A DNA stretch of 64,000 nucleotides from the NCBI GenBank assembly GCA_000165345.1, contig CM000436.1, positions 1,152,001 to 1,216,000 of the forward strand, given 5' to 3'. Numbering within the stretch: position 1 is the first letter of the stretch; the number at the start of each line of letters is the position of its first letter. Positions 1-64,000 of the stretch are shown one piece after another. The position numbers and the translations under genes were made by a program. The notes under the pieces were generated by a model. That model worked only from the letters and a program-made list of their open reading frames with translations, had not been told where the DNA came from and made no database searches.

Positions 1-53
1 CCATCACGGCAGATATCGCAATAACGTCTTAAACCTTTTCCTTGTCTAGCCAT
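1..53 (-). CDS. 5' end of a gene truncated by the window edge (N-terminus MARQGKGLRRYCDICRDG...); product not identifiable
   Basis: ATG at 53..51 on the minus strand opens an ORF that runs off position 1. Only 17 codons are visible. Confidence 0.3.
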   Translation of the reverse strand, partial: MARQGKGLRRYCDICRD

Positions 54-149
54 TATTGTTAATCCTGAGGTAGATATAAATATGAATAAAAGGCTTCTAG
101 TTTAGATTCTGGATGTATTTGTATAGAATAGAAACTTTAAGTAATCAAA

Positions 150-243
150 ATATATTCATACATATACATATACATATATATATATATATATACATAAATA
201 TATATATTTATATATATATATATATATTTATATATATAAATAT
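150..243. repeat. (TA)n / TATACA-type AT microsatellite
   Basis: Direct reading: tatattcatacatatacatatacatatatatatatatata...tatatataaatatgg. Confidence 0.9.
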
Positions 244-1342
244 GGCTACTCTTTCCAAAAAGTTGTATGCCTGTCCAATATTGTAATGTAAATCTTCAGG
301 TCCAAATTACGAGATTCTGCATAAATCTCAGTCCAGAATTAGAGTATAAGCTTTCCAAGATGTTGATTTCCTTTAATTTCTAATATTTTATCGGTACCTT
401 ATAGTTTTTTTATCTTGGATCCTCAGTAAATTTTCTCAAACTTGTATATGTAGAACCCCTCAATCAAATACTCATAATAGTATATCATCAAATTATTGAG
501 TTCGACTCCTCCTTTAGTCAGTAAATTAAAAAAAAAGCAACTGAGCTCTTTCTCTTATTTTCTTCTTTTTTATTTACTCTTTGAACATTTTCATATTTTG
601 TGCAAACTATCTACTCAAATAGCAGACATACAGACGTACATACGTATTGACTGTCCAATAATATGTGTAGTTACTTGCTATTCCATCACGCGGCTGTCTG
701 CACCTACCCTCCCTTTTTAATATCTATTATTGAGACATATATGTATCAATAATTTTATTAAAAAAAAACTGAACTTGCTTTTCAGTTTTTTAATTCAACC
801 TTAATTTTTTTATTTAATTAAGATAATCTTATTCAACAAAATTTGATTTTTCTAATGTTTTCAATGTCATGCAATTTACACCCATTTTGCCAATTTTCGC
901 CGGTATACATTTTTTTTTTATCAGACATGTGGGGATTGACACGTGTATTTTTTTTCTAATTGATTTTTTTTTCTTAAACAGTTGTATAATAATTTTATTA
1001 AGCTTCATAAATTCGCTTGAAGCCTGATCATCATTCATATAGAACAAGAGATTTTAACTAAGAGAAAATACTAGATATTGGTCAAACTAAATCACTAATC
1101 TAACACTTTGATAATAATTAAACGTTAATTTCCACATTGATACTTTATACCATTTTCCGAGCATATTGACAAAAAAAAAATACGTGAAAATTAATTAGTT
1201 AAATTTTTTTTTTTCTTGAAATTTAGAAACAAATTATATCTTATTTTAACTAAATATTTTACTTTAATATTAATTAGATAAATCACTTTGCTTATCAATT
1301 ATTTACTTCAATTCAATAGATTTCAATTTATACCGCCTATCA

Positions 1343-1356
1343 ATTTGGCGCCAAAT
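1343..1356. promoter_or_regulatory. perfect 14-bp palindrome ATTTGGCGCCAAAT (E2F-like site) about 590 bp upstream of the ELO gene; related GAAGGCGGGCT at 1389..1399 and TTTTCGCCGG at 894..903
   Basis: Seen directly. It matches the E2F/DP consensus TTTSSCGC on both strands. It is an isolated GC island in an AT-rich spacer. Confidence 0.5.
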
Positions 1357-1943
1357 TGTGGTTATGAATTTATGAATAATATTGCTGTGAAGGCGGGCTA
1401 AAAAGGGGGGAGTCAGGTATTTGTTCATTCAGAATAAATAAAAAAATGTATATAATATATATATATATATATTATATACATATGAATTGAAAATGATGGG
1501 TACCGTAAATAAATTTGTTGAACAAGTAATACAAAATTTGAATGTATTTATAGTTTAAAAAAGTTAGTATTAAATCATTAATTATTACACAAGTGAGAAC
1601 ATATATAAATATAAATATACTTGGAGATTTAATAATAATAAATTAATATTAAGAAAAGAAGAAGTATTTTGAATATAAAAAGTTCTCCTGTACAAGTACG
1701 AGCTCGAAGATATTTTTAATAAGCCTATTTTGTTTCAACTTTTTGTATTATTTGAAGTTCATGTAAAATAATTCTTGGATATATTTTTATATTACTTTTC
1801 ACTCAAATATTCAATTGGGAATCTATTAGCCTATATCTAATAGCACTCAATACAAATTTGCAATAAATTAAAAGTATAATGCAATTATAACATTAAATTA
1901 TTAAAGAATTATATTATAAAGATAATTAATAAAGGAGACAAAA

Positions 1944-2915
1944 ATGATCATAAAAAATAATAATAATGGGTATTTTATTGATAACGTTAATAAAATTTGG
2001 GAGATCCCTATAAATAGTGAGCATATGGACATTTTAAAGGAAATTCCATGGTTTAAATATCTTACTCTACCAATTGAAAGAAATTGGAATGGTATGAAAT
2101 TATTCCTTTGGACCAATGATAATTATTATCTTGCACACACAATCTGCATAATATATGCATTTTTCATATACTTTGGACCCAAAATTATGGAGAAACGAAA
2201 ACCTTTCAAATTGGAAAAACCTTTAAAATATTGGAACTTGTTTTTGGCACTTTTTTCATTTATTGGAACCCTACGTTTAATGCCATATGTTCTAACCAAC
2301 CTCATTAAGTATGGCTTTGTATCATCCATCTGTTCTCCTCCTATTGCTCCACTAACAAAAGGTCCAGCTGGCTTATGGCTCAGCTTATTTATATATTCTA
2401 AATATATTGAATTAATTGATACATTTTTTATTATTGCTAGAAAAAAATCACTTTCTTTTTTACACTGGTTCCATCACCTTACTGTACTCCTTTACACATG
2501 GGATGCTTATGTCTGCTGCCAAACTATTGGAGTCTTTTTTTGCGCCATAAACTACTTTGTTCATTCAATTATGTACTTTTACTATTATTTATCCTCTTGT
2601 GGTAAGAGACCAAAATGGGGTATGATCATCACAATCTTACAAATTGTACAAATGATTATTGGTACAATTCTAACCACTTCAGGTATGTATTACTCTTATA
2701 AACACCCATTTGCCAATGTATTTCCAGTTGAATATCTAAGTCAACCTCTCAAAGTTGGTTGTCACTTTATCAGAACCAACGGTGTTTTTGCCTGCCTTAT
2801 GTACATCTCCTACTTTGCTTTATTCTTTGACTTCTTTATCAAAAGATATATCACAAAAGGTACACCTCTTGCTGAATGGGTAACTGCCAATAAAAAACCA
2901 ACTAAGCGCGATTAG
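1944..2915 (+). CDS. ELO-family (GNS1/SUR4) long-chain fatty acid elongase
   Basis: 323-aa ORF with an ATG start. It has multiple TM helices and the ELO histidine box FLHWFHHLTVLLYTW (HxxHH). The C-terminus carries a basic di-lysine-like tail, NKKPTKRD. Confidence 0.85.
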   Translation: MIIKNNNNGYFIDNVNKIWEIPINSEHMDILKEIPWFKYLTLPIERNWNGMKLFLWTNDNYYLAHTICIIYAFFIYFGPKIMEKRKPFKLEKPLKYWNLFLALFSFIGTLRLMPYVLTNLIKYGFVSSICSPPIAPLTKGPAGLWLSLFIYSKYIELIDTFFIIARKKSLSFLHWFHHLTVLLYTWDAYVCCQTIGVFFCAINYFVHSIMYFYYYLSSCGKRPKWGMIITILQIVQMIIGTILTTSGMYYSYKHPFANVFPVEYLSQPLKVGCHFIRTNGVFACLMYISYFALFFDFFIKRYITKGTPLAEWVTANKKPTKRD

Positions 2916-3261
2916 TACCCCTGGCCTTATTATATTCAAAATGGCGGGAAAATGTGCATATAAGAGATATATAATATATATGCTTGTATATATTTAAAAT
3001 CAGGATAAGCAAGTTGTATAAGAATTATCACAACTCTTTGAATTGACTATAATAAGCCTATTCTACATCAGTAATTAAAAAAATGGATAATTCTAATTCA
3101 GGAATGAGAAAAGGAAATAACTTATTTAAAGGAAGATAATTAATTATAAAATATTAGAAATTGTTTAGCCTAGTAATTAAGATAATAATGTAAATGGCTA
3201 TATGATTCTTACATATTTTTGAGCTCTCTTTTTTATTGCTTTAATAATTTTCCTATGATGA

Positions 3262-4503
3262 CTATTCTATAGTTAAGAAACCAACAAACGGAGTATTTGG
3301 ACCATTTAGTCCACTTGAAATGATCTTATTATAATGTATTGATGACGTGTTGGTTCCAATATTAGAGCTACTTGTGTTATTAGCATTATTAGATTCTAGA
3401 GAGTTGCAGGCTATCGCCAAAATCTGTCTATAAGGATGCCAAGACGACGATGTTATTCTACCAGGAACATCGAAACGACTGAGAATCTTTAGTTGAGTAT
3501 TGTTTAGCATTAATGTGTCATTGGAGTCCTCACCTGGTTTCTTCTTTTCTGAAGAAATTGCTGTTGATATAATCTCGCCAGTATTATTGAATTCTATACT
3601 AGTTGCCGCTCCATCTATTCCTCCAAGTGTTGAAATTATTGATTTGGAACGCAAATCCAAAAGTGAAATTGTCTGGTCTTGTCCAAAGCTTGCAATCATA
3701 TTAGAAAACTCTCTTACAATCACTGAGCTATAAAGATGAGTTTGAATAAGCTCTGATTTGTTTTGATTCAATATATCGTTTGAATTTTCTAAAAAAATAA
3801 TTTCCAATTTTCCATCATTTCTAGCCATAATCAGATGTTTACTATCTGAACTAAATGTAATATCATTAATTTCTTCTGAAGATCTTTTATGGCTTTGAAT
3901 ATTATATGGAAGTTCTCTTCTTTTTTGCCTTTCATTTACAATATTAGAATCTATATTCATCTTGTTTTCTTCATCATTCTTTAATTTCATAATTGGAATT
4001 GGAAGTTGTTTACTATTTGGAAACCTTAAGTCTATTGCATATAAGTTATCAGCTCTATCTCCTGTTACTACAGTTTTATCATCTTTTGACCAAGCTACAT
4101 TTAGAAAAGAATCATTTGGAATAGTAATTTCAAAATGAGATAATCCAGATCTCAAATCATAAAATTCAATGCAAGGCTTATTCAAAGCAATACAAATCAT
4201 TTGAAACGGATTCAAACTACTTGGAATAGCTTTGAACCATTGCCCTGGAATGCTTGTTTCTGCTATAAATAATTGAGGATTCATTAATTGTATACTATCT
4301 CTTGCACTATAGACAAGCTTATTTCCATCACATGTCCAGTTTATACCGCATACCTTACTCTTCTTCTTTGTATCATGTAATCTTGTAATCTTCACTACTG
4401 ACTGGTGACCTAAACAATTCTCCAAAATAGAGTAGTCCTGATTAAATGTAGGTAGGACATTTTCTGGAGCTGTTGTTCTTCTTTCTAATACCTTCGATAT
4501 CAT
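3262..4503 (-). CDS. WD40-repeat protein, THO complex subunit 3 (THOC3/Tex1)-like
   Basis: 413-aa ORF with an ATG at 4503. Blocks of the form W(S/T)xDG..., NVAWSKDDKTVVTGDRADNLYAIDL and SSSWHPYRQILAIACNS align with the THOC3 motifs VAWSCDGRRLASGS, ICWSPDGQTIAVGNKDDVVTFID and VAWHPKRPLLAFACDD. Confidence 0.6.
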   Translation of the reverse strand: MISKVLERRTTAPENVLPTFNQDYSILENCLGHQSVVKITRLHDTKKKSKVCGINWTCDGNKLVYSARDSIQLMNPQLFIAETSIPGQWFKAIPSSLNPFQMICIALNKPCIEFYDLRSGLSHFEITIPNDSFLNVAWSKDDKTVVTGDRADNLYAIDLRFPNSKQLPIPIMKLKNDEENKMNIDSNIVNERQKRRELPYNIQSHKRSSEEINDITFSSDSKHLIMARNDGKLEIIFLENSNDILNQNKSELIQTHLYSSVIVREFSNMIASFGQDQTISLLDLRSKSIISTLGGIDGAATSIEFNNTGEIISTAISSEKKKPGEDSNDTLMLNNTQLKILSRFDVPGRITSSSWHPYRQILAIACNSLESNNANNTSSSNIGTNTSSIHYNKIISSGLNGPNTPFVGFLTIE

Positions 4504-4640
4504 TAAATAGAAACCGGATATATTCTATATAAGTTTATTTACGCAACAAATATGATACCCCCTCTTTATTCTCTTTTTGTTCAATTCGTTTAAAATGTCA
4601 ATTTTTTTTGTTTTTGTTTTTAATAATTTTGTAATAAACA

Positions 4641-4660
4641 AAAAGGCGCCAAATCGCCAA
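4641..4660. promoter_or_regulatory. E2F-like site AAAGGCGCCAAATCGCCAA in the 235-bp spacer upstream of the THOC3-like gene
   Basis: Seen directly: a GGCGCCAAA core with a second CGCCAA half-site. Confidence 0.45.
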
Positions 4661-4738
4661 CTATTATAATATAAATGAATTATCAAATAGAGATGACATA
4701 ATAAATATTAATAATAGAATTATATAATATTCTAAATG

Positions 4739-5125
4739 CTAATCAGCATAATGTTTCATTAATTTATCTATTATTGAAACTGACATCTCACTATTAACAT
4801 CTCCACAGTGTTTATTTATCATCTTTTCTAAATTCAAGTCTATAGCTATTCCAAATTTTTTGGCTCTCTCAAGTCTTTTGGATCTGGAAATTTCACTGCA
4901 TGGGCCAAAAGTGTGGTCCAAGTCAAAACTATGCAATGTATTTAAAAGTTGTTCATTATCATTAGCACTCTGTACTGGCTTTAAATCTGTAGCTTCCAAT
5001 TCTGGATTTACTATTGGTCTAACAATACTAGTCTTGAATCCTACTAGTTTTGATTGATTTTCCTTTTCACTTTCTTTTAAGCCTTTGGCTGACCTTTTTC
5101 TCTTCTTATTTACATTGGGAGGCAT
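4739..5125 (-). CDS. small basic nuclear protein. It has an N-terminal NLS (KKRKRSAK) and one RAxxFGI motif (LERAKKFGIA) like the repeated ERFGI motifs of SARNP/Tho1/CIP29 mRNA-export adaptors.
   Basis: 128-aa ORF with an ATG at 5125. The motif resemblance is from memory of SARNP (RAERFGI repeats). The gene lies next to the THOC3-like gene on the same strand. Confidence 0.5.
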   Translation of the reverse strand: MPPNVNKKRKRSAKGLKESEKENQSKLVGFKTSIVRPIVNPELEATDLKPVQSANDNEQLLNTLHSFDLDHTFGPCSEISRSKRLERAKKFGIAIDLNLEKMINKHCGDVNSEMSVSIIDKLMKHYAD

Positions 5126-5653
5126 TTTTTTTTTTAAATCTCAAGTTACACTCAATTTCCCAACTTATTTCAATTTCACACGTCTAAAAAAACAATATTC
5201 ACAAAATTTCAGTCAATAATCACAATTCTTAAAACAAATTAATTCTAAAAGTCTCAGCAATAATAGAATCCTTGTTTCAATTAAAGTAAGAATGTGCTCC
5301 AATCTTTACTTCCATTTCATAATACATTTCTATTTTGATACTTTAATTTCATAATACATACTATTAATAATTTAACATCAGCCCGCCAACACGTTTGAGC
5401 GCGCAAATATTTACTATTAAACATGTAAAAGATAAACATTTTTTAAATGTGAAAAATACCTAAAAATGTCAAGGATTGCAAGGAATCTGTCATTTGAATT
5501 AATGTGTGCTAGTTTATACTTTCTTTAATATAATATTTCCATTTATGTTTATATTATACTTTAACTAAACAAATATTAAGTCTAGAAAAACTTTGCTCTT
5601 AACAACATAATCTAGAGAAAATTCTTGAAAAGTAAGAATTAGGTTAATCTATT

Positions 5654-6847
5654 CTAGTGGTTTAGTAAGAACTCGCTACAATGCTTTCCAGGTACAAATA
5701 ATGGTCCTAATGGGTCCTGGAAATCATATGGATCATACTTGGATGGGTATTTATCTACACTTCCTGTAAACTTTGGAGGAACAACAAGTCCAGGATTTGA
5801 GGGGGATGAAATTGTGGCAGTTTTAAGATAATAAAATGTATTTCCAGTGCTAATAATACCGGTATCACTAATAATAGACATTGAACCGTCATATTGTCCA
5901 ATCTCAGGATACTTTCCTTGTTTGATGAAAGGTTCTGAGAATGCAAAATGTCTAGAAAAGATATGCATAAGAAGCTTTTCATTATTAGTTTCAGGTGCTG
6001 GACTAGCAAAACTACCAATGCTTGTCATTTTACCTTCTGGATAAGTAACCATAAATCCATACCATAGTGTTTGGCCTTTCTTTGCAAGTACATTAGCTTT
6101 TTGAGGCTCACTTGGAATATAAGATGGAGTATTTGATTCTGTTGAAAGTTGTTCTTGTACTAGTTCCTGACAGATATAGTTACCTCCCCATCTAAAAGCA
6201 TTATCCTCCAAAACTTCAAATACAAGAGCTAACTCTTTTGGATTTGTTAAAAGACCTGTTTCATTTCTATAAGTACTCATTGTAAAATTTGTTTCTGTAA
6301 TTGAACCAGATTCTAAAAAACTAATCTTAGCCCATTTTTCTGTCTCGTTTGGCCAATAGAAAGAAGTTGGTAAAGTTTTAGATCCATTATTTTCATCTTG
6401 ATTCTCTTCCTTCAAGCTTCTAATATTATTCCTAGGTAATGTTTTTTGTCTAAGTTTATCCATAATTTTCTTTCTATTAATTCTTTTAAATTTGAAATCA
6501 TTTTCATCAACAGTAGTATTACTTTGAGTTGCAAATTCAACAATTTCTACTCCAAATCCATAAAAGAAATAATCAAAAAGATGATCAACATTTTCTTCAA
6601 ATAACGTCATTGATTCATTTGAAGCTGTTTTGTAGTTTGAAAACAACTTAGATTGATCTGGAGTACCATCTATTTGAGAATATTCATAAATAGTAGTATA
6701 AGATCTTAAGTTTGTTAGCCAAGCATCAGCTTGCCTACTAAATATCCATTCAACTTTTGCTTGATCAAATATTAATGCATGGACTATACCGATCAATAAT
6801 ATAACACCAAGTAAATATTGTAATTGTTTTGTTTGAATTGAATTCAT
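5654..6847 (-). CDS. hypothetical secreted N-glycosylated protein (lineage-specific)
   Basis: The ORF track start at 6856 is TTG, and the first ATG is at 6847. The N-terminus MNSIQTKQLQYLLGVILLIGIVHALIF is a signal peptide. There are many NxS/T sites and no recognisable domain. Confidence 0.55.
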   Translation of the reverse strand: MNSIQTKQLQYLLGVILLIGIVHALIFDQAKVEWIFSRQADAWLTNLRSYTTIYEYSQIDGTPDQSKLFSNYKTASNESMTLFEENVDHLFDYFFYGFGVEIVEFATQSNTTVDENDFKFKRINRKKIMDKLRQKTLPRNNIRSLKEENQDENNGSKTLPTSFYWPNETEKWAKISFLESGSITETNFTMSTYRNETGLLTNPKELALVFEVLEDNAFRWGGNYICQELVQEQLSTESNTPSYIPSEPQKANVLAKKGQTLWYGFMVTYPEGKMTSIGSFASPAPETNNEKLLMHIFSRHFAFSEPFIKQGKYPEIGQYDGSMSIISDTGIISTGNTFYYLKTATISSPSNPGLVVPPKFTGSVDKYPSKYDPYDFQDPLGPLFVPGKHCSEFLLNH

Positions 6848-7469
6848 ATTAATCAAAATAGTAATTAATGTTTATTTTATTTTTTTATTTGAATCTTTAA
6901 AACTGAAAAAAGGCTTTTTACTTAATAATTTATTTGTATTAGCAATACTATTGAATATTTCTCTATTACTTATCAGAGTATTGATATAGTATTGATGATA
7001 GTATTGTGACTTTAAGATTTGTTATAACTGCAAAAGCAATAGTAATATTATTTATTATAGTTTTAGTAGATCTGGTTGATTTGTTAGTAGAAGTGGTAGT
7101 ATTAGTTTCAAACTATTTATAACGGCAATAATAATAACAATAATAATATTTCAATACTATTAAAGTATAATAAAATTATATTTAGTAACTTATTTAATAT
7201 TGATAAATATTAGTAATCAATTGATTGAAATTTAAAAATTCAACTGTTTTCTGGCTCTAAATATTATTTTATCACAACAATAAAGACTAATATACTTATT
7301 CTTAAATACAATTTTTTATATACTTAACTTGTTTTTCTTGTATTTATTAATTACTCAATACTTGTCTCCTATTTTCTAACTTTGTTCTGACTTAAATTCT
7401 AATCCAACTGAACCTTTAATCTTTAACTATTTATTTCCTATCTCATTTTTTCCTTATCGCTTTTTTATT

Positions 7470-7489
7470 AATTTGCATGCATGCAAATT
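7470..7489. promoter_or_regulatory. 20-bp perfect palindrome AATTTGCATGCATGCAAATT (double GCATGC motif) in a divergent promoter; E2F-like ATGGCGCCAAAG at 7523..7534
   Basis: Seen directly. The reverse complement is identical. It sits between the start of the 6847 minus-strand gene and the 7847 plus-strand gene. Confidence 0.5.
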
Positions 7490-7846
7490 TTCCATTTTTT
7501 TAATCCCGGTATCGAGCCACGTATGGCGCCAAAGTTTGTAGATGAATAATAAATTATGTGGAAGAATTTTATGCAATAAAAAAAGTTTTAAATAAAGACA
7601 AAAAAAGGAAAGAGAGAAGAAAAAGGGGAGGAAATATTTCAAGTAATAATTAAATAAAATAGTAAGGTGGAAGAGTGAAATAAACTAATAAATATTGTTT
7701 GGCTTAGCCACTAATTTGTTTTCATTTTCTGACACGTAATTAAAATTAACTTTGAAATGGATTGAGATCTGGAAAGCTTAGTATATATTTCTTTCTTTCT
7801 TTTTATATTATTTAACTTAAAAAAAATAAGTGAGTAGTAAATAAAT

Positions 7847-8431
7847 ATGAAAGAAGTTAGTGATGATATTTATAGCCGAGTTAGAAAAATTAAGTTTAAG
7901 AGATTAGGCTTAGACCCAAGTAAAAAAAGTAATCAAAGTGAAAAAGTTGATTATAACAATAACAAGAAAGATAAAGATGATGAACATCAATATTTAGTTT
8001 CTTTTAATTCCAAAGTTGAAGAGAAAAAGAAAAAAGGAGAAGGGAGAATTATAACATCAAATACTACAGTACAAGGATTTCATACCAAATTTCAACAAGA
8101 ACTTAAAATTGGTGATTATATAGAAATTGAACATCCAAATACATTAATTAAAGAAAGTAGACAAGTGGTCAGTATTGTGAGCGAAAGAACATTAATCGTA
8201 GATAGTGAATTTTCTTGTGACTTGGTTTCAACTAGTGAATATTACTATTATACGAATACAAATGACAATGATTTGGATATTTTAAATAAAAGTAATACAT
8301 ACTCTTATAGAGAAAAGGATGGAATGTTTAAATATAAGACTGTAGTTAAATCAGTGAATTCAAAATTGTCAAGGGAAGATATTTTAGATATTAGAGCAAA
8401 AAAACAAAGAGATAAATATTGTTGGATATAG
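7847..8431 (+). CDS. hypothetical protein (K/E-rich N-terminus, central beta-rich segment GDYIEIEHPNTLIKESRQVVSIVSERTLIVDSEF, C-terminal KQRDKYCWI)
   Basis: 194-aa ORF with an ATG start. No confident family assignment. Confidence 0.45.
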   Translation: MKEVSDDIYSRVRKIKFKRLGLDPSKKSNQSEKVDYNNNKKDKDDEHQYLVSFNSKVEEKKKKGEGRIITSNTTVQGFHTKFQQELKIGDYIEIEHPNTLIKESRQVVSIVSERTLIVDSEFSCDLVSTSEYYYYTNTNDNDLDILNKSNTYSYREKDGMFKYKTVVKSVNSKLSREDILDIRAKKQRDKYCWI

Positions 8432-8531
8432 TAGAGTTAAAAAAGAAAAAATAAACAAATAGCCTAGCATCTTCAAATTAATTAAATTATAAGTACTAAT
8501 TAATTAACTTCTTATAATAAATATTAAATCT

Positions 8532-9530
8532 TTACTCTTTACTACGGTTAATCTTTGATAAAATACCTGCATGAGGAGTATTTAATGTACTTAAATCCTG
8601 TTTACCAACATGGATTCTACCAATAGATTCTCCCAAAACATTTGTTGTCACATTCTTAATCTTTTTAGGCTTAATTTCACGTGGAACTATCATTGCTGAC
8701 TTTAATATACTCTTATCCGGTATCTGATGTTTTACTAATTCCATCTTTATTTGTAAACCAATTTCTGACAAAACTACTCTAGGTGATCCATTTAAAACAA
8801 GATTTTGATCTGATCTAATTAATAGTTCACTTGGTACTTGTTCTGATGGTCTATTTAGACGAATTAAATAGCTTCTAATATCAATATAAATCTTAGAATT
8901 CATTGATCCAATAATTGTAGATTGTTTATTAATTTCCTCGTTATCAGTTTCATAAGCTGTAACTAGAATTAAATGATCAAATCCTTTAAGAAATAATTTA
9001 GATCCTCTAACTATTGGACCAGAAAAAGTATCAAAGAACATTGTTCTTATACTTTTATAAACATCATCTGATTCAAAAGGAGCTCCTTGACATATTACTA
9101 TTGGTTTTGATCCATACTTTGGTAATTCCATATTTGGAGAAATTCCTTTATAATTTAATACATTAAATTCATACATATCCAAAATATGACTATCATAATA
9201 TCTTGTAAATATTAATCTAAATGGATGCTTCTTTGAACTATTTGCAAATATACTTATACTTGAACCATGTTTATATGATAACTGTTCCATTTTATGAGGA
9301 TCTACCCATGGAGAAGTAATCGCTTCTCCTTTTGTAATTCCTCTAACAATTTTTGTGTATGCTTTTGGGAAAATCTTATATAAATCCTTTAACAAATTTT
9401 GTATATTTTCCTTGCATTTTGAACCTTTAATAATAAGCCTTCTTTTTGTTTCTTCATTTACCTGACTCTCCCTCTTTATTACCACACTTTTCTTTGATCC
9501 TTTAATTTTACCGGAACTCGATTTTGCCAT
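8532..9530 (-). CDS. RPF2: ribosome production factor 2 (RPF2, Brix-domain ribosome biogenesis protein)
   Basis: The ORF track start at 9536 is TTG, and the first ATG is at 9530 (MAKSSSGKIKG...). The segment LLKDLYKIFPKAYTKIVRGITKGEAITSPWVDPHKMEQLSYKHGSSISIFANSSKKHPFRLIFTRYYDSHILDMYEFNVLNYKG matches the Brix/RPF2 core (LKDLYhLKKP..., FGSHSKKRPnNLVIGRlfD.hLLDMvEfGvenyK). Confidence 0.8.
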   Translation of the reverse strand: MAKSSSGKIKGSKKSVVIKRESQVNEETKRRLIIKGSKCKENIQNLLKDLYKIFPKAYTKIVRGITKGEAITSPWVDPHKMEQLSYKHGSSISIFANSSKKHPFRLIFTRYYDSHILDMYEFNVLNYKGISPNMELPKYGSKPIVICQGAPFESDDVYKSIRTMFFDTFSGPIVRGSKLFLKGFDHLILVTAYETDNEEINKQSTIIGSMNSKIYIDIRSYLIRLNRPSEQVPSELLIRSDQNLVLNGSPRVVLSEIGLQIKMELVKHQIPDKSILKSAMIVPREIKPKKIKNVTTNVLGESIGRIHVGKQDLSTLNTPHAGILSKINRSKE

Positions 9531-10070
9531 TTTCAAATCTCACAGCTTTTTTTTGACTTTAATATACTACTTATCTTTCTATTTATTAATAATTTACATA
9601 TATTCATATATATATATAAATATATATTATATGTATATATACACGTAAATATAAATATAATTATAAATAAACAAATATTCCCAGATTTTCTTTGAAAAAT
9701 CTCTTATTAGTTCAAAATCAAATTATTATTATTTTTCTATGTCAACTTTTACCTCTTATTTTATTATTTTTTTTTTTTCTTTACACTTATTTTCCATTAT
9801 TCTTAAATAATATATTTAAAATAATATTAAATGAACCGCCTATTCTTCCCGCCTAAAATTCTTTATATTATTTATACCGACAGAAAAAAAGCAAAAAGTA
9901 CATGCGGACGAGTTAAGGAGGATAAATTAAAAGTAATTTAATTCTGAATTAAGACTTTAAGTTTATTCAAATCTTTTTACTACTTTTTTTCTTTATGCTT
10001 CACATTTCTCTTCACCTCAATCTAATTCATCCCATCTCTAATCTTTTGATATTTTGACTTTAATTTTTAA

Positions 10071-13000
10071 TTATTTGGTTTGACTTTGTATTAAAACAAG
10101 GATTTTTATTTCGTTGAGTAAAGCAAAAAATGTTGAAATACTCAAGTAATTATTGATTGTAGAGGTAAATTGTTCAAATAGAAGCGAGTATATCTTCCAT
10201 TTTGCATTACAATTTGTAAGCCACTCAGAATTATTATTACTCTCACCAAATATACTAATAATACATGGATTAAAGTAAAATTGAGTGGAATTAAAATTTG
10301 AATTGCTTGAAATAGTCTGTTTCTTACTAAAGAGATTATAAAAAAATAAGTTATTTGGATCATTAATTACATCAATTTTCTTCCATTTACTAATATAGAA
10401 TTGTTGCTTTTCATTAATAATTTCCAATATATTATTATCCTTTTTATTACTAAAATTCAAATCTCCCTTATTTAAACCATTAGGATTAACCAATTCAACT
10501 TCCTCAAGAATAACAGATTCCAAAATTTCTTTTGATATAATTTCTTTTGGTAAGAATGAACCTAAATCAAGAAAAGAGTTAGGATTTTCAGAATTTACTG
10601 GAAGCTCCAACCATGTAGAATTCATTTCTCTCAAAAATTCTTCCGAATTCTCCAAAAGATTAATATCTTGTTCTTTAATATTCTTTTCTATTGATAGTCT
10701 TGGATAAAACTGTGATTGCCAAACCATCCACCAAGGAGGACTAGTAATAATAGAATCATCCAAATTCAAAGAATTTTGGTAAATATAATTAATAAATGCA
10801 ATATTAAATCCAAAATTACTTAAGTTATTCTTGAAAACTAAGTCATTTTGATCAAAATCCATATTTCCTTTAATTTCTGAAAACTTTTTAATCAACTTTG
10901 GTGCTTCAATTGAATAATCATTATTAGTATCATTTTTAATTGATTTAAAATTCTTAAAATAGTTTTCATTTATACCAAAATCAAAATCCTCGTCTTCATT
11001 AATTATTTCTTCATCTTCTTGTTCTATTTCATATTTTATTGGAGTAAAATATTCTTTCAAATATTTCAAATCTAAGATATTGTTATCACTAATCTCAGGT
11101 TTTATATCAAAATACTTTATTAAAGGATTAATCCTGCTTTTGAAGATACTATTAATTCTTGCTTGATCATAATATGTAAGACTTGTATTTATAACAAAGA
11201 CTTGTATTTCAGATGAATAAACCATTTTTCCAAATTTATTTTTGTAGCTATCAGTCTCATATGATTTATAATGAGAAATCAATGAGTAAATATGAAAAAT
11301 ATTGAATCTATAGAATCTGTCTTTGCTGTAAAACTTTTGTCGATTAACAAGTTTAACTAAAGTAAGATACTCAGAAAGAAGAGAATTAATGAATTGATTT
11401 TGCTTAGTTAAACCATTCCTTGTAGATTTATCATACCATGGAAGAAAAATCCCATTCTTATTAACCTTTTCATATTTTAATACAAATAATATATTTTGTA
11501 TAAATATTAAAACTTGTTCAATATCTAATACAAGCTTTTGTTTAGTAATTGGTTTTATTACATTAATCAATGGATATTCTTCTTTAAATAATGTTTTGTG
11601 AGATGAACTTAGTACTGTAAAGCCTTTGCTTAAATGATTAATCTTGAGTTTATATTTTGTACTTCCAAGAATTTGCCTTAAGCTGATTAAATTCTGTGAG
11701 AATTTAGATATCTTTTCATATCTAATATTAAAGAATTCTCCACTCTTTTGATTTCTATTTCTAGAAATAATAAAACTATTAGATTCCAAAATCTCATCAA
11801 TTACAATGATTTTACCAATTTGTTTAGGTTTAAGTACTTTATCTACCACTAAATCTGTGAATATATTACTAAAATACTTTTCAATCTGACCATTTAACAT
11901 AGGATCCAAAATATTTTCAACAAAATGTACTTTTTCTCTCAATTTTTCATTCAATATACTAATTTCCATATATTCCAATTCAAATCCTATACAATTGTGG
12001 AATACTAATCTATCACACCAATTATAACTTTTTATTAAATTTATCTCAGTTTTATCTCCACTATCTTCATCTTCTTTCTCATTTCTATTAAGAAATTTCC
12101 CAATTTTCCTTGTCCATTGTACCCTGTTTTGTAAGTCCCTGATAATACATTTTAATTCGCAAACAGGATAACCCCTTGCTAGCAAATTTTTTGAAACCTT
12201 TACTTTCTGATACTCTTCCTTACTATTATAATCTTCTTCCAATATTTCATAATCCTCATCATATTCATAACTATCTTTAATTTCATGGTTAGTACTTGAT
12301 TTTCTATTAAATTTATTGGGAGAAATATTATTATCAAGCTTGAAATTAATCTTTTGATTATATAAAATCTTTAATTCATTCAATAAAATCAACTCTTCAA
12401 AGTCAATAATTTCCATTGGAGACTCAATTTTAATAGTATAATTGTAATTACTCAACTTATTTTCTTTCATTTTCTTCTTTTTAACCAAATAATACCCATC
12501 GGAATATTTCATAAAATCTTCTGAGATGTATTTGTTTATTTCTTTCTGATCCAATTCTCTTATTAGTTTATGTTCTTGATCAATAATTCTATCCACTTTG
12601 AATTTGAATTCATATTCCTTTAAACCTTTATTCATTTTATTTAAATACTTATTTTTGACTATTTCTGTGAAACTAATTTTTAATCTATTAGTTCCAAGGC
12701 TGTCAAAATGTTCAAATCCTCCTTCAATCTCACTTATATAATGATAATAGTTATTATCCAGATTTGAACTTAGTATCATCTTATCAAAATAATCCTTCAA
12801 TTCAATACCCTCGTCTATTAAATCCTCCTCTTCCTCTTGTTTATCATTCTCTAACAATTTCATTAAATCAATGAGTCTTTCTGATCCACCTAAGCTATTC
12901 AAAACTTGGTTTTTGTGGATTTTTAATAAATTATTTGCTATATTAGTTTCAATAGAAGTATTACTTTCTTTTGTAAGTGTAAAATCATCGTCAATATAAA

Positions 13001-13145
13001 CTAGATCACTTTCCAAATATATTTTATCCAAGTGTTCTTGAATATAATTATCAGCCAAATCATTTCTTAAAAATGCATTCACCTTCAAATTTACTATTAA
13101 GTAGTAGCTCAAAAAAATTACGAAATAAAATATTCTCAAAAACAT
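10071..13145 (-). CDS. large hypothetical secretory-pathway protein (N-terminal signal peptide or signal anchor, about 1024 aa, no recognised domain)
   Basis: The ORF track start at 13211 is GTG, and the first ATG is at 13145. It gives MFLRIFYFVIFLSYYLIVNLKVNAF (hydrophobic signal or anchor). The protein has many NxS/T sites and acidic patches. Confidence 0.6.
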   Translation of the reverse strand: MFLRIFYFVIFLSYYLIVNLKVNAFLRNDLADNYIQEHLDKIYLESDLVYIDDDFTLTKESNTSIETNIANNLLKIHKNQVLNSLGGSERLIDLMKLLENDKQEEEEDLIDEGIELKDYFDKMILSSNLDNNYYHYISEIEGGFEHFDSLGTNRLKISFTEIVKNKYLNKMNKGLKEYEFKFKVDRIIDQEHKLIRELDQKEINKYISEDFMKYSDGYYLVKKKKMKENKLSNYNYTIKIESPMEIIDFEELILLNELKILYNQKINFKLDNNISPNKFNRKSSTNHEIKDSYEYDEDYEILEEDYNSKEEYQKVKVSKNLLARGYPVCELKCIIRDLQNRVQWTRKIGKFLNRNEKEDEDSGDKTEINLIKSYNWCDRLVFHNCIGFELEYMEISILNEKLREKVHFVENILDPMLNGQIEKYFSNIFTDLVVDKVLKPKQIGKIIVIDEILESNSFIISRNRNQKSGEFFNIRYEKISKFSQNLISLRQILGSTKYKLKINHLSKGFTVLSSSHKTLFKEEYPLINVIKPITKQKLVLDIEQVLIFIQNILFVLKYEKVNKNGIFLPWYDKSTRNGLTKQNQFINSLLSEYLTLVKLVNRQKFYSKDRFYRFNIFHIYSLISHYKSYETDSYKNKFGKMVYSSEIQVFVINTSLTYYDQARINSIFKSRINPLIKYFDIKPEISDNNILDLKYLKEYFTPIKYEIEQEDEEIINEDEDFDFGINENYFKNFKSIKNDTNNDYSIEAPKLIKKFSEIKGNMDFDQNDLVFKNNLSNFGFNIAFINYIYQNSLNLDDSIITSPPWWMVWQSQFYPRLSIEKNIKEQDINLLENSEEFLREMNSTWLELPVNSENPNSFLDLGSFLPKEIISKEILESVILEEVELVNPNGLNKGDLNFSNKKDNNILEIINEKQQFYISKWKKIDVINDPNNLFFYNLFSKKQTISSNSNFNSTQFYFNPCIISIFGESNNNSEWLTNCNAKWKIYSLLFEQFTSTINNYLSISTFFALLNEIKILVLIQSQTK

Positions 13146-13883
13146 CTTCTTATCATTCCATTTCTTATAACTAATAGGCCAATATCCAATTATAGTATTT
13201 TCTAACTTCACCTCGTTAATTTTAACTTTGCGATTTAATCCTTAGTAGAAAAAAAAAGTAGGAAATAAAACAAAAATTCTCTTATCTTTAAATAGGTTAT
13301 TATTTTCTATATTATTGGCTTGACTTACTTCAAGTTTAGTTGTGATGTTCCATTTCAATCAAAATCTATTTCTTATAACTCTATATTCTTATTTTCTTTC
13401 TAAATTCGAAAGAATTTCTTTTTTTTTTTTTGTTTTATTTCCAATTGTCACACAGGTATTCCGTAAGTGTCTACTTTGACTATTGGGCAAAAAAAAAATA
13501 TGGAGGCTCCCCACACATGCAACGCCGGTATTAAAAGTTAAACAAAACTTAGTAATAACATGTGGATTAATAATTGGAAAAATGGTAATTTGAAAATTCT
13601 TAAAATTTTTAATAAAAATTATTTCAATTATAACAAAATATTCATTACTATAATTAAAAATGACTAATATTTTGACTAATTCTATTTTTATTATTTTTTT
13701 TCAATTATTTTTATCATTTTTTCGATTTTAATTGACTTATCGTACTTACGTGTATATAATTTAATAATTACATGCAATTCATGTAATTGCTATTAATTAA
13801 TACACGCAATACATTACGTAATTTGAAAAAAAATAATTAATAAAAAAATAATATATATATATAATATAAATGAGTTTTTGATA

Positions 13884-14829
13884 TTAATCTTTTTTTCTTC
13901 CCCTTGCTTGAACTGTAATAGAATTAAAATAATTGAAAAATTAAATTCAATTTAAATTGTTTTGGTTTCTCTTTCACTTACCTTGTTTATATTTGTTTAA
14001 AATAGATTTTCCATCTGGATGTACTTCACAATATGCTTTTAATATATTGTCCATCTTTTTGAACAAAAAATTAGGGGAAAATATATAAAGAGTAGGTTTC
14101 ATAATTAAACTTACAATTTTAATATTTGGATGTGTAACTTCTAGAGACCTTTCTAATACATATAAATCTACAGCTTTATCCTCAATAGTTAAAGAATCTG
14201 AATAACTTAGTCCAAAATCAATAAAGATTATCTGATTATCGTGAGAATCATCGTTAATAATAATGTTTGAAGTAGTTAAATCACCATGAATTATATGACT
14301 ATGAAGTTTTGAAATTGCATTTCCTATTGATATTGAAATATCTATTAATAATATAATATAATAAAAATATTTGAATAAAAGTCAATAATATTATACTGGA
14401 GATGATTAAATTATTTATTCACTTACCTAATAACTTTGAATCATAATTGCTAGAATTTGATATTATATTGTTCAAATAATCATTCAATATTGTACCTTGA
14501 ACATAGTCCATAATAATGATTCCATTTTCAACATCAACAAAATGAACATTTGGGCAATTTATTCCTTTTTGATTACATTTTACCAAATTTCTAGATTCTC
14601 TCAAAATTCGACTAGTTTTCAAACTTTTATCTAATTGAGGATGTCTATACTTTTTTTCAAATCTATGTTTAATTACCACTTTTTTATTTAATAATGTTGT
14701 TTCATATATTCTCTATTTTGTGGTTTATAAAATTATTAAATAAATTTAAAAATAATCAGTTTATTAACTTACAGCCTCTGCTCCTTGAAATAATAACTTT
14801 TCATAAGAATCTGGTGGAATTATATTCAT
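13884..14829 (-). CDS. BUD32: Bud32/TP53RK (PRPK) atypical protein kinase of the KEOPS/EKC complex; 5 exons: 14829..14773, 14712..14427, 14323..14115, 14054..13982, 13912..13884
   Basis: Reconstructed by hand. All four introns have GTAAGT donors and AG acceptors, with lengths 60, 103, 60 and 69 nt. The phases close to a 217-aa product: MNIIPPDSYEKLLFQGAEA|RIYETTLLNKKVVIKHRFEKKYRHPQLD...G|NAISKLHSHIIHGDLTTSNIII...IDFGLSYSDSLTIEDKAVDLYVLERSLEVTHPNIKI|MDNILKAYCEV...KYKQ|VQARGRKKD. This matches TP53RK blocks QGAEARV, AVIKHRFPKGYRHPALE, HGDLTTSNML, IDFGLS, EDKGVDLYVLEKA and VRLRGRKRSM. The ORF track shows only exon 2 (14419..14679). Confidence 0.75.
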
Positions 14830-15062
14830 TCTAAGCAAATAAAAAACCTTCCTTCTAGGCAAATCAGAGTTTTAGGAAAAATTTAGAATTCAAAGATTAT
14901 TTTAATATAGTTTAGCTATCTATCACTTAATTTCAAATTTACTAATACAACTTTTACGCGCCAACTAATAGTAATTGTTAGCATGTAATAAGTCTTTGAC
15001 AATACAAGAATATTTCTTTCAACATTCTAAGTTCCTCAAAAGGAATTTATTCCCAAAAGGAC

Positions 15063-16880
15063 TTATTTCTTTCTTCTACTTCTAGAAGCAGGTCTTCTCG
15101 ATTTTTTCCTTGATTTGCGAATATTCTTACTTCTAACAGAAGTTGATTTATCTTTAGATTCACTCAGATTTTTATTATGATAATAGTTATAGTAATCATA
15201 ATTATTATTATCATTATTATTGTCATCACAATCATTGTTTTCATTATAATTATGGTCATTACAATTACCCATTAATTTAAAAAGAGACTTGTTTTTGTAG
15301 TAGATTCTTGCTCTTTGAAACTTATGAAAAGGATTCACTCCATCTTCAGTTTGGGGATTCATATATTTTGTGTGAAACATTTCATTAGTTTGATCTTCAT
15401 CCAAATCGCTAGCACTACTTTCACAGATACTATTAGAACGTTCACTTAGGCTAAAGTCTCTTTCAATACTCTTCGAAGCATTGCTCATTCTTTCTTTTCT
15501 TTGTTTTCTTCTTTTCGTCTTTCTTGAATTTCTTGTAATAACTGTAGAATCACATGATCTGCTTGTTGCTTTTCTGAGACTACTTACGCTTGCACGCTCT
15601 ACTATATCATAATCATCATCATCACTTTCCATATACTCTTCGAGATAGTCACTCTCGCAGAAACTATCTTCCTTGTAATATTTCACACGTTTACCTTCTT
15701 TTTCGTGATCTCTCTCATCTTTGTAGTCCACACCTTCTACTTCTTCCTCATTATCTTCTTCTTCCTCATTATCTTCTTCTTCCTCATTGTCTTCTTCTTC
15801 CTCATTATCATTGGCCTCTTCATTGCTTTCATAATCTTCCTGATCATTTTCATCTAAATAAAAGTACTGACTATTTCCTAAATTATGATATCCTGAAAAA
15901 TTTTCATTAAGTCTAGAATTATTAAACCTATTACAAAGTTGATAATTGTGTCCAGGATTTCCACAAAGAGCACAATAGGCCTTTTTAATTGCATTTTTGA
16001 AAGGAATTTCATTATTACAAATGATATGACCAAATCCAGAACAGTTATAACACTCAATATCTAAATCTGTAATTTTTTCTGTAGAATCATGATCTCCAAT
16101 AGCAAGTATACTTTCTTCATATCCTTTCTTAATACAAGGATGAATAGATATATTTTTTGACATCTCTAAGTTCAAATCTTGATTATTTTTATCATTATGA
16201 TTACTACAAACTGGCCTTCTGTAAGTTGAAAAGTCCAAACGTGAATTCAAATAATAGTTGCCTCCACTACATGAATCACATAATCTAATAGGATGGTCAG
16301 GATCTGTTTTCCAGGGACAGTCTTGCGGGTGATGAAATCTACTAGAACAAATTTGACATCTAGCTTTTCTACAATGTTCTTTTGGATGTATTTTAAGGCA
16401 TCTAATGCATATACTATTTTTTCTGGAATCTAATAATCTTTTTTGCTGAACAATTATTTCTTCAGGTATTTCATGAGGATCAATATCTTCATTTTTTGCA
16501 TCATTTTGAAAATTAGAGAAAAAGCGTAAATTATCGTTGTTTGTAGTTTCATTTTGCTTGATAGAGTCCAATTTTACATCCTCATAAGTATCCCATAACA
16601 TGCTTTCATAGTGCTTCATCCACTCAAAAGTCGATCTTTCTTGAATACTTTGATTATTATATACTCTATTTCCGCTGTATTTGTGTAAACCTCTCCTTTT
16701 CCATGAATTATTCTGGTAATAAGTATTGTCGTACCTATTATAAGAGGAATGCTCAGGTCTAGATTCTGAATAGTCATTTTGGTTATATCTTCTGGTTTTT
16801 CTACCCGAGTAATGCCAATTATTATTATTTGGTCTAATTTGATATCTAAAATTGTTATTCTCAAGCCTGTCTGCGTCCAT
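15063..16880 (-). CDS. CCHC zinc-knuckle protein with an acidic NEEEED repeat region and a basic Arg/Lys/Ser C-terminal tail
   Basis: 605-aa ORF with an ATG at 16880. Several CxxC...H...C knuckles are present (CIRCLKIHPKEHC, CQICSSRFHHPQDC, CYNCSGFGHIIC, CALCGNPGHNYQLC). The tail is RSKNIRKSRKKSRRPASRSRRKK. Confidence 0.7.
   Translation of the reverse strand: MDADRLENNNFRYQIRPNNNNWHYSGRKTRRYNQNDYSESRPEHSSYNRYDNTYYQNNSWKRRGLHKYSGNRVYNNQSIQERSTFEWMKHYESMLWDTYEDVKLDSIKQNETTNNDNLRFFSNFQNDAKNEDIDPHEIPEEIIVQQKRLLDSRKNSICIRCLKIHPKEHCRKARCQICSSRFHHPQDCPWKTDPDHPIRLCDSCSGGNYYLNSRLDFSTYRRPVCSNHNDKNNQDLNLEMSKNISIHPCIKKGYEESILAIGDHDSTEKITDLDIECYNCSGFGHIICNNEIPFKNAIKKAYCALCGNPGHNYQLCNRFNNSRLNENFSGYHNLGNSQYFYLDENDQEDYESNEEANDNEEEEDNEEEEDNEEEEDNEEEVEGVDYKDERDHEKEGKRVKYYKEDSFCESDYLEEYMESDDDDYDIVERASVSSLRKATSRSCDSTVITRNSRKTKRRKQRKERMSNASKSIERDFSLSERSNSICESSASDLDEDQTNEMFHTKYMNPQTEDGVNPFHKFQRARIYYKNKSLFKLMGNCNDHNYNENNDCDDNNNDNNNYDYYNYYHNKNLSESKDKSTSVRSKNIRKSRKKSRRPASRSRRKK
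15741..15812. repeat. 4 x 18-bp in-frame tandem repeat (cttcttcctcattatctt) encoding (NEEEED)n inside the zinc-knuckle gene
   Basis: Seen directly. The ORF on the opposite strand, 15590..15910, is a mirror artefact of this repeat. Confidence 0.8.
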
Positions 16881-17032
16881 TTCAAAAAAAAAACGAACCT
16901 AGATGACTAAAGATATAAATAAAATGACGGTATTCATTAAATAATTCCTCTTAATATTGGAATTTGATCTTTTCAACTACTTTGTACAGTCTAATTTTTG
17001 TATGCAAATTTAATTATGAAAATCTATAAAGT

Positions 17033-17467
17033 TGGCTTTTGGCGCCTCATGTCGATACTTAATTTGCCAAAAAAAAAGTGTTGATGCATAAGATCCAAAA
17101 AAAAAAAAAAAAAAAAAAAATCAAATAATAAATTTTTATAATTAAATAAAATATATATCTGCATAAGGATCTAAACTACTTATACAAGGTTTTCTTTTTA
17201 TTATTTTTTCTAATTTCTTTGATTTCCAAATTTTTATTTTTAAATAAATTAGAATATTTGGCGTCATGGCAAATTGGCGCCAGATGAAGTGCATTTTTAT
17301 GTTTGGTTAAAATATTGAAAAAAATTTTTAAAAAACAAAACATTCACAATCAAAATTTCAACAATCATTTTTTTATACTCTAGCTGCTTTAAAAATCTGA
17401 AATTTTAAAATTTTAATTTTAATGGTTTGTTTCTAATATTAATAAAAAAAAAAAAAATGGCGCCCAT
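17033..17467. promoter_or_regulatory. divergent promoter between the zinc-knuckle gene and SerRS carrying at least 4 E2F-like GGCGCC sites (17041..17046, 17261..17266, 17278..17283, 17458..17463) and an A24 homopolymer (17097..17120)
   Basis: Seen directly: TTTTGGCGCCTCATG, TTTGGCGTCATGGCAAATTGGCGCCAGATG and AATGGCGCCCAT. Confidence 0.5.
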
Positions 17468-17693
17468 ATTCAAAATATTTGTATATTTAATTATGGCAAA
17501 TTGACTCACATAAATTTAATACATAATATAAGACAAAAAAAAATTATTGAGGGGATTTATATCAAAAATAAAAGGCAATAAAAATTACCTTATTAAATTG
17601 TAAGTAATAGCAAGTTATTCGAAATTATTTGAAAAAGAAAAGCTCAATATAAATAAGATTAGTTTTAAACATATTACAATATAAGTATTTATT

Positions 17694-19058
17694 ATGCCTA
17701 TAGATATTAATAGAATTAGAGTGGAGAAAGGTGGAGATTATCAAAAGATAGCCGAGTCAGAAATGGCAAGGTATAAAGGACTAGAAACTCTTGAGGAACT
17801 CGTTAAAGTAGATCAGAAATGGAGAGAGGATATGTTTAAATTAGAGCAAAGCAAAAAGGAGTTAAATTCAATTTCAAAAGAAATTGCTCAAATTAAAAAG
17901 AAAGATCCAAAGGCAGATTGCAAGGATTTACAAGACAAAAGCGTTCAATTAAAGAAGAATCTTCCAATTATCGAGAAACAAGCATTGGAAACTGAAGAAG
18001 TAAGAGATAAGTTATGGCATAAAATTGGTAATGTCTTACAACCTGATGTTCCTATTTCCAATACAGAGGATGACAACCTTGTATTGAGAACATGGGGAGA
18101 AATACCAGATATTAAGGTTGATGGAACACCAGGGAAATTGCATCACAATGAAATCATGTCCAGATTAGGATTCTATGATAGTGTGAAAGGTGCAGAATTA
18201 GCAGGCCATCGTGGTTACTTTTTAAAGGATTATGGTGTAATAATGAGTATGGCTCTCTCACATTATGCTATGGGATTCTTGTTAAAAAAAGGATATTTGG
18301 CAATTCAACCGCCATACTTTATGAAAAGAGATTTGATGGGTAAAGCAGCTGAATTGCAGGACTTTGAGGAGACACTTTATCACATTCCTTCTGATAACAG
18401 CAAAGGCGAGGTTGATTCAAATAGCTTATTTTTGATTGCAACATCTGAGCAACCAATAGCTGCAATGCATCATAATGTGACACTTGAAGATAAGGACTTA
18501 CCAATCAAATATGCTGGTATTTCAACATGCTTTAGAAAAGAGGCAGGCGCTCATGGTAAAGATACCTGGGGAATATTTAGAATTCATCAATTTGAAAAAG
18601 TTGAGCAATTCTGTGTTACTTTACCAGAAGACTCACAAAAGATTCATGAGGAAATGATTAGCATTTCCGAGGAATTTTATCAATCTTTGGAATTACCTTA
18701 TAGAGTAATTTCAATCGTATCAGGAGCGCTTAATGACGCTGCATCGAAAAAGTATGATTTAGAAGCTTGGTTCCCCGGATATAACTCATATAGGGAACTT
18801 GTTTCATGCTCAAACTGTACTGATTACCAATCTAGAGCGCTTGAATGTCGTCTGGGATTCAGAAAAGAAGGAGAGCGTGAAAAACATTACTGCCATTTCC
18901 TAAACGGTACTTTATGTGCAATCCAAAGAACAATGTGCTGTATTGTTGAAAACTATCAAACTCCAGATGGTCTTAGAATACCAAAAGTCTTACAGCCTTA
19001 TATGAATGGCGTCGAATTCATTCCATTCAAAAACGAAACCGCTACTTGTGCCAATTAG
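17694..19058 (+). CDS. SARS: seryl-tRNA synthetase, cytoplasmic (class II aaRS)
   Basis: 454-aa ORF with an ATG start. It has the N-terminal coiled-coil arm typical of SerRS and a class II catalytic core (FRKEAGAHGKDTWGIFRIHQFEKVEQF...; motif 3 region GTLCAIQRTMCCIVENYQ). Confidence 0.9.
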   Translation: MPIDINRIRVEKGGDYQKIAESEMARYKGLETLEELVKVDQKWREDMFKLEQSKKELNSISKEIAQIKKKDPKADCKDLQDKSVQLKKNLPIIEKQALETEEVRDKLWHKIGNVLQPDVPISNTEDDNLVLRTWGEIPDIKVDGTPGKLHHNEIMSRLGFYDSVKGAELAGHRGYFLKDYGVIMSMALSHYAMGFLLKKGYLAIQPPYFMKRDLMGKAAELQDFEETLYHIPSDNSKGEVDSNSLFLIATSEQPIAAMHHNVTLEDKDLPIKYAGISTCFRKEAGAHGKDTWGIFRIHQFEKVEQFCVTLPEDSQKIHEEMISISEEFYQSLELPYRVISIVSGALNDAASKKYDLEAWFPGYNSYRELVSCSNCTDYQSRALECRLGFRKEGEREKHYCHFLNGTLCAIQRTMCCIVENYQTPDGLRIPKVLQPYMNGVEFIPFKNETATCAN

Positions 19059-19076
19059 TCTTTTTTTAGCATACGT

Positions 19077-19117
19077 GGGAAGGCGGGCTTTTCCCAACAT
19101 AGAATTGCATGCAAACT
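19077..19117. promoter_or_regulatory. GGGAAGGCGGGCTTTTCCC (near-palindromic E2F-like element) plus ATTGCATGCAAAC in the 160-bp spacer between two convergent 3' ends (SerRS and DHHC)
   Basis: Seen directly. The position is unexpected for a promoter element. See findings. Confidence 0.35.
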
Positions 19118-19219
19118 TAAATATATATAGGAAATATTCACAAAATTATAAATATGAACAATTAAGTTTGTGAAATTTAGAAAATCTATATTTTAACACT
19201 AGAATTTAATAAGTTATTT

Positions 19220-20908
19220 CTAAATACGGCTTGGAGGCTTTCTTTCCCAAATTATTTCTCCCTCTTCTCCTATTATAAGATCGTCCACGTAATAGGGAAT
19301 ACAAAAGATTGCCATATTATATATATGCCCCTTAGAAAATGGAGAGTTTTGCGTATCTGGAAATGGTTTTAGATATGAAATCTTATTCCATGCAAGATTC
19401 TCCCAAGTAGTTAAGTTATTATAGGCAAGAAAAAGGTGATATATAACAAGCAATAGAGAGAGAAAAGCAATAAAGAGTGCATTCCCAGCAATGAAAATCA
19501 TTGAGCAAATATCAAAGATTGTTAGGCGGCTACCATTCAGATCTGCTTTGAATAGACAAATTGAGATACAATAAAGAATCCAAATACACTCGGGAAATTG
19601 AACAAGCGAAAGCCACCAAAATTTGCATCTATTATATTCACCAATGCATACACCAAGCCAAGGACAATGGTGATCATGGGTCCGAATACATCTTTCACAA
19701 GAAGTACAATGCTTTGTACGAAGAGGTTGATACATTCTGCAATAATCACAAAATCTTAACCTAACTCCATTCTGATACATTTTCCCCTCTTTAAAGACAA
19801 AGTAGCCATCATTACTTTGAAAACAGCTATTTTTGAGACTATTACCACTCATTTCTCTTCTTGGTAGGAGATCAATGCCGTCTGAAGAACATGGAGAAAG
19901 CGGAAATGATAAACTATTACTATTCAAATTTGATACTGGATGAGTTAGTTGTTCCAATTTTGGTGTTTTTTGATCCATATCATTAAAATTTAATTTAAAA
20001 GTTGATCCTTCTTCATTTAAGTTTCCCCTGTCAATAAAGCTACATTCAGGAGATTTATTATCACCATCTATAAGATCTATAGATAATTTGCAGCATTCCG
20101 AGCTATTATTACTTAACAAGTTATCCAAGATCCTATTATTATTCAAAGAAAACTGAGAAACTCCTATTGAATTTAGAAGTTGTCCAGGCGCACTTTCCAT
20201 TACTAAACTTAAACTAGCTGTGCTTTTATCAATTCTTATTGGAGATTTTATCAAATTACTTGTATTTAAAAGTGGGAAAGATGTGGTACCGCTTCCCAGT
20301 CTTAAAATACTGTTTGATAAATTTAAATCATTTGTATTTGAATCGCATCTAGAATCAGCCAATGATTTATCATCCAAAATCTCAAAACTAGAGTTATTGA
20401 TTGATTCATTTATAGTCTGTAAATTATTTATTGACCCAGCTTCAAGGTCAAATTCATCAAATTCTTCATCCCTTTCTTCATCTGAAGATCCAAATATATC
20501 ACTATTACTTATTTTTTTTTCATTAGTGCCTCTTTTCAAATTTCTTAATTCCAAATTAAATTTTAGTTTTAATGGATCCCTAATTTTGTCCACTGGTTTC
20601 AATTTTGTTGATGGACAACTTTTCAGGTATCCTGGATCTCCAAACGATATTAATATATATAAAGTATAATTTAACATACCAAATATTAAAGAGTAAACTA
20701 TTAAAAAAGGAGCATTATTTATATACCAATCATTACTTGTATTATTTAACAACAACCATACTGGATAATATGCATATAATCTAAGTATACATACAAATAT
20801 ACCTGTAATATTCCAATTATTCTTTGAATTCACAATAAAACGAGATGGTAACAATCCCAGAGGGTTATCTGTATATGATGATAAGTCATTCTCCTTGTAT
20901 CTTACCAT
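19220..20908 (-). CDS. DHHC-CRD protein S-acyl (palmitoyl) transferase with a long low-complexity insert
   Basis: 562-aa ORF with an ATG at 20908. The DHHC-CRD is CDYCRMYQPLRTKHCTSCERCIRTHDHHCPWLGVCIGEYNRCKFW. Two TM helices precede it and two follow it. Confidence 0.85.
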   Translation of the reverse strand: MVRYKENDLSSYTDNPLGLLPSRFIVNSKNNWNITGIFVCILRLYAYYPVWLLLNNTSNDWYINNAPFLIVYSLIFGMLNYTLYILISFGDPGYLKSCPSTKLKPVDKIRDPLKLKFNLELRNLKRGTNEKKISNSDIFGSSDEERDEEFDEFDLEAGSINNLQTINESINNSSFEILDDKSLADSRCDSNTNDLNLSNSILRLGSGTTSFPLLNTSNLIKSPIRIDKSTASLSLVMESAPGQLLNSIGVSQFSLNNNRILDNLLSNNSSECCKLSIDLIDGDNKSPECSFIDRGNLNEEGSTFKLNFNDMDQKTPKLEQLTHPVSNLNSNSLSFPLSPCSSDGIDLLPRREMSGNSLKNSCFQSNDGYFVFKEGKMYQNGVRLRFCDYCRMYQPLRTKHCTSCERCIRTHDHHCPWLGVCIGEYNRCKFWWLSLVQFPECIWILYCISICLFKADLNGSRLTIFDICSMIFIAGNALFIAFLSLLLVIYHLFLAYNNLTTWENLAWNKISYLKPFPDTQNSPFSKGHIYNMAIFCIPYYVDDLIIGEEGEIIWERKPPSRI

Positions 20909-21497
20909 ATCATTATTTTTCTTTTTTTTCCCTTAGTAAAATAGATTTCTGTTTTCAATATAGTTTACTTTTTATTTTACTTTAACTTTTATTCTTTATT
21001 TTATACTTATATTTTGATAAGCCTATTTAGTTACTTACCTTAACACACTTCCCCCCACTAAAAAAAAAGCCAAGAATATTAATATCAAGTGATTAATATT
21101 TCACTAAATAGATTTTCAAATCACACAGATCTCAAGGGAATAGTGTCAGATTACCTTATTTTCTCGAAATTCTAATTTTTTTTAATACTTAATTAAATTT
21201 GTTTATTGCTTTAGCATGCACACCATTTAAGAATATTTACTAATACCTTAATTTCTGACCTAAATGTGTGTAATACAACAAATAACTTGCCAGGACTCTT
21301 TTATTCTTATAATAAACCTTTAAAATATTATCAAGATGTATTATATATATATATTTTTTAGTTACACCTTCTTTAACCCGGCCTTTGAAAATTTAAATAT
21401 TTCAATTTAGTATTCATCCTTTTTTTTTTTTTTTCAAATTACCCCATCAATTGCATTTCACAGTTTACCGCCAAGTCCCTGCCTACAAATGTGAGAG

Positions 21498-21528
21498 TTC
21501 CCGCCTTTAATTAACAGTTTTGGCGGGA
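21498..21528. promoter_or_regulatory. inverted pair TTCCCGCC ... GGCGGGAG flanking TTTAATTAACAGTTTT, in the divergent promoter between the DHHC and PPTase genes
   Basis: Seen directly. A GC-richer stretch of about 100 bp follows (to about 21640). Confidence 0.5.
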
Positions 21529-21737
21529 GCTGATTGTTAGTCTTCGAGAACTGAGCGCGTAAATGTGGAATTGGGGCAAAAATGCATATATACTATCGGT
21601 TGGGACCGGAGAGGGGTAAATGGGATCTTATAAGGAGAAAAAAAAAAGAAAGAAGAATAGTATTGTCTTTGAAGTGATCATTTAATTGTTTGTTATTGAT
21701 TTTTTTTCTATTTGTTTATATCACCTAATAGTATGAA

Positions 21738-22912
21738 ATGCAAGTAGAATTAGATTTAAAGAAAAGATTGGAAATAAATGATACTTGTATATTATGGTGC
21801 ACCTTGGATGTGTTTGATAATTTGGACTTTAGTAATTTGATTAACAAATTAAGACTCGAAGTATTGGAAGATGAAGAGTTTGAAAGAATTTTAAGGTTAG
21901 TTATAAATTATTCATAGTTTAATCAAAAATTATTATGAAGGATTAATGTTAAATTGACTTATTTTATTACTTAAATTAGGTATAAAATTCTGGATGATAG
22001 AAAAAGATCTTTATTAAGTGTATTATTAATGAAATTAGCCTTAATGAATTACTATGATATTTCACCAAAACAGGTAAAAATAATTCGTGAAAAAGGAATG
22101 AAGCCGTATTTTAAATATGACTCGGAAAGTGATTCATTACTGCATTTTAATGTTTCACATGATGGAGATGTTGTGGTGATTATTTTGTCTAAATATATGG
22201 TTGGAATTGATATTATGAAAACCGAGTTATCACCTTCCAGAGTTCAGTTATCAAATAATATTATGGAAGCAAATGAGAAATTTTTGAATAATATGAAAAA
22301 TGTTTTCCATCCATCTGAGTGGGAATATATTCAGAAAGATATCTCAAAATTTATGCATTATTGGACAATTAAAGAGTCATTTGTAAAATATATTGGGCTA
22401 GGGCTTTATGTTGATCCAAGAAGGCTATTAATAGATTCAAGTTTAGTAAAAGAAAATCATCAATGTAATTTGAATTCTCCCTATTTAAAACAAAGTAATA
22501 TATATCTGGACAATCAATTACAGGTAAGGAAATCAATTTTGTTAAATATAAGTATATATATATTAATTAATGCTACTGAATATGTTAAATTAATTTATTG
22601 TCTTATTTTCAGAATTGTGAGATCTATTCATCTAACAAAATTATTTCCAATTATTATATTTCTTTCTGTATATCAGAAAGTTATTCTCAGAAATTCAACA
22701 CATACAATATTTCTAGCGATCAAGTTAAGTATATTAATGAGTTTAAGAGATCACAACTTTGTAAAAATTCTACTATAAAGGTAAGCTCATATTTCTTAGT
22801 ACTTTCTAATTAAACTCTGAACTAGATTTGACTCTTTTTTTAACATTATTATTATTACTATATATAGATACATACTCAGCAACTAAAAGTAATGAATTTT
22901 TTTTCCTTTTGA
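21738..22912 (+). CDS. Sfp/AASDHPPT-type 4'-phosphopantetheinyl transferase; exons 21738..21895, 21980..22523, 22613..22780, plus a short, uncertain terminal exon ending at the TGA at 22910..22912
   Basis: Introns 21896..21979 (GTTAGT..AG) and 22524..22612 (GTAAGG..AG) were reconstructed by hand and keep the frame. Conserved PPTase blocks are FNVSHDGDVVVIILSKYMVGIDIM (the FNxSHsG...GvDiE block) and WTIKESFVKYIGLGL (the WtxKEaxxKaxGxG block). The N-terminal exon MQVELDLKKRLEINDTCILWCTLDVFDNLDFSNLINKLRLEVLEDEEFERILR|YKILDDRKRSLLSVLLMKLAL resembles the PPTase N-terminus. The donor after 22780 (AAG|GTAAGC) is clear, but the last acceptor is ambiguous. Confidence 0.65.
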
Positions 22913-23261
22913 TACACTCTCAAGATAATGTAATATTCAATATTATCACACAGAAAATATCTAGAAATTTGAAGAAAATTCATATATCAGTAGCCACACT
23001 ACTATTTCATATTTCTAAACTTAAAGAACTCTTATATTTTATGGTGATGATGATTTTGATTTCTTTAACCATTTTTACTTTTTTCAATTAATATATTATC
23101 GCTCGTAATAATTAAAAAAAAAAACAAAATTACCCGCCAAAACCCTCACAGTGATTAGTGCATTTTTGCAGAGGAAAAAAAATTAATACCTAAATAAAAT
23201 TAATTAATTTACTATTTTCAAGCACAGAATAATTAGTTAAATTAAATATAAGAGAATCAGG

Positions 23262-23549
23262 ATGTTAGTAAACACAGATGTTGATATTTCAAATGAATTA
23301 GAATCTATGTCCATTTTAAGGCCAAAGTACCCAACACATGTAGTGACTAAACAAGGAATAGAGTTAAGAAGTTCATCTTATGGAGTTGAAGATAGAGAGG
23401 GTAATATTGGTGAATTATTAGCAGTAACTCAGATCACAGGAGTTGTTTATATGACATTTGATTCTTCTGGAAGGCTTTATTCAATTGAAAAAGATATTGC
23501 AAGAGAATTTCTTGGAGAGTTGCAGGATGAAAAGATGAGTTGGGAATAA
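23262..23549 (+). CDS. hypothetical small protein (95 aa)
   Basis: ATG start. An E2F-like ACCCGCCAAAA lies at 23132..23142, about 120 bp upstream. No family assignment, and it may be spurious. Confidence 0.35.
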   Translation: MLVNTDVDISNELESMSILRPKYPTHVVTKQGIELRSSSYGVEDREGNIGELLAVTQITGVVYMTFDSSGRLYSIEKDIAREFLGELQDEKMSWE

Positions 23550-23986
23550 GCCTAAGAATATTTAGGTTAATTTTGGTAGAATTTGAAAGAGGTTGGGATC
23601 AGCTTTAAGAGAGGAGAGAAAGGAATAATCAAGAAGCTGAATAGTTATTAGTAAAATATTAATTTTACTAATTTAATAAAAGGAGAGAAAAAAAAAATCT
23701 GTAAGGAGGTAGCTACTTAAAATTACTATTTGAATTTTTATTCCTTGATAAGAAATGTTTGTCAAATAAAAATGAGATGAAATTTGGAACTGGTTAGAGA
23801 TTTATTTGATCTAGATTTGTAGATGTATAAGTCCTTTTCTATCATTTATACTACTAATTCTCCTTCTCTTCCTTCATATTTACTCATTAAAATTACGTAA
23901 TAAATAAATTTCAGATTAATTATTATGTACATTTTTTTTAAGTTTTTTTTAATTATATCACTTTTTTATCGAAGTGACTTATTCTA

Positions 23987-24068
23987 GGCAAAGTGCTCGA
24001 GTGGTTAAGAGGTCAGTCTCGAAAACTGATAGCGTTTCGCTGCGCAGGTTCGAATCCTGCCTTTGTCG
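23987..24068 (+). tRNA. tRNA-Ser(CGA): tRNA-Ser, anticodon CGA, 82 nt, intronless, long variable arm
   Basis: Folded by hand. Acceptor GGCAAAG/CTTTGTC (one G-U), 3-bp D-stem CTC/GAG. Anticodon stem TCAGT/ACTGA with loop CTCGAAA, giving anticodon CGA. 14-nt variable arm AGCG..CGC. T-arm GCAGG-TTCGAAT-CCTGC. Discriminator G. Confidence 0.9.
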
Positions 24069-24069
24069 G

Positions 24070-24075
24070 TTTTTT
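24070..24075 (+). terminator. RNA polymerase III terminator T6 immediately 3' of tRNA-Ser
   Basis: A TTTTTT run starts 2 nt after the discriminator base. Confidence 0.6.
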
Positions 24076-24322
24076 CCCCCCTATATAATTGGTAATAATT
24101 GGAGAAGAATCAAATTAATTGAAAAAATGAGGGAAATGGAGTGAAGAAAATGAAAAGGAATGTAGTAAAAAAATATTATGTATAACTAAGTGAATCAAAT
24201 GATCGTAAATATACTTTAGTATATTTTATCCTTTATATGCTATTATGGTTGATTTAAAAAGAAAGATAATTAAAATTCTTTTTATTTTTCCTATATTATA
24301 GGAATATTAAAGTTATCTACTA

Positions 24323-25879
24323 TCAAGATCTTAAAGACTTAAGGATCTGCTCAAGATGTTCGAGATCCTTGTCAATTAGTTGAATATTACAATCATAATA
24401 ATCTTGAATTTGTTGAATTAAAGAAAGCTGATGAGGAAGAATAAAGTTAATAGATATACCATTTAATCCAAATCTTCCAGTTCTTCCAATTCTATGCAAA
24501 TATGTCTCATTTTCAACTTGAACTGAAGATGTCTGATTAACAATATCAATAGAATTTGTGGAGCTGAATCTGACAGGAATATCAAAATTAATCACAAGAG
24601 TGACTTGAGGAACATCAATACCTCTTGATAAAACATCAGTAGCAATTAAAACTTTGCTTTCACCTGATCTAAATGAATCCATAACTTGATCACGAATTTC
24701 ATGATCCATTTTCTCACCAGAATTAGTTTGGGTACCACATATAACAGAAATTGCATGTCCATCTCTTCTCATATTTTCAGCTATAGAAAAGGCTGTTTTT
24801 CTAGTATTAACAAAAATGATAGACTGTCCAATTGACATACAAGCATACAAATCTGATAAAAATGAAAGCTTATCAGCATCATCATTACAAATTACATAGA
24901 ACTGTTGAATAGTATTCAATGTTAACTCTTCTTTTTTAACATTAATTTTATTTGCATTGGGTACAATCTTTTCAGCAAAAAGACGAACTTCCTCGTGGTA
25001 AGTTGCACTGAATAAAAGGATTTGTAAATTTTGTCTAAAGAATTTCCTGATTTGTCCAACTTGAGAAGCCATCATATTTCTATGATCAATCATTTCATCA
25101 GCTTCATCAATAACCATTAACTTCATAAATTCTGTTGGAAAAGATCTTTTCTTTAAAAAGTCTTGCATTTTTCCAGGAGTACATATAATTATCTGAGATC
25201 CAATAGTCTTATCGTATTTATCTCCTTGAGCAACAACAAGCCATGTTGTGATTCCTGTAAACTTTCCAAGTTCATTTACAACATCCTGGTTTTGACGTGC
25301 AAGCTCTCTAGTTGGACATAAACACATACATTGGGGATGAATAATCCTTGTATCAACTTTCCCCAACATAGCTAAAGCAAAAGTCGCAGTTTTACCACTT
25401 CCATTATGAGCTTGAGCAATTAAATTCATTGGTGAATTTAATATGAGTGGTAATGCTGCAGCTTGAATCTTAGATGGACGATTAAAACCTTTATTATAAA
25501 TACCTTTAAGTAGATCAGGTGAAAGATTAAGATCTGACCAATCTTTCGCAGAATACAGCTGAGCTTTAGGATCTACAGTTTGAACTGATATTGATGAGTT
25601 ATTTTGAACATCTCTAAATTGAAAAGCAGAATTATCGCTTTTTGGAGACTTAAAATCATCTATATCATCATTTTCAGTGTCTTTCCTTTCCATATCGTCT
25701 TCTTTAGATGTTCTTTCTTCCTCTTCTTGAACCTTTTTTGAATCTTCTAATTGAGAATTTGATGAAGTAATATTCTTAAAATATTCCTTAAGTTCATCTA
25801 CATTTGCAACTTCTCCATTTTCCTCTGTTTCTATCCTACTAGAGTTGCTATTGTTAATAACGGAATCTTCAGTTGACAT
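24323..25879 (-). CDS. DBP5: DEAD-box ATP-dependent RNA helicase DBP5/DDX19 (mRNA export)
   Basis: The ORF track start at 25882 is TTG, and the ATG is at 25879. The motif set is Q-motif region FNRPSKIQAAALPLIL, motif I NLIAQAHNGSGKTATFALAML (compare DDX19 NLIAQSQSGTGKTAAFVLAML), DEAD (VIDEADEM), SAT (FSAT) and HRIGRTGRFG. Confidence 0.85.
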   Translation of the reverse strand: MSTEDSVINNSNSSRIETEENGEVANVDELKEYFKNITSSNSQLEDSKKVQEEEERTSKEDDMERKDTENDDIDDFKSPKSDNSAFQFRDVQNNSSISVQTVDPKAQLYSAKDWSDLNLSPDLLKGIYNKGFNRPSKIQAAALPLILNSPMNLIAQAHNGSGKTATFALAMLGKVDTRIIHPQCMCLCPTRELARQNQDVVNELGKFTGITTWLVVAQGDKYDKTIGSQIIICTPGKMQDFLKKRSFPTEFMKLMVIDEADEMIDHRNMMASQVGQIRKFFRQNLQILLFSATYHEEVRLFAEKIVPNANKINVKKEELTLNTIQQFYVICNDDADKLSFLSDLYACMSIGQSIIFVNTRKTAFSIAENMRRDGHAISVICGTQTNSGEKMDHEIRDQVMDSFRSGESKVLIATDVLSRGIDVPQVTLVINFDIPVRFSSTNSIDIVNQTSSVQVENETYLHRIGRTGRFGLNGISINFILPHQLSLIQQIQDYYDCNIQLIDKDLEHLEQILKSLRS

Positions 25880-26167
25880 CAAGGCTTACTTCACTCTCCA
25901 AATCTTTTCTTGATATATATTCAAAGTGATAATTTTCGTATCGGGACAAATTCCAAGTAGCTGCAATTCAAATATATTACTATTGTAATGCTTGAATTAC
26001 TGATATAATAATCAAATCTAGATGAAAAATAGTAAATAAATTCCCTTCCTCTGATCTTTTAGATTATTGATTATTATTCTAATTCCTTTTGTTCCACCCC
26101 CTAGAAAGAATTTTTTTTAAATATTAACCTTCCTTTATTCTTTTCTTCCTTAATAATTCGGTACCAG

Positions 26168-26192
26168 TTTCGGCGCCAGACCTTTGGCGGGC
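26168..26192. promoter_or_regulatory. TTTCGGCGCCAGACCTTTGGCGGGC, two tandem E2F-like sites in the divergent DBP5/PRMT1 promoter
   Basis: Seen directly. Confidence 0.5.
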
Positions 26193-26405
26193 ATATTAAA
26201 GACATTATAATGTCAAATATTTTGTGATGAAAAAAGAGGAAAATTTGCAGAGAAAATTAGGTGGAGAAAAAATACTTTAATTTGGTTAAAGTAGATTCTT
26301 TTAAAGGAAGGATTTAGGGTATTAATATTAAAATTATTTGAATAAATAGTTTTAACTAAAAATTAAAAAAATAGTGGAATTGGGTTGAGTTTATTATATT
26401 GAATA

Positions 26406-27452
26406 ATGATTAAACCAACAGAAGAAGAGCTTAAAGAGTTTAAGAACTCCTGGAATCCATTAGTTCAAGAGGATATTAGCAGTGCAGATTATTACTTTAA
26501 TTCTTATGCTCATTTTGGAATACATGAAGAAATGTTAAAAGATTCAGTCAGAACTGGTTCATACCAGAAGGCCATAATGTCTAATAAACATTTGTTCCAA
26601 GATAAGATTGTCTTGGATGTAGGAAGTGGTACAGGAATTCTATGTATGTTTGCTGCAATGGCAGGAGCAAAGCACGTATATGGTATAGAATGTTCAGAAA
26701 TTGTACATGTTGCCAGAAATATAATTAAGGATAATAATCTATCTGATAAGATTACCTTTATACAGAGTAAAGCTGAAGAAGCTGTTCTTCCTGTAGAAAA
26801 GGTTGATATTATCATTTCCGAATGGATGGGATATTTACTATTATATGAATCTATGTTGGATACTGTATTATTTTGCAGAGATAAATGGCTTAAGGAAGAT
26901 GGTTTAATCTTCCCAGATAGAGCACAAATGTATATTGCAGGTATCGAAGATGCTGAATATAAACAAGAAAAGCTTGGATATTGGAATAATGTTTATGGAT
27001 TTAATTATCAATATGTCAAACCTTGTATTATGGAAGAACCAATAATAGATACCGTTGGAGAGAATGCTGTTAATACAAGCTCTTATTGTATTCTTGATAT
27101 TGACCTTTACAAGTGTAAGAAAGAAGACTTAGAATTTGTATCTCCTTTTTATCTTAAGGCTGCTAGAAAAGACTTTGTTCATGCTTTCATTGTATGGTTT
27201 GATATCATTTTTGGATGTGGTCATAAACCTGTTACTTTTACTACAAGCCCTTTTGGGAAATATACTCATTGGAAACAATCAGTATTCTACTTTGAAGAAG
27301 ATCTTGTTTGCGATACTAATGATATGATTTCAGGAATATTTGCTTTAAAGAAGAACACTAAAAATGTCCGAGATCTTGACATTAAAATCAAATTCAACTT
27401 TACAAAAAATAATTCTTCTATTGAAAGGATTAACTATTATAGACTAAGGTAA
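26406..27452 (+). CDS. PRMT1: protein arginine N-methyltransferase type I (PRMT1)
   Basis: 348-aa ORF with an ATG start. Motif I is VLDVGSGTGILCMFAAMAGAKHVYGIECS. The double-E/THW region is IISEWMGYLLLYESMLDTVLFCRDKWLKEDGLIFPDRA...YTHWKQSVFY. It aligns along its full length with PRMT1. Confidence 0.9.
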   Translation: MIKPTEEELKEFKNSWNPLVQEDISSADYYFNSYAHFGIHEEMLKDSVRTGSYQKAIMSNKHLFQDKIVLDVGSGTGILCMFAAMAGAKHVYGIECSEIVHVARNIIKDNNLSDKITFIQSKAEEAVLPVEKVDIIISEWMGYLLLYESMLDTVLFCRDKWLKEDGLIFPDRAQMYIAGIEDAEYKQEKLGYWNNVYGFNYQYVKPCIMEEPIIDTVGENAVNTSSYCILDIDLYKCKKEDLEFVSPFYLKAARKDFVHAFIVWFDIIFGCGHKPVTFTTSPFGKYTHWKQSVFYFEEDLVCDTNDMISGIFALKKNTKNVRDLDIKIKFNFTKNNSSIERINYYRLR

Positions 27453-27844
27453 AAGCTTTAACATGATTGTTTTGTATGCTCTTTTCAATCATTAGTTATT
27501 ATTATTTTACAATATAAAGGTGAAACATAAACTTACAGATTCTTAAATTGAATATTTTATACACTCTTATTATGTATTTTTATGCTTTAATTCAATGATA
27601 TTTTGTATCTATTTACCACTATTCTTACTGCTTCTTATAACATTAACATTTATTTGAATTAATTTACATGCAATCTGATCTGATTATAACATAGTCATTC
27701 CAAAACATATAAAAGAATTATTCTAGACTAAATGAACCAAACTATTCAAAACTAACTAAATTAAATCTCCATATCTACTGTAATTGTTTCTATAAATTCT
27801 TTCTTTTTTTATTTACAATATTTGATCATGTATTTATATGTGTG

Positions 27845-27860
27845 GTTTCCCGCCGGCGCG
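27845..27860. promoter_or_regulatory. TTTCCCGCCGGCGCGC GC-island upstream of the CPSF160-like gene
   Basis: Seen directly. It is followed by a GC-richer 5' leader (28000..28167). Confidence 0.4.
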
Positions 27861-28167
27861 CAACCACTTTAAAGGTATCGAAGTAATATATGAAATTATG
27901 TAGATGGAAAAAAAAATAAAAGAAAAAAAGAAAATAGCAATTTAGACAAATTATAAATATTTAAAATTGAATCTTGATTACAAGTATTTGAGCTTTTTAG
28001 GACAAATTGAGGGGGAGTAAAGCTAAGGCTTCGGATAAGGATACTTTGAAACCTTATTGTAGGAGTGTTAGGGAGAAATTTAATAAGGCCCTGCTCCTTA
28101 CAACAATAAACCTTTATTGGTTTAGTAATGAGAGTTTACTTCATCTGAACAAACGGAGGAGTCTAGA

Positions 28168-31100
28168 ATGACAGCCGTATTTGACACATACTGTTCCAGT
28201 GAGAGGCCTGAATTTTCAGTCTTTGGCCACTTTGTGGGGAGAAGAGATGAGCAAGATTCTCGATTAAATTTGTCTCTTGTAAAAAGTAACAGGATAGAGC
28301 TTTATGAGGTGAACAAAGATAAAAAGATTAGATTTATCGCATCATCAATACTTTTGCAAACTCCTGTGGCTTGTACTACCTTGAAAGGACATAATGGTAT
28401 GCCTGATTATATAGTACTATTATTTGCTCATTGGGAAATCATGATCTATAGGTACTCAAATCAATATGGAGAGTTAGAGCTAGTTAGTAAAGATCAAATC
28501 GAAATAGGAGACTTTGCAAGAGGCGCATCTTTGAAGTTTTCACGAGTTATTGAAGCTGATGACAATATTAAACTTGAACAAATTCTAATAGGAGCCAAAC
28601 CTAATTGTGATGATCTTGTTCTCATGATCACTTCTCCTAAATATCTATTATTTATTACATATAGATTGAAAGCGAATAGAAATGAATTTAATAAAGAGCT
28701 TTCTTTAGGAGTATGTTGGGGAATTCTTGTTGAAACAGATATTTATATGGATACTATTGTTGATTCTTGCCAAATTTTGGATGAAAACTCTAATCTTTGT
28801 TTACAACCCAAAATTGCTATTTTGACTAGAATTGGGCCAATAAGTACCGGATCTATTCAATCACATTCAAATTGTGTTTCTTTAATATATTTAACTATTA
28901 ATATGGAACTTACTGAATTTACTGTCTTGGATAAACTTGAACTTCTTCCAATGGATTCCTATAAACTTATTCCTTTTGATACTAGGAGAAATACTAATAT
29001 ATGTTTATCTGGAGGAGTAATGGTACTTTCCAGGAACTCTATAATTCTTCATGGAGGCATAAATAGACCATTTACATTAATCACAACTAATGATTCTTAT
29101 GACAAAGTTCCAGAGAAAAAGCTAGAAGTTGATTTATGTGCTCAAAAAGTTCATGGATTTAAGGCAAAAACATTTGGATTTGATACAGGTATCGTTAATG
29201 TAGATGGTAATAGTACAAGTACAACTTCTAATGATAATTCTGAATTCTTAAATACTATTTCTACTGATAATTCAAATAGTAATTTGGATCTTAGAACTTT
29301 ACTTACAAATCTTCAACCAATATTAATCAATCAACCAGAATTATCCATAGAATTCCAAATTTCATATTCGGTACCTTTCTTAATTACTAACGAATATTAT
29401 GGTATTTTACTTTTTAATCAAATTCAGCCATATTTAATTGGTTTAGTTCTACAATTATCAACAGACCGAACTAATGGAATCAAAGGATTCCATTGGTTTA
29501 AAGTTAATGAATATTGGGATTGGAGTAGAAACTATTTATCATGTAGAAATGATTCAGTTTTATACCTTGAAACTACGACTCATACAAAAAAGCTCGGGTC
29601 TGAGACAATTCTAGATGAGCATTATTTAATTACCGGTACCCCTATTTTTAGAGTTCAAAATGCTAGATTTGTCCAAAATAAAAATGATTCTTATAATTGT
29701 CAGTCATTATTATTAATTGGAAATAATGACTCTAATTCTGGAATCTCTATTTTAGATTTTACATTTAATAAAAAATTTACGGTACCTTTTATAAAAAATA
29801 TATCAAGTACCCAAGATCCACAATTAAGTTATAATGCTATAGTAAAATTAATTAATTCAAAAGAGGCACAATCTCGTATTAGTGACGAAAAGAATAAAAA
29901 AATCAAAAGGAATCAGGTAGATTCTGATAGTGTTAATCTAATACAACCTTATTCAGAAACTTACCTTTCATCTTCTAATCTAGAAGATCTTGAAAGATTT
30001 TACATATACTCAGATATTCCTATAAAGGAATATTGTAATGAATCTGAAGAAAATGTAGGTATTTTAAGAGATATTAAAATTAGGGATTATTTAGATCTTG
30101 GTCCAAACTCTCTTAGGGACTTTTGTATTATCCCAAGTTCTTATGAAAATTGGAATATTGAATTGGATGATGAAAAACGTCATAAGAAGTACCCAGTTGA
30201 TGAAAATCACTCAATACTTAGTACAAATGGAACTTATCCAATAGGACAACTTTCTCTATATGAGAAGTCTGTTTCTAAATCATTAATAACAAAGTTCTCC
30301 TTGGATGATATTCTGTTCCATTGGACTTTAAATGATCCAATTACTAGTAAAACTAAGTATTTAGTATTTACTTCGGATCCTTTAAAAAGTATCGGCAAGA
30401 CTTATTTCTTTTCATTAGATACTTGTATTAATAGTAGCCAAGAAACCTTTATTATTGGAGATGTGAATCAATTGGATCCTTCAGAAGGAGAATTTGATTA
30501 TGAAGCAGACTCAAATACTGTTGGAGTTGGAGTAATTAAAATGGGAAATGCATATGAGGATATTTTTGTGATCCAAGTTCTCCCATCAACCATTAATGTT
30601 TTAGATTTTGGAATCAAAACAAGATTAGTAGAACTGGATCTCATTTCAACTTTATTCTCTGATAATCCTGATGCTCCATTAGCAATTAAATCTTTTATTA
30701 TGGGTAACTTAATTATAATTTTATTTGAAGATTCTACTATTAAAGTTTTAAAGATCTTGAAATCGAATCCAGATAAAGATCAAGATCATAAAATAGGTAC
30801 CGAATATATTAATTCATTAAATAGCTTAAAAATTATTAATGAATTTTTAAGATACCAAATTATTATTGAGAATATGGATGATCTTTTTGAGGAACTTAAT
30901 AATCTTTTTGAAATTAACCAACTTGTAATTAAACAAAGAGTTATGGAAGGAGAGACTTCACAGCTTTTCGAAGATGAGCCTTTAGAAACAACATCAATAG
31001 AAGAGAGGAATCCTGATCAATTATGGAAAAACAAATTCTGGATCAGACATGTTTCTCCAGTAATTACTAATTCTGATCGTAATTTGAAAGATTCAGAAGA

Positions 31101-34065
31101 TTTCTTACTTGTTTTAGTCATTTATAGCAAATTATGGTTGAATGGATCTATAGCAATCTATAATATAGCTAAGAAGAGATTAATGTTCTTTTCACCTTTT
31201 ATATCTGCTGTACCATCTATAATGGGTAACGTATTATCACAAACTGGTAATAAGGAGGAGATCATATACAGATTTCTTGAGAATGAGTTTGATCTTGGAA
31301 GACCAATAACCTCAATATGCACTCCAATTATTGAACCAAAATATTATATAGCAAAAGAAGGAGGAGGGATTTCAATTTCTTCCACATTTTCTCTGAATCC
31401 TAGTGGATTAAGTACTTCCAGCCAAGGAGGTAATGATTCGAACTTTACACAAAGCTCTAATTCTTATTTGATTTCTTGTGAACTTATTAAGATGGAAGAA
31501 GAAGATAGCAAAGAGGGTAATAGTGAAATGATACTGGTTGCTTCAGTTTCACAGAAGCCAATCCTGGTTTATAGGCTTGATCTTAGAAATAATAACTCAA
31601 ATATTTCTAGATCAGGAGATTTCATCTTCTCTAGGAAATGGAAGCTGGAAATACAGACAAACTTTAATCATGTACAGATGGATATTACAAGATTCTTTGC
31701 TCAGTTTCCAAACACCATATCAAGTTCCAATATCCAAGAAACATTTTCAATTGAATCACCATTATCTATTTATAATTGTGGTCATGGTATTTCATTTAAT
31801 TCAAAGATCTCAAATAATGTGGATACCTGGATAATTCAGCCACCATCTCCCTTAGATATAGAATTCAGACAAGAAATAATGAGTGATGAAAGAAAGGTAT
31901 GCGAAATGGGGGATATCTCGTCTTATTCTCCATCTTCTCTTGTTATTATGACAGACAAAGGAAGATTTTCAGTGGTAAGCTTGTACGAGACGAGAACATC
32001 CAATTGTATAGCCAAGATAGATTCTCCGTGGTCTCCTATACATATACTTTTAACAACGAGTATTGAGAATGAAATAAACTTTGAATTTTTAAATCTTGCA
32101 AATACTTCATCAGATCCAAAATTCTGTAACTCTTTATGCACTTTGCCATTTCCAGGTAATGATAATTGGTTACTCAGAAGAGCCTTCCTTCCAGAAGTGG
32201 TGGTCCAAAGAGTGGCATTTTGCAAAGAGTATGGTCTTATTGCCATTATTGTTGGAATTCCTGATAATGCAAAGCACCATTTAAATGGGTATCATATTCG
32301 TCAAATGGCTTTCTATAGATATCTAAGATGTCTAGAAGCTGGAGGAAAAGAAGCTCAAACTATCTTACTTAACCAAGATCTCATTAGAAACCCCGACAAG
32401 TGCTTTGAAAAGTCTTTAGCAAGTATTCCAGATTTAGATATTCCTCCTGCAAATTTCGACTCAGAAACATATTTTGACACTCTTCCTCCTGGGATAGAAA
32501 TTGGAGAATCTCTTCCTAAAATATTCTATCAGTCTAATATGATAAACGAAAAAGCCAGAAAATTAGGGTTTTCTAACCAATCTTCCACATGCAGTCATTC
32601 CGAGACAGAAAATGGGGCGCCCAACGGTGCATGCAATGGTTTTGAGCGGGAACAATTCGGAATATTAATGGACCCAAATATAATGCGTAACGAGTTATTA
32701 ATATATTCATTTGAAGATTTATTTCCACATTTAAGACCATCAGTGCCACTTTCAGGGCAAAGCCTTGATAGTTTTCCGAAGCCAAAAGGAAGATATGCTT
32801 TTGGAGCTTGGGAGGTGGGTCTGAGTATGAAGTTTGGACAAGATTCCAAAGGCCAGCAAGTTTTAATTATTGGTACAGGCACAAACCCAACTCATTACTA
32901 TGAAGCAGAGGGAAGGCTACTGATGTTTAAAGTAAAGCAATTGGTTTCTGTAAATGAGGAAGATGGGAATATTGTAGGAGGAACAACAGGAAATGGAACA
33001 GAAGTTGAAAGTAAAAGAGAAGTAGTAGTAGGAACAACAGGAGTTCGAGTAAATAATACAAAATGGACAAATATGTTAAAATATTGGCCATCCAGATTTT
33101 CAAAGCAGCTATATCATGATAATGTACAAGAGTTGGATATTTGTTTTCAAAGTATGTATAGGGGTCCTGTAACAAGTGTTGATCTAATTAACCTACCAGC
33201 AACAACAGCTCCAATTGCACCAGCAATACCAGCTTTAGCAGCTTATCCAATAATACAGAATAATTCTATTGTCAGAGCTCCAAATTCTAATGTTACCTAC
33301 ATTGCTCATACATTTGGATATAGACTTTATATACATGAACTAAGAGAAAATAACGAGGGGAACTTTACTAAAGGAACTTTTATGGATACTCCTTTAGGTA
33401 TTAGTTCAGTTTCTAATTATAAAGCTTTATTTTTCTTGGGAGACATAAGAAGAGGAATTCATTTTGGAATGCTTAGAACTGATGCTTCCAGAGGATCTCA
33501 AACAATGGTTAAATTTGCTAGATCTCATCCTCTTTGGAAATTTACATGTACATCTGCTCAAGCTATTGTTCAAGATAAAGATCTTGCAATTCTAGTATCT
33601 GACAACAATAATAATCTATTTACTTTTGAACCTAACTTTAATGCAACGCAAATAATTGACAAGGAAACACTTAAACCAACATCACATACAAGCCTTTCTA
33701 CATCCTTCGTACATATGAGAACTGTGGAATCAGATAATTATCGTTATGTCATTGCTAGTGGAAGAAATGGTTCCTTCTTCTCTATAAAGCTCACAAATAA
33801 ATTACAACACGAACATCTTTCACATGTTGAGAAATTACTCTGTTGCAATATTCCTTCATTTTTAGGAATATCTCCTAATTCCTCTCTGCCTATTAATCCA
33901 AATCTTACCAGCATCCCACAATTCATTCAAAATCTATATCCTACTGATAAAATCATATTTCTTAAACATCTAAATTACCTTAAATACTTATCTGATCCAA
34001 TCTTACAATCCATTTTCAAAAACACAAATATATCACTTTCGCGCATTCACCAATTTATAGTTTGA
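28168..34065 (+). CDS. CPSF-A/DDB1/SF3B3-family triple beta-propeller protein, most like CPSF160 (CPSF1); oversized at 1965 aa
   Basis: ATG start. The N-terminus MTAVFDTYCSSERPEFSVFGHFVG...IELYEV parallels CPSF1 MYAVYK..PTGLEFSMYCNFFN...LYVYRL. The C-terminal region (FFLGDIRRGIHFGMLRTD...LAILVSDNNNNLFTFEP...LKHLNYLKYLSDPILQSIF) has the CPSF_A character. Long Asn/Ser-rich insertions are present. Confidence 0.6.
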   Translation: MTAVFDTYCSSERPEFSVFGHFVGRRDEQDSRLNLSLVKSNRIELYEVNKDKKIRFIASSILLQTPVACTTLKGHNGMPDYIVLLFAHWEIMIYRYSNQYGELELVSKDQIEIGDFARGASLKFSRVIEADDNIKLEQILIGAKPNCDDLVLMITSPKYLLFITYRLKANRNEFNKELSLGVCWGILVETDIYMDTIVDSCQILDENSNLCLQPKIAILTRIGPISTGSIQSHSNCVSLIYLTINMELTEFTVLDKLELLPMDSYKLIPFDTRRNTNICLSGGVMVLSRNSIILHGGINRPFTLITTNDSYDKVPEKKLEVDLCAQKVHGFKAKTFGFDTGIVNVDGNSTSTTSNDNSEFLNTISTDNSNSNLDLRTLLTNLQPILINQPELSIEFQISYSVPFLITNEYYGILLFNQIQPYLIGLVLQLSTDRTNGIKGFHWFKVNEYWDWSRNYLSCRNDSVLYLETTTHTKKLGSETILDEHYLITGTPIFRVQNARFVQNKNDSYNCQSLLLIGNNDSNSGISILDFTFNKKFTVPFIKNISSTQDPQLSYNAIVKLINSKEAQSRISDEKNKKIKRNQVDSDSVNLIQPYSETYLSSSNLEDLERFYIYSDIPIKEYCNESEENVGILRDIKIRDYLDLGPNSLRDFCIIPSSYENWNIELDDEKRHKKYPVDENHSILSTNGTYPIGQLSLYEKSVSKSLITKFSLDDILFHWTLNDPITSKTKYLVFTSDPLKSIGKTYFFSLDTCINSSQETFIIGDVNQLDPSEGEFDYEADSNTVGVGVIKMGNAYEDIFVIQVLPSTINVLDFGIKTRLVELDLISTLFSDNPDAPLAIKSFIMGNLIIILFEDSTIKVLKILKSNPDKDQDHKIGTEYINSLNSLKIINEFLRYQIIIENMDDLFEELNNLFEINQLVIKQRVMEGETSQLFEDEPLETTSIEERNPDQLWKNKFWIRHVSPVITNSDRNLKDSEDFLLVLVIYSKLWLNGSIAIYNIAKKRLMFFSPFISAVPSIMGNVLSQTGNKEEIIYRFLENEFDLGRPITSICTPIIEPKYYIAKEGGGISISSTFSLNPSGLSTSSQGGNDSNFTQSSNSYLISCELIKMEEEDSKEGNSEMILVASVSQKPILVYRLDLRNNNSNISRSGDFIFSRKWKLEIQTNFNHVQMDITRFFAQFPNTISSSNIQETFSIESPLSIYNCGHGISFNSKISNNVDTWIIQPPSPLDIEFRQEIMSDERKVCEMGDISSYSPSSLVIMTDKGRFSVVSLYETRTSNCIAKIDSPWSPIHILLTTSIENEINFEFLNLANTSSDPKFCNSLCTLPFPGNDNWLLRRAFLPEVVVQRVAFCKEYGLIAIIVGIPDNAKHHLNGYHIRQMAFYRYLRCLEAGGKEAQTILLNQDLIRNPDKCFEKSLASIPDLDIPPANFDSETYFDTLPPGIEIGESLPKIFYQSNMINEKARKLGFSNQSSTCSHSETENGAPNGACNGFEREQFGILMDPNIMRNELLIYSFEDLFPHLRPSVPLSGQSLDSFPKPKGRYAFGAWEVGLSMKFGQDSKGQQVLIIGTGTNPTHYYEAEGRLLMFKVKQLVSVNEEDGNIVGGTTGNGTEVESKREVVVGTTGVRVNNTKWTNMLKYWPSRFSKQLYHDNVQELDICFQSMYRGPVTSVDLINLPATTAPIAPAIPALAAYPIIQNNSIVRAPNSNVTYIAHTFGYRLYIHELRENNEGNFTKGTFMDTPLGISSVSNYKALFFLGDIRRGIHFGMLRTDASRGSQTMVKFARSHPLWKFTCTSAQAIVQDKDLAILVSDNNNNLFTFEPNFNATQIIDKETLKPTSHTSLSTSFVHMRTVESDNYRYVIASGRNGSFFSIKLTNKLQHEHLSHVEKLLCCNIPSFLGISPNSSLPINPNLTSIPQFIQNLYPTDKIIFLKHLNYLKYLSDPILQSIFKNTNISLSRIHQFIV

Positions 34066-34171
34066 CTTTCCCGCTCAAAAAATGGGCGGTAAGTGGGGTA
34101 ACTGAATAATTTTATAGAATATTTATAATAATAAATATATAAAATAAATAATACATTTAATTATGGACTTG

Positions 34172-34191
34172 TTTTTTTTTTTTTTTTTTTT
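34172..34191. repeat. T20 homopolymer (then T9 at 34201..34209) in the CPSF/RIC1 spacer
   Basis: Seen directly. Confidence 0.95.
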
Positions 34192-34485
34192 AATAATTTT
34201 TTTTTTTTAGAATAAATTAATCTTCTTGAATATTGAAGTTCACATTTTCAATTATTATTTATCTCTGACTATGTATATATAGTTTTATTTTGTGTTTAGT
34301 CTTAAAAAATATATATCAAATTAGTCTGGGCTTGATTATATAGATTTAACAGTAATATTTAGATCCTCACAATATGTCATGTTAGCAATATAAAATGAAA
34401 TTTTGATTTGAATGTAATTGAAAATTAGTTGAATAAAATAAAATAAAATTAAAAAAAAAAAATGTATTGTAATTATTTGCAATAA

Positions 34486-37400
34486 ATGATAATTCCATTA
34501 GTAAATAACGTAAGAACATATGATGGTTTTGTTAATGGTGAAATAATTGGATCAAAAATAAGTCCATGCGAAAATTACTTGGCAATAATTACAAAAGATT
34601 CTCTTCAAATAGTTAGTAATCGTCATAATCGAATACTAATTTCCAGATTTATATTAAACAACAATAATAAAGAAAAAATTGATGAAACTTTTAGTGGAAA
34701 TTTAGAATGGAGTAATAATAGTAAATTGTTAATCTTAGGATCTTCAAGTTATCAACATGTCTTTGTTTTCCGTCTTCATCTGCATTCTCCTCTTGAAATT
34801 TCAAATGAAAATGGATATTTGAGTGAATCAGAATCTAATTTTGAAGATTCTAGTAATGAAAGTAATGAATTTGATGATAATGATGTTGATGATAATAATA
34901 ATAATAAGGATAATAATGAAAATAAATATCAAACAAATAAACAGGAAAACTTTTTTATTATAAGTGATTCTGTTTCAAAAGTTAATAATAATGAAAGATT
35001 TGTTTTTATTACTGAAGAGCTTGAAAATGGATTAATTAATATTCCAAGTGTTAATGTTCCTGATGAAATCTTTGATAGCTTTCAAGAAGATCTGTTATCT
35101 TTTCAGTTAATTAGTGAATATGGAACTTTGACAGAAAAAAATGAAAAGTCAAATATAGAAACTGAAATTGAATTCTCAACATCTTATGCAAAATTGGATT
35201 TAATTGGAATGATTAATGTATTTTATAAATTTGATTCCTTTCTTCTTATTTTTGACCAAAATATTAATGAATATGTTTTATTATTTTCTTTAAATGAATT
35301 TCCAATACTAATTTTAATAACAATTTCCAACTCAAGCTTCAAAATAAGAAGAAATATATTCTTAACAGATTTAATTTCTTTAAAAGGTATTGGAGATGAA
35401 TTTAAAAACAATTTTCAAACTTGTTCATTTTCTTCATTAGATCCTATTTATAACTTTGATTTAAATAAAAGAAACTTTTTTAGTGGATATTTGGATTTAT
35501 CCATTATAAATAAAGAAATTAAATTGGAAAATTTGGAAAGATTAAAAATATCCTCTCAAATTCAAGAAAATATTAAAGAATTATCAACTTCAGCCAATTC
35601 TTATTACCAAAATGGTTTAAGTTTAATGGAAACTTTAATTAATAATAGTAATAAAGATTTTGATTTTAGTTTGCAAAATAAACCAAATTTCTTAGGATTT
35701 GGAATTAGAAATTTGGAATATAATGAAATTCATGATTGGTTAACATTAATAGTTAAACCAATCAATTCTCTTTTATTATTTTCTTGGAATTCACCATTAA
35801 CTTTAAATGGAAATCATAAAGATTATGATCAAAGTAAAAATATTCAAAGATCTCCATTTGGATTTATTATTAAGCCAAGTGGTATTTTGAGATCAAAAAT
35901 TCTCAATCGATATCGTAGAATTGTTACAATTTGTGACGAATCATTTGAACTTACAGAAGAAATTGGAATTGAATTTGAATTATGTAATGATTATATTGAT
36001 AATGAATCCACTTATAATTTTGATGATAATAATAATAAATCAATTAATGATTCAGAAATTAACATTTCTAACTCATTTAACCAAAAAGAATTGTTTATTA
36101 GAATTCTTTCATTTGAAGAGATGATATTTATTCAGCCAGAAAATAATCATAAAACTGCTGAAAATAATATAATTTTTGATAAACCCAAAATTAATTGTAT
36201 ATTTAGTTTAAAACTTTCAGAAATGATCTCCAATATGAGCTTATTCTCCAAAGTCCCATATATGAGTGTAACCAATAGTGATATGTATATTACTATAACT
36301 TTGGAAGAATATGGAATATTTATAATTGATAGTCTTTCTGGTAAAATTTACTTTAAAATTAATAAAGATATATCCAAAATTCAGAATTCCATTATATTTA
36401 AACATGCTATTATTATTTCAAATGATTTTTCAATGTTGTACCAAGTAAAGATTAAAACAAATGATAATGATCAAGAAAGATTATATTTGATAGAACTTCC
36501 AATTTATAAATTAGTGGAAACAAGATCATCTTTTTGTAGGCTTTCAAATAATGATCAAAGTCTTCCTTCATGTGAAAATTTGGTTTTTCTTGGAATAGAA
36601 AGCATTGGAATATTACAATGTAATTACAGAAATTTTCAATTAGATTTTGATTTAGAATCCAATAACTTTAATGATTTGAAGGAAAGTAATAAAATTGAAA
36701 AAGATTCCATTAAAGAATTAAGTTTCAAAAATGAACATTTTAGTTACAATTATGATAATAATATTAAAAATAACCAAAGAATTACCCCAGATTCTAGTGG
36801 AATAATATCATCTTGTGTTGAATTCCAAACAGATTTAGTTTTGAAAAGTATACCAATTCCTCCTTCCATATATATTAATCATAACTGGCCAATTAATATG
36901 GCATATGTTAACAAAAGTGGAAATTATATACTAGTAAGTGGTTATAGGGGATGTGCAATTTATGATTTAATTAACTCAAGATGGAGATTATTTTGTGATT
37001 TAAATCATGAACTTCTTTTATGTAAACCAAATTTACCATTTGGATGGATTAATGAATGGGTTTTCTTCTTATCAGTGGATTCCTCTTTGCTTTTAAATAC
37101 TTTTCATGATTTAATTACAAGTAATGATGATTTATGGGAAATATCAGCATTTGAGAAGAATAAATTATATGAAACTTATATCCGATCTTTAAATAGAAAA
37201 TTGAAATCCAGAAATATTCAAAATCAAATAAATAAAAATGACGAAAGTTGTATTGTATTTTTCGATATCCGAAATTCTCTTGATATAAGAAATATTATTG
37301 GAATAATTCCGTTTTGCTCTTCTAATCCATTATTAGTGGTTAATAGTATATCTAAACCAGAAGATGATCTTTTTATTTTGTATACTGATGATTTTGTTCT

Positions 37401-39810
37401 TACAGCTTACGAAGATGAAAATTTATCAAATTCTTCACGTATACCTTCAGAAGTTAAATGGCTTGTTGATCTTTCAGAAATTTGGAATGAGCATCCTGTA
37501 GAAATTTTATTAATCAATATATGTATTGAATTCTGTATATTTCTTATATTACAAAAAGATTGGAAATTATATAAATTAACAGTATATTACCAACCAAGTG
37601 AAAATATATTAAATAAAAAATGTGAATTTAAACTTGAACCAATTAACAAATCATGTATTGAATTTGATGAGAATTTGTTTTATTATAATAATTCAAATAT
37701 CATAAAATTTGGATATATGGAATTTTGTTCAAATAATAAAGGGATTAAAAAATCCTTTGAATCTTTAGAAATTACTTCTTCCTTAAATAAAGCTCAGTCA
37801 AAATGCAGAATGAATCCAAATATCTCAAATTTTGATAATATTTTGAAAGATGCATTAAATTTACTTGAAAATGAATATAATAAATCAGCTGAAAATGATA
37901 TATTTGAATTTTTAAAAAACGATGATCTCAGAAAGTTTATAAATAATTGTTTGAATCAAAATATAAATATAATTTCAGATAAGCTTCCATTATACTGGGA
38001 AAATATTGAAGAATTAGTCATTTCTGGTATTATTTGGTACTTAACAGAATCTCAAGAAATATTTTTGCTTCCATTAATTGATGAAATGAGTTATAAAGAA
38101 AACCAAAAGTGCTTACAACTTAATCCAATACTTGTACAATCATTTCAAACAAAAATTAATCATACTCAAATTGTGAATTTTTTTCCTGGTCTTGCTTCAT
38201 TTTTACTTTTGGAAACATATCCAAACAAAAAAAGAATTAATAATGAATTTAATTCTGAATCAAATATTAGTAAAAGCCTTAGTTCTTTAGTTAATGAGTC
38301 GAGAATTATATTAACAATATGTCAAAGCTTATCTCCAGTTTTACAAGATTTGATTAACATTCCAAATAAATTTTTGAGATCCAAGATTATAAGAGAATTT
38401 TTATTTCCAATCACGAGTTATATTAAATTTTACCCTTTAGAGAATATACTTAAAATTCTGATAAATATTTTTGAAAATATGATTTTCTCCACTTTAAAAG
38501 ATTCATGTAAAGAGTATAAAAAAATTTTGAATGAGATGATTGAGAAAATGGTATCATTTTCCAAGCAAAATGATCTTATAAATAAAAATGTTACTGATGA
38601 ACTTATTAATAATTATTTGAAAGAAATCTTTTATATTGTTGGACCAAATATGAATATATGCAACGAAAGTTGTTGTGACCATAACAAAGATTCTAGTATC
38701 ATTGAGTTAATTCAATCAAAAATTATAAAATCTTCACCGAAAATACAAGAAATGATACAATTAATGGAAATAATTGAAGAATCTCTCGATATAGTACATA
38801 TAAATATATCTTCAATGGAATCATTATCTCAAATTGGAAGTAATAGTACAGAATCAAATATATTTACTTTTCTTGTTATTTCAATAATCAGAAAGATTGA
38901 TCCAGTAATTGTTCCATGTATAATTTTTCCAATAATTGGTCGAAATCCAAATAATCTTTTTCAAGAATGCATTAGGAATAAAAATTTTTCAAATGCAATG
39001 CTTTACCTAACAGTTTTACAATCTTTTCTTGGACCATATTATGTTAGATATGAACATTCTCTTTTATTACTACATAATATTTTATCAAATACAAATATTA
39101 CCAATTATTATCAACTTTTTTCTATGGCAAGTCAAACCATTAAATTCATCTTTATTATTTTCAAACCAAATAATTTATCTATAAATACGCCATTATCTAA
39201 AATTACTGAGCCAGTTTCAATTGTTGGAATAAATAATTGCAATAATTTAGAATTGGATTGTCTTGTTTTTTTAAATAAAATAGATAGTATACTTGAATTC
39301 CATTTTTTATCTAAACTTATACAAATTGAATGGTTGTATATAATTATTATGTGCAAAAGTTTGGGAATGAACTTTAATTCTTGGTTCACACATTGTTTGC
39401 AAAAATACTTTCCATTATGGTTTAGTGACGAGGATTTGGATTCTTTTTCTTATTTAAAATCTACTAACTTTGTTAATTTGGTTATCTCAGTCCAACATAA
39501 ATTTAACCTTTTTAATATAGAAGAAAATTCTATTTGTCTTTTTGATGAAACATTCCAACAAAATTCATCATCCAAAGTATTGAATAATATTAACCATAAT
39601 TTTCTTTCAAATATTCACAAAAATAATTCAGAAATTTTTTCTCAACATTTTTCTATACAAAAGAACTTTATTGTTATTCAAGTAATTAAACAATTTTTTA
39701 AAGCATTTTTATCCAATTCTTTCCCTTTACCGGCATTAGCTATTGCATATGCATGCAATGACGTGTATTCTGTCCACAAAGTTCTGCATGACTTTCCAAA
39801 TATTAAATAA
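34486..39810 (+). CDS. RIC1-like protein (Rab6 GEF subunit homolog) with an N-terminal WD/beta-propeller region; 1774 aa
   Basis: ATG start. The segment NHNWPINMAYVNKSGNYILVSGYRGCAIYDLINSRWRLFCD aligns with the RIC1 block [38 protein letters not shown]. The N-terminal NLEWSNNSKLLILGSSSYQHVFVFRL resembles RIC1 [24 protein letters not shown]. A 7-codon uORF (34462..34485) abuts the main ATG. Confidence 0.55.
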   Translation: MIIPLVNNVRTYDGFVNGEIIGSKISPCENYLAIITKDSLQIVSNRHNRILISRFILNNNNKEKIDETFSGNLEWSNNSKLLILGSSSYQHVFVFRLHLHSPLEISNENGYLSESESNFEDSSNESNEFDDNDVDDNNNNKDNNENKYQTNKQENFFIISDSVSKVNNNERFVFITEELENGLINIPSVNVPDEIFDSFQEDLLSFQLISEYGTLTEKNEKSNIETEIEFSTSYAKLDLIGMINVFYKFDSFLLIFDQNINEYVLLFSLNEFPILILITISNSSFKIRRNIFLTDLISLKGIGDEFKNNFQTCSFSSLDPIYNFDLNKRNFFSGYLDLSIINKEIKLENLERLKISSQIQENIKELSTSANSYYQNGLSLMETLINNSNKDFDFSLQNKPNFLGFGIRNLEYNEIHDWLTLIVKPINSLLLFSWNSPLTLNGNHKDYDQSKNIQRSPFGFIIKPSGILRSKILNRYRRIVTICDESFELTEEIGIEFELCNDYIDNESTYNFDDNNNKSINDSEINISNSFNQKELFIRILSFEEMIFIQPENNHKTAENNIIFDKPKINCIFSLKLSEMISNMSLFSKVPYMSVTNSDMYITITLEEYGIFIIDSLSGKIYFKINKDISKIQNSIIFKHAIIISNDFSMLYQVKIKTNDNDQERLYLIELPIYKLVETRSSFCRLSNNDQSLPSCENLVFLGIESIGILQCNYRNFQLDFDLESNNFNDLKESNKIEKDSIKELSFKNEHFSYNYDNNIKNNQRITPDSSGIISSCVEFQTDLVLKSIPIPPSIYINHNWPINMAYVNKSGNYILVSGYRGCAIYDLINSRWRLFCDLNHELLLCKPNLPFGWINEWVFFLSVDSSLLLNTFHDLITSNDDLWEISAFEKNKLYETYIRSLNRKLKSRNIQNQINKNDESCIVFFDIRNSLDIRNIIGIIPFCSSNPLLVVNSISKPEDDLFILYTDDFVLTAYEDENLSNSSRIPSEVKWLVDLSEIWNEHPVEILLINICIEFCIFLILQKDWKLYKLTVYYQPSENILNKKCEFKLEPINKSCIEFDENLFYYNNSNIIKFGYMEFCSNNKGIKKSFESLEITSSLNKAQSKCRMNPNISNFDNILKDALNLLENEYNKSAENDIFEFLKNDDLRKFINNCLNQNINIISDKLPLYWENIEELVISGIIWYLTESQEIFLLPLIDEMSYKENQKCLQLNPILVQSFQTKINHTQIVNFFPGLASFLLLETYPNKKRINNEFNSESNISKSLSSLVNESRIILTICQSLSPVLQDLINIPNKFLRSKIIREFLFPITSYIKFYPLENILKILINIFENMIFSTLKDSCKEYKKILNEMIEKMVSFSKQNDLINKNVTDELINNYLKEIFYIVGPNMNICNESCCDHNKDSSIIELIQSKIIKSSPKIQEMIQLMEIIEESLDIVHINISSMESLSQIGSNSTESNIFTFLVISIIRKIDPVIVPCIIFPIIGRNPNNLFQECIRNKNFSNAMLYLTVLQSFLGPYYVRYEHSLLLLHNILSNTNITNYYQLFSMASQTIKFIFIIFKPNNLSINTPLSKITEPVSIVGINNCNNLELDCLVFLNKIDSILEFHFLSKLIQIEWLYIIIMCKSLGMNFNSWFTHCLQKYFPLWFSDEDLDSFSYLKSTNFVNLVISVQHKFNLFNIEENSICLFDETFQQNSSSKVLNNINHNFLSNIHKNNSEIFSQHFSIQKNFIVIQVIKQFFKAFLSNSFPLPALAIAYACNDVYSVHKVLHDFPNIK

Positions 39811-40231
39811 AATTTGCATGCAATTACATAGTTTCAAATACGTTTATATATTTTATTTAATTTTTTTTTTCAGTATGAAATTACTTTTAATATTTATAAA
39901 AAAAAATAAATTTGTTTGAAAGGAGAAGTTTATTATATTTACATTTTTCTCTTTTCACAACCCCATATTTTTTTTTATTTTATTTGAATAGACAATAAGT
40001 TTTATTTATTTTCAGTTAATAAATTAATATTACTAAATATTTTTATCTTTACTGTTTTAATCTATTCCATTCTTTTTCTCTAAATATAAAATAAAATTTC
40101 TTTTATTATCAGTATCTTTCTTTTTATTTGCTTTATTGTTTAATATTTGCTCACACAATTCTTCTGCTAGTAGAATGCATTTGAAAAAAAAAAAAAATCA
40201 TTCATGACATTTTGTTATTAAAAATTTTATC

Positions 40232-40251
40232 GGCCGCCTGACTTTGGCGGG
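40232..40251. promoter_or_regulatory. GGCCGCCTGACTTTGGCGGG E2F-like pair about 210 bp upstream of the 40460 gene
   Basis: Seen directly. Confidence 0.45.
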
Positions 40252-40459
40252 TATGTTTGTAATTATAATTTAATTTGAGGGAATATAAATATTAATATAA
40301 TTGGATAAATAATAAAATTTATTATTGTATAAGGACCAAAAAATAAAGTAAAGTATAAATAGGTTATAAAATCTTAAAGGTGGTCTTTGAGCACTGGTAT
40401 TACAATATAGTCTATTGATATAATTAGTGAAAAGAAAAAGTAATTCATTTGGTTAAAAT

Positions 40460-40726
40460 ATGGAAAATAGTTACAAGATGGGAGTTAAAAATATTGTATT
40501 GTTATTTGCCACATTTCTATTAAGTGTTTTAGCAGAAGATCAAAAGGATGGAGAAATTTTAGCAGTAACTCCAAGAGATTTAAATTTGACTCCTTTTAAT
40601 TTATCAGCTTTAATTTTAGTTTCTTTTTTTACTATGTTGATTATTTTTATTGTTGGATTAACTATTGATACTGATACTCCAACTAGATTTGAAGAGAAGA
40701 TGCCACCTATTATGAAGGAATATTAA
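40460..40726 (+). CDS. small type I membrane protein: signal peptide, a short N-glycosylated ectodomain, one TM helix and a short cytoplasmic tail
   Basis: 88-aa ORF. MGVKNIVLLFATFLLSVLA is the signal peptide, NLT and NLS are sequons, LILVSFFTMLIIFIVGLTI is the TM helix, and the tail ends ...IMKEY. It lies tail-to-tail with the V-ATPase c'' gene. Confidence 0.4.
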   Translation: MENSYKMGVKNIVLLFATFLLSVLAEDQKDGEILAVTPRDLNLTPFNLSALILVSFFTMLIIFIVGLTIDTDTPTRFEEKMPPIMKEY

Positions 40727-41222
40727 GATATTATTTAACTTGGTTATATAAGAAAAAAATAATAAGTATAATTCAGCTCAATAATTTATTTTAATATTAC
40801 TTCAAGTAATATTATCATTTCTAAAATCAAAATCATTATAAATACTATAATTATTCTTTTTAGCAAATATTATTTTTGTTTTCTTTAAAAATTACATAAT
40901 AATTTTTTCTAAGATTTTTATTTAATAAAGAAATTCTTTATTTCTTTACTTAATATTAATACTCAATAATTTTAGCACTATTAATACATATTTTTCTTCA
41001 AAAAAAGTTTTTTTATTTTAGAATTTTCCTTTTTGCTTTTATTTATTAAGAAAAAGTTAATAATTTACTTCAAATTTAAAGAACAATAATGAAATGAAGG
41101 AATATTAAAAGAAAAAAAAAAAAGTCAATTGAATCAATATAAAAAGTTACAACTAATAATAAAAATGTTAACAATCATTAGTGATTGCTAAATATTAAAT
41201 AAAAATCATCAAAATAAAACAT

Positions 41223-41768
41223 TTATTTTGAAGGGAAGTCAGCAAGCGAAAGTTGATAAAAACCAACAATCATTCCAAATAAACCCAAAGCACCGGCAAA
41301 AATTTCAACAACCAACATCTTAGAAAATAATTCTCCTCTTTGAGCATCAGCAAGAGCTGTTGAACTACCAGTAATTCCAACACTAATACCAGAAAATAAA
41401 TTTGATAAACCAATTGTTAGTCCAGAACAGAGCAAAATCCATGAAGATTTGACTATCTGTACCTCCCAAGCATCCTTTGGTTGACCAGAAATTATATCAA
41501 TATCCGGAAGTGATCTTATTTTAGACATTAATAAAAATGTTGCAATTACACCATAAATTGCAGTAGCTTCACAAAAAATTACTGAAATCAAATTCTTTGA
41601 ACGAATTCTTGGAGATCTAAGAGCTGCTCCAACTAAAGAATTACCAGTTGTGAAAATACCCCAGCCTGCTCCAAATGTTGAAAGAACTATGCATAATACT
41701 ACTCCAAGATATGCAAAATGTAATGGAGGAATTGATAAGAAAATCTCTGAATATGTTTGATATGCCAT
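41223..41768 (-). CDS. VMA16: V-type H+-ATPase 21-kDa proteolipid subunit c'' (ATP6V0B/Vma16)
   Basis: 181-aa ORF with an ATG at 41768. GAGWGIFTTGNSLVGAALRSPRIRSKNLISVIFCEATAIYGVI matches c'' GAAWGIyITGSSiIGgGVKAPRIKtKNLvSIIFCEAVAIYGiI. The essential Glu lies in VVEIFAGALGLFGMIVG. Confidence 0.85.
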   Translation of the reverse strand: MAYQTYSEIFLSIPPLHFAYLGVVLCIVLSTFGAGWGIFTTGNSLVGAALRSPRIRSKNLISVIFCEATAIYGVIATFLLMSKIRSLPDIDIISGQPKDAWEVQIVKSSWILLCSGLTIGLSNLFSGISVGITGSSTALADAQRGELFSKMLVVEIFAGALGLFGMIVGFYQLSLADFPSK

Positions 41769-42161
41769 CTTATCTCTTAAAATTTACCACTATAATATAA
41801 TACAATATAATATATATTTTTATATTTATTTATAAAAAAAAATAAGATAATGTTTTGATTAGTTTCACAATCTTGTCTATTAATTACTATTATTTTCAAT
41901 ATAAATTTTTAATCTTGAAGTATAATCAAGATATTCGTGGTCCTTGAAAATTAATATGGAAAGCTAATCAATTCTGCTTATTAATTTACTTAATCTCCTC
42001 TTAATTTAATTGAGAAACTTTAAGTTAAATTATTTTCTTTTTTTTTTTCCTTTTTGCTCCCAATCTTATTTTAATTAATTCAGTAATGGCTTCACTAATA
42101 TTTATTTAGTTTATCCATTACATTAATTTATTCCTATATTATAATCAATGCAAACACAAAG

Positions 42162-42182
42162 TTCCCGCCTGATTTTCCCGCC
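42162..42182. promoter_or_regulatory. TTCCCGCCTGATTTTCCCGCC double E2F-like site upstream of the V-ATPase c'' gene
   Basis: Seen directly. Confidence 0.45.
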
Positions 42183-42467
42183 ATTGTCTAATAATTGTCA
42201 TTTATTTAATAGTTGATTGTGAAGTGTTAAAAAAAGTTGTTTTAATTAAAATAAATTCATAATTTTCACACAGTACAAACACTACTCTTAAAGTTCGATT
42301 TTTAGTTTCTCACTATTAGTTATTTATATAATTGTACCTAAACTCTTAAACTATTAGAGTTTGAATATCTAGATAAGCTGTCTCTTTAAGAAATTATCAA
42401 GTTTAAGGAAAATGAGATCTAAAGTATATGTTAATATCAATTATATCTTTAATTATATAATTTGAGG

Positions 42468-42590
42468 CTGCTACTACTACTACAAATACTACCAATACTA
42501 CCACTTATACTGCCATAAATACTAGAACTAATACTACTAATACCACTGCAAAGCCAACAAGCATTATTACCACCATTACTACTTTAATAC
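42468..42590. repeat. degenerate ACT/TAC/ACC trinucleotide-rich tract (a stop-free Thr/Asn-rich frame with no ATG)
   Basis: Seen directly. It is compositionally similar to the 54937..55140 tract. Confidence 0.6.
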
Positions 42591-43341
42591 CTCTAATAAT
42601 ACAATAATATTGCGATTTTAACATTGCTCGTACTTTTTTCTCTTTCCTCTCTTTGAACTCAATATCAATTCTCAGTTTTTATTTTTGTATCAGATTCGTT
42701 TGAGATTATTCAAGAACTATATATATACGATATTTTGAAAGTGGAAGAAAAAAGAAAAGTGGATCATGCATATTACATTCAAATATATAACTAGGAACTA
42801 GTAGGAAGTGAATGAAGAAAATAGATTTAGTTAAATGAAGAGAGAAAAAAAGAACAAAATAGGAAATATGCCTGTTAGATATTATATTCACTAAATCTTT
42901 CATATATTTCAATAATTAACAACATAATATCTTACATTTAATAATATTAAAAATATAGATAAGCATGTATATATATATATATTCATCTACTTATTTACAA
43001 TTTATTATCTATTTAAATATTAGTAATTATTATCATTCGAAATTATGTCATTTAATAATTACATATTAATGCATGCATTAATATTGTTGCCACCAACTTA
43101 ACTATTATAGTTTCATCAGATAACATTACATAATTCAATATTGAAAATCTATTTAAAAAATAAATAATTAAAACCAAATTTAAATAAATTTTTAATAACT
43201 TATTCAATATTAAATTCTCTCATTATCACTAATCATTTTATTATTTTACCCCAAATCAATTAATATTTAATTATTCAACCCCACCTTATATGGCGCTTAC
43301 CAGAACCCCTCCTATAATATAAATTTTTAACTGCTCGTGAC

Positions 43342-43360
43342 TTTGGGAAGGCGCCAAAAT
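43342..43360. promoter_or_regulatory. TTTGGGAAGGCGCCAAAAT E2F-like site (also TGGCGCTTACC at 43291..43301) about 900 bp upstream of the RING-CH/FHA gene
   Basis: Seen directly. Confidence 0.4.
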
Positions 43361-43860
43361 CTGAACACACAAATTAGAAAATATTTTTATTTAATATAAT
43401 GAAAGGCATTTAAGAATTCCCCCTCTCGGAGAATAATAGCAAAAGCTAGAAATATCAAAATCTGTGATAGAAGAGCTTTGTAATTAGTGAATAGGATAAG
43501 AGCTTATGAGATAAGCAAAGGAGTTAGGAACACGACTTTTGTATGTACAAAGCCTGGAGAATTTGAATAAAAAAGCCGGGCAAGGAATTATCTGAATGTT
43601 AAATTAAAGTTCTTAAAAATATATATATTTTGCTAATAAAGGAAAGGGAAGGAAAAAAGGAAGCTAGGTAGAGTAATTTGTATTAAAAAAAAAATTAAGA
43701 GAAAATAACTATCAAGAAGATAATATTGATACAAAATCTCTAGTTGGTTTCCATAAAACTTCCAATTCAAAGTTTAAGTAAACTCTGATAGGTAAATAGA
43801 AGTAAATATATTTATGTATTTTGATTGTAAAAGTCAAAGTTTGAGTGATTGGTATAATTG

Positions 43861-43940
43861 AGAGTGAGAGAGAGAGAGAGAGAGAGAGTGAGTGAGTGAG
43901 AAAGAGAGATAAATAGAAAGAGTGTGAGAGTGAAGGAAGG
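43861..43940. repeat. (GA)n / GAGTGA purine-rich microsatellite (G-box-like)
   Basis: Seen directly: agagtgagagagagagagagagagagtgagtgagtgagaaagagagataaatagaaagagtgtgagagtgaaggaagg. Confidence 0.85.
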
Positions 43941-44275
43941 GTTAAAAAAACATCTTGGAAGGTTTGTTTTCGAAATCTTCTTGGATACGGGAATTAAAAT
44001 ACATATAGTCAAGGTTTTGTTGTACCACTAAATAAATCACAGAGCTAAAGATTGGAAGTTATATTTATTCTTGATAAGATTTTGAAATAATAGGGGTTTC
44101 TGGTCTTTAAGGCACTAGTAACAACTGAAAGGTTTGGATAACTTACAGTTTGATAATATTATTTGCCTTAAAGAGAGATTTTACTTCTTTTATCTAATAT
44201 AATAATCCAATTCTTCTGTCGTTTATTCTATAAATTGTGAATAATAAAAGGTTTGGCTGAATTAGTATCATCGAG

Positions 44276-46618
44276 ATGAGCCTTGAAAGGGTTAATTCAA
44301 GTATAGAAATGCGAGAAGATAGCCCTACAAGAGATAATACCATCACTCAAGTAGATGTTAGACAGAATTCTGATCTCCTACAAGACTATCCTTCAATGAG
44401 AGTTCCGAGTCTTATAGTATTTGGACAAGGCCAAAGCCAAAATCATACTCAAGGCCATACACATGGATATATTCAAACTAATCAAACTAACCAAGTTACT
44501 CAAATAGGGGAGGGAACTGATCCATCTCTAATAAGAATAGCAAGAGGAGGAACAACAACAACTTCTTCTTCTTCAGGAAATAGTATTGAGAATTTACCAA
44601 ATCCACTTTTAGAAGAAGGAGGACAAAGTTTAATTATAGAAACAACAACATGGTCTAGAGATTCGCATGAACTTTTTGATTATGAAGCACAACATATTAA
44701 TAATAAAAAGTTTCTTGTGAGTAAAAATAGCAAAATCTTTCGACAAAATACAGAATGTATGATTGTTGGTGATGAGGAAGAGCTTCCAACACAAGGAGAC
44801 TATTTATTATCTATAAAAACCACTTCAGATGGGAAATTTGTAGCTTTTCCTGCAGATAGAAGTTTGGGAGCGTGTAGTGAAAGGCAGCTAATTCCTAAGA
44901 AGGTTTGGTTAATTGTTCGAGATCTGCCTAGTAAATCATATGCTTTACAACAAAACGATATGGTTAAGCTAGGAAGATTTAAATTACGTGTTAAACAATT
45001 GGTTAAAAATGAAGATCAAATTCCAGAGCTTAGGCTTGATGAAATGGAAACAAATATTATTGAGCCAACTTTAGAGGAATCTATAACAATGCAATGCAGA
45101 ATTTGTCTCACTGAAGGAGAGCAAGAAGATGATCCTTTGCTTTGTCCATGTCAGTGCAGAGGATCTATTAAGTTTGTTCATTTAGAATGTTTAAGACATT
45201 GGATTAATGGAAGGCTCAATCTGGCCAACGAAAATGGGTCCGGAGATACCTTCTTCTTTAGGCAGTTACAATGTGAGCTTTGTAAGAGTCCTCTTCCTTC
45301 TTCAGCTTCTATTAAAGGCTCTAGAGTCAATATTGTTAAAGTACCTCAAGCTAAACCTCCATTTATTGTTTTGGAGAATATTTATGGGAATGTTCATAGA
45401 GGAGTGCATGTAGTAAGTATGGCTGAAAAGAAGGATTTGAAACTTGGTAGAGGTCATGAATCAGATGTAAGAATTTCTGATGTAAGTATATCTAGATATC
45501 ATGCAACTATTAGATATAGAAATGATAACTTCATGCTTGAAGATCATGATTCCAAATTTGGTACTCTTGTTTCAGTCAGGAGACCACAAGCCATAGATAA
45601 TTGTCATAATTTAGCTCTCCAAGTAGGAAGGACTGTAGTTAATTTGAGACTTTCAGAAGAGCCATGTTCTCCTAGTATTGGTATAAAAGAGTTACCTGTG
45701 AGCAATTCTCCAGATTTCCTTTTAGATCCTGAGCAAAATAATAACCAAAATGGAGGAGCTAGTGGAAATAATGGAAGTGGTAATGGTGGTGTATCTGGAG
45801 TAAACCGAAGATCTAGTGGCTTAAATGCAAACTCGGATGTAAATGGTATGAATCATCAGAATTCTCAAGGTGATTTCCATTGCTTACATAATAAAATGAG
45901 CCAAAATTTAAGATTAGCAGCTCCTGCTACACTTTCCAAAGTAATTGAACATTCTCAGAATATTCCTTCTTTTTTGGATATTCAAGAATCTGACACAAAA
46001 AGTGGCCAAGAAAACGATAATACAAATATTAGAAAAGGAGCTATTCAGAATGTTTCTGAAGATAAATCAACGTTTTTGTCATCTTTGGTTTCCTCTTTAT
46101 CACCACTATCATCAACATCGTCATCTTGTTCATCATCATCATCTTCTTCATCATCTTGTTCATCTCTACTATCTACCTATACTCAACTTTCTACCTCTAC
46201 TATTCCTACTCATTCTCTTGAAGAGATAGCAAATAAAGGAGTAGAAGTTAAAAACAATGGTATTCAATCAATTAATGGGTTAAAACTGGAGAATATTAAT
46301 ATTCAAAATAAGATAGAATTTTTTGGAGATGAAAAAAAGAAGCAATCTGAACAAGATTACTTAGAAATTAAAGAATCAAAAAATAACATCTATAGAAGTG
46401 GAAAATTACTAGTTTCTGAAACCTTTGGTGATGGTGGTTTTGTGGCCCCTCCTTCTAAAGATTCAGATCATTTCTTGGACTGCTCCAAAAATATGAACTC
46501 TCTCATTTACAATAACATTAACCACTGTAAAAGCAACCACAGAATTAGTAACAAGACTTCATTACGGTTACCTTGTTCATCTTTAACATTTTGGATTGAA
46601 AAAAATCAATCAACTTGA
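44276..46618 (+). CDS. RING-CH (MARCH-type C4HC3) zinc finger plus FHA domain protein, a putative E3 ubiquitin ligase; the C-terminal half is Ser/Asn-rich
   Basis: 780-aa ORF with an ATG start. RING-CH: CRICLTEGEQEDDPLLCPCQCRGSIKFVHLECLRHWINGR...CELCKSP. FHA: LKLGRGHESDVRISDVSISRYHATIRYRNDNFMLEDHDSKFGTLV. Poly-Ser tract at 46100..46170. Confidence 0.7.
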   Translation: MSLERVNSSIEMREDSPTRDNTITQVDVRQNSDLLQDYPSMRVPSLIVFGQGQSQNHTQGHTHGYIQTNQTNQVTQIGEGTDPSLIRIARGGTTTTSSSSGNSIENLPNPLLEEGGQSLIIETTTWSRDSHELFDYEAQHINNKKFLVSKNSKIFRQNTECMIVGDEEELPTQGDYLLSIKTTSDGKFVAFPADRSLGACSERQLIPKKVWLIVRDLPSKSYALQQNDMVKLGRFKLRVKQLVKNEDQIPELRLDEMETNIIEPTLEESITMQCRICLTEGEQEDDPLLCPCQCRGSIKFVHLECLRHWINGRLNLANENGSGDTFFFRQLQCELCKSPLPSSASIKGSRVNIVKVPQAKPPFIVLENIYGNVHRGVHVVSMAEKKDLKLGRGHESDVRISDVSISRYHATIRYRNDNFMLEDHDSKFGTLVSVRRPQAIDNCHNLALQVGRTVVNLRLSEEPCSPSIGIKELPVSNSPDFLLDPEQNNNQNGGASGNNGSGNGGVSGVNRRSSGLNANSDVNGMNHQNSQGDFHCLHNKMSQNLRLAAPATLSKVIEHSQNIPSFLDIQESDTKSGQENDNTNIRKGAIQNVSEDKSTFLSSLVSSLSPLSSTSSSCSSSSSSSSSCSSLLSTYTQLSTSTIPTHSLEEIANKGVEVKNNGIQSINGLKLENINIQNKIEFFGDEKKKQSEQDYLEIKESKNNIYRSGKLLVSETFGDGGFVAPPSKDSDHFLDCSKNMNSLIYNNINHCKSNHRISNKTSLRLPCSSLTFWIEKNQST

Positions 46619-47270
46619 CCTATTTATACAAATCAGAACTACACTATCCAAATATAATAAGGTATCGGATGCCATTAATATATTTTTCTTTTAATACATA
46701 AAGACTATTTGGGTGTAAAAAAAGATTTCCAGCCATGTTCCAAGATGTGTTGATAAAGTAGGTATTAGCAGTCNCGAGTGATGTATTTTCGAGTAATGCC
46801 CACGAGTTGTCAACAGGAATTGACTCTTTACTGAAGTATGCTGTTAATCAATATTCAAAGACTCAGGCATCCCCCTTATATACTTATATAAAAATATCAG
46901 ATCCAAGCCAATAAAAATAAAAAAAAAAAGAAAACAGTTTTATCTTCACTATATTATCACTAATATTAGATTATTATTGTTATTATTGTTATTGTTATTA
47001 TTATTAATATATACTTATAAATATATATAAAATTTTCTAATATTTCTAATCTTTGACACAATTACAGTATTAATTTCAACGCTTGTTGAAGAACCTTTGG
47101 TCAAGCCACTTGCCTATGTTTCCACTACAATCCAGCTTTATTGCTAATTGAATTATACCGACGGATACATTTTTGGTTTGAGATCTTACCTCTAGTTTAA
47201 TAACTAATACTAATTTTTCTATTAATTTAATTTTCTTTAATTTTTGTAATATATTCAAATACTTATTTAA

Positions 47271-47337
47271 ATGGGCGCCTGCATGTTTGCATGCATATAT
47301 AAGTTCAATTTGAGCGCCACATGCATTTTGGAAAATT
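47271..47337. promoter_or_regulatory. composite GGGCGCC + GCATG x4 element (ATGGGCGCCTGCATGTTTGCATGCATATA...GAGCGCCACATGCAT). A second palindromic ACGTGGTTTTACCGCCGCCCCACGT lies at 47691..47715.
   Basis: Seen directly, in the 1.5-kb spacer upstream of the FCP1 gene. Confidence 0.45.
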
Positions 47338-48119
47338 ATGTTTGTGAAAACTATAAATAGAAGATGATTTTGTTTCTATTAAGTCTTTTTTTGTAATTTT
47401 TAGAAATATTTGTACATCTTCAAAATGCTTATTCTTTGACAATTTTTTTGTTCATAATGGAATTAACGAATATAGAAAAGTTAAATTTTTTATTTTTTTT
47501 TACTGATTTAATATTTAAAAATTGACATTTAGAAATCTATTTCTAACTAATTTAGTAATTTTCCAAAAATATAAATACTACTCTTTATTAAAATATATCA
47601 AAATAATTATCATTTTTTATATTTAAACCCAAGTTTAATCAAATTTATTAATTTTTCTTTTTTTTCTAGTTTTATACTTTATATTTAAATACGTGGTTTT
47701 ACCGCCGCCCCACGTAAGGTACCGGTATTATTAATTAAATATAATAAAAAATATACTTTAATAATATAAGTATGAAAGAAATTTATATATTTAAATTTAT
47801 AATAATGTTAAACATAAATATTTTGTGAGAGAAATAAAGAAATAGAGAAGAATAAGAAGGGGTGAGGAAAAAAAGTAAATAAAAAAAAGAATTACAAGAT
47901 CTTAAGAAAGTAATATGTAATAAATAAGATAATTGTAAAAATATAGGTTAAAATTTTGCTAGTAGAATTAAGTAATTTGATTAAATTTTATTCAAGTATT
48001 TATAAATTAATATACAAGACAAGATTTAGATCATTCTTTTAAATAATAAAGATTAAATTAAACTAATTATTATTATTCCTAATATTAATATAGGTATATA
48101 ATCAATATAATAACTTGAT

Positions 48120-50408
48120 ATGAGTGAGGATGAGAAAATACAAATTAAATGTTTAACTGAAATATTTAAGAATCCAGTTAAAATAGAATGGAAAAAGTAT
48201 TTAAATGATAAAATAAAACCTGGAGAAGTTATTTTAGATATTTCAGATTTGAATAATGGTCAATTAGTTACAAGAATTAAATCAATATGTCATGGAAAAA
48301 TATCAAGTTGTTTAACTCCAAAAATATGTGAAATCATTTCAGTAATAAAACAAAATAATAATGAACATATTTCAGAATTTGAAATTAAAGATTTAACGAA
48401 TGAAAGTTTTGAGAAATCAATTTTATATATTAAACAAGAAAATCCAAATAGTCATAATAATAGATATTATTTTGGTTATTATTTATGTGATCATACTACA
48501 TTTTTAAGTAATATATGTGTAGAATGCGGATTTATACTCGAAGGAAAAAGTGAATTTTCTAATAATAATAAATCAATTAAAAGAGTTAAAGCTGGAAATA
48601 ACAATAATGAGATAGCAGAAATTGAATCTACTAATATAAGTAGACGTGATCATAAAACAGGTAACTATCATGAAAATGATAGAAATGAAAGAATGTTAAT
48701 AAATGCAGGTTTTCTTTCAAATAATAATGATATTAAATTTAATAAGAATTATGTAGATGAACAAGAAAAATCTTTTATATTTGAACTATTATATATAAAG
48801 AGAAAGTTAAGCTTAGTTTTAGATTTGGATAATACATTAATACATGCATCTTCAACTTTACCAGAAATTAAAAAAAATGATGAATTTATTGAAATTAAAG
48901 AAATTATGGAAAATGAAATTACTGAAGAAATTTATAATAAGTATTATGGTAGTGTTGTAATGCTTGGAAATAAACCACAAAGTAATGAATTACTTCCAAA
49001 AGGAATTGATCATTTTCCTCATTATAATAATGATACAGATTCAAATATTGAAATTTATTTTAAATTATTAGAAAGTTTGATATTTTGTATTCCATTTGGC
49101 AATTCTTTAAATTCTGGAATAGAAAGACAATCTAGAAATAGCTCAAATTGGAGTTTTGGATATTATAAATTAAGACCTGGTGTAATTAATATGTTGAGAA
49201 CTCTTTCTAAAGATAAATATGAAATCTATATGTATACTATGGGAACAGAATATCATGCATATACTTCACTTCGAATTTTGGATCCAGAATTACGTTTTTT
49301 CCATTCAAAGAGAATATTTTATAGAAATAATGGATTTAAAGAGACTTCAATTAAAAGTTTAAATACTTTATTTCCATATGATCATCGTACTTTAGTCATT
49401 TTGGATGATATTGAACAAGCTTGGACTGATATTAATTCATTATTAAAAGTTTATCCATATAATTTTTTTCCAAGTAATTCAATTCCAAATGATTCATCTA
49501 GTTTTTCTAGATATATTTCACAAATTAGAACAAACAATAAATGGAGTCAATTAATAAAAAAGAAAAGAACTAGAAATGATCAAATATCTGAGAATGATTG
49601 TAAAGAAAAGGATGAAATAGATCAAAATAAAATTGATAAAGAAATAACAAAGGAACAATCTTGTATTGATATTATCAAAGAAATCATTAGATCAGAAAAA
49701 GATTATCAGTTATTGATATTCCAAAAGTTATTAATAGCTTTACACGATGCATATTTTAAAGAATTTGATTTAACTTTAAGTAAAAAAGGAGAATTTCATG
49801 ATGAAGATTCATTGGTTTATATAATTTATAGAGATGCACCAAATATTTCCAATATTATTAAGATTATGAGAAGAGGAGTACTTAAAGATTGTAATTTACA
49901 ATTTACTGGTTTCAATAATAAATTCTTTTATAACTTTGTAGATTCAGATTTATATAAATGGTGTAGATATTTTGGTTCAAGTATATTGGATAATAATACA
50001 AAGAATTACTCAGAGAAATTAATTGCTACTCACTGTATATGTGAACAATTATTTACAGAAAAGTATCATCATGCAAAAGAAAAAGGAATTCCATGTATTA
50101 ATATTTTATGGCTTGAAACTATTATTTATACATGGATTAGCCCTTTAAAGATTAATATAAATAATCCATTATTTTGTGATCCTGTTAATTCAGATTATTA
50201 TTCCCCTTTTGAAAGTTTAAATTTGAAAGATAAAGAATCTCCAGACTACTTTGACTTTGATAATTACAGTTATTCCTATCTTTATTCTACAAATACAAGC
50301 GAATCACTTAAGGAACAACTTTGGGAAGAAGCTTTTAACGATATCTCATTTTCTATGGGAGAAGAAGATGATGATGGCGAAGAAGAAGAAGATGATGATG
50401 ATGATTAA
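48120..50408 (+). CDS. FCP1: FCP1-like RNA polymerase II CTD phosphatase (FCP1 homology domain plus BRCT), with an acidic tail
   Basis: 762-aa ORF with an ATG start. The DxDxT catalytic motif is LSLVLDLDNTLIHAS. The phosphatase core is YKLRPGVINMLRTL...YEIYMYTMGTEYHAYTSLRILDP...TLVILDDIEQAW. The BRCT-like region is LQFTGFNNKF...CINILWLETIIYTW. The terminus is EEDDDGEEEEDDDDD. Confidence 0.75.
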   Translation: MSEDEKIQIKCLTEIFKNPVKIEWKKYLNDKIKPGEVILDISDLNNGQLVTRIKSICHGKISSCLTPKICEIISVIKQNNNEHISEFEIKDLTNESFEKSILYIKQENPNSHNNRYYFGYYLCDHTTFLSNICVECGFILEGKSEFSNNNKSIKRVKAGNNNNEIAEIESTNISRRDHKTGNYHENDRNERMLINAGFLSNNNDIKFNKNYVDEQEKSFIFELLYIKRKLSLVLDLDNTLIHASSTLPEIKKNDEFIEIKEIMENEITEEIYNKYYGSVVMLGNKPQSNELLPKGIDHFPHYNNDTDSNIEIYFKLLESLIFCIPFGNSLNSGIERQSRNSSNWSFGYYKLRPGVINMLRTLSKDKYEIYMYTMGTEYHAYTSLRILDPELRFFHSKRIFYRNNGFKETSIKSLNTLFPYDHRTLVILDDIEQAWTDINSLLKVYPYNFFPSNSIPNDSSSFSRYISQIRTNNKWSQLIKKKRTRNDQISENDCKEKDEIDQNKIDKEITKEQSCIDIIKEIIRSEKDYQLLIFQKLLIALHDAYFKEFDLTLSKKGEFHDEDSLVYIIYRDAPNISNIIKIMRRGVLKDCNLQFTGFNNKFFYNFVDSDLYKWCRYFGSSILDNNTKNYSEKLIATHCICEQLFTEKYHHAKEKGIPCINILWLETIIYTWISPLKININNPLFCDPVNSDYYSPFESLNLKDKESPDYFDFDNYSYSYLYSTNTSESLKEQLWEEAFNDISFSMGEEDDDGEEEEDDDDD

Positions 50409-50854
50409 GATGAAGATGGAGATGATGATGATAAATACAATGATTACGATAATGATGATAATGACGAAAATCTATATATTTCAGATTCTAATTACTCAAA
50501 GAATTCTTAATTTGAAAAAATTTCAGAATTAGAATTCACTTTGACATCAGAATATTAGATAATTACTGATGACTCTCATTTATTGTCATTTCTTAGAATG
50601 GCGGGCTCAATTTTTGTTTCTTTTCCTCAATTTAATACACTGAAAATATGAAATAGCATCTAGTTCTTCATATAAAATTTCAATTAAAGTCTATAATACA
50701 ATATTGTTATTTATGAATGATTTACTAGACTAGATAAAAATTCTTGATTTATGATTTAATACTAAGGGATAATTAAGAAATATTATGTGTAAATAAGAAT
50801 GACTTTACATTTAGAAATAAAATAGCAATTTTATTTTTGCTTTCGCATGCGGAA

Positions 50855-50866
50855 AATGGCGCCATT
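50855..50866. promoter_or_regulatory. palindrome AATGGCGCCATT preceded by TTTCGCATGCGG, in the promoter of the 50952 gene; GGCGGGCTC at 50598..50608
   Basis: Seen directly. Confidence 0.45.
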
Positions 50867-50951
50867 AAATAAATATTTCTATAGTAATTAATAATAATAA
50901 TAATAATAAAATTGGAATAAGAAAGACTGGAATAAATATAAATGGTTATAA

Positions 50952-51555
50952 ATGTCAGGAAATAGTAAGCAGTTATCCAAGTCAGAATTGGTTAAGATAT
51001 TGAAAAAGTCTACAAGCAGTACTAGGGAGAAGAATTTGGCAATAAAGCAATTAAAGAAGTTTCCACCAAATCAAAAAGATGAACTGGATAAGAATTTGGA
51101 AGGTTTAAAATTTAAAGTTAACAAGAATAAGTTATTTCATTTTTTGTAAGTTTTGAATGATGAGAATTTGGATTATGAAATTTTGTTGAATTATTTTAAA
51201 GAATTCAACAAAAATCATTCCAAAAAAAAATATTAAATATAAATTAATGTTAAAATTTAATATCTAAAAACAAAACAAAAAAAAAGATGTTTTAGATGCG
51301 ATAAGCCTAAACAGTCTAATATTCAAGTATTGTGTAAGCTTAAAGGTAAGTAATTTAATTTATTAAAAGAAAAAAATTAATTAAATTATTAAACATGAAA
51401 ATAATTAAAATTCAATGAATAACATTAATATTAATAATAATGATAAAATGATATTATACATTATAGATTCAGAATATACAATATGTCACTGTTGCTATCT
51501 TTCATTAGAAAGTAGTATTGAATTGAAAAGAATTAAAAGTTTGAATTTAAGATAA
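50952..51555 (+). CDS. speculative 3-exon small zinc-ribbon protein (about 113 aa); exons 50952..51145, 51287..51345, 51467..51555
   Basis: Exon 1 is the 65-aa track ORF. Its TAA is the TAA of a GTAAGT donor (TTTTT|GTAAGT). The AG acceptors at 51285..51286 and 51465..51466 keep the frame. The product MSGNSK...KLFHF-L-CFRCDKPKQSNIQVLCKLK-D-SEYTICHCCYLSLESSIELKRIKSLNLR has a CxxC...C...CxCC cluster. The model is unverified. Confidence 0.25.
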
Positions 51556-51556
51556 T

Positions 51557-52313
51557 TTAATTATTATTGCAATCAAGATCTTCATCATCATCATCATCGT
51601 CATCAATATCTTGGCCTAAATCTATATCACTATCTTGATTCATTTTTTCAGTTTCTGAATCATTCATTCTATTAACATTATTTATATCTTGACTCCAATT
51701 TGGAGTAATTGACATTTCATATTCTGTTGGTAACCAAATTTTTGAAACGCCTTTATTTGGAAACGTAGGTAAAGGTAAAGAGTTAATTTCACTAGATACC
51801 ATTTTATTTGCTATATTTGAATTTTGACTGGCTGTAATTGTTTCATAGTATTCTGAAATAGCAATTTTAGCATCACATTCTTGAATATTTGTTCTTGAAT
51901 CTATTCTTGCATATTCATTAGATTTAATGATCAAATCTTGGCTAAATGCTAATTTTTTTTTCAGATGAACATAATAATTATGTAAATTATGATATTTTAT
52001 AGTGATTGAAAAATAAAACTTACCGAATGCAGTATTTAATAATTGATCAATAATTCTTGGATCATAAGATTCTACTTTCATATCTTTTAGTAGTCTTCCA
52101 ATAGAAGCTACAGATTCTGGAATTACTTGAATATATTTTTTCTATTGTAATTATTGATTAATATTTAAAATAATAAATAGAAATAATTAAATATTTATTA
52201 CAAAACAAGAATATATTAAAACAATATATTAATAGATATAAAGAAGAAATAATTATATATTGATTCAAACTTTGCATATATTAATATGAAAATACTTAAC
52301 TTACTTCTTCCAT
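51557..52313 (-). CDS. TAF9: TFIID subunit TAF9 (histone-fold TAF); exons 52313..52305, 52141..52024, 51948..51557
   Basis: Reconstructed by hand. ATGGAAGAA|GTAAGT gives a 163-nt intron. Exon 2 ends TTCG|GTAAGT, followed by a 75-nt intron. The product is MEEKKYIQVIPESVASIGRLLKDMKVESYDPRIIDQLLNTAFAFSQDLIIKSNEYARIDSRTNIQECDAKIAIS...DDDDDDDEDLDCNNN. It matches TAF9 [64 protein letters not shown] and its poly-Asp tail. Confidence 0.65.
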
Positions 52314-52704
52314 ATATTTGAAAAAAAAATAATTGTTTTCTTTTTTTCCTTACTTTTCTTTTGTCAATTTGTGAAATTCTCGTGTTTTTTCATTTATTAT
52401 AATTAATAAAAAATAATATTTATTTTGGGTATATTACCGCCAAAACTTTTATATTCATAAAAATTTATTATTAATAACTAAATATATGATAATTTTTTTA
52501 AATTAGCAATAGAATATAATAAATGTGAAATATTTAAAAATAAAACATAAAATTTTTACTTATAATTATAACATAAAACTAATAATACTTTAAAAAAACA
52601 AATAAATAGATAAAATACATTCTCACATATATTGAATTGATTTTATTATCGTTATCAGTAAATAAATATTGATTTGGCAAAAAAATTTTCTATGTGGACA
52701 AATA

Positions 52705-52753
52705 AATGCATGCAGTGCATGTGGCGCATAAAGGTGCAGATAATGCATGCATT
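52705..52753. promoter_or_regulatory. AATGCATGCAGTGCATGTGGCGCATAAAGGTGCAGATAATGCATGCATT, two GCATGC palindromes bracketing a GGCGC core, in the divergent TAF9/mucin promoter
   Basis: Seen directly. Confidence 0.5.
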
Positions 52754-53100
52754 TATTTTGTTTTTTTTTTTTAATATTGAAATTCTGAGTTGAGGGGTGA
52801 TGTGTGAAGGAATATTTTATATTATATATTGTGGGAGATGACAAATTTATAATATAATATGTGCTCGTATTCGTGTATAAAATAAAGTATAAAAAAGAAG
52901 ACATACCGTTTATAATTAATAGTTTGTCTCAATAAGAAATACTTATATAATAAATAAAGTGTATTAAAATGCATCATAAGATTATTAATTATTAATTTAA
53001 GATAAAATTAAATTAAAAGGGAAACAAATTTGAGATATATAACTCAAATAGTAATAATTACATCAAACGCATCAATAAATATAAATATAATAGTGGAGAA

Positions 53101-54528
53101 ATGTTTATTAAAAGGAATATATTGAGTTTAGCAACATTATTAGTTGGAGCTTCAGCAAGTGGTATATTTAGACAATTTGGTGATAAAATAACCCAACAAG
53201 CAAATCCATGTCATATTACATGTCCAAGAGAATATGCTCCAGTATGTGCAACAGATGCAGAAACTTATGAGAATTTATGTTTATTTGGAGTAGCAAAATG
53301 TATGAATAGAGATCTTCAATTGGTAGCAAATGTAACATGTCCAGATTTATTAATACATTTAACACATTTAGCACAGAAAGGTATGGTAGAAAGTATGAAT
53401 GCAATAGATTCAACATATCAAACATTTGGTAATATAACAAAGGGAACAGCAGAAATGATATCATCTACTTTAGATTCTGTACCATTAATAAAATTACCAA
53501 ACTTTAATCTTCCAATATTTGGAATACCACCAATTCCACCACAAGTTTTGAAAACGACTTCAACTTCAACTTCAACTTCAACTACTACTACTACTACTAC
53601 ATCAACATCAACTTCAACAACTGAAAATACAAGTACAAATTTTGAATCAGATTCTTCATCTGAATCAACATCAGAATACACATCCACATCCACATCCACG
53701 TCATCGACTATTACATCAGATATTGAGCCTACATCTACATCTACATCCACATCTGCATCTACATCTACATCTACATCTACATCTGCTTCTACATCTGCTT
53801 TGCCAACATCTACAACTACCATTGCTACTTCAACAAAATCTTCAAGAAAATTAATAGAGATTCCAAGTTTAGAACAAGGAGCAAGTGGAGTAATAGCACA
53901 GGTAACTAAGACTATACAATCAGCACTAAGTGGATCTGGAGTTAGTGGTTCATCACCAACAACATCATCATCAGCAGCATTGGGATTAAATAATTTGGAT
54001 GATGCAAGAACAACAATTGAGGGTATGGTAAAGACTATTCCATATACGCCAGGAAAGAATTCTAGTAATATATTATTAGTAGATGGAGTTTCACAAATAG
54101 TAAAATTACCAAATGGAAAAGAAAGTAAGAATTTACTTTCAAATATTACATCAACAGAATCATTTAATTTACCCAATATTACAAATTTAACAAATGGTTC
54201 ATTAAGTAATATTACAGAAAAAATTACAAGTAGAAATATTACATTAAATGGTGAAAATTTAATATCTAATCCAAATTTTCAATCTTTGAGAAATTTAACT
54301 TCATCAACATTGGATAATAATAATATTAGTAATACGACTGCTATTAATGGCACAAATAGTGGTTTAAATATTAATGGTACTTCTTTATTAACAGATTCTA
54401 AATTTAATAAATTGGTTAATGGTAGATTTAATACAACTGATATTTTTAAAGGAATTGGAAATACAATAAATAATATTACAAAGAATATTAAGGAGCAAGT
54501 AGAAAATGAAATTGAAAATATTAATTAA
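53101..54528 (+). CDS. secreted Kazal-domain protein with a long Thr/Ser-rich mucin-like region and an N-glycan-rich C-terminus
   Basis: 475-aa ORF with an ATG start. The signal peptide is MFIKRNILSLATLLVGASASG. The Kazal-type module is CPREYAPVCATDAETYENLCLFGVAKCMNRDLQLVANVTC. This is followed by TSTSTSTSTTTTTTTSTSTS...TSTSTSASTSTSTSTSAS repeats encoded by (ACTTCA)n and (ACATCT)n at 53556..53830, then about 20 NxS/T sequons. Confidence 0.7.
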   Translation: MFIKRNILSLATLLVGASASGIFRQFGDKITQQANPCHITCPREYAPVCATDAETYENLCLFGVAKCMNRDLQLVANVTCPDLLIHLTHLAQKGMVESMNAIDSTYQTFGNITKGTAEMISSTLDSVPLIKLPNFNLPIFGIPPIPPQVLKTTSTSTSTSTTTTTTTSTSTSTTENTSTNFESDSSSESTSEYTSTSTSTSSTITSDIEPTSTSTSTSASTSTSTSTSASTSALPTSTTTIATSTKSSRKLIEIPSLEQGASGVIAQVTKTIQSALSGSGVSGSSPTTSSSAALGLNNLDDARTTIEGMVKTIPYTPGKNSSNILLVDGVSQIVKLPNGKESKNLLSNITSTESFNLPNITNLTNGSLSNITEKITSRNITLNGENLISNPNFQSLRNLTSSTLDNNNISNTTAINGTNSGLNINGTSLLTDSKFNKLVNGRFNTTDIFKGIGNTINNITKNIKEQVENEIENIN

Positions 54529-54936
54529 ATCTTTAATATTAAGATTTAGTTAATATTTTTTTTCCTCTCTTTTTCTTCTTCTTCATGAATCATAATTATC
54601 ATCCAAACCAAATATTCAGAGTAGAAATAGCCCATAGATTATGAGAAAAGAAAGAGTAATTCCTTATTTTCTTCTTTTTCTTCAACTTAATGTTATTATT
54701 GGAATTTTTATTAAAAAAAAAAAATTAATAATAATATCAAAGGAGAATCACTTTCTTTCTTTCTCTAATCATTTTGTGACTTTAAAAGAAAAAAGGATTT
54801 CAACAACCAGTTCTACCACTTTATTTATAACAAACAACCATTTCCACCACATAATCTTCAATAAAAATTTGCAAAAACCAAAACAACCTTGAGTAACATA
54901 ATTACGACAACTTCTACTAATGATCTTATTAATAAC

Positions 54937-55140
54937 TATTACTACTACTGTTACTACTGATACTACTACTACCACTACTACTACCACTACCATCACTAAC
55001 AATACAACTTCTAAAATAAACACTAATATTGTTATTGCTAATATTTATAACTAATCACTATTACTGCTATTAATACTAGTATTAATATTATTATTAGTAT
55101 TATTATTACCACTACTACAATGGCATTACAATATTGCTAC
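54937..55140. repeat. degenerate ACT/TAC/ATT trinucleotide-rich minisatellite (mirror ORFs are poly-Thr on plus and poly-Val on minus)
   Basis: Seen directly. Track ORFs 54641..54892 and 54769..55023 overlap it and are probably artefacts. Confidence 0.6.
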
Positions 55141-55209
55141 ATTTAAGTTTATATGAATGTTGTAATAATCAATTGGTTCTAAATCAAAATGGTGAAAAAC
55201 TAATGTATA

Positions 55210-55278
55210 AACAGACAGACAAATAAAGCAGACAGATGAATAAACAGAGAAATGAATAAGCAAAAAGATGAATAAATC
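55210..55278. repeat. 4 copies of a roughly 16-nt purine-rich tandem repeat (CAGACAGACAAATAAAG / CAGACAGATGAATAAA / CAGAGAAATGAATAAG / CAAAAAGATGAATAAAT)
   Basis: Seen directly. Confidence 0.6.
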
Positions 55279-56243
55279 TACAAAAATAAGAAAGAAAGGA
55301 AAAAAAAAAAGAAAAGGAAGAAATAGACTAAAGAATACTGAGAAAAGTTCTTTATTGATAAGGAATGGGAGGGAAAGAGAAAAAAAAAGTTAAGTTTTCC
55401 AATATGTTGAAATAATCTTTTTCTCTTATTAACTAAGTAATAAGATTTAAATAAAAAAAAATATATTATAATGAACTCGTATAATTGTTTAATCTAAATA
55501 AATTAATTAAATCTTTTATTGATATATCCCAACTTAAAAGAAATATATAAACTTTCTTAAATATACATCAAATAATATTTGGATATTAACAATAATTGAC
55601 TAGAAGAAAAGCAATTGGTGATTATTTTCTTTTTTCTTTTCCACATCTTTATTTATTATTTATCTTTAATATTAATGAGTATAATGGGGAAAAAAAAGAG
55701 AAATTTACACAAAATATTAAACAAATACAGGAATAGATAAGTTATGATTTCTTAATATTTGAATTATAAAATAAGAATAAATCAATTAATTAAAAACAAT
55801 AATATAACATTATTAACAAACGTTGTAANNNNTNTNTTAATGTTTTTCTATCATATTTATTTATTTTCCTTTTAGAAAATTTATTAATATAAAAAAATAA
55901 TAATAATAATAATAATAATATTAAAAGTTATTAGAAAATAAGTCAAATTTANTTTTGTAAATTTAATTGTATTATTTGTAATATAATTATAACAAAAAAG
56001 TGTTTTTTTTTTTAAATAAATATATTAATAGCATGTACTATTAATTATTACTAATTTATAAAGATTACAATGAGTAATTGTCAAAAATAAAGCATAAAAA
56101 TTAATAAAAATAATAAGCTTTTGTTTATATATATTATTTAAGTTAATTGATACTAAATGAAACTAAAATTTATTTAGAAAAAAAAAGAAGAAAATTCAAT
56201 TTATAAATTATATTCAAATAGTAGATAATAATTAATATTATAT

Positions 56244-56286
<43 letters not shown>

Positions 56287-56304
56287 AAATATTGTATTAA
56301 TTTT

Positions 56305-56331
56305 TTTGGCGGGAAAAGAATTTGCATGCAA
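56305..56331. promoter_or_regulatory. TTTGGCGGGAAAAGAATTTGCATGCAA, a canonical E2F site plus GCATGC, about 190 bp 3' of the NCoR-like gene stop
   Basis: Seen directly. No annotated gene lies downstream within 1.8 kb. See findings. Confidence 0.35.
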
Positions 56332-56519
56332 TAGCCATTTAAATTCCTTACACGTAATAAATAATTAAATAATTTTTTTAAAGTTAAAGGGAAAAGAGTG
56401 GAAAAAAAAAGATTGTTAATAAATATAGTTATTTAGANAGAAAGTTATGAAAAGTTATTAATATAAATAGATAGAAAATGATTAATTCTTTTCTTCGTGT
56501 ATTTATTAATTAAATTTAT

Positions 56520-59500
56520 TCACTCCTTTTTAGGAATTTCTTGATTTAAATTCACATTCTTTAAACTATTATTATTGTTTGTTGGATCTTGAATTGGATT
56601 TCCAATTGTTGTCCCTCCTTTATTTATTCCATTAAAGCCAACTAATGGGTTTCCAATATGTTGTTGAAATTGTTGTTGCTGAAGTTGTTGCTGTTGTTGT
56701 TGTTGTATTATTAAACTCAACATATCTCCTCCAATGGAATTTCTATTTAATTGTTGTCGACTTTGAAAATTAAAAGGGATTGTATTTGCTAGAAACTGTT
56801 GTTGCAGTTGTNGCAATTGCAGTTGTTGTTGCTGCTGTTGCAGTTGTTGTAGTTGTTGAAGTTGTTGTTGTTGTTGTTGTTGTTGCTGTTGTTGTTGTTG
56901 TTGCTGCTGCTGCTGCTGCTGCTGTTGCTTTAACTGTAGCTGCAATTGAAGTTGAAGTTGTAGCTGTTGATTGTGTTGTTGCTGCAGTTGCTGTTGTTGT
57001 TGATGTTGTTGCTGTTGTTGCTGTTGCAATAACTGTTGTTGGAACAAATGTTGAAGTTGGAAAAAGTTAGGAAATGCTTGGGGTTGTGTTTGCAAAGAGG
57101 TTTGTGAAAAAAGTCCATTTCCAACCCCGAATTCATTTCCAACTCCAGCTTCAATTCCAGCTCCAGTTCCAATTCCAGCTCCAGTTACAACTCCAACTCC
57201 ACCACTTCCAGCTCCAGCATCAATTCCAGTTCCAGCTCCTACACCAACTCCAGATCCAACTCCAGCTCCTACGCCAACTCCTACACCAACTCCAGATCCT
57301 GCTCCAGCTCCAGATCCAGCTCCAGCTCCAGCTCCAGCTCCAGCTCCAGCTCCAGCTCCAGCTCCAGCTCCAGCTCCAGCTCCAGCTCCAGCTCCTACTG
57401 AATTCAAAGTTGCAGAATCAAATATTCCTGGAACTATAACACCTTTATTTGAGCTATTTTCTGTTTTTGAATTAAATCCTCCTTCTCCGCCTTCTGAGGC
57501 TCCCATTGTTATTTTACTTGAAATTTCAACAACCTCACATGACTTCTCTCCGTCTACTATCGCTTCCTTAGCTAAAACCATACTCTTACTATTATCGTAA
57601 TCCCCTACTTTAGTAGAATCTCCAACTAATACCTCATTCTTGTCCTCATTCTTCTCCTTCTCTGTCTCTTTCTGCTCTTCTTTTCCATATTGATCATTTA
57701 CTGATATTCCTTCTACTAATCCAGAAACCATCTCTGCTTTCAAATCCGTAATCAGAGTTTCAGATTCAGGTTTGAGCTTAGTTTCAGGTCCAGGTTCAGA
57801 CTCAAGATTGGGTTCAGTTTCAGGATTAAGATCCCGCTCTTTTAACTCTGTAGAATCTTTAGTTGTTGAATTATTTACAGAAGTTGGATTAGGACTTGTA
57901 GTGATACCTGCAGTATAATTACTACCGCCAACAATTCCACCACTTCCCAATAATGTGTTCATTATCATCTGATTTAAAGGATTTGCCAATCCTCCAACAA
58001 ATCCAATCTGTTGAGAATTTCTCATTTGTTCTTGTAATGTTTGCTGAAAAACCAACTGTTGTTGTAAGTATTGATTCATTAATATACTATTCCAAGTCTG
58101 ATTGTGATTGCTCTGGGAATTAATATTTGTTGAATCACTTGTACTATTATTAACACTGCTTGTTGTATTAACACCATTATTCACAGGATTTATAGATATG
58201 GGATTCTCTGTTGCTCCTACTGCTCCTGATACCGATCCTGATTCTCCTATTCCTGTTCCTCCCACTCCTCCTGCTACATTATGCTGTCCAAGATTAGACC
58301 CCAAGCCTCCAAATAATAATCCAGAAGGATACCCCACTCCTGTTGCTCCTGTTGCTCCTGTTGCTCCTGTTGCTGCTCCTACTCCTACCCCTGCTCCTCC
58401 TACTCCTGTTACTCCCATTCCTATCCCTCCTCCTCCTCCTAATCCCAACCCTCCTATACCAGGAATTCCCCCCTTAGCCATTCCAGGTATACCAGATATG
58501 CCTCCTATACGAGGTATTCCTCCTAAATTTTGTAGTCCTCCCATACTTTGTAGTCCACCCAAACCCTGAAATCCTCCTATACCTTGTAGTCCTCCAAGCC
58601 CTGACAAATCTTGAATGCCATTACCGCTCCCACTACAACTATTACTACTGCTACTGTTATTAATATCATTACCACCACTTCCTCCTACATCACCAACAGC
58701 ATTTTCCACTCCCATTCCAGAATAAATACCTGTATTTGATACTTGGCAAGGCTTTAATGGATTCACTTGAGATGTAACATTTCCACATGAATTAATAATT
58801 GATGGAAAACCACCTGATAAAATTGGTATAGAATTATCATTAACTTTAGGTAATTGTAATCCAAAATTTACGTTACCCATATTCATATTTAATAATGAAT
58901 TTGGCTGTAATTGACTTAGTCCAGGAATTGAATTATCTGAAATAAAGTAGTTTGCTAGAATTCCATTATTATTTAATAATAGTAAGTTATTAATATTATT
59001 GGATGATGATGATGTTTCTATTTTACCATTTAATACTTTATTATTACTATTTCCTTTCATATACTCATCCATCAATTTTGGTATCTTTCTATTCATACTC
59101 TCTTCATTATATTCATTTAAACCAATATTATTACCATTTCCACTACTCATTAGTATATCATTACTGTTCGTATCACTAACTTCCTTGCTATTTAACAATC
59201 CTACTACTCCTGTTACACCTGATCCTGGCCCTGATCCTGGCCCTGATCCTGATCCTGACCCTGATCCTGACCCTCTCTTACGTCTTCCTTGCCTTGGCTT
59301 CTCATTCATTGATGATTTTTGTAATACCGAATTACTATTTATATTATTAACTATTTCCAAATTTCTTAATTTACCTTTACCTGTCTCTGTTGATGGAACA
59401 TTTGAGACATAATTTGAAATATCTGAAGATAATGAATAATCTTGCTTATTTGATGGAGATATTGTCAAAGAATGTAATAAAGAATTACTACCATTTATAA

Positions 59501-62500
59501 CTCCTCCTAATTCTCCCATTATATTATCCATAAACTGATTCAAATATAAATATACCGATACCTTTAAATCATTTATTGATATATTTGGATCCAAATATGA
59601 CATATTCAAAGATTCTTGATCTTTATATTCTTTATGATCAAATATTATTGGTATATTACTTGGTAATTGTATATTTGAATTTCCTTGCTTATTTTGAATA
59701 TTTATATTATAAAAAGGAGAAATTAATGCATCCATATCTTTTGGTAATATATATCCATTACTTAAGTTATCCATTGTATATCTTTTATTTGTATTTAAAT
59801 GAGAATCATCATGTTTTCTAAATAAAAACTTATATATTAAATCATCATATAATCCCCATTCTTCTTTCTTTTCTATTCCTATCATATTATTATTCATTTC
59901 TCTTCTTTCAATTATTGGAAGCCTAAATAATGTTGATGGTCTATTTAACATTCTTCTTAAAGATGATCTTGAAAGAAGTCTCTCTGTATACATATTCATA
60001 TTACCAAGACTACTAAAACATGATCTCTTATAAAAATCTCTCATAAAATGATTATATGTTGATTCAATTGTTAAAGTATTCAATATTTCATCAATTAAAA
60101 GCTCCCTATATGAATGTTTCTTATATTTAATAATCTCCATACATCTTATAGTACTAATAAGACTATTCCAAAATATACTCTTATCTTTTTTTATTTGTAT
60201 ATTATCATCATCTTGAGAATCTTTAATAATTCTTTGAATATTTTCTTCTGTATCATCTTTTGTATGAATTGAAGATGATATTATTTCATCATCATTCATT
60301 ATATTATGATCTTTTTGATCATAATGATGATTCATATTAATTTGATTCTTATTATGATTTCCTTTAAAATAATATACTAATCTTAAAATCCTTTTAAATC
60401 CTAATGTATATTTATATTTGTAATAAAAATCTATACAATCTTTAATAGTCTTATATTCCATAAATGATGCTATCCTTCTGAAATCTTTTGGATACATTAA
60501 ATACTTTTCTATAAACATTCTTATTTCTGAATAAGTCCATATAGTATTTCTATTCCTTTCTTGATCAGTTGGATTGATTACTTGATTATTCTTATTAATA
60601 TAAATAAATTTCACAGGTTTAATAGGATCTTGATCATAAACATTAAATTCAATTTCTGCAGGAAATCTAAAAATACTATTCTCAAACCATAGTGGAGATG
60701 GACCTATAAAACTGGATGATGAACTAGTCATTTGCATCCATTCTCTTTGAGCTTGTTTTTGATGTACTATTCCTTTTTCTCTTTCTCTATTTTTTTGTAT
60801 ATTCAATCCAATATCTTTTTCTTTATCTTTTTCTTTATTAGAAATAGGTATTTCTTTATAATTTTTAGTTACCCCGATACCTAATGTTGTAGTACCAGAA
60901 GAACCAAATGATAAAGAATTACAACTATTAGAATGAGAAGGATTAGATTGTGATGTAGAAGTGATATTATTTCCTGTTAAAATATTTCCAATTGATGGTT
61001 GAGAATCATTTTTCATAACTGATGCAAATTCATTAGAATAATTTGTAGATCCAGGTACCCCTCCAGTTTTAACCAAATTAAGAAATGATAAAGATGCATT
61101 GCCTGTATTTGATGACATAGAATGATCTTCATTTCCAATAATATTATTGGAAGAATGATAATTATCATTAGAATTTCTTGTCCTTCTTGATCTTGTAGAA
61201 TTTAATTCAAAGGTACCGACATCAATTCCTCCAGTTCCTCTTTTTCTTCTTGTATTACTAACAGTATTAAGTGTTTCATTTGTTGAATTAGAGATATTAT
61301 TTATATCATGAGTATTCCGATTAATACTTTCAGAATGATTTTGTTCAATATTTCCAATATGATCACTTCCTTTTAATATACCTCCTTTTGTTTGAATATT
61401 ATATAACTTTTGATTATTATTAGTATTAGTAGAATCAATATTATCACCAAATACAAGAGCTCTATTAGAATTAGTAAAAAGTATTGGTGTTTGAATATTT
61501 TGTAAAGACATCATATAAGTTTTTGATATATCATTATTTCTACATTCAGGTAGAAGATCTAGAAATTTATGATATACTTTAAACCTAAAATCATGTTTAA
61601 AATAACCAATAGGTAAAGGTACCAATTGATCAGGATGATCAATTGCTCTTAAAGGTAAACAACCCCAAGTAAAATTCAGATCTCTTTCACTATTTAACAT
61701 TTCATTATATGCAACATATCTTTTATAACGATGATATATAAAATGTAAAGATCTTTTAATATTTGATATTTCATTTCTAATCATGATCTTTTTTCTTTTA
61801 ATATGTTTTCTTACTCTTTGAATTTTTGAAGAATAACCAAGTAAATTAATAGGATGATAAAAATCACCATTAATTGGTCTTAAAATATCTTTAATAACTT
61901 TTAAAGCAAACTTATTATGATCTTGTATTGGATAACAAAGACTAGTATAGTATGGCATTAAAGATACATATTCTGGTATACCAAGTATAACTTCAATATA
62001 ATCTTGTATTTCTCTATCAATAACTAAATCATCCTGATAGATTTTAATAATTTCAAGAGTATGATCATCTTTACTTTCTTCTAAAATAGATTCTAATAAC
62101 TTAATTTCATCCATTAAATAGTTAAATGTTGATATAAGAAATGGAATATGATCACCAGTATTTTTTTGATGATTATCGATAGTAATGATCTCATTAATTT
62201 TATCCTTTAAAACTTTTAAAGAATTTAATTTCTCAATATTTTCTTCTTTGAGTTTTTGTAAAGATTCTGTAATTCCAAAATCATTATTAATATGAGAAGA
62301 AGAATTAGAATCTTGAGAATTTTTATTTTCATTAATAAATCGTATTCGGTACCTTTTTAGATCTTTATTATTTGTATCAATTTCACTATTAATAAATTGA
62401 TCCAACTCTTTAATTCTACCAGGCAAAACACAAATCTTAACTTTTTGTCTTGCAGTTCTAAAAGCCTGACTTGTATTTTCCATAACTGAAGCCAAGTAAT

Positions 62501-63749
62501 TATAATTATGATCATTTTCTTCTAAATTATTATTAATTTCAGAGTTTCCCGCCTTTTCTGTAAAGAATGAGCAAGAATCTGAAATATTGTTAGAATTAGA
62601 AGAATCAATATAAAGATTTTCGAATGCCGTATTGGTATGTTCATCTTCAACTTTTTTTAGTGTGAGATTAGATAGATTGAAATCTGGAGTTAGAAATTCA
62701 ATAGCTCCTAGTAGTCCTTGTTTGTAATTAATAGACTTTTTGTGATTATAATCAGTAAGTCCAGCACAAGATGATGATTCATAAGAGGTACCTAAAGTAA
62801 TTTGAGAAGTTTCTTGAGATCTTTTAACAAGATTAACTTGATAAATATGATATATTTTACATAAATCATTCAAGAATTGACCATTTTCTCCATAAGTTGA
62901 GCTATTAACTGAATTAATCTTTTTAATGTTTCTAATATTTCCCAAGCTTAAATTTAAGTATGGACCTCTTCTATGATCTTGTGCTATTGGTAGTTGTTGT
63001 AAATTGTAATTCTCCAGTTCTCTACCTCCTTTATCATATAAATCTTTCAAGTAATATTTACAAGCTAAAGTAAAAATATCCAAAGGAGTTCTTGATCTTA
63101 ATATCTTTTCTGTTTCATCTATCTCAGTCTTTTCCTTGGAGCTAGTGTTCTTCCTTCTAAAGTATCTTCTATGAGTTTTCTTCTTTTTTGTGTTTATAGC
63201 TTTCAAATCTTTTGTAGAAGAGGAGCATGAATTATTAATATTACTATTGTTATTAGTTGCATTTAAACCAGAACTTGAGCCTAAATTAGCTCCTGAATCA
63301 AAATCTAGAGCCTCACATATCTCTTCTCCTTCTCCATCATCTAAATCATCATCCATAATAGAAGTTGTTAAACAATTTTCATTAAAGTTAATACTATTTG
63401 CCTCGATATTTCTTCTTTCTTGTTCCTTTTTTAATTGTTCCAACTCTAAATTAATTCTCAGTATCTCATCCTGAAGGTATAATACTAAATTATGATCCTT
63501 TAAAATATTTACATTACCAAAAATCATCTTATCTTGAATCTTCTCTTCATCTATTATTGGCTCATATAGAAATTCATCCTTGAATAAATTATCTTTCAAT
63601 CCTCCACCTTCACTAAAATCAGAAACTTGCTTCAAATATTTATCCACTAATTTCTCAAATTCATCAGCTTCCTTAACATTTTTAACTTTTCTACATCCAT
63701 TAATTATGCTTCCCAGCAAAATCTCGTTATATTCAGTTTCTTTATCCAT
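56520..63749 (-). CDS. NCoR/SMRT-like SANT-domain transcriptional co-repressor (2409 aa) with extreme low-complexity expansion
   Basis: ATG at 63749. The SANT domain with its preceding block ([30 protein letters not shown]...[43 protein letters not shown]) is collinear with NCoR1 (LSVIPPMMFDAEQRRVKFINMNGL...WTDHEKEIFKDKFIQHPKNFGLIASYLERKSVPDCVLYYY). It has an N-terminal coiled coil ([18 protein letters not shown]). The upstream block [49 protein letters not shown] matches the NCoR region KVYHENIKTNQVMRKKLILFFKRRNHARKQREQKICQRYDQL. The C-terminal third is poly-Q, (GA)n, GGLQ/GGIPG Gly-rich and PD/PG repeats. One N at 56812 gives an X. Confidence 0.7.
   Translation of the reverse strand: [2409 protein letters not shown]
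57131..57397. repeat. imperfect to perfect (GCTCCA)n hexamer array (perfect core about 57313..57396, at least 13 copies) encoding the (GA)n/(GS)/(GV) dipeptide run of the NCoR-like protein; adjacent (CAA/CAG)n poly-Q tract at 56795..57050
   Basis: Seen directly. Mirror ORFs 56780..57070+, 57074..57439+ and 58108..58569+ are artefacts of these repeats. Confidence 0.85.
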
Positions 63750-63810
63750 AATTCTACCAAATTTTTCTTCAAAACTTATTTATTTAATCAGTTTCAACTT
63801 GATTATTTGC

Positions 63811-63960
63811 CTTTATATATACATATATATATATATAAACATATAAACATATATATATATAAGCAAATATATATATTTATGATTTACTATATTCTCCATA
63901 AATATATTTATATTTATATAAATATATACACTATCTATTCAAATAAACTCTTTCTAACTT
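63811..63960. repeat. TA/ATATAC-rich microsatellite in the 5' flank of the NCoR-like gene
   Basis: Seen directly. Track ORFs 63580..63846 and 63807..63998 are low-complexity artefacts. Confidence 0.85.
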
Positions 63961-64000
63961 ATTTAACCTTTGTTCGCTTTCCAAGCTTCTTTCTCTAATA

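Follow-up and report, generated by a model that had tools for sequence, protein, structure and literature searches.

cgd8_4830 of Cryptosporidium parvum encodes a predicted secreted Kazal-domain protein with a mucin-like tract, transcribed in females and not in sporozoites

The window analysed here is a stretch of 64,000 nucleotides from contig CM000436.1, and the gene of interest is a single-exon ORF on its forward strand that runs from ATG to TAA, encodes 475 amino acids plus the stop, and lies exactly where the original prediction had placed it (53101..54528). Table 1 collects the features of the locus. The ORF product is 100% identical over its full length to C. parvum EAK89616.1, which GenBank names an 'extracellular protein with a signal peptide, kazal domain and mucin like low complexity repeats'. 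The locus tag cgd8_4830 (also CPATCC_004358; the C. hominis orthologue is CHUDEA8_4830) is assigned because the published product name agrees, because the adjacent MM19 VNTR primers make the adjoining ORF cgd8_4840, and because the identity (0.941) and dN (0.0081) to C. hominis computed here equal the cgd8_4830 row of a published table. The other C. parvum Kazal-like gene, cgd8_3550, lies on the same chromosome and is annotated as a Kazal-like serine protease inhibitor ('Kazal-like inhibitor' in Isaza et al.). It was ruled out as the identity of this ORF because its C. hominis values (identity 0.761, dN/dS 1.38) disagree with the ~94% identity found here, while both the MM19 neighbor and the table row point to cgd8_4830.

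Table 1 Features of the cgd8_4830 locus (positions in the window)
Feature	Positions	Strand	Basis
Complete CDS of cgd8_4830	53101..54528	+	Full-length identity to EAK89616.1; locus-tag evidence
Predicted signal peptide, aa 1-19	53101..53157	+	n/h/c-region anatomy, top hydropathy window, database names
Kazal domain, C37-C80	53209..53340	+	Pfam Kazal_1 and Kazal_2 above gathering thresholds; PDB matches PEC-60, infestin, ovomucoid
Codon of predicted P1 residue, Arg43 (C41-P42-R43-E44-Y45)	53227..53229	+	Alignment to ovomucoid third domain and infestin
Post-Kazal segment, aa 81-151, probably helical then Pro-rich, genus-restricted	53341..53553	+	Mean conservation 70% across orthologues
Mucin-like Thr/Ser tract, aa 152-248	53554..53844	+	Maximal-scoring segment; length-polymorphic
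Hexanucleotide array (ACTTCA)x10.3, codes (Thr-Ser)n	53557..53618	+	Tandem Repeats Finder
Hexanucleotide array (CTACAT)x11.3, codes (Ser-Thr)n, codons unlike the first array	53729..53796	+	Tandem Repeats Finder
Conserved middle segment, aa 249-330, RKLIEIPSLEQGASGV..., genus-restricted	53845..54090	+	Zero non-synonymous changes vs C. hominis; mean conservation 63%
Asn-rich tail, aa 331-475, 13 N-x-S/T sequons, hydrophilic, probably helical C-terminus	54091..54525	+	Shuffles, hydropathy
Spurious antisense ORF, 252 aa	53418..54176	-	(VD)n/(VE)n runs face the Thr/Ser arrays; conservation and annotation both belong to the sense frame
Spurious off-frame ORF, 70 aa, (HL)n/(HP)n	53642..53854	+	Frame-shifted reading of the Thr/Ser hexamer repeats

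The domain architecture of cgd8_4830 is already known and has been in databases since the 2004 genome annotation; what is added here is the assignment of the P1 residue, the pattern of conservation and the link to female-specific expression. No functional study of the gene was found in the literature search, and the main text of the Ifeonu 2016 vaccine-candidate catalogue mentions neither cgd8_4830 nor Kazal. The 2 kb convergent spacer 3' of the gene is unremarkable, with ~95% identity to C. hominis and microsatellite indels. Rfam and tRNA scans of the window returned a single tRNA-Ser that is unrelated to the gene.

The N-terminus begins with a basic n-region (MFIKR), followed by the hydrophobic core NILSLATLLVGA and by A17-S18-A19, which fits the -3/-1 cleavage rule. 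This core holds the top KD-19 window of the protein (1.30), and public annotations likewise assign a 'signal peptide'. Past the signal peptide the KD-19 maximum is 1.06 and no transmembrane segment is found; nor is the C-terminus of GPI type, the last 30 residues being hydrophilic (mean -0.72). These heuristic measures bear out the expectation of a protein with a signal peptide and with neither a membrane span nor a GPI signal. The Pfam scan of the product detects no domain besides Kazal. Taken together, the sequence supports an architecture of signal peptide, single Kazal domain, mucin-like Thr/Ser array and N-glycan-rich tail, in a protein predicted to be secreted without a membrane anchor.

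The Kazal pattern holds up in a profile search, with Pfam Kazal_1 (E=1e-8, 35.5 bits, cutoff 21) and Kazal_2 (26.9 bits, cutoff 22.8) both matching aa 36-70, and the PDB sequence matches, whatever their strength, are Kazal inhibitors without exception. The original prediction was correct in proposing a single Kazal domain but quoted it from C41 with five cysteines, whereas the true start is C37 and there are six (37, 41, 49, 60, 67 and 80), which are all the cysteines that the protein contains. Their spacing, 3-7-10-6-12, is the commonest among 762 related Kazal domains. The core motif Y-x-P-V-C-(G/A)-x-D-x-x-T-Y-x-N-x-C is present as Y45-A-P-V-C49-A-T-D-A-E-T-Y56-E-N58-L-C60, including the loop-supporting Tyr56 and Asn58 positions, and its alignment with ovomucoid, PEC-60 and infestin needs no gaps. 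In the same alignments the pentapeptide 'CPREY' corresponds to 'CTLEY' of the ovomucoid third domain (Leu18) and to 'CFRNY' of infestin (Arg). The reactive loop as aligned is canonical, with P3 Cys41, P2 Pro, P1 Arg43, P1' Glu and P2' Tyr, and its P1'-P2' residues are identical to those of the ovomucoid third domain. The predicted P1 Arg43 is invariant in 17 Cryptosporidium sequences, and Arg is also the commonest P1 residue in the nearest Kazal relatives (180/762). The nearest domains outside Cryptosporidium belong to a chytrid, an oomycete, an echinoderm and shrimps, with no special affinity to coccidian inhibitors.

The Thr/Ser array expected downstream is found as a 97-residue tract (aa 152-248) that is 77% S+T (42% T, 35% S), is interspersed with short acidic patches, and is coded in part by the two hexanucleotide arrays. 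The antisense and off-frame ORFs that had been put down to these repeats are present as described, and their (VD)n and (HL)n runs are alternative frames of (ACN-TCN)n. The C-terminus is likewise as rich in Asn sequons as predicted: 13 of the 17 N-x-S/T sequons in the protein fall in aa 331-475, compared with 7.3 ± 2.1 in composition-preserving shuffles (P ~0.01), and 13 of the 17 are of the N-x-T form. The abstract of a 2010 study of MPA-lectin oocyst glycoproteins by Chatterjee and colleagues is said to list 'a Ser protease inhibitor'. The GalNAc transferases of C. parvum nearly saturate the Ser/Thr arrays of oocyst glycoproteins. No glycopeptides of cgd8_4830 appear in the supplements of the Haserick 2017 oocyst glycoproteomics, an absence that is uninformative because long Thr/Ser tracts lack tryptic sites.

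For the segments that flank the tract (aa 81-151 and aa 249-330), an exhaustive HMMER search found no matches outside Cryptosporidium; this search superseded a word-indexed one, seeded with the N-terminal module, that had yielded only 15 candidates and one new orthologue. AF2 predictions from the full-length orthologue alignment (11 sequences only; mean pLDDT 35.5) and from the N-terminal module (pLDDT 38.3) are too low to interpret, with pLDDT >60 confined to a helix at 445-474 and with helices in aa 81-151 at low confidence only. Because both predictions are uninformative, the predicted Kazal fold, which would have the disulfides C1-C5, C2-C4 and C3-C6, rests on sequence profiles only.

Across 11 orthologues from C. 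parvum to C. muris, 32 of the 44 Kazal positions are invariant, including all six cysteines, and so are 8 of the 12 contact positions across Cryptosporidium, where the remaining changes are conservative. Relative to C. hominis there are zero substitutions in aa 1-81, hence zero in the Kazal domain, and the whole-gene dN/dS is 0.15 as computed here and 0.084 in the published table. The alignments thus indicate that the Kazal head is under purifying selection, in contrast to the fast-evolving cgd8_3550. All indels between C. parvum and C. hominis lie inside the Thr/Ser tract, which is anywhere between 6 and 99 aa long in the genus and measures 6-18 aa in several species. The invariant contact residues give no sign of a host-parasite arms race, a pattern that fits a conserved host enzyme such as trypsin and a parasite-encoded target equally. 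The Kazal head is also conserved in the gastric species C. muris, C. andersoni and C. serpentis. Gastric sporozoites excyst in the stomach, while the oocysts still pass through the intestine, and for this reason conservation in these species is easier to reconcile with a role in the oocyst than with one in the sporozoite.

At which stage, then, is the gene expressed? The evidence comes from two public RNA-seq data sets (Matos et al.; Tandel et al. 2019). Transcripts are at 0 FPKM in oocysts, in sporozoites (16 samples) and at 2 h and 24 h, and reach 512-1229 FPKM at 48 h. In the sorted parasites of Tandel et al. 2019, cgd8_4830 is at the detection floor in asexual stages (1.5 log2CPM) and at 11.4 log2CPM in females, in culture and in mice alike, which gives a female versus asexual LogFC of +9.88 (~940-fold); no males were sequenced in that study, and 'female-specific' might here mean 'sexual-stage'. 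This timing is the same as that of COWP1, the only property in common, as the Cys count and the Pfam scan show cgd8_4830 to lack the Cys-rich type I/II repeat arrays of the COWP family. Tandel et al. regard female-specific signal-peptide proteins, together with serine proteases and subtilases, as oocyst-wall machinery. The supplements of the lncRNA paper do not mention the gene. The original prediction proposed a surface or secreted virulence factor, here read as one of sporozoites or other invasive stages, and staked this on transcription in invasive stages. At the mRNA level such transcription is absent, with ~0 transcripts in oocysts, sporozoites and asexual stages and abundant transcripts in females and at 48 h, and on this evidence the claim is not supported. 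A protease-protective role in the gut nevertheless stays plausible at the zygote/oocyst stage, though not as a zoite-made invasion factor, because absent mRNA does not exclude carry-over of the protein into oocysts.

Comparison with known systems places the protein between several groups. Like TgPI-1 and TgPI-2 of Toxoplasma gondii and NcPI-S of Neospora, it is an apicomplexan Kazal protein, predicted to be secreted, with short C1-C2 spacing, and this coccidian set includes trypsin-directed domains. However, TgPI-1 has four Kazal domains, has neither mucin tract nor Asn-rich tail, and is a dense-granule protein of all stages, whereas cgd8_4830 has one Kazal domain on a long, predicted glycosylated body and is female-restricted; the non-classical spacing is common to both, but the protein does not belong to the TgPI-1 type. 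With gp900, gp40/15, Gp20 and CpMuc4/5 it shares a signal peptide, the corresponding secretory entry and dense Ser/Thr arrays in a length-polymorphic tract. Those mucins are zoite-stage proteins without a protease-inhibitor domain, whereas cgd8_4830 is not transcribed in invasive zoites, is female-specific and has a tract that is dispensable in several species. Infestin, rhodniin, dipetalogastin, the shrimp four-domain inhibitors and Phytophthora EPI1/EPI10 fall in the same cysteine-spacing class with Arg or Lys at P1. These invertebrate and oomycete inhibitors act extracellularly at the host interface but are usually tandem multi-Kazal proteins without a mucin or N-glycan body.

The interpretation that we hold with moderate confidence is that cgd8_4830 is a secreted, glycosylated, trypsin-type Kazal inhibitor that macrogamonts make for the zygote/oocyst compartment. 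After removal of the signal peptide, the product would enter the macrogamont secretory route with other female-specific wall and matrix proteins and would be delivered to wall-forming bodies, then to the oocyst wall, the inner glycoprotein layer or the intra-oocyst matrix. The Arg-P1 loop would bind trypsin-type serine proteases tightly and inhibit them by the standard mechanism, and its most likely target would be host trypsin in the gut lumen, which all zygotes and oocysts have to survive, those of gastric species included as they travel down the intestine. The Thr/Ser stalk may be saturated with O-GalNAc by the four GalNAc transferases of the parasite and the tail N-glycosylated, such that the glycans could form a stiff, protease-resistant spacer or anchor that keeps the inhibitor head in the glycoprotein layer. 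A precedent exists in Toxoplasma, where TgPI-1, a non-classical Kazal inhibitor, is found in the wall of the transmissible cyst and knockout parasites show greater sensitivity to trypsin and chymotrypsin. An mRNA vaccine pool that included cgd8_4830 elicited IgA without lowering oocyst shedding, a result that speaks weakly against this interpretation and is compatible with an internal, non-exposed location.

An alternative hypothesis, which we consider unlikely though worth weighing, is that the target is a parasite enzyme, such that the Kazal head would hold back a serine protease of the female or oocyst stage until it is needed, and wall maturation or excystation would be latched in this way. 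The enzyme concerned might be a processing protease of wall proteins, subtilisin-like or other, or might account for the serine protease activity that accompanies excystation. The near-invariance of the whole domain, contact residues included, across differing hosts and niches is what would be expected for a co-inherited partner, given that contact residues are classically hypervariable in Kazal inhibitors that face foreign proteases. Inhibition by Kazal domains can extend beyond S1 enzymes to subtilisins, as exemplified by the ovomucoid third domain with subtilisin Carlsberg and by NcPI-S of Neospora. Moreover, the gene is co-expressed with the 'serine proteases and subtilases' that are upregulated in females and to which Tandel et al. 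ascribe a part in building the wall. However, the loop, with Arg at P1, Pro at P2 and a basic residue at neither P2 nor P4, is of trypsin type, not of furin/subtilisin type, and the S1-family enzymes of apicomplexans are DegP/HtrA-like and would be atypical as Arg-specific targets.

It is improbable, in our estimate, that the Kazal domain serves structure or adhesion without inhibiting proteases, as a module of the agrin, follistatin or SPARC type within a coat glycoprotein of the oocyst or zygote. Conservation that is uniform over the domain rather than concentrated at the reactive loop would suit such a module, as would the 'agrin' annotation of some of the nearest outside matches and the low-complexity, glycan-bearing remainder of the protein, but the textbook C-P-R-E-Y loop with its supporting Tyr and Asn and the exclusively inhibitory nature of the closest solved relatives argue against it. 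Just as doubtful, and largely refuted at the RNA level, is a secreted or surface virulence factor of zoites that neutralizes gut proteases and uses its mucin tract for attachment in the manner of gp900 and gp40: the architecture does resemble sporozoite mucins fused to an inhibitor, a macrogamont-made protein could in principle enter the oocyst and coat sporozoites, and cgd8_4830 was picked as a vaccine-candidate mRNA, but there are no transcripts in oocysts, in sporozoites or in asexual stages even at 24 h, when merozoites form and gp40/15 (cgd6_1080) is strongly expressed in the same table, the long tract is not conserved, the vaccine pool was not protective, and conservation of the Kazal head is just as high in gastric species, the sporozoites of which do not encounter pancreatic trypsin.

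Returning to an oocyst-compartment inhibitor, we tentatively hypothesize that the protein resides in macrogamont wall-forming vesicles and in the mature oocyst, where its invariant Arg-P1 head would gate proteolysis. This could occur in two ways: one is that the head protects the inner glycoprotein layer and the sporozoite tethers against host trypsin up to the arrival of bile and temperature cues, the other that it latches a parasite serine protease responsible for wall maturation or excystation.

The sequence feature itself adds nothing new to databases, and the useful outcome is its re-framing by stage. One practical consequence is caution against cgd8_4830 as a sporozoite-surface vaccine antigen, in line with the failure of the one mRNA pool that contained it; another is that its length-polymorphic tract, adjoining the established MM19 locus, is a possible extra typing marker. 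The only Cryptosporidium Kazal inhibitor under strong purifying selection is a product of the female gamete, and its context is therefore transmission, in which oocysts form, withstand the environment and the gut, and excyst, and not sporozoite invasion. If the gating reading is true, in either way loss of cgd8_4830 would alter oocyst robustness or the timing of excystation, and hence transmission, and no protease inhibitor would have been assigned to the oocyst biology of Cryptosporidium before cgd8_4830.

The protein encoded by the ORF under study matches C. parvum Iowa II EAK89616.1 from end to end at 100% identity (named at NCBI 'extracellular protein with a signal peptide, kazal domain and mucin like low complexity repeats') and is near-identical to QOY40251.1/CPATCC_004358. 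The gene is already known and is annotated with the same architecture as the original prediction had deduced; its position is about 1.19 Mb on a chromosome that measures roughly 1.34-1.38 Mb. The locus tag, cgd8_4830, was fixed by three independent lines: the neighboring VNTR typing marker MM19, a published identity/dN row, and the product name listed for the gene in a published table. Both published primers for MM19 ('cgd8_4840_6355') match exactly within the adjacent Myb-domain ORF, and an offset of 6355 from the start of that ORF falls at 57395, the exact edge of its period-6 array. Therefore, the neighbor is cgd8_4840. Moreover, global alignment with the UdeA01 protein of C. hominis gives 447/475 identical residues (0.941), and this value and the Nei-Gojobori dN of 0.0081 equal those published for cgd8_4830 (identity 0.941, dN 0.0081, dN/dS 0.084). 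Assignment to cgd8_3550, which Isaza et al. 2015 named a Kazal-like inhibitor, was rejected because its C. parvum/C. hominis identity of 0.761 and dN/dS of 1.38 do not fit. This second C. parvum Kazal-like gene, located outside the window and reported as fast-evolving, represents the opposite evolutionary regime from cgd8_4830; a 2025 paper counted only 'a Kazal' for C. parvum.

Inspection of the ORF, which lies in an AT-rich window (GC about 22-35%), bore out the predicted secreted, mucin-like architecture element by element, down to its coordinates. A signal peptide is predicted at the N-terminus: a basic MFIKR stretch precedes a 12-residue hydrophobic core, where hydropathy over 19 residues peaks for the whole protein (KD 1.30), and A-S-A follows at positions 17-19. 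The Thr/Ser array, put at about 90 residues, corresponds to aa 152-248, is 77% Ser+Thr, and contains two hexanucleotide arrays resolved by Tandem Repeats Finder. Asn makes up 22% of the final 145 residues, and this tail holds 13 of the 17 N-x-S/T sequons of the protein, versus 7.3 ± 2.1 in composition-preserving shuffles (P about 0.01). In a hydropathy scan all windows past the signal peptide stay at or below KD 1.06 and the final 30 residues are hydrophilic; therefore, neither a TM segment nor a GPI-type hydrophobic end is present, as had been proposed. The two spurious ORFs that were expected from the repeat are also found where they had been placed. Just past the point where the signal peptide is predicted to be cleaved, a short motif, G-I-F-R, is kept unchanged from C. 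parvum to C. muris while its flanking residues differ among orthologs; no match to a known motif was recognized for it, and it may serve as a processing, sorting or pro-peptide signal.

Positions of features in the window
Feature	Position	Strand	Remark
Large ORF, gene context	1944-2915	+	ordinary housekeeping neighborhood
tRNA-Ser, anticodon CGA	23987-24068	+	sole Rfam/ARAGORN match in window
cgd8_4830 ORF	53101..54528	+	uninterrupted, 475 aa
G-I-F-R motif	53161-53172		aa 21-24
N77-V-T sequon	53329-53337		in Kazal domain
Spurious ORF	53418..54176	-	alternative-frame reading of (ACN-TCN)n repeat, (VD)n
Thr/Ser tract	53554-53844		aa 152-248
Spurious ORF	53642..53854	+	(ACN-TCN)n repeat in alternative frame, (HL)n
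cgd8_4830/cgd8_4840 spacer	54529-56519		convergent, about 2 kb
cgd8_4840 ORF	56520..63749	-	Myb-domain, 2409 aa
(TCCAGC)x42 array	57138-57395		period 6
MM19 primer	57266-57283	+
MM19 primer	57412-57434	-

The Kazal assignment holds under profile search, with Kazal_1 (E=1e-8, 35.5 bits, cutoff 21) and Kazal_2 (26.9 bits, cutoff 22.8) of Pfam both matching aa 36-70 above their cutoffs. The domain as originally quoted was indeed Kazal but began at the second cysteine; the full domain spans C37-C80, with six cysteines spaced 3-7-10-6-12. PDB matches by phmmer were essentially all Kazal inhibitors (ovomucoid, PEC-60, infestin, dipetalin, rhodniin, PSTI), and a profile built from the orthologs recovered PEC-60 (2.3e-5), 2n17 (1.4e-4) and infestin (2.4e-4). 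HMMER aligns C41-P42-R43-E44-Y45 with C-T-L-E-Y of the ovomucoid third domain and C-F-R-N-Y of infestin. The reactive-site (P1) residue of the ovomucoid third domain is Leu, and the position of R43 opposite this residue identifies Arg43 as the predicted P1, for which the standard mechanism predicts trypsin-type specificity. The P1'-P2' pair Glu-Tyr is shared with ovomucoid, and the supporting residues Tyr56 and Asn58 are both in place. The 146 best non-orthologous matches of an exhaustive HMMER search contain 762 six-Cys domains; their most frequent spacing is 3-7-10-6-12 (90 domains) and their most frequent P1 is Arg (180). By sequence the module is an orthodox 'non-classical' Kazal domain. 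The N77-V-T sequon, three residues ahead of the last cysteine, is invariant across all orthologs; an N-glycan there would face away from the reactive loop and might bear on orientation or stability.

How the parts of the protein have evolved was assessed with orthologs from C. hominis, a chipmunk genotype, C. ubiquitum, C. ryanae, C. muris, C. andersoni, C. serpentis and several further assemblies. The head is under strong purifying selection: 32 of 44 positions of C37-C80 are invariant in 11 sequences, the P1 Arg is invariant in 17/17, and codons 1-81 show zero substitutions, even synonymous, between C. parvum and C. hominis. Of the canonical contact positions, 8/12 are invariant and the others change conservatively (I/V, P/S, A/S, E/L); no hypervariability of contact residues was seen across the orthologs compared. 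All 18 indel residues between C. parvum and C. hominis fall within the labile Thr/Ser tract. C. parvum isolates carry 93-99 aa of it and C. hominis 79-81; other intestinal lineages have 61 and 39, and C. ryanae-like and gastric species only 6-18. The exhaustive search covered 1.84 billion representatives; the matches listed outside Cryptosporidium cover Kazal positions only (about 30-83), score at most 51 bits versus 124-131 inside the genus, and come nearest in a chytrid, the oomycete Lagenidium, a sea cucumber and shrimps, with other apicomplexans not among these nearest relatives. The post-Kazal segment (aa 81-151), the middle segment (aa 249-330) and the Asn-rich tail thus appear genus-restricted, and the tract lengths, set against a genus-wide Kazal-plus-tail protein, point to the 'mucin' as a recent elaboration in the C. 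parvum/C. hominis lineage. The tract also varies within species (C. parvum proteins of 471, 475 and 477 aa; C. hominis 450-459), and its two hexamer arrays differ in their codon pairs (ACT-TCA versus TCT-ACA), which suggests independent expansions. The C. ubiquitum model cubi_03710 (174 aa) ends within the tract on a 191-kb contig and is probably a gene-model or assembly artifact at the repeat rather than a true truncation.

The tract could provide an additional typing marker beside MM19, the cgd8_4840 array already used in the C. parvum MLVA scheme; the cgd8_4840 ORF carries many more coding micro- and minisatellites. The spacer between the two genes, long for this compact genome, is rich in AT-rich microsatellites and shares about 95% identity with C. 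hominis; indels occur at the repeats, and no conserved element stood out in that comparison. Its first 400 bp or so (94-98% identity) may be 3' UTR. Other genes encode an ELO-family fatty-acid elongase, a WD40 protein, seryl-tRNA synthetase, a DHHC palmitoyltransferase, a DEAD-box helicase, an arginine methyltransferase, CPSF_A/DDB1-like, RIC1-like and FHA/RING proteins, a NIF phosphatase and TAF9, and among the large ORFs of the window no grouping of secreted or female-specific genes surrounds cgd8_4830.

The timing of expression changes the interpretation of this protein. In FACS-sorted material (Tandel et al. 2019), asexual log2 CPM values are 0.74/2.29/0.23/2.87, the first three being floor values of zero-count genes, and female means reach 11.42 in culture and 11.35 in mice (LogFC +9.88). 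In Matos et al., oocysts and sporozoites read about 0 FPKM; in infected cells, values at 2 h and 24 h are 0 except for one of 3.0, and at 48 h they are 512-1229 in 5/5 cultures. Cultures sexualize after 36 h, and expression of the oocyst wall protein COWP1 begins only at 42-48 h, in females (Tandel et al.). The same authors read female-specific signal-peptide proteins, along with serine proteases and subtilases upregulated in females, as oocyst-wall machinery. Transcription of cgd8_4830 is restricted to females or sexual stages. The inhibitor-plus-mucin architecture of the original prediction stands, but its invasive-stage role does not, as public RNA data show no transcription in invasive stages.

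What, then, would a female-stage Kazal protein do? We hypothesize, at about even confidence, that the macrogamont secretes it and that it comes to lie in or on the zygote or oocyst, where the head would inhibit trypsin-type proteases and an O-GalNAc stalk with an N-glycosylated tail would form a protease-resistant spacer or anchor. The sporozoites of gastric species have no contact with pancreatic trypsin, but the oocysts must transit the intestine, and for this reason an oocyst-stage role fits the conservation of the head in these species. Such Ser/Thr arrays are nearly saturated by C. parvum GalNAc transferases, and a precedent is Toxoplasma TgPI-1, a non-classical Kazal inhibitor of the cyst wall whose loss renders parasites more sensitive to trypsin and chymotrypsin. 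The main alternative, that the target is a parasite protease of wall maturation or excystation, is compatible with the uniform invariance of the domain and with co-expressed female proteases. However, furin- or subtilisin-type substrates have a basic P2/P4 that is missing from the loop, the S1 enzymes of apicomplexans are DegP-like, and we regard this target as unlikely. A zoite virulence factor is, given the female-restricted transcription, very doubtful, and a purely structural domain is just as improbable. The one functional use found in the literature is in a four-mRNA vaccine pool, where the gene is listed as 'cgd8_4830 hypothetical protein'; the pool raised fecal IgA and left oocyst shedding unreduced. 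With a macrogamont-secreted inhibitor as the favored reading, cgd8_4830 is re-assigned to female-gamete and oocyst biology.

Follow-up and report, generated by a model that had tools for sequence, protein, structure and literature searches.

The gene cgd8_4840 (cpbgf_8004840) of Cryptosporidium parvum probably encodes the Cryptosporidium orthologue of an apicomplexan and chromerid protein that belongs, as a divergent member, to the NCoR/SMRT/Snt1 family and carries a predicted HDAC-activating deacetylase activation domain (DAD). Within the window, that is, the whole stretch of 64,000 nucleotides analysed here, the gene occupies 56520..63749 of the minus strand, and its region of aa ~1036-1122 is homologous, by sequence comparison, to the DAD of NCoR and SMRT. 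The presence of an NCoR/SMRT-like DAD with its N-terminal extension and of the inositol-phosphate tyrosines makes a class I HDAC-binding scaffold the best reading of the protein. Since a second SANT domain, a TBL1 motif and CoRNR boxes were not detected in it, the protein would be a stripped-down, lineage-modified relative and not a canonical NCoR/SMRT.

The gene is intact and conserved. In the ORF listing it forms one complete, uninterrupted, single-exon ORF of 2409 aa, as a sequence-only reading of this DNA had stated, and the ORF is also intact in all three of the other NCBI chromosome-level assemblies (2408, 2405 and 2409 aa), among them the telomere-to-telomere (T2T) assembly of C. parvum IOWA II. 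The ORFs of these assemblies differ by only two GA units, one GS unit, one Q and a few substitutions. The window contains 10 ambiguous bases, one of which (the N at 56812, codon CNA, residue X2313) falls within the Q/L tract of the gene and had been taken as a sign that part of the repeat length was mis-assembled. This suspicion does not hold: the N is a T on the plus strand of the T2T assembly, giving the codon CAA for Gln, and the protein from the window equals the T2T IOWA II protein in length and sequence with X to Q as the sole exception, so that the ORF is not interrupted once the N is corrected. The ambiguous bases, including the one in the Q tract, might also suggest that a draft-assembly artefact or a fused gene model lies behind the giant size and the repeats, but this can be given next to no credence. 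Three independent assemblies agree on one uninterrupted ORF of 2405-2409 aa, the DNA of the window is 99.7-99.8% identical to them over 10.9 kb, every N of the compared region is one single base in the other assemblies, and the orthologues of five other Cryptosporidium species are collinear with the protein from M1 through the C-terminus. The conserved regions of the protein, including the DAD, are as follows.

63405..63488 (-), aa 88-115: block A, a short amphipathic helix or coiled coil, LQDEILRINLELEQLKKEQERR, with heptad a/d residues V89 L92 I96 I99 L103 L106.
63051..63203 (-), aa 183-233: block B, a basic motif, KKKKxHRRYFRRKN...RSRTPLD..KYY, given as invariant alignment columns.
62412..62510 (-), aa 414-446: block D, an NYNYLASVMEN...ARQKV motif, conserved in Cryptosporidium and, to a weak degree, in piroplasms.
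61455..62132 (-), aa 540-765: block E, the largest conserved region, with FTWGCLPLRAIDHPDQxVPLPIGY, from a jackhmmer search with aa 405-770.
61605..61820 (-), aa 644-715: a basic helix in block E, QRVRKHIKRKKIMIRNEISNIKRSLHFIYHRYKRYVAYNE, which aligns to NCoR2 KKLILYFKRRNHARKQWEQKFCQRYDQLMEAWEKK of the RD1 region.
60375..60800 (-), aa 984-1125: block F, a KNREREKxIVHQKQAQREWMQ helix and a Ser run, then the DAD.
60384..60644 (-), aa 1036-1122: the DAD-type SANT (SANT1 plus N-terminal extension), from phmmer and profile comparison with PDB.
59520..60182 (-), aa 1190-1410: block G, after the DAD, partly common to coccidia and piroplasms.
58029..58094 (-), aa 1886-1907: block H, WNSILMNQYLQQQLVFQQTLQEQ, in all Cryptosporidium species.

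Pfam places one SANT/Myb domain at aa 1071-1113 (Myb_DNA-binding, E 6e-7), confirming the SANT domain noticed earlier, and profile comparison shows it to be NCoR/SMRT-like. With the single sequence as phmmer query against PDB, the best match was 4a69_C, the SMRT DAD of the HDAC3 complex (E 4.6e-9), where query residues 1036-1115 align with chain residues 12-90 of 94, the DAD-specific extension included. When a Cryptosporidium profile was used, the SMRT DAD was matched at E 1.9e-14 with 57 bits, against 35 bits for CoREST3, 30 for MIDEAS and 23 for MTA. By these comparisons, the similarity of the SANT region to NCoR/SMRT is both significant and specific. AlphaFold2 models of the DAD block and of block G, each made from a six-sequence alignment, had a pLDDT of 42 in both cases, too low for the models to be used.

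Two other protein classes were weighed against these matches. According to the database names, the protein would be a Myb-type sequence-specific DNA-binding transcription factor; Myb_DNA-binding is indeed the only significant Pfam match, and the orthologues are named Myb-like DNA-binding proteins. However, only one repeat is detectable, whereas DNA-binding Mybs have tandem repeats, and upstream of the SANT the match to 4a69_C continues for ~35 residues into the DAD-specific segment. Furthermore, all significant PDB matches are SANT domains of HDAC co-repressors (SMRT, NCoR, CoREST, MIDEAS, MTA, RERE), which take the best 14 places of the profile search, with the first DNA-binding Myb at E 0.008 only, and a Myb factor is thus very unlikely. 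The ELM2-SANT class of HDAC1/2 co-repressors (MTA, CoREST, MIER, MIDEAS, RERE) could be considered in place of the NCoR class, given that the profile also matches the SANTs of CoREST3, MIDEAS, CoREST1, MTA and RERE significantly (E 1e-7 to 1e-3). Membership of that class would nevertheless be highly surprising: Pfam finds no ELM2 in any of the six Cryptosporidium sequences, the NCoR/SMRT chains top the PDB list of the DAD profile with a lead of 22 bits or more (22 over CoREST3), the segment upstream of the SANT aligns with the DAD extension, and the nearest non-apicomplexan relatives are NCoR-family proteins with the NCoR N-terminal region.

These relatives were obtained by searching 1.84 billion proteins with a profile of aa 984-1410, which gave 446 matches at E ≤ 1e-10. 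Apicomplexan orthologues came first and were followed by proteins named NCoR1/NCoR2, Polypterus NCoR2 being recovered at E 1e-15. The NCoR-type N-terminal region is present in ~105 non-apicomplexan top matches, and fungal and fern NCoR-type proteins that carry it are among the top matches. The apicomplexan/chromerid orthologues come from Neospora (XP_003880006.1; 4252 aa), Eimeria, Cyclospora, Babesia, Theileria, Selenidium and Vitrella, and that of T. orientalis is already annotated 'SMRT'. The DAD, block E and part of block G are common to them and cgd8_4840, and the KNREREK..QREWMQ helix is found in coccidia as well, whereas blocks B and H, like the Gly/Gln tail, belong to Cryptosporidium only. 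A clear C-terminal second SANT is carried by the Babesia, Theileria and Selenidium orthologues and by none of those in Cryptosporidium, coccidia and Vitrella, so its loss or degeneration would be lineage-specific. No protein of Plasmodium-like composition stood among the best 150 matches. The database names that point to a Myb factor are 'MYB domain-containing protein' and 'large with 2 MYB domains'; the complete C. parvum proteome has 16 Myb/SANT proteins.

Animal HDAC3 is inactive without the DAD of NCoR/SMRT and an inositol phosphate. On the HDAC side, the contacts in the human protein are H17, G21, K25, R265 and R301. The inositol-tetraphosphate contacts of SMRT, which we take to be K449, Y470, Y471, K474 and K475 (Watson et al. 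2012), were located on the 94-residue 4A69 chain, on which the SMRT numbering was verified (residues 389-480 plus 2). Four of the five are conserved: K449, Y470, Y471 and K474 correspond to K1088, Y1109, Y1110 and K1113, which are invariant in all apicomplexan orthologues, and SMRT K475 is replaced by Tyr (Y1114). The response of SMRT to inositol phosphate is lost with Y470A and Y471A (PMC3710971). The sequence-only reading had argued for a genuine HDAC3-complex scaffold; the DAD homology and the contact residues bear this out in part, and from them we infer that cgd8_4840 would bind an HDAC.

An NCoR/Snt1 descendant need not have remained an HDAC3 activator, and its SANT could instead serve another chromatin complex or histone tails, with the apicomplexan blocks carrying the function. 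This outcome, although unlikely, is a serious contender. SANT2, the TBL1 motif and the CoRNR boxes are undetectable, the GPS2 coil does not rise above its control, block E (WGCLPLRAIDHPDQ..VPLPIGY), the largest conserved module, has no clear NCoR counterpart, and no large SANT protein stands in the available portions of the Toxoplasma HDAC3 partner lists, which name MORC, ApiAP2 factors and hypothetical proteins. That last point counts as weak evidence. On the other side, the residues with which SMRT contacts inositol phosphate and HDAC3 show no change between Cryptosporidium and Vitrella, and such constancy would hardly be expected unless ligand and partner were the same. The reading as an HDAC-binding scaffold is therefore preferred here.

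Outside the DAD, likeness to NCoR was sought block by block. In SMRT, residues 167-207 form the GPS2-binding N-terminal coiled coil (PMC3315023). Block A, 3.5 heptads long and conserved in all six Cryptosporidium sequences, scored 19.1 in hhalign against the GPS2-binding coil of NCoR2 (P 0.03), and the reversed template scored 20.1; Pfam GPS2_interact gave no match at E ≤ 1 in the six sequences. Block B was recovered by jackhmmer in Cryptosporidium only. The TBL1-binding motif of RD1, A-x-x-A/L-H-R/K-x-Phi (PMC3315023), was matched nowhere in the protein, in either its strict or a relaxed form, and block D, whose likeness to NCoR IIYDENRKKAEEAHR was noted by eye only, carries A433-R434-Q-K-V437 where A-H-R-I-L would stand. 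Of the HMM searches that had been suggested for this gene, the one for the SANT gave a match and the one for GPS2_interact did not.

Block E is common to Babesia, Theileria, Neospora, Eimeria, Cyclospora, Selenidium and Vitrella; it has no Pfam match and no PDB sequence match, and profiles of blocks D-E and G, searched against PDB, gave nothing meaningful. Its basic helix bears on the KRRN..QRY block that had been described as part of a conserved core. KRRN..QRY is NCoR's own sequence, present in real NCoR2, and none of the strings KRRN, QRY, VAP and DPGP occurs in the 2409-aa protein; a similar block does exist at aa 644-715. In a first hhalign comparison, this segment matched the NCoR N-terminal profile at P 8.6e-4, and pan-apicomplexan block E, reduced to match columns only, did so at P 3.2e-4 with a probability of 39% and a score of 33.0. 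None of 150 column shuffles reached this score (maximum 14.7), and reversed controls gave 16-17. A first column-shuffle control had produced 3 outliers in 100, one of them at 251, which disappeared with match-column shuffling and were attributed to gap-rich columns. Jackhmmer did not bridge the two families: started from the NCoR2 N-terminus it collected ~105 eukaryotic NCoR-like proteins and no apicomplexan one, and started from the Cryptosporidium blocks it stayed confined to Apicomplexa and Vitrella. The resemblance of the block-E helix to the KRRN..QRY segment is, at the sequence level, suggestive. Altogether, the asserted collinearity with NCoR1 stands as an order of coil, basic helix and DAD in which only the DAD is strongly significant and the coil match is no better than its reversed control.

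Block F has a mean column identity of 79% among Cryptosporidium species, and its N-terminal part is common to coccidian orthologues (profile positions 4-150). Block H forms a conserved island in an otherwise fast-evolving tail. A second SANT was not recovered in the Cryptosporidium protein: an unfiltered SANT HMM run finds one domain only, and Pfam shows in all six Cryptosporidium proteins a single Myb/SANT stretch and no SANT2/histone interaction domain. The CoRNR-box pattern [LI]xx[IVH]Ixxx[LIF] has no match in the whole protein. Two candidates for a SANT2 remnant were tried and rejected, namely block G, which gave P 0.15-0.17 against a SANT profile in hhalign and no PDB match, and block H, an idea taken from the spacing in C. 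muris, which was without similarity to the SANT profile; the two blocks against SANT profiles ranged over P 0.13-0.32.

The C-terminal half of the protein is the more repetitive one. A SEG-like entropy filter flagged 29% of all residues, the share being 14% for aa 1-1420 and rising to 50% for aa 1421-2409, and strict homopolymers (at least 4) together with dipeptide repeats (at least 3 units) make up 5.7% of the protein; the repeat share of about 40% given earlier was too high. Its main tracts are the following.

59217..59273 (-), aa 1493-1511: GSGSGSGSGSGPGSGPGSG tract, as read on the coding strand.
58200..58607 (-), aa 1715-1850: region rich in Gly that holds hexapeptide repeats of the GLGGLQ type, GGIPG and (GAT)3-4.
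57150..57401 (-), aa 2117-2200: (G-x)n tract of 84 aa, in which (GGAGCT)n codes for a pure (GA)13.
56790..57068 (-), aa 2228-2320: Q/L-rich tract with 64 Q in 93 residues, a longest pure run of Q22 and mixed CAA/CAG codons.

The GGLQ and GGIPG motifs listed by the sequence-only reading are present in the Gly-rich region at ~aa 1715-1850, three times and once, respectively. Its Q tract of about 60 corresponds to the Q/L-rich tract with 64 glutamines and a longest pure run of Q22, and its (GA) of about 25 to the (G-x)n tract with the pure (GA)13. The remaining two repeats were read from the wrong strand: VAP x3 lies in the antisense plus-strand ORF 58108..58569, and the PD/DPGP repeat is the plus-strand (antisense) reading of CCTGATCCTGAC at 59218-59274, for which the coding strand gives GSGSGSGSGSGPGSGPGSG.

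The (GGAGCT)n tract, to which TRF assigned period 6 and 42.5 copies (57138-57395), is the VNTR typing marker MM19 / cgd8_4840_6355. The published MM19 primers match the window with 0 mismatches at 57412-57434(-) and 57266-57283(+), inside cgd8_4840, and the tract differs in length among the assemblies by up to two GA units and one GS unit. In a C. parvum MLVA scheme, MM19 reached an HGDI of 0.71 (PMC9043402). The typing papers considered here treat the repeat as a length marker only and do not discuss the protein.

In the mechanism proposed here, the DAD of cgd8_4840 would bind and activate a parasite class I (HDAC3-type) deacetylase, with an inositol phosphate wedged between the two and touched by K1088, Y1109, Y1110 and K1113. 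Such an enzyme exists in C. parvum, its HDAC3 being cgd8_480 (PMC12246861; see also PMC2715132). The conserved N-terminal blocks, the RD1 KRRN..QRY-like helix among them, may gather further core subunits, while the 1000-aa Gly/Gln-rich tail could act as a fast-evolving disordered platform that recruits factors and in which the (GGAGCT)n tract would shift in length by replication slippage. A bolder and rather doubtful extension is that apicomplexans and chromerids possess a re-engineered NCoR-type module. The DAD and the inositol-phosphate pocket would have been kept in it, and lineage modules (block E, WGCLPLRAIDHPDQ-VPLPIGY; Cryptosporidium blocks B and H) docking parasite partners such as MORC or ApiAP2 factors would have taken the place of the TBL1/GPS2 interface and also, among Cryptosporidium and coccidia, of the second SANT, so that the protein would be the missing HDAC3 activator.

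In apicomplexans, HDAC3 has a central part in regulating stage conversion and is also a drug target (PMC2715132). If the re-engineered module were real, the protein would account for the activation of apicomplexan HDAC3, the enzyme being a validated drug target. In a 2025 review on gene regulation in Cryptosporidium, cgd8_4840 is listed among Myb-domain proteins, with neither a subfamily nor a role suggested (PMC12246861). Assignment to the NCoR/SMRT/Snt1 family with a DAD would provide a concrete hypothesis on how Cryptosporidium recruits and activates its deacetylase, and it names residues for mutation (Y1109, Y1110, K1088 and K1113). In addition, it would place a widely used typing repeat, MM19, in the predicted disordered tail of a chromatin regulator. 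The importance of the assignment is bounded by a family that is pan-eukaryotic, by the one orthologue that already bears the label SMRT, and by a function deduced from homology.

Several known systems can be set beside this protein. MORC is a GHKL ATPase, and Pfam shows no ATPase or CW domain in cgd8_4840, which is not homologous to it. An analogy to TgCRC230 of Toxoplasma, drawn earlier, therefore falls away, as TgCRC230, reported from Toxoplasma HDAC3 co-repressor preparations (PMC2877743), is MORC (TGGT1_305340, formerly CRC230; PMC7494830) and not a SANT protein. Our literature search found no paper on a parasite-encoded NCoR/SMRT-like DAD protein and no report linking cgd8_4840 or its orthologues to an HDAC; the available part of the AP2XI-2 interactome supplement holds one Myb protein, which has 888 aa and is unrelated. 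Fungal Snt1 (of Set3C) and plant POWERDRESS are non-metazoan NCoR-family scaffolds in organisms without nuclear receptors. Like them, cgd8_4840 is predicted to be an NCoR-type SANT scaffold, whereas Snt1/POWERDRESS-type proteins have two SANT domains and an N-terminal region joined to NCoR2 by jackhmmer, neither of which is found in the Cryptosporidium protein.

The closest comparison is with human and other vertebrate NCoR1 and SMRT (NCoR2), in their core of RD1 and DAD (PDB 4A69, 1XC5, 2EQR). From these, cgd8_4840 differs in having no detectable SANT2/HID, GPS2_interact, TBL1 motif or CoRNR boxes, in the change of K475 to Tyr, in ~600 additional residues with apicomplexan-specific blocks between coil and DAD, and in a C-terminal half of Gly/Gln low complexity where theirs holds the nuclear-receptor interaction domains. 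It resembles them in its great size and in a largely disordered character, for which SMRT RD1 is also known (PMC3315023), perhaps in a weakly similar basic upstream helix that occupies the same place in the order as the NCoR KRRN..QRY segment, in the equivalents of K449, Y470, Y471 and K474, and, most clearly, in a DAD-type SANT with its N-terminal extension.

The single, uninterrupted minus-strand open reading frame at 56520..63749 of the AT-rich window (GC 22-35%) encodes a protein of 2409 aa. Published primers for the VNTR typing marker MM19 (cgd8_4840_6355) have exact matches in the window at 57412-57434(-) and 57266-57283(+), on either side of a (GA)n tract, which identifies the frame as Cryptosporidium parvum cgd8_4840 (cpbgf_8004840), a real and already catalogued gene. 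A 2025 review lists it among 16 C. parvum Myb-domain proteins, without subfamily or suggested role (PMC12246861). According to public gene calls, it is surrounded by the following genes, none of which is functionally linked to it in any obvious way:

44276-46618, FHA and RINGv protein
48120-50408, NIF-domain phosphatase
within 44276-54528, TFIID-31kDa/TAF9-like protein
53101-54528, Kazal-domain protein
beyond 63749, upstream of cgd8_4840, Sad1/UNC protein

The gene is intact in all three NCBI chromosome assemblies compared (2408, 2405 and 2409 aa), including the telomere-to-telomere (T2T) assembly of C. parvum IOWA II, GCA_035232765.1 (PMC12179316). DNA identity to the window was 99.7-99.8% over 10.9 kb, the adjoining Kazal-domain gene was identical in all three, and the only differences between their proteins and that of the window were two GA units, a GS unit, one Q, a Y/C change and, within the GA tract, three A/S changes. 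The one ambiguous base in the frame (56812) yields a single X at residue 2313 within a Q/L tract. The sequence-only reading had taken it as a sign of mis-assembled repeat length, an explanation that is not supported: X2313 is Q in all three assemblies, the T2T sequence has a single base for every N in this part of the window, and the corrected frame stays open at 2405-2409 aa. Ten ambiguous bases were counted in the window (46774, 55829-55836, 55952, 56438, 56812), of which eight fall between genes, at 55829-56438, beside the 3' end of cgd8_4840. All four positions with matchable context, 56812 included, are single bases in the T2T assembly, and by this comparison the window's ambiguous bases appear to be low-quality base calls, not gaps.

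The strongest evidence for family membership comes from the SANT region, where the sole Pfam match was Myb_DNA-binding (aa 1071-1113). Among all PDB sequences, the best match was 4A69 chain C (E 4.6e-9), the SMRT deacetylase activation domain (DAD; SANT1 plus an N-terminal extension) in complex with HDAC3; since residues 1036-1115 are aligned, the match takes in about 35 residues preceding the SANT helices. With a six-sequence Cryptosporidium profile, 4A69 rose to E 1.9e-14 (57 bits), followed by SMRT 1XC5, NCoR1 2EQR, and then CoREST3 (35 bits), MIDEAS (30) and MTA (23). The previously proposed likeness to the NCoR SANT is thus significant and of DAD type. Furthermore, a profile of aa 984-1410 gave 446 matches at E<=1e-10 among 1.84 billion representative proteins, in the order Cryptosporidium, Eimeria, Neospora (4252 aa), Cyclospora, Babesia, Theileria, Selenidium (a gregarine) and Vitrella (a chromerid), with plant, fungal and animal proteins below, some named NCoR1 and NCoR2. 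About 105 of the non-apicomplexan top matches carry an NCoR-type N-terminal region, so the nearest outside relatives belong to the NCoR/Snt1 family and to no other SANT class.

The inositol-phosphate response of SMRT is abolished by Y470A and Y471A (PMC3710971). In the family alignment, no apicomplexan orthologue departs from SMRT K449, Y470, Y471 and K474 at the equivalent positions, and the K475 position holds Tyr, Phe or His. The remaining inositol-phosphate contact residues of SMRT are reportedly those of Watson et al. 2012. DUF7952 (PF25826), apparently a family made from SANT1 and the downstream region of NCoR-like proteins, starts at SANT1; it is above threshold in several non-apicomplexan matches, and its match is about 100 residues long in Eimeria and Cyclospora and limited to the SANT part in Cryptosporidium.

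The C. parvum product name states '2 MYB domains', of which one was detected here. No second SANT was found in cgd8_4840 by Pfam, an unfiltered SANT HMM or PDB profile searches, and hhalign of conserved blocks G and H against SANT profiles was negative; block H, considered as a candidate SANT2, is not similar. The SANT HMM found a clear second SANT near the C-terminus of the Babesia, Theileria and Selenidium orthologues, and none in those of Cryptosporidium, coccidia and Vitrella. This distribution makes it probable that the apicomplexan ancestor of the protein had the two-SANT layout of NCoR, and that Cryptosporidium, like coccidia and Vitrella, has lost the second SANT or changed it beyond recognition; the pattern looks like lineage-specific loss within one orthologous family. 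The orthologues of Babesia microti and Babesia sp. Xinjiang bear unrelated product names, 'phosphatidylinositol glycan, class T' for the first and 'Calcium/calmodulin-dependent protein kinase type 1D' for the second; their gene models are likely fused or wrongly annotated. The name 'large with 2 MYB domains plus low complexity GA repeat and Q repeat' is borne by a 43%-identical protein without a GA repeat, and was for that reason probably transferred from C. parvum. A word-indexed homologue search gave C. canis as best match (51% identity) and returned neither C. parvum's own protein nor close relatives such as C. hominis, although three of the indexed C. parvum assemblies contain the gene.

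Starting at the first Met, cgd8_4840 aligns collinearly with its orthologues from C. canis, C. felis, C. muris, C. serpentis and another Cryptosporidium species, with conserved blocks separated by fast-evolving linkers:

aa 88-115, block A, short amphipathic helix
aa 183-233, block B, basic motif
aa 414-446, block D, NYNYLASVMEN...ARQKV motif
aa 540-765, block E, largest conserved region
aa 984-1125, block F, SANT inside
aa 1190-1410, block G, region after the DAD
aa 1886-1907, block H, island in the tail

Within block E (window 61455-62132), the motif FTWGCLPLRAIDHPDQxVPLPIGYFKHxFRFKxYHKFLxLLP, especially aa 690-735, shows almost no variation across Cryptosporidium. The orthologues of Babesia, Theileria, Neospora, Eimeria, Cyclospora, Selenidium and Vitrella keep it too, and it has no counterpart in Pfam, PDB or NCoR. 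Block H (window 58029-58094, WNSILMNQYLQQQLVFQQTLQEQ) is conserved in every Cryptosporidium species within an otherwise unalignable tail, and may be a partner-binding helix.

Collinearity with NCoR1 from coiled coil to SANT, as proposed by the sequence-only reading, is strongly supported for the DAD; upstream of it, the evidence is suggestive for a single helix and the coil is unsupported. The strings KRRN and QRY are absent from the protein and belong to NCoR itself, the order in NCoR2 being coiled coil, IIYDENRKKAEEAHR, LPLYNQP, KRRNHARK..CQRYDQL and DAD. When the Cryptosporidium N-terminus was aligned with the NCoR N-terminal profile by hhalign, exactly two segments were picked, in NCoR order: the coil at aa 89-110 (P 0.03-0.08) and aa 615-690 (P 0.026). 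With a pan-apicomplexan profile, the match of aa 644-715 to NCoR2 KKLILYFKRRNHARKQWEQKFCQRYDQLMEAWEKK... improved to P 8.6e-4, and with match columns only to P 3.2e-4 (probability 39%, score 33.0), against 16.9 for the reversed template and 16.0 for the reversed query; the best of 150 column shuffles scored 14.7. The coil scored 19.1 against 20.1 for its reversed template, and its similarity seems generic to coiled coils. In addition, the protein has no match to the TBL1-binding motif A-x-x-A/L-H-R/K-x-Phi (PMC3315023) and no CoRNR boxes, and Pfam scans did not detect GPS2_interact.

Among the repeats previously described, the Q-rich tract (64/93 Q at aa 2228-2320, longest pure run 22), the GA repeat (pure (GA)13 within an 84-aa (G-x)n tract) and the GGLQ/GGIPG Gly-rich region are real. 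The reported VAPx3 belongs to an antisense frame (58108..58569), and the PD/DPGP repeat results from reading CCTGATCCTGAC on the + strand, where the coding strand encodes GSGSGSGSGSGPGSGPGSG. That antisense frame (58108-58569, +; 153 aa, Pro-rich), opposite the Gly-rich coding region, arises as a side effect of the GGN/GCN codons of the opposite strand, with no evidence of its being a gene. The estimate of about 40% repeat was too high: a SEG-like filter marks 29% of all residues, rising to 50% in the last 990 aa, and strict homopolymer and dipeptide repeats make up 5.7%. The Gly-rich, GA and poly-Q tracts allow no detailed alignment among Cryptosporidium orthologues; a Q-rich C-terminus recurs in most species aligned, least clearly in C. 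muris. As a typing locus, the GA repeat is established and polymorphic (HGDI 0.71; PMC9043402), and the suggested comparison of repeat lengths among isolates is already routine via MM19.

Altogether, cgd8_4840 is intact and conserved, and its DAD homology extends to the ligand-contact residues. The central idea of an NCoR/SMRT-like co-repressor holds for the DAD and is mistaken in several details. By sequence, the protein is best placed as a divergent, new member of the NCoR/SMRT/Snt1 family with a putative function: the DAD would bind and activate a parasite HDAC3-type enzyme, with inositol phosphate at the interface, the N-terminal conserved blocks would assemble other subunits, and the Gly/Gln tail may form a disordered, slippage-prone platform. 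C. parvum cgd8_480 has been called HDAC3 (PMC12246861, PMC2715132). No published description of a parasite NCoR/SMRT-like DAD protein was found in literature searches. The proposed parallel with Toxoplasma TgCRC230, reported with TgHDAC3 and TBL1 (PMC2877743), does not carry over: TgCRC230 is MORC ('MORC (TGGT1_305340, formerly CRC230)'; PMC7494830) and no SANT scaffold.
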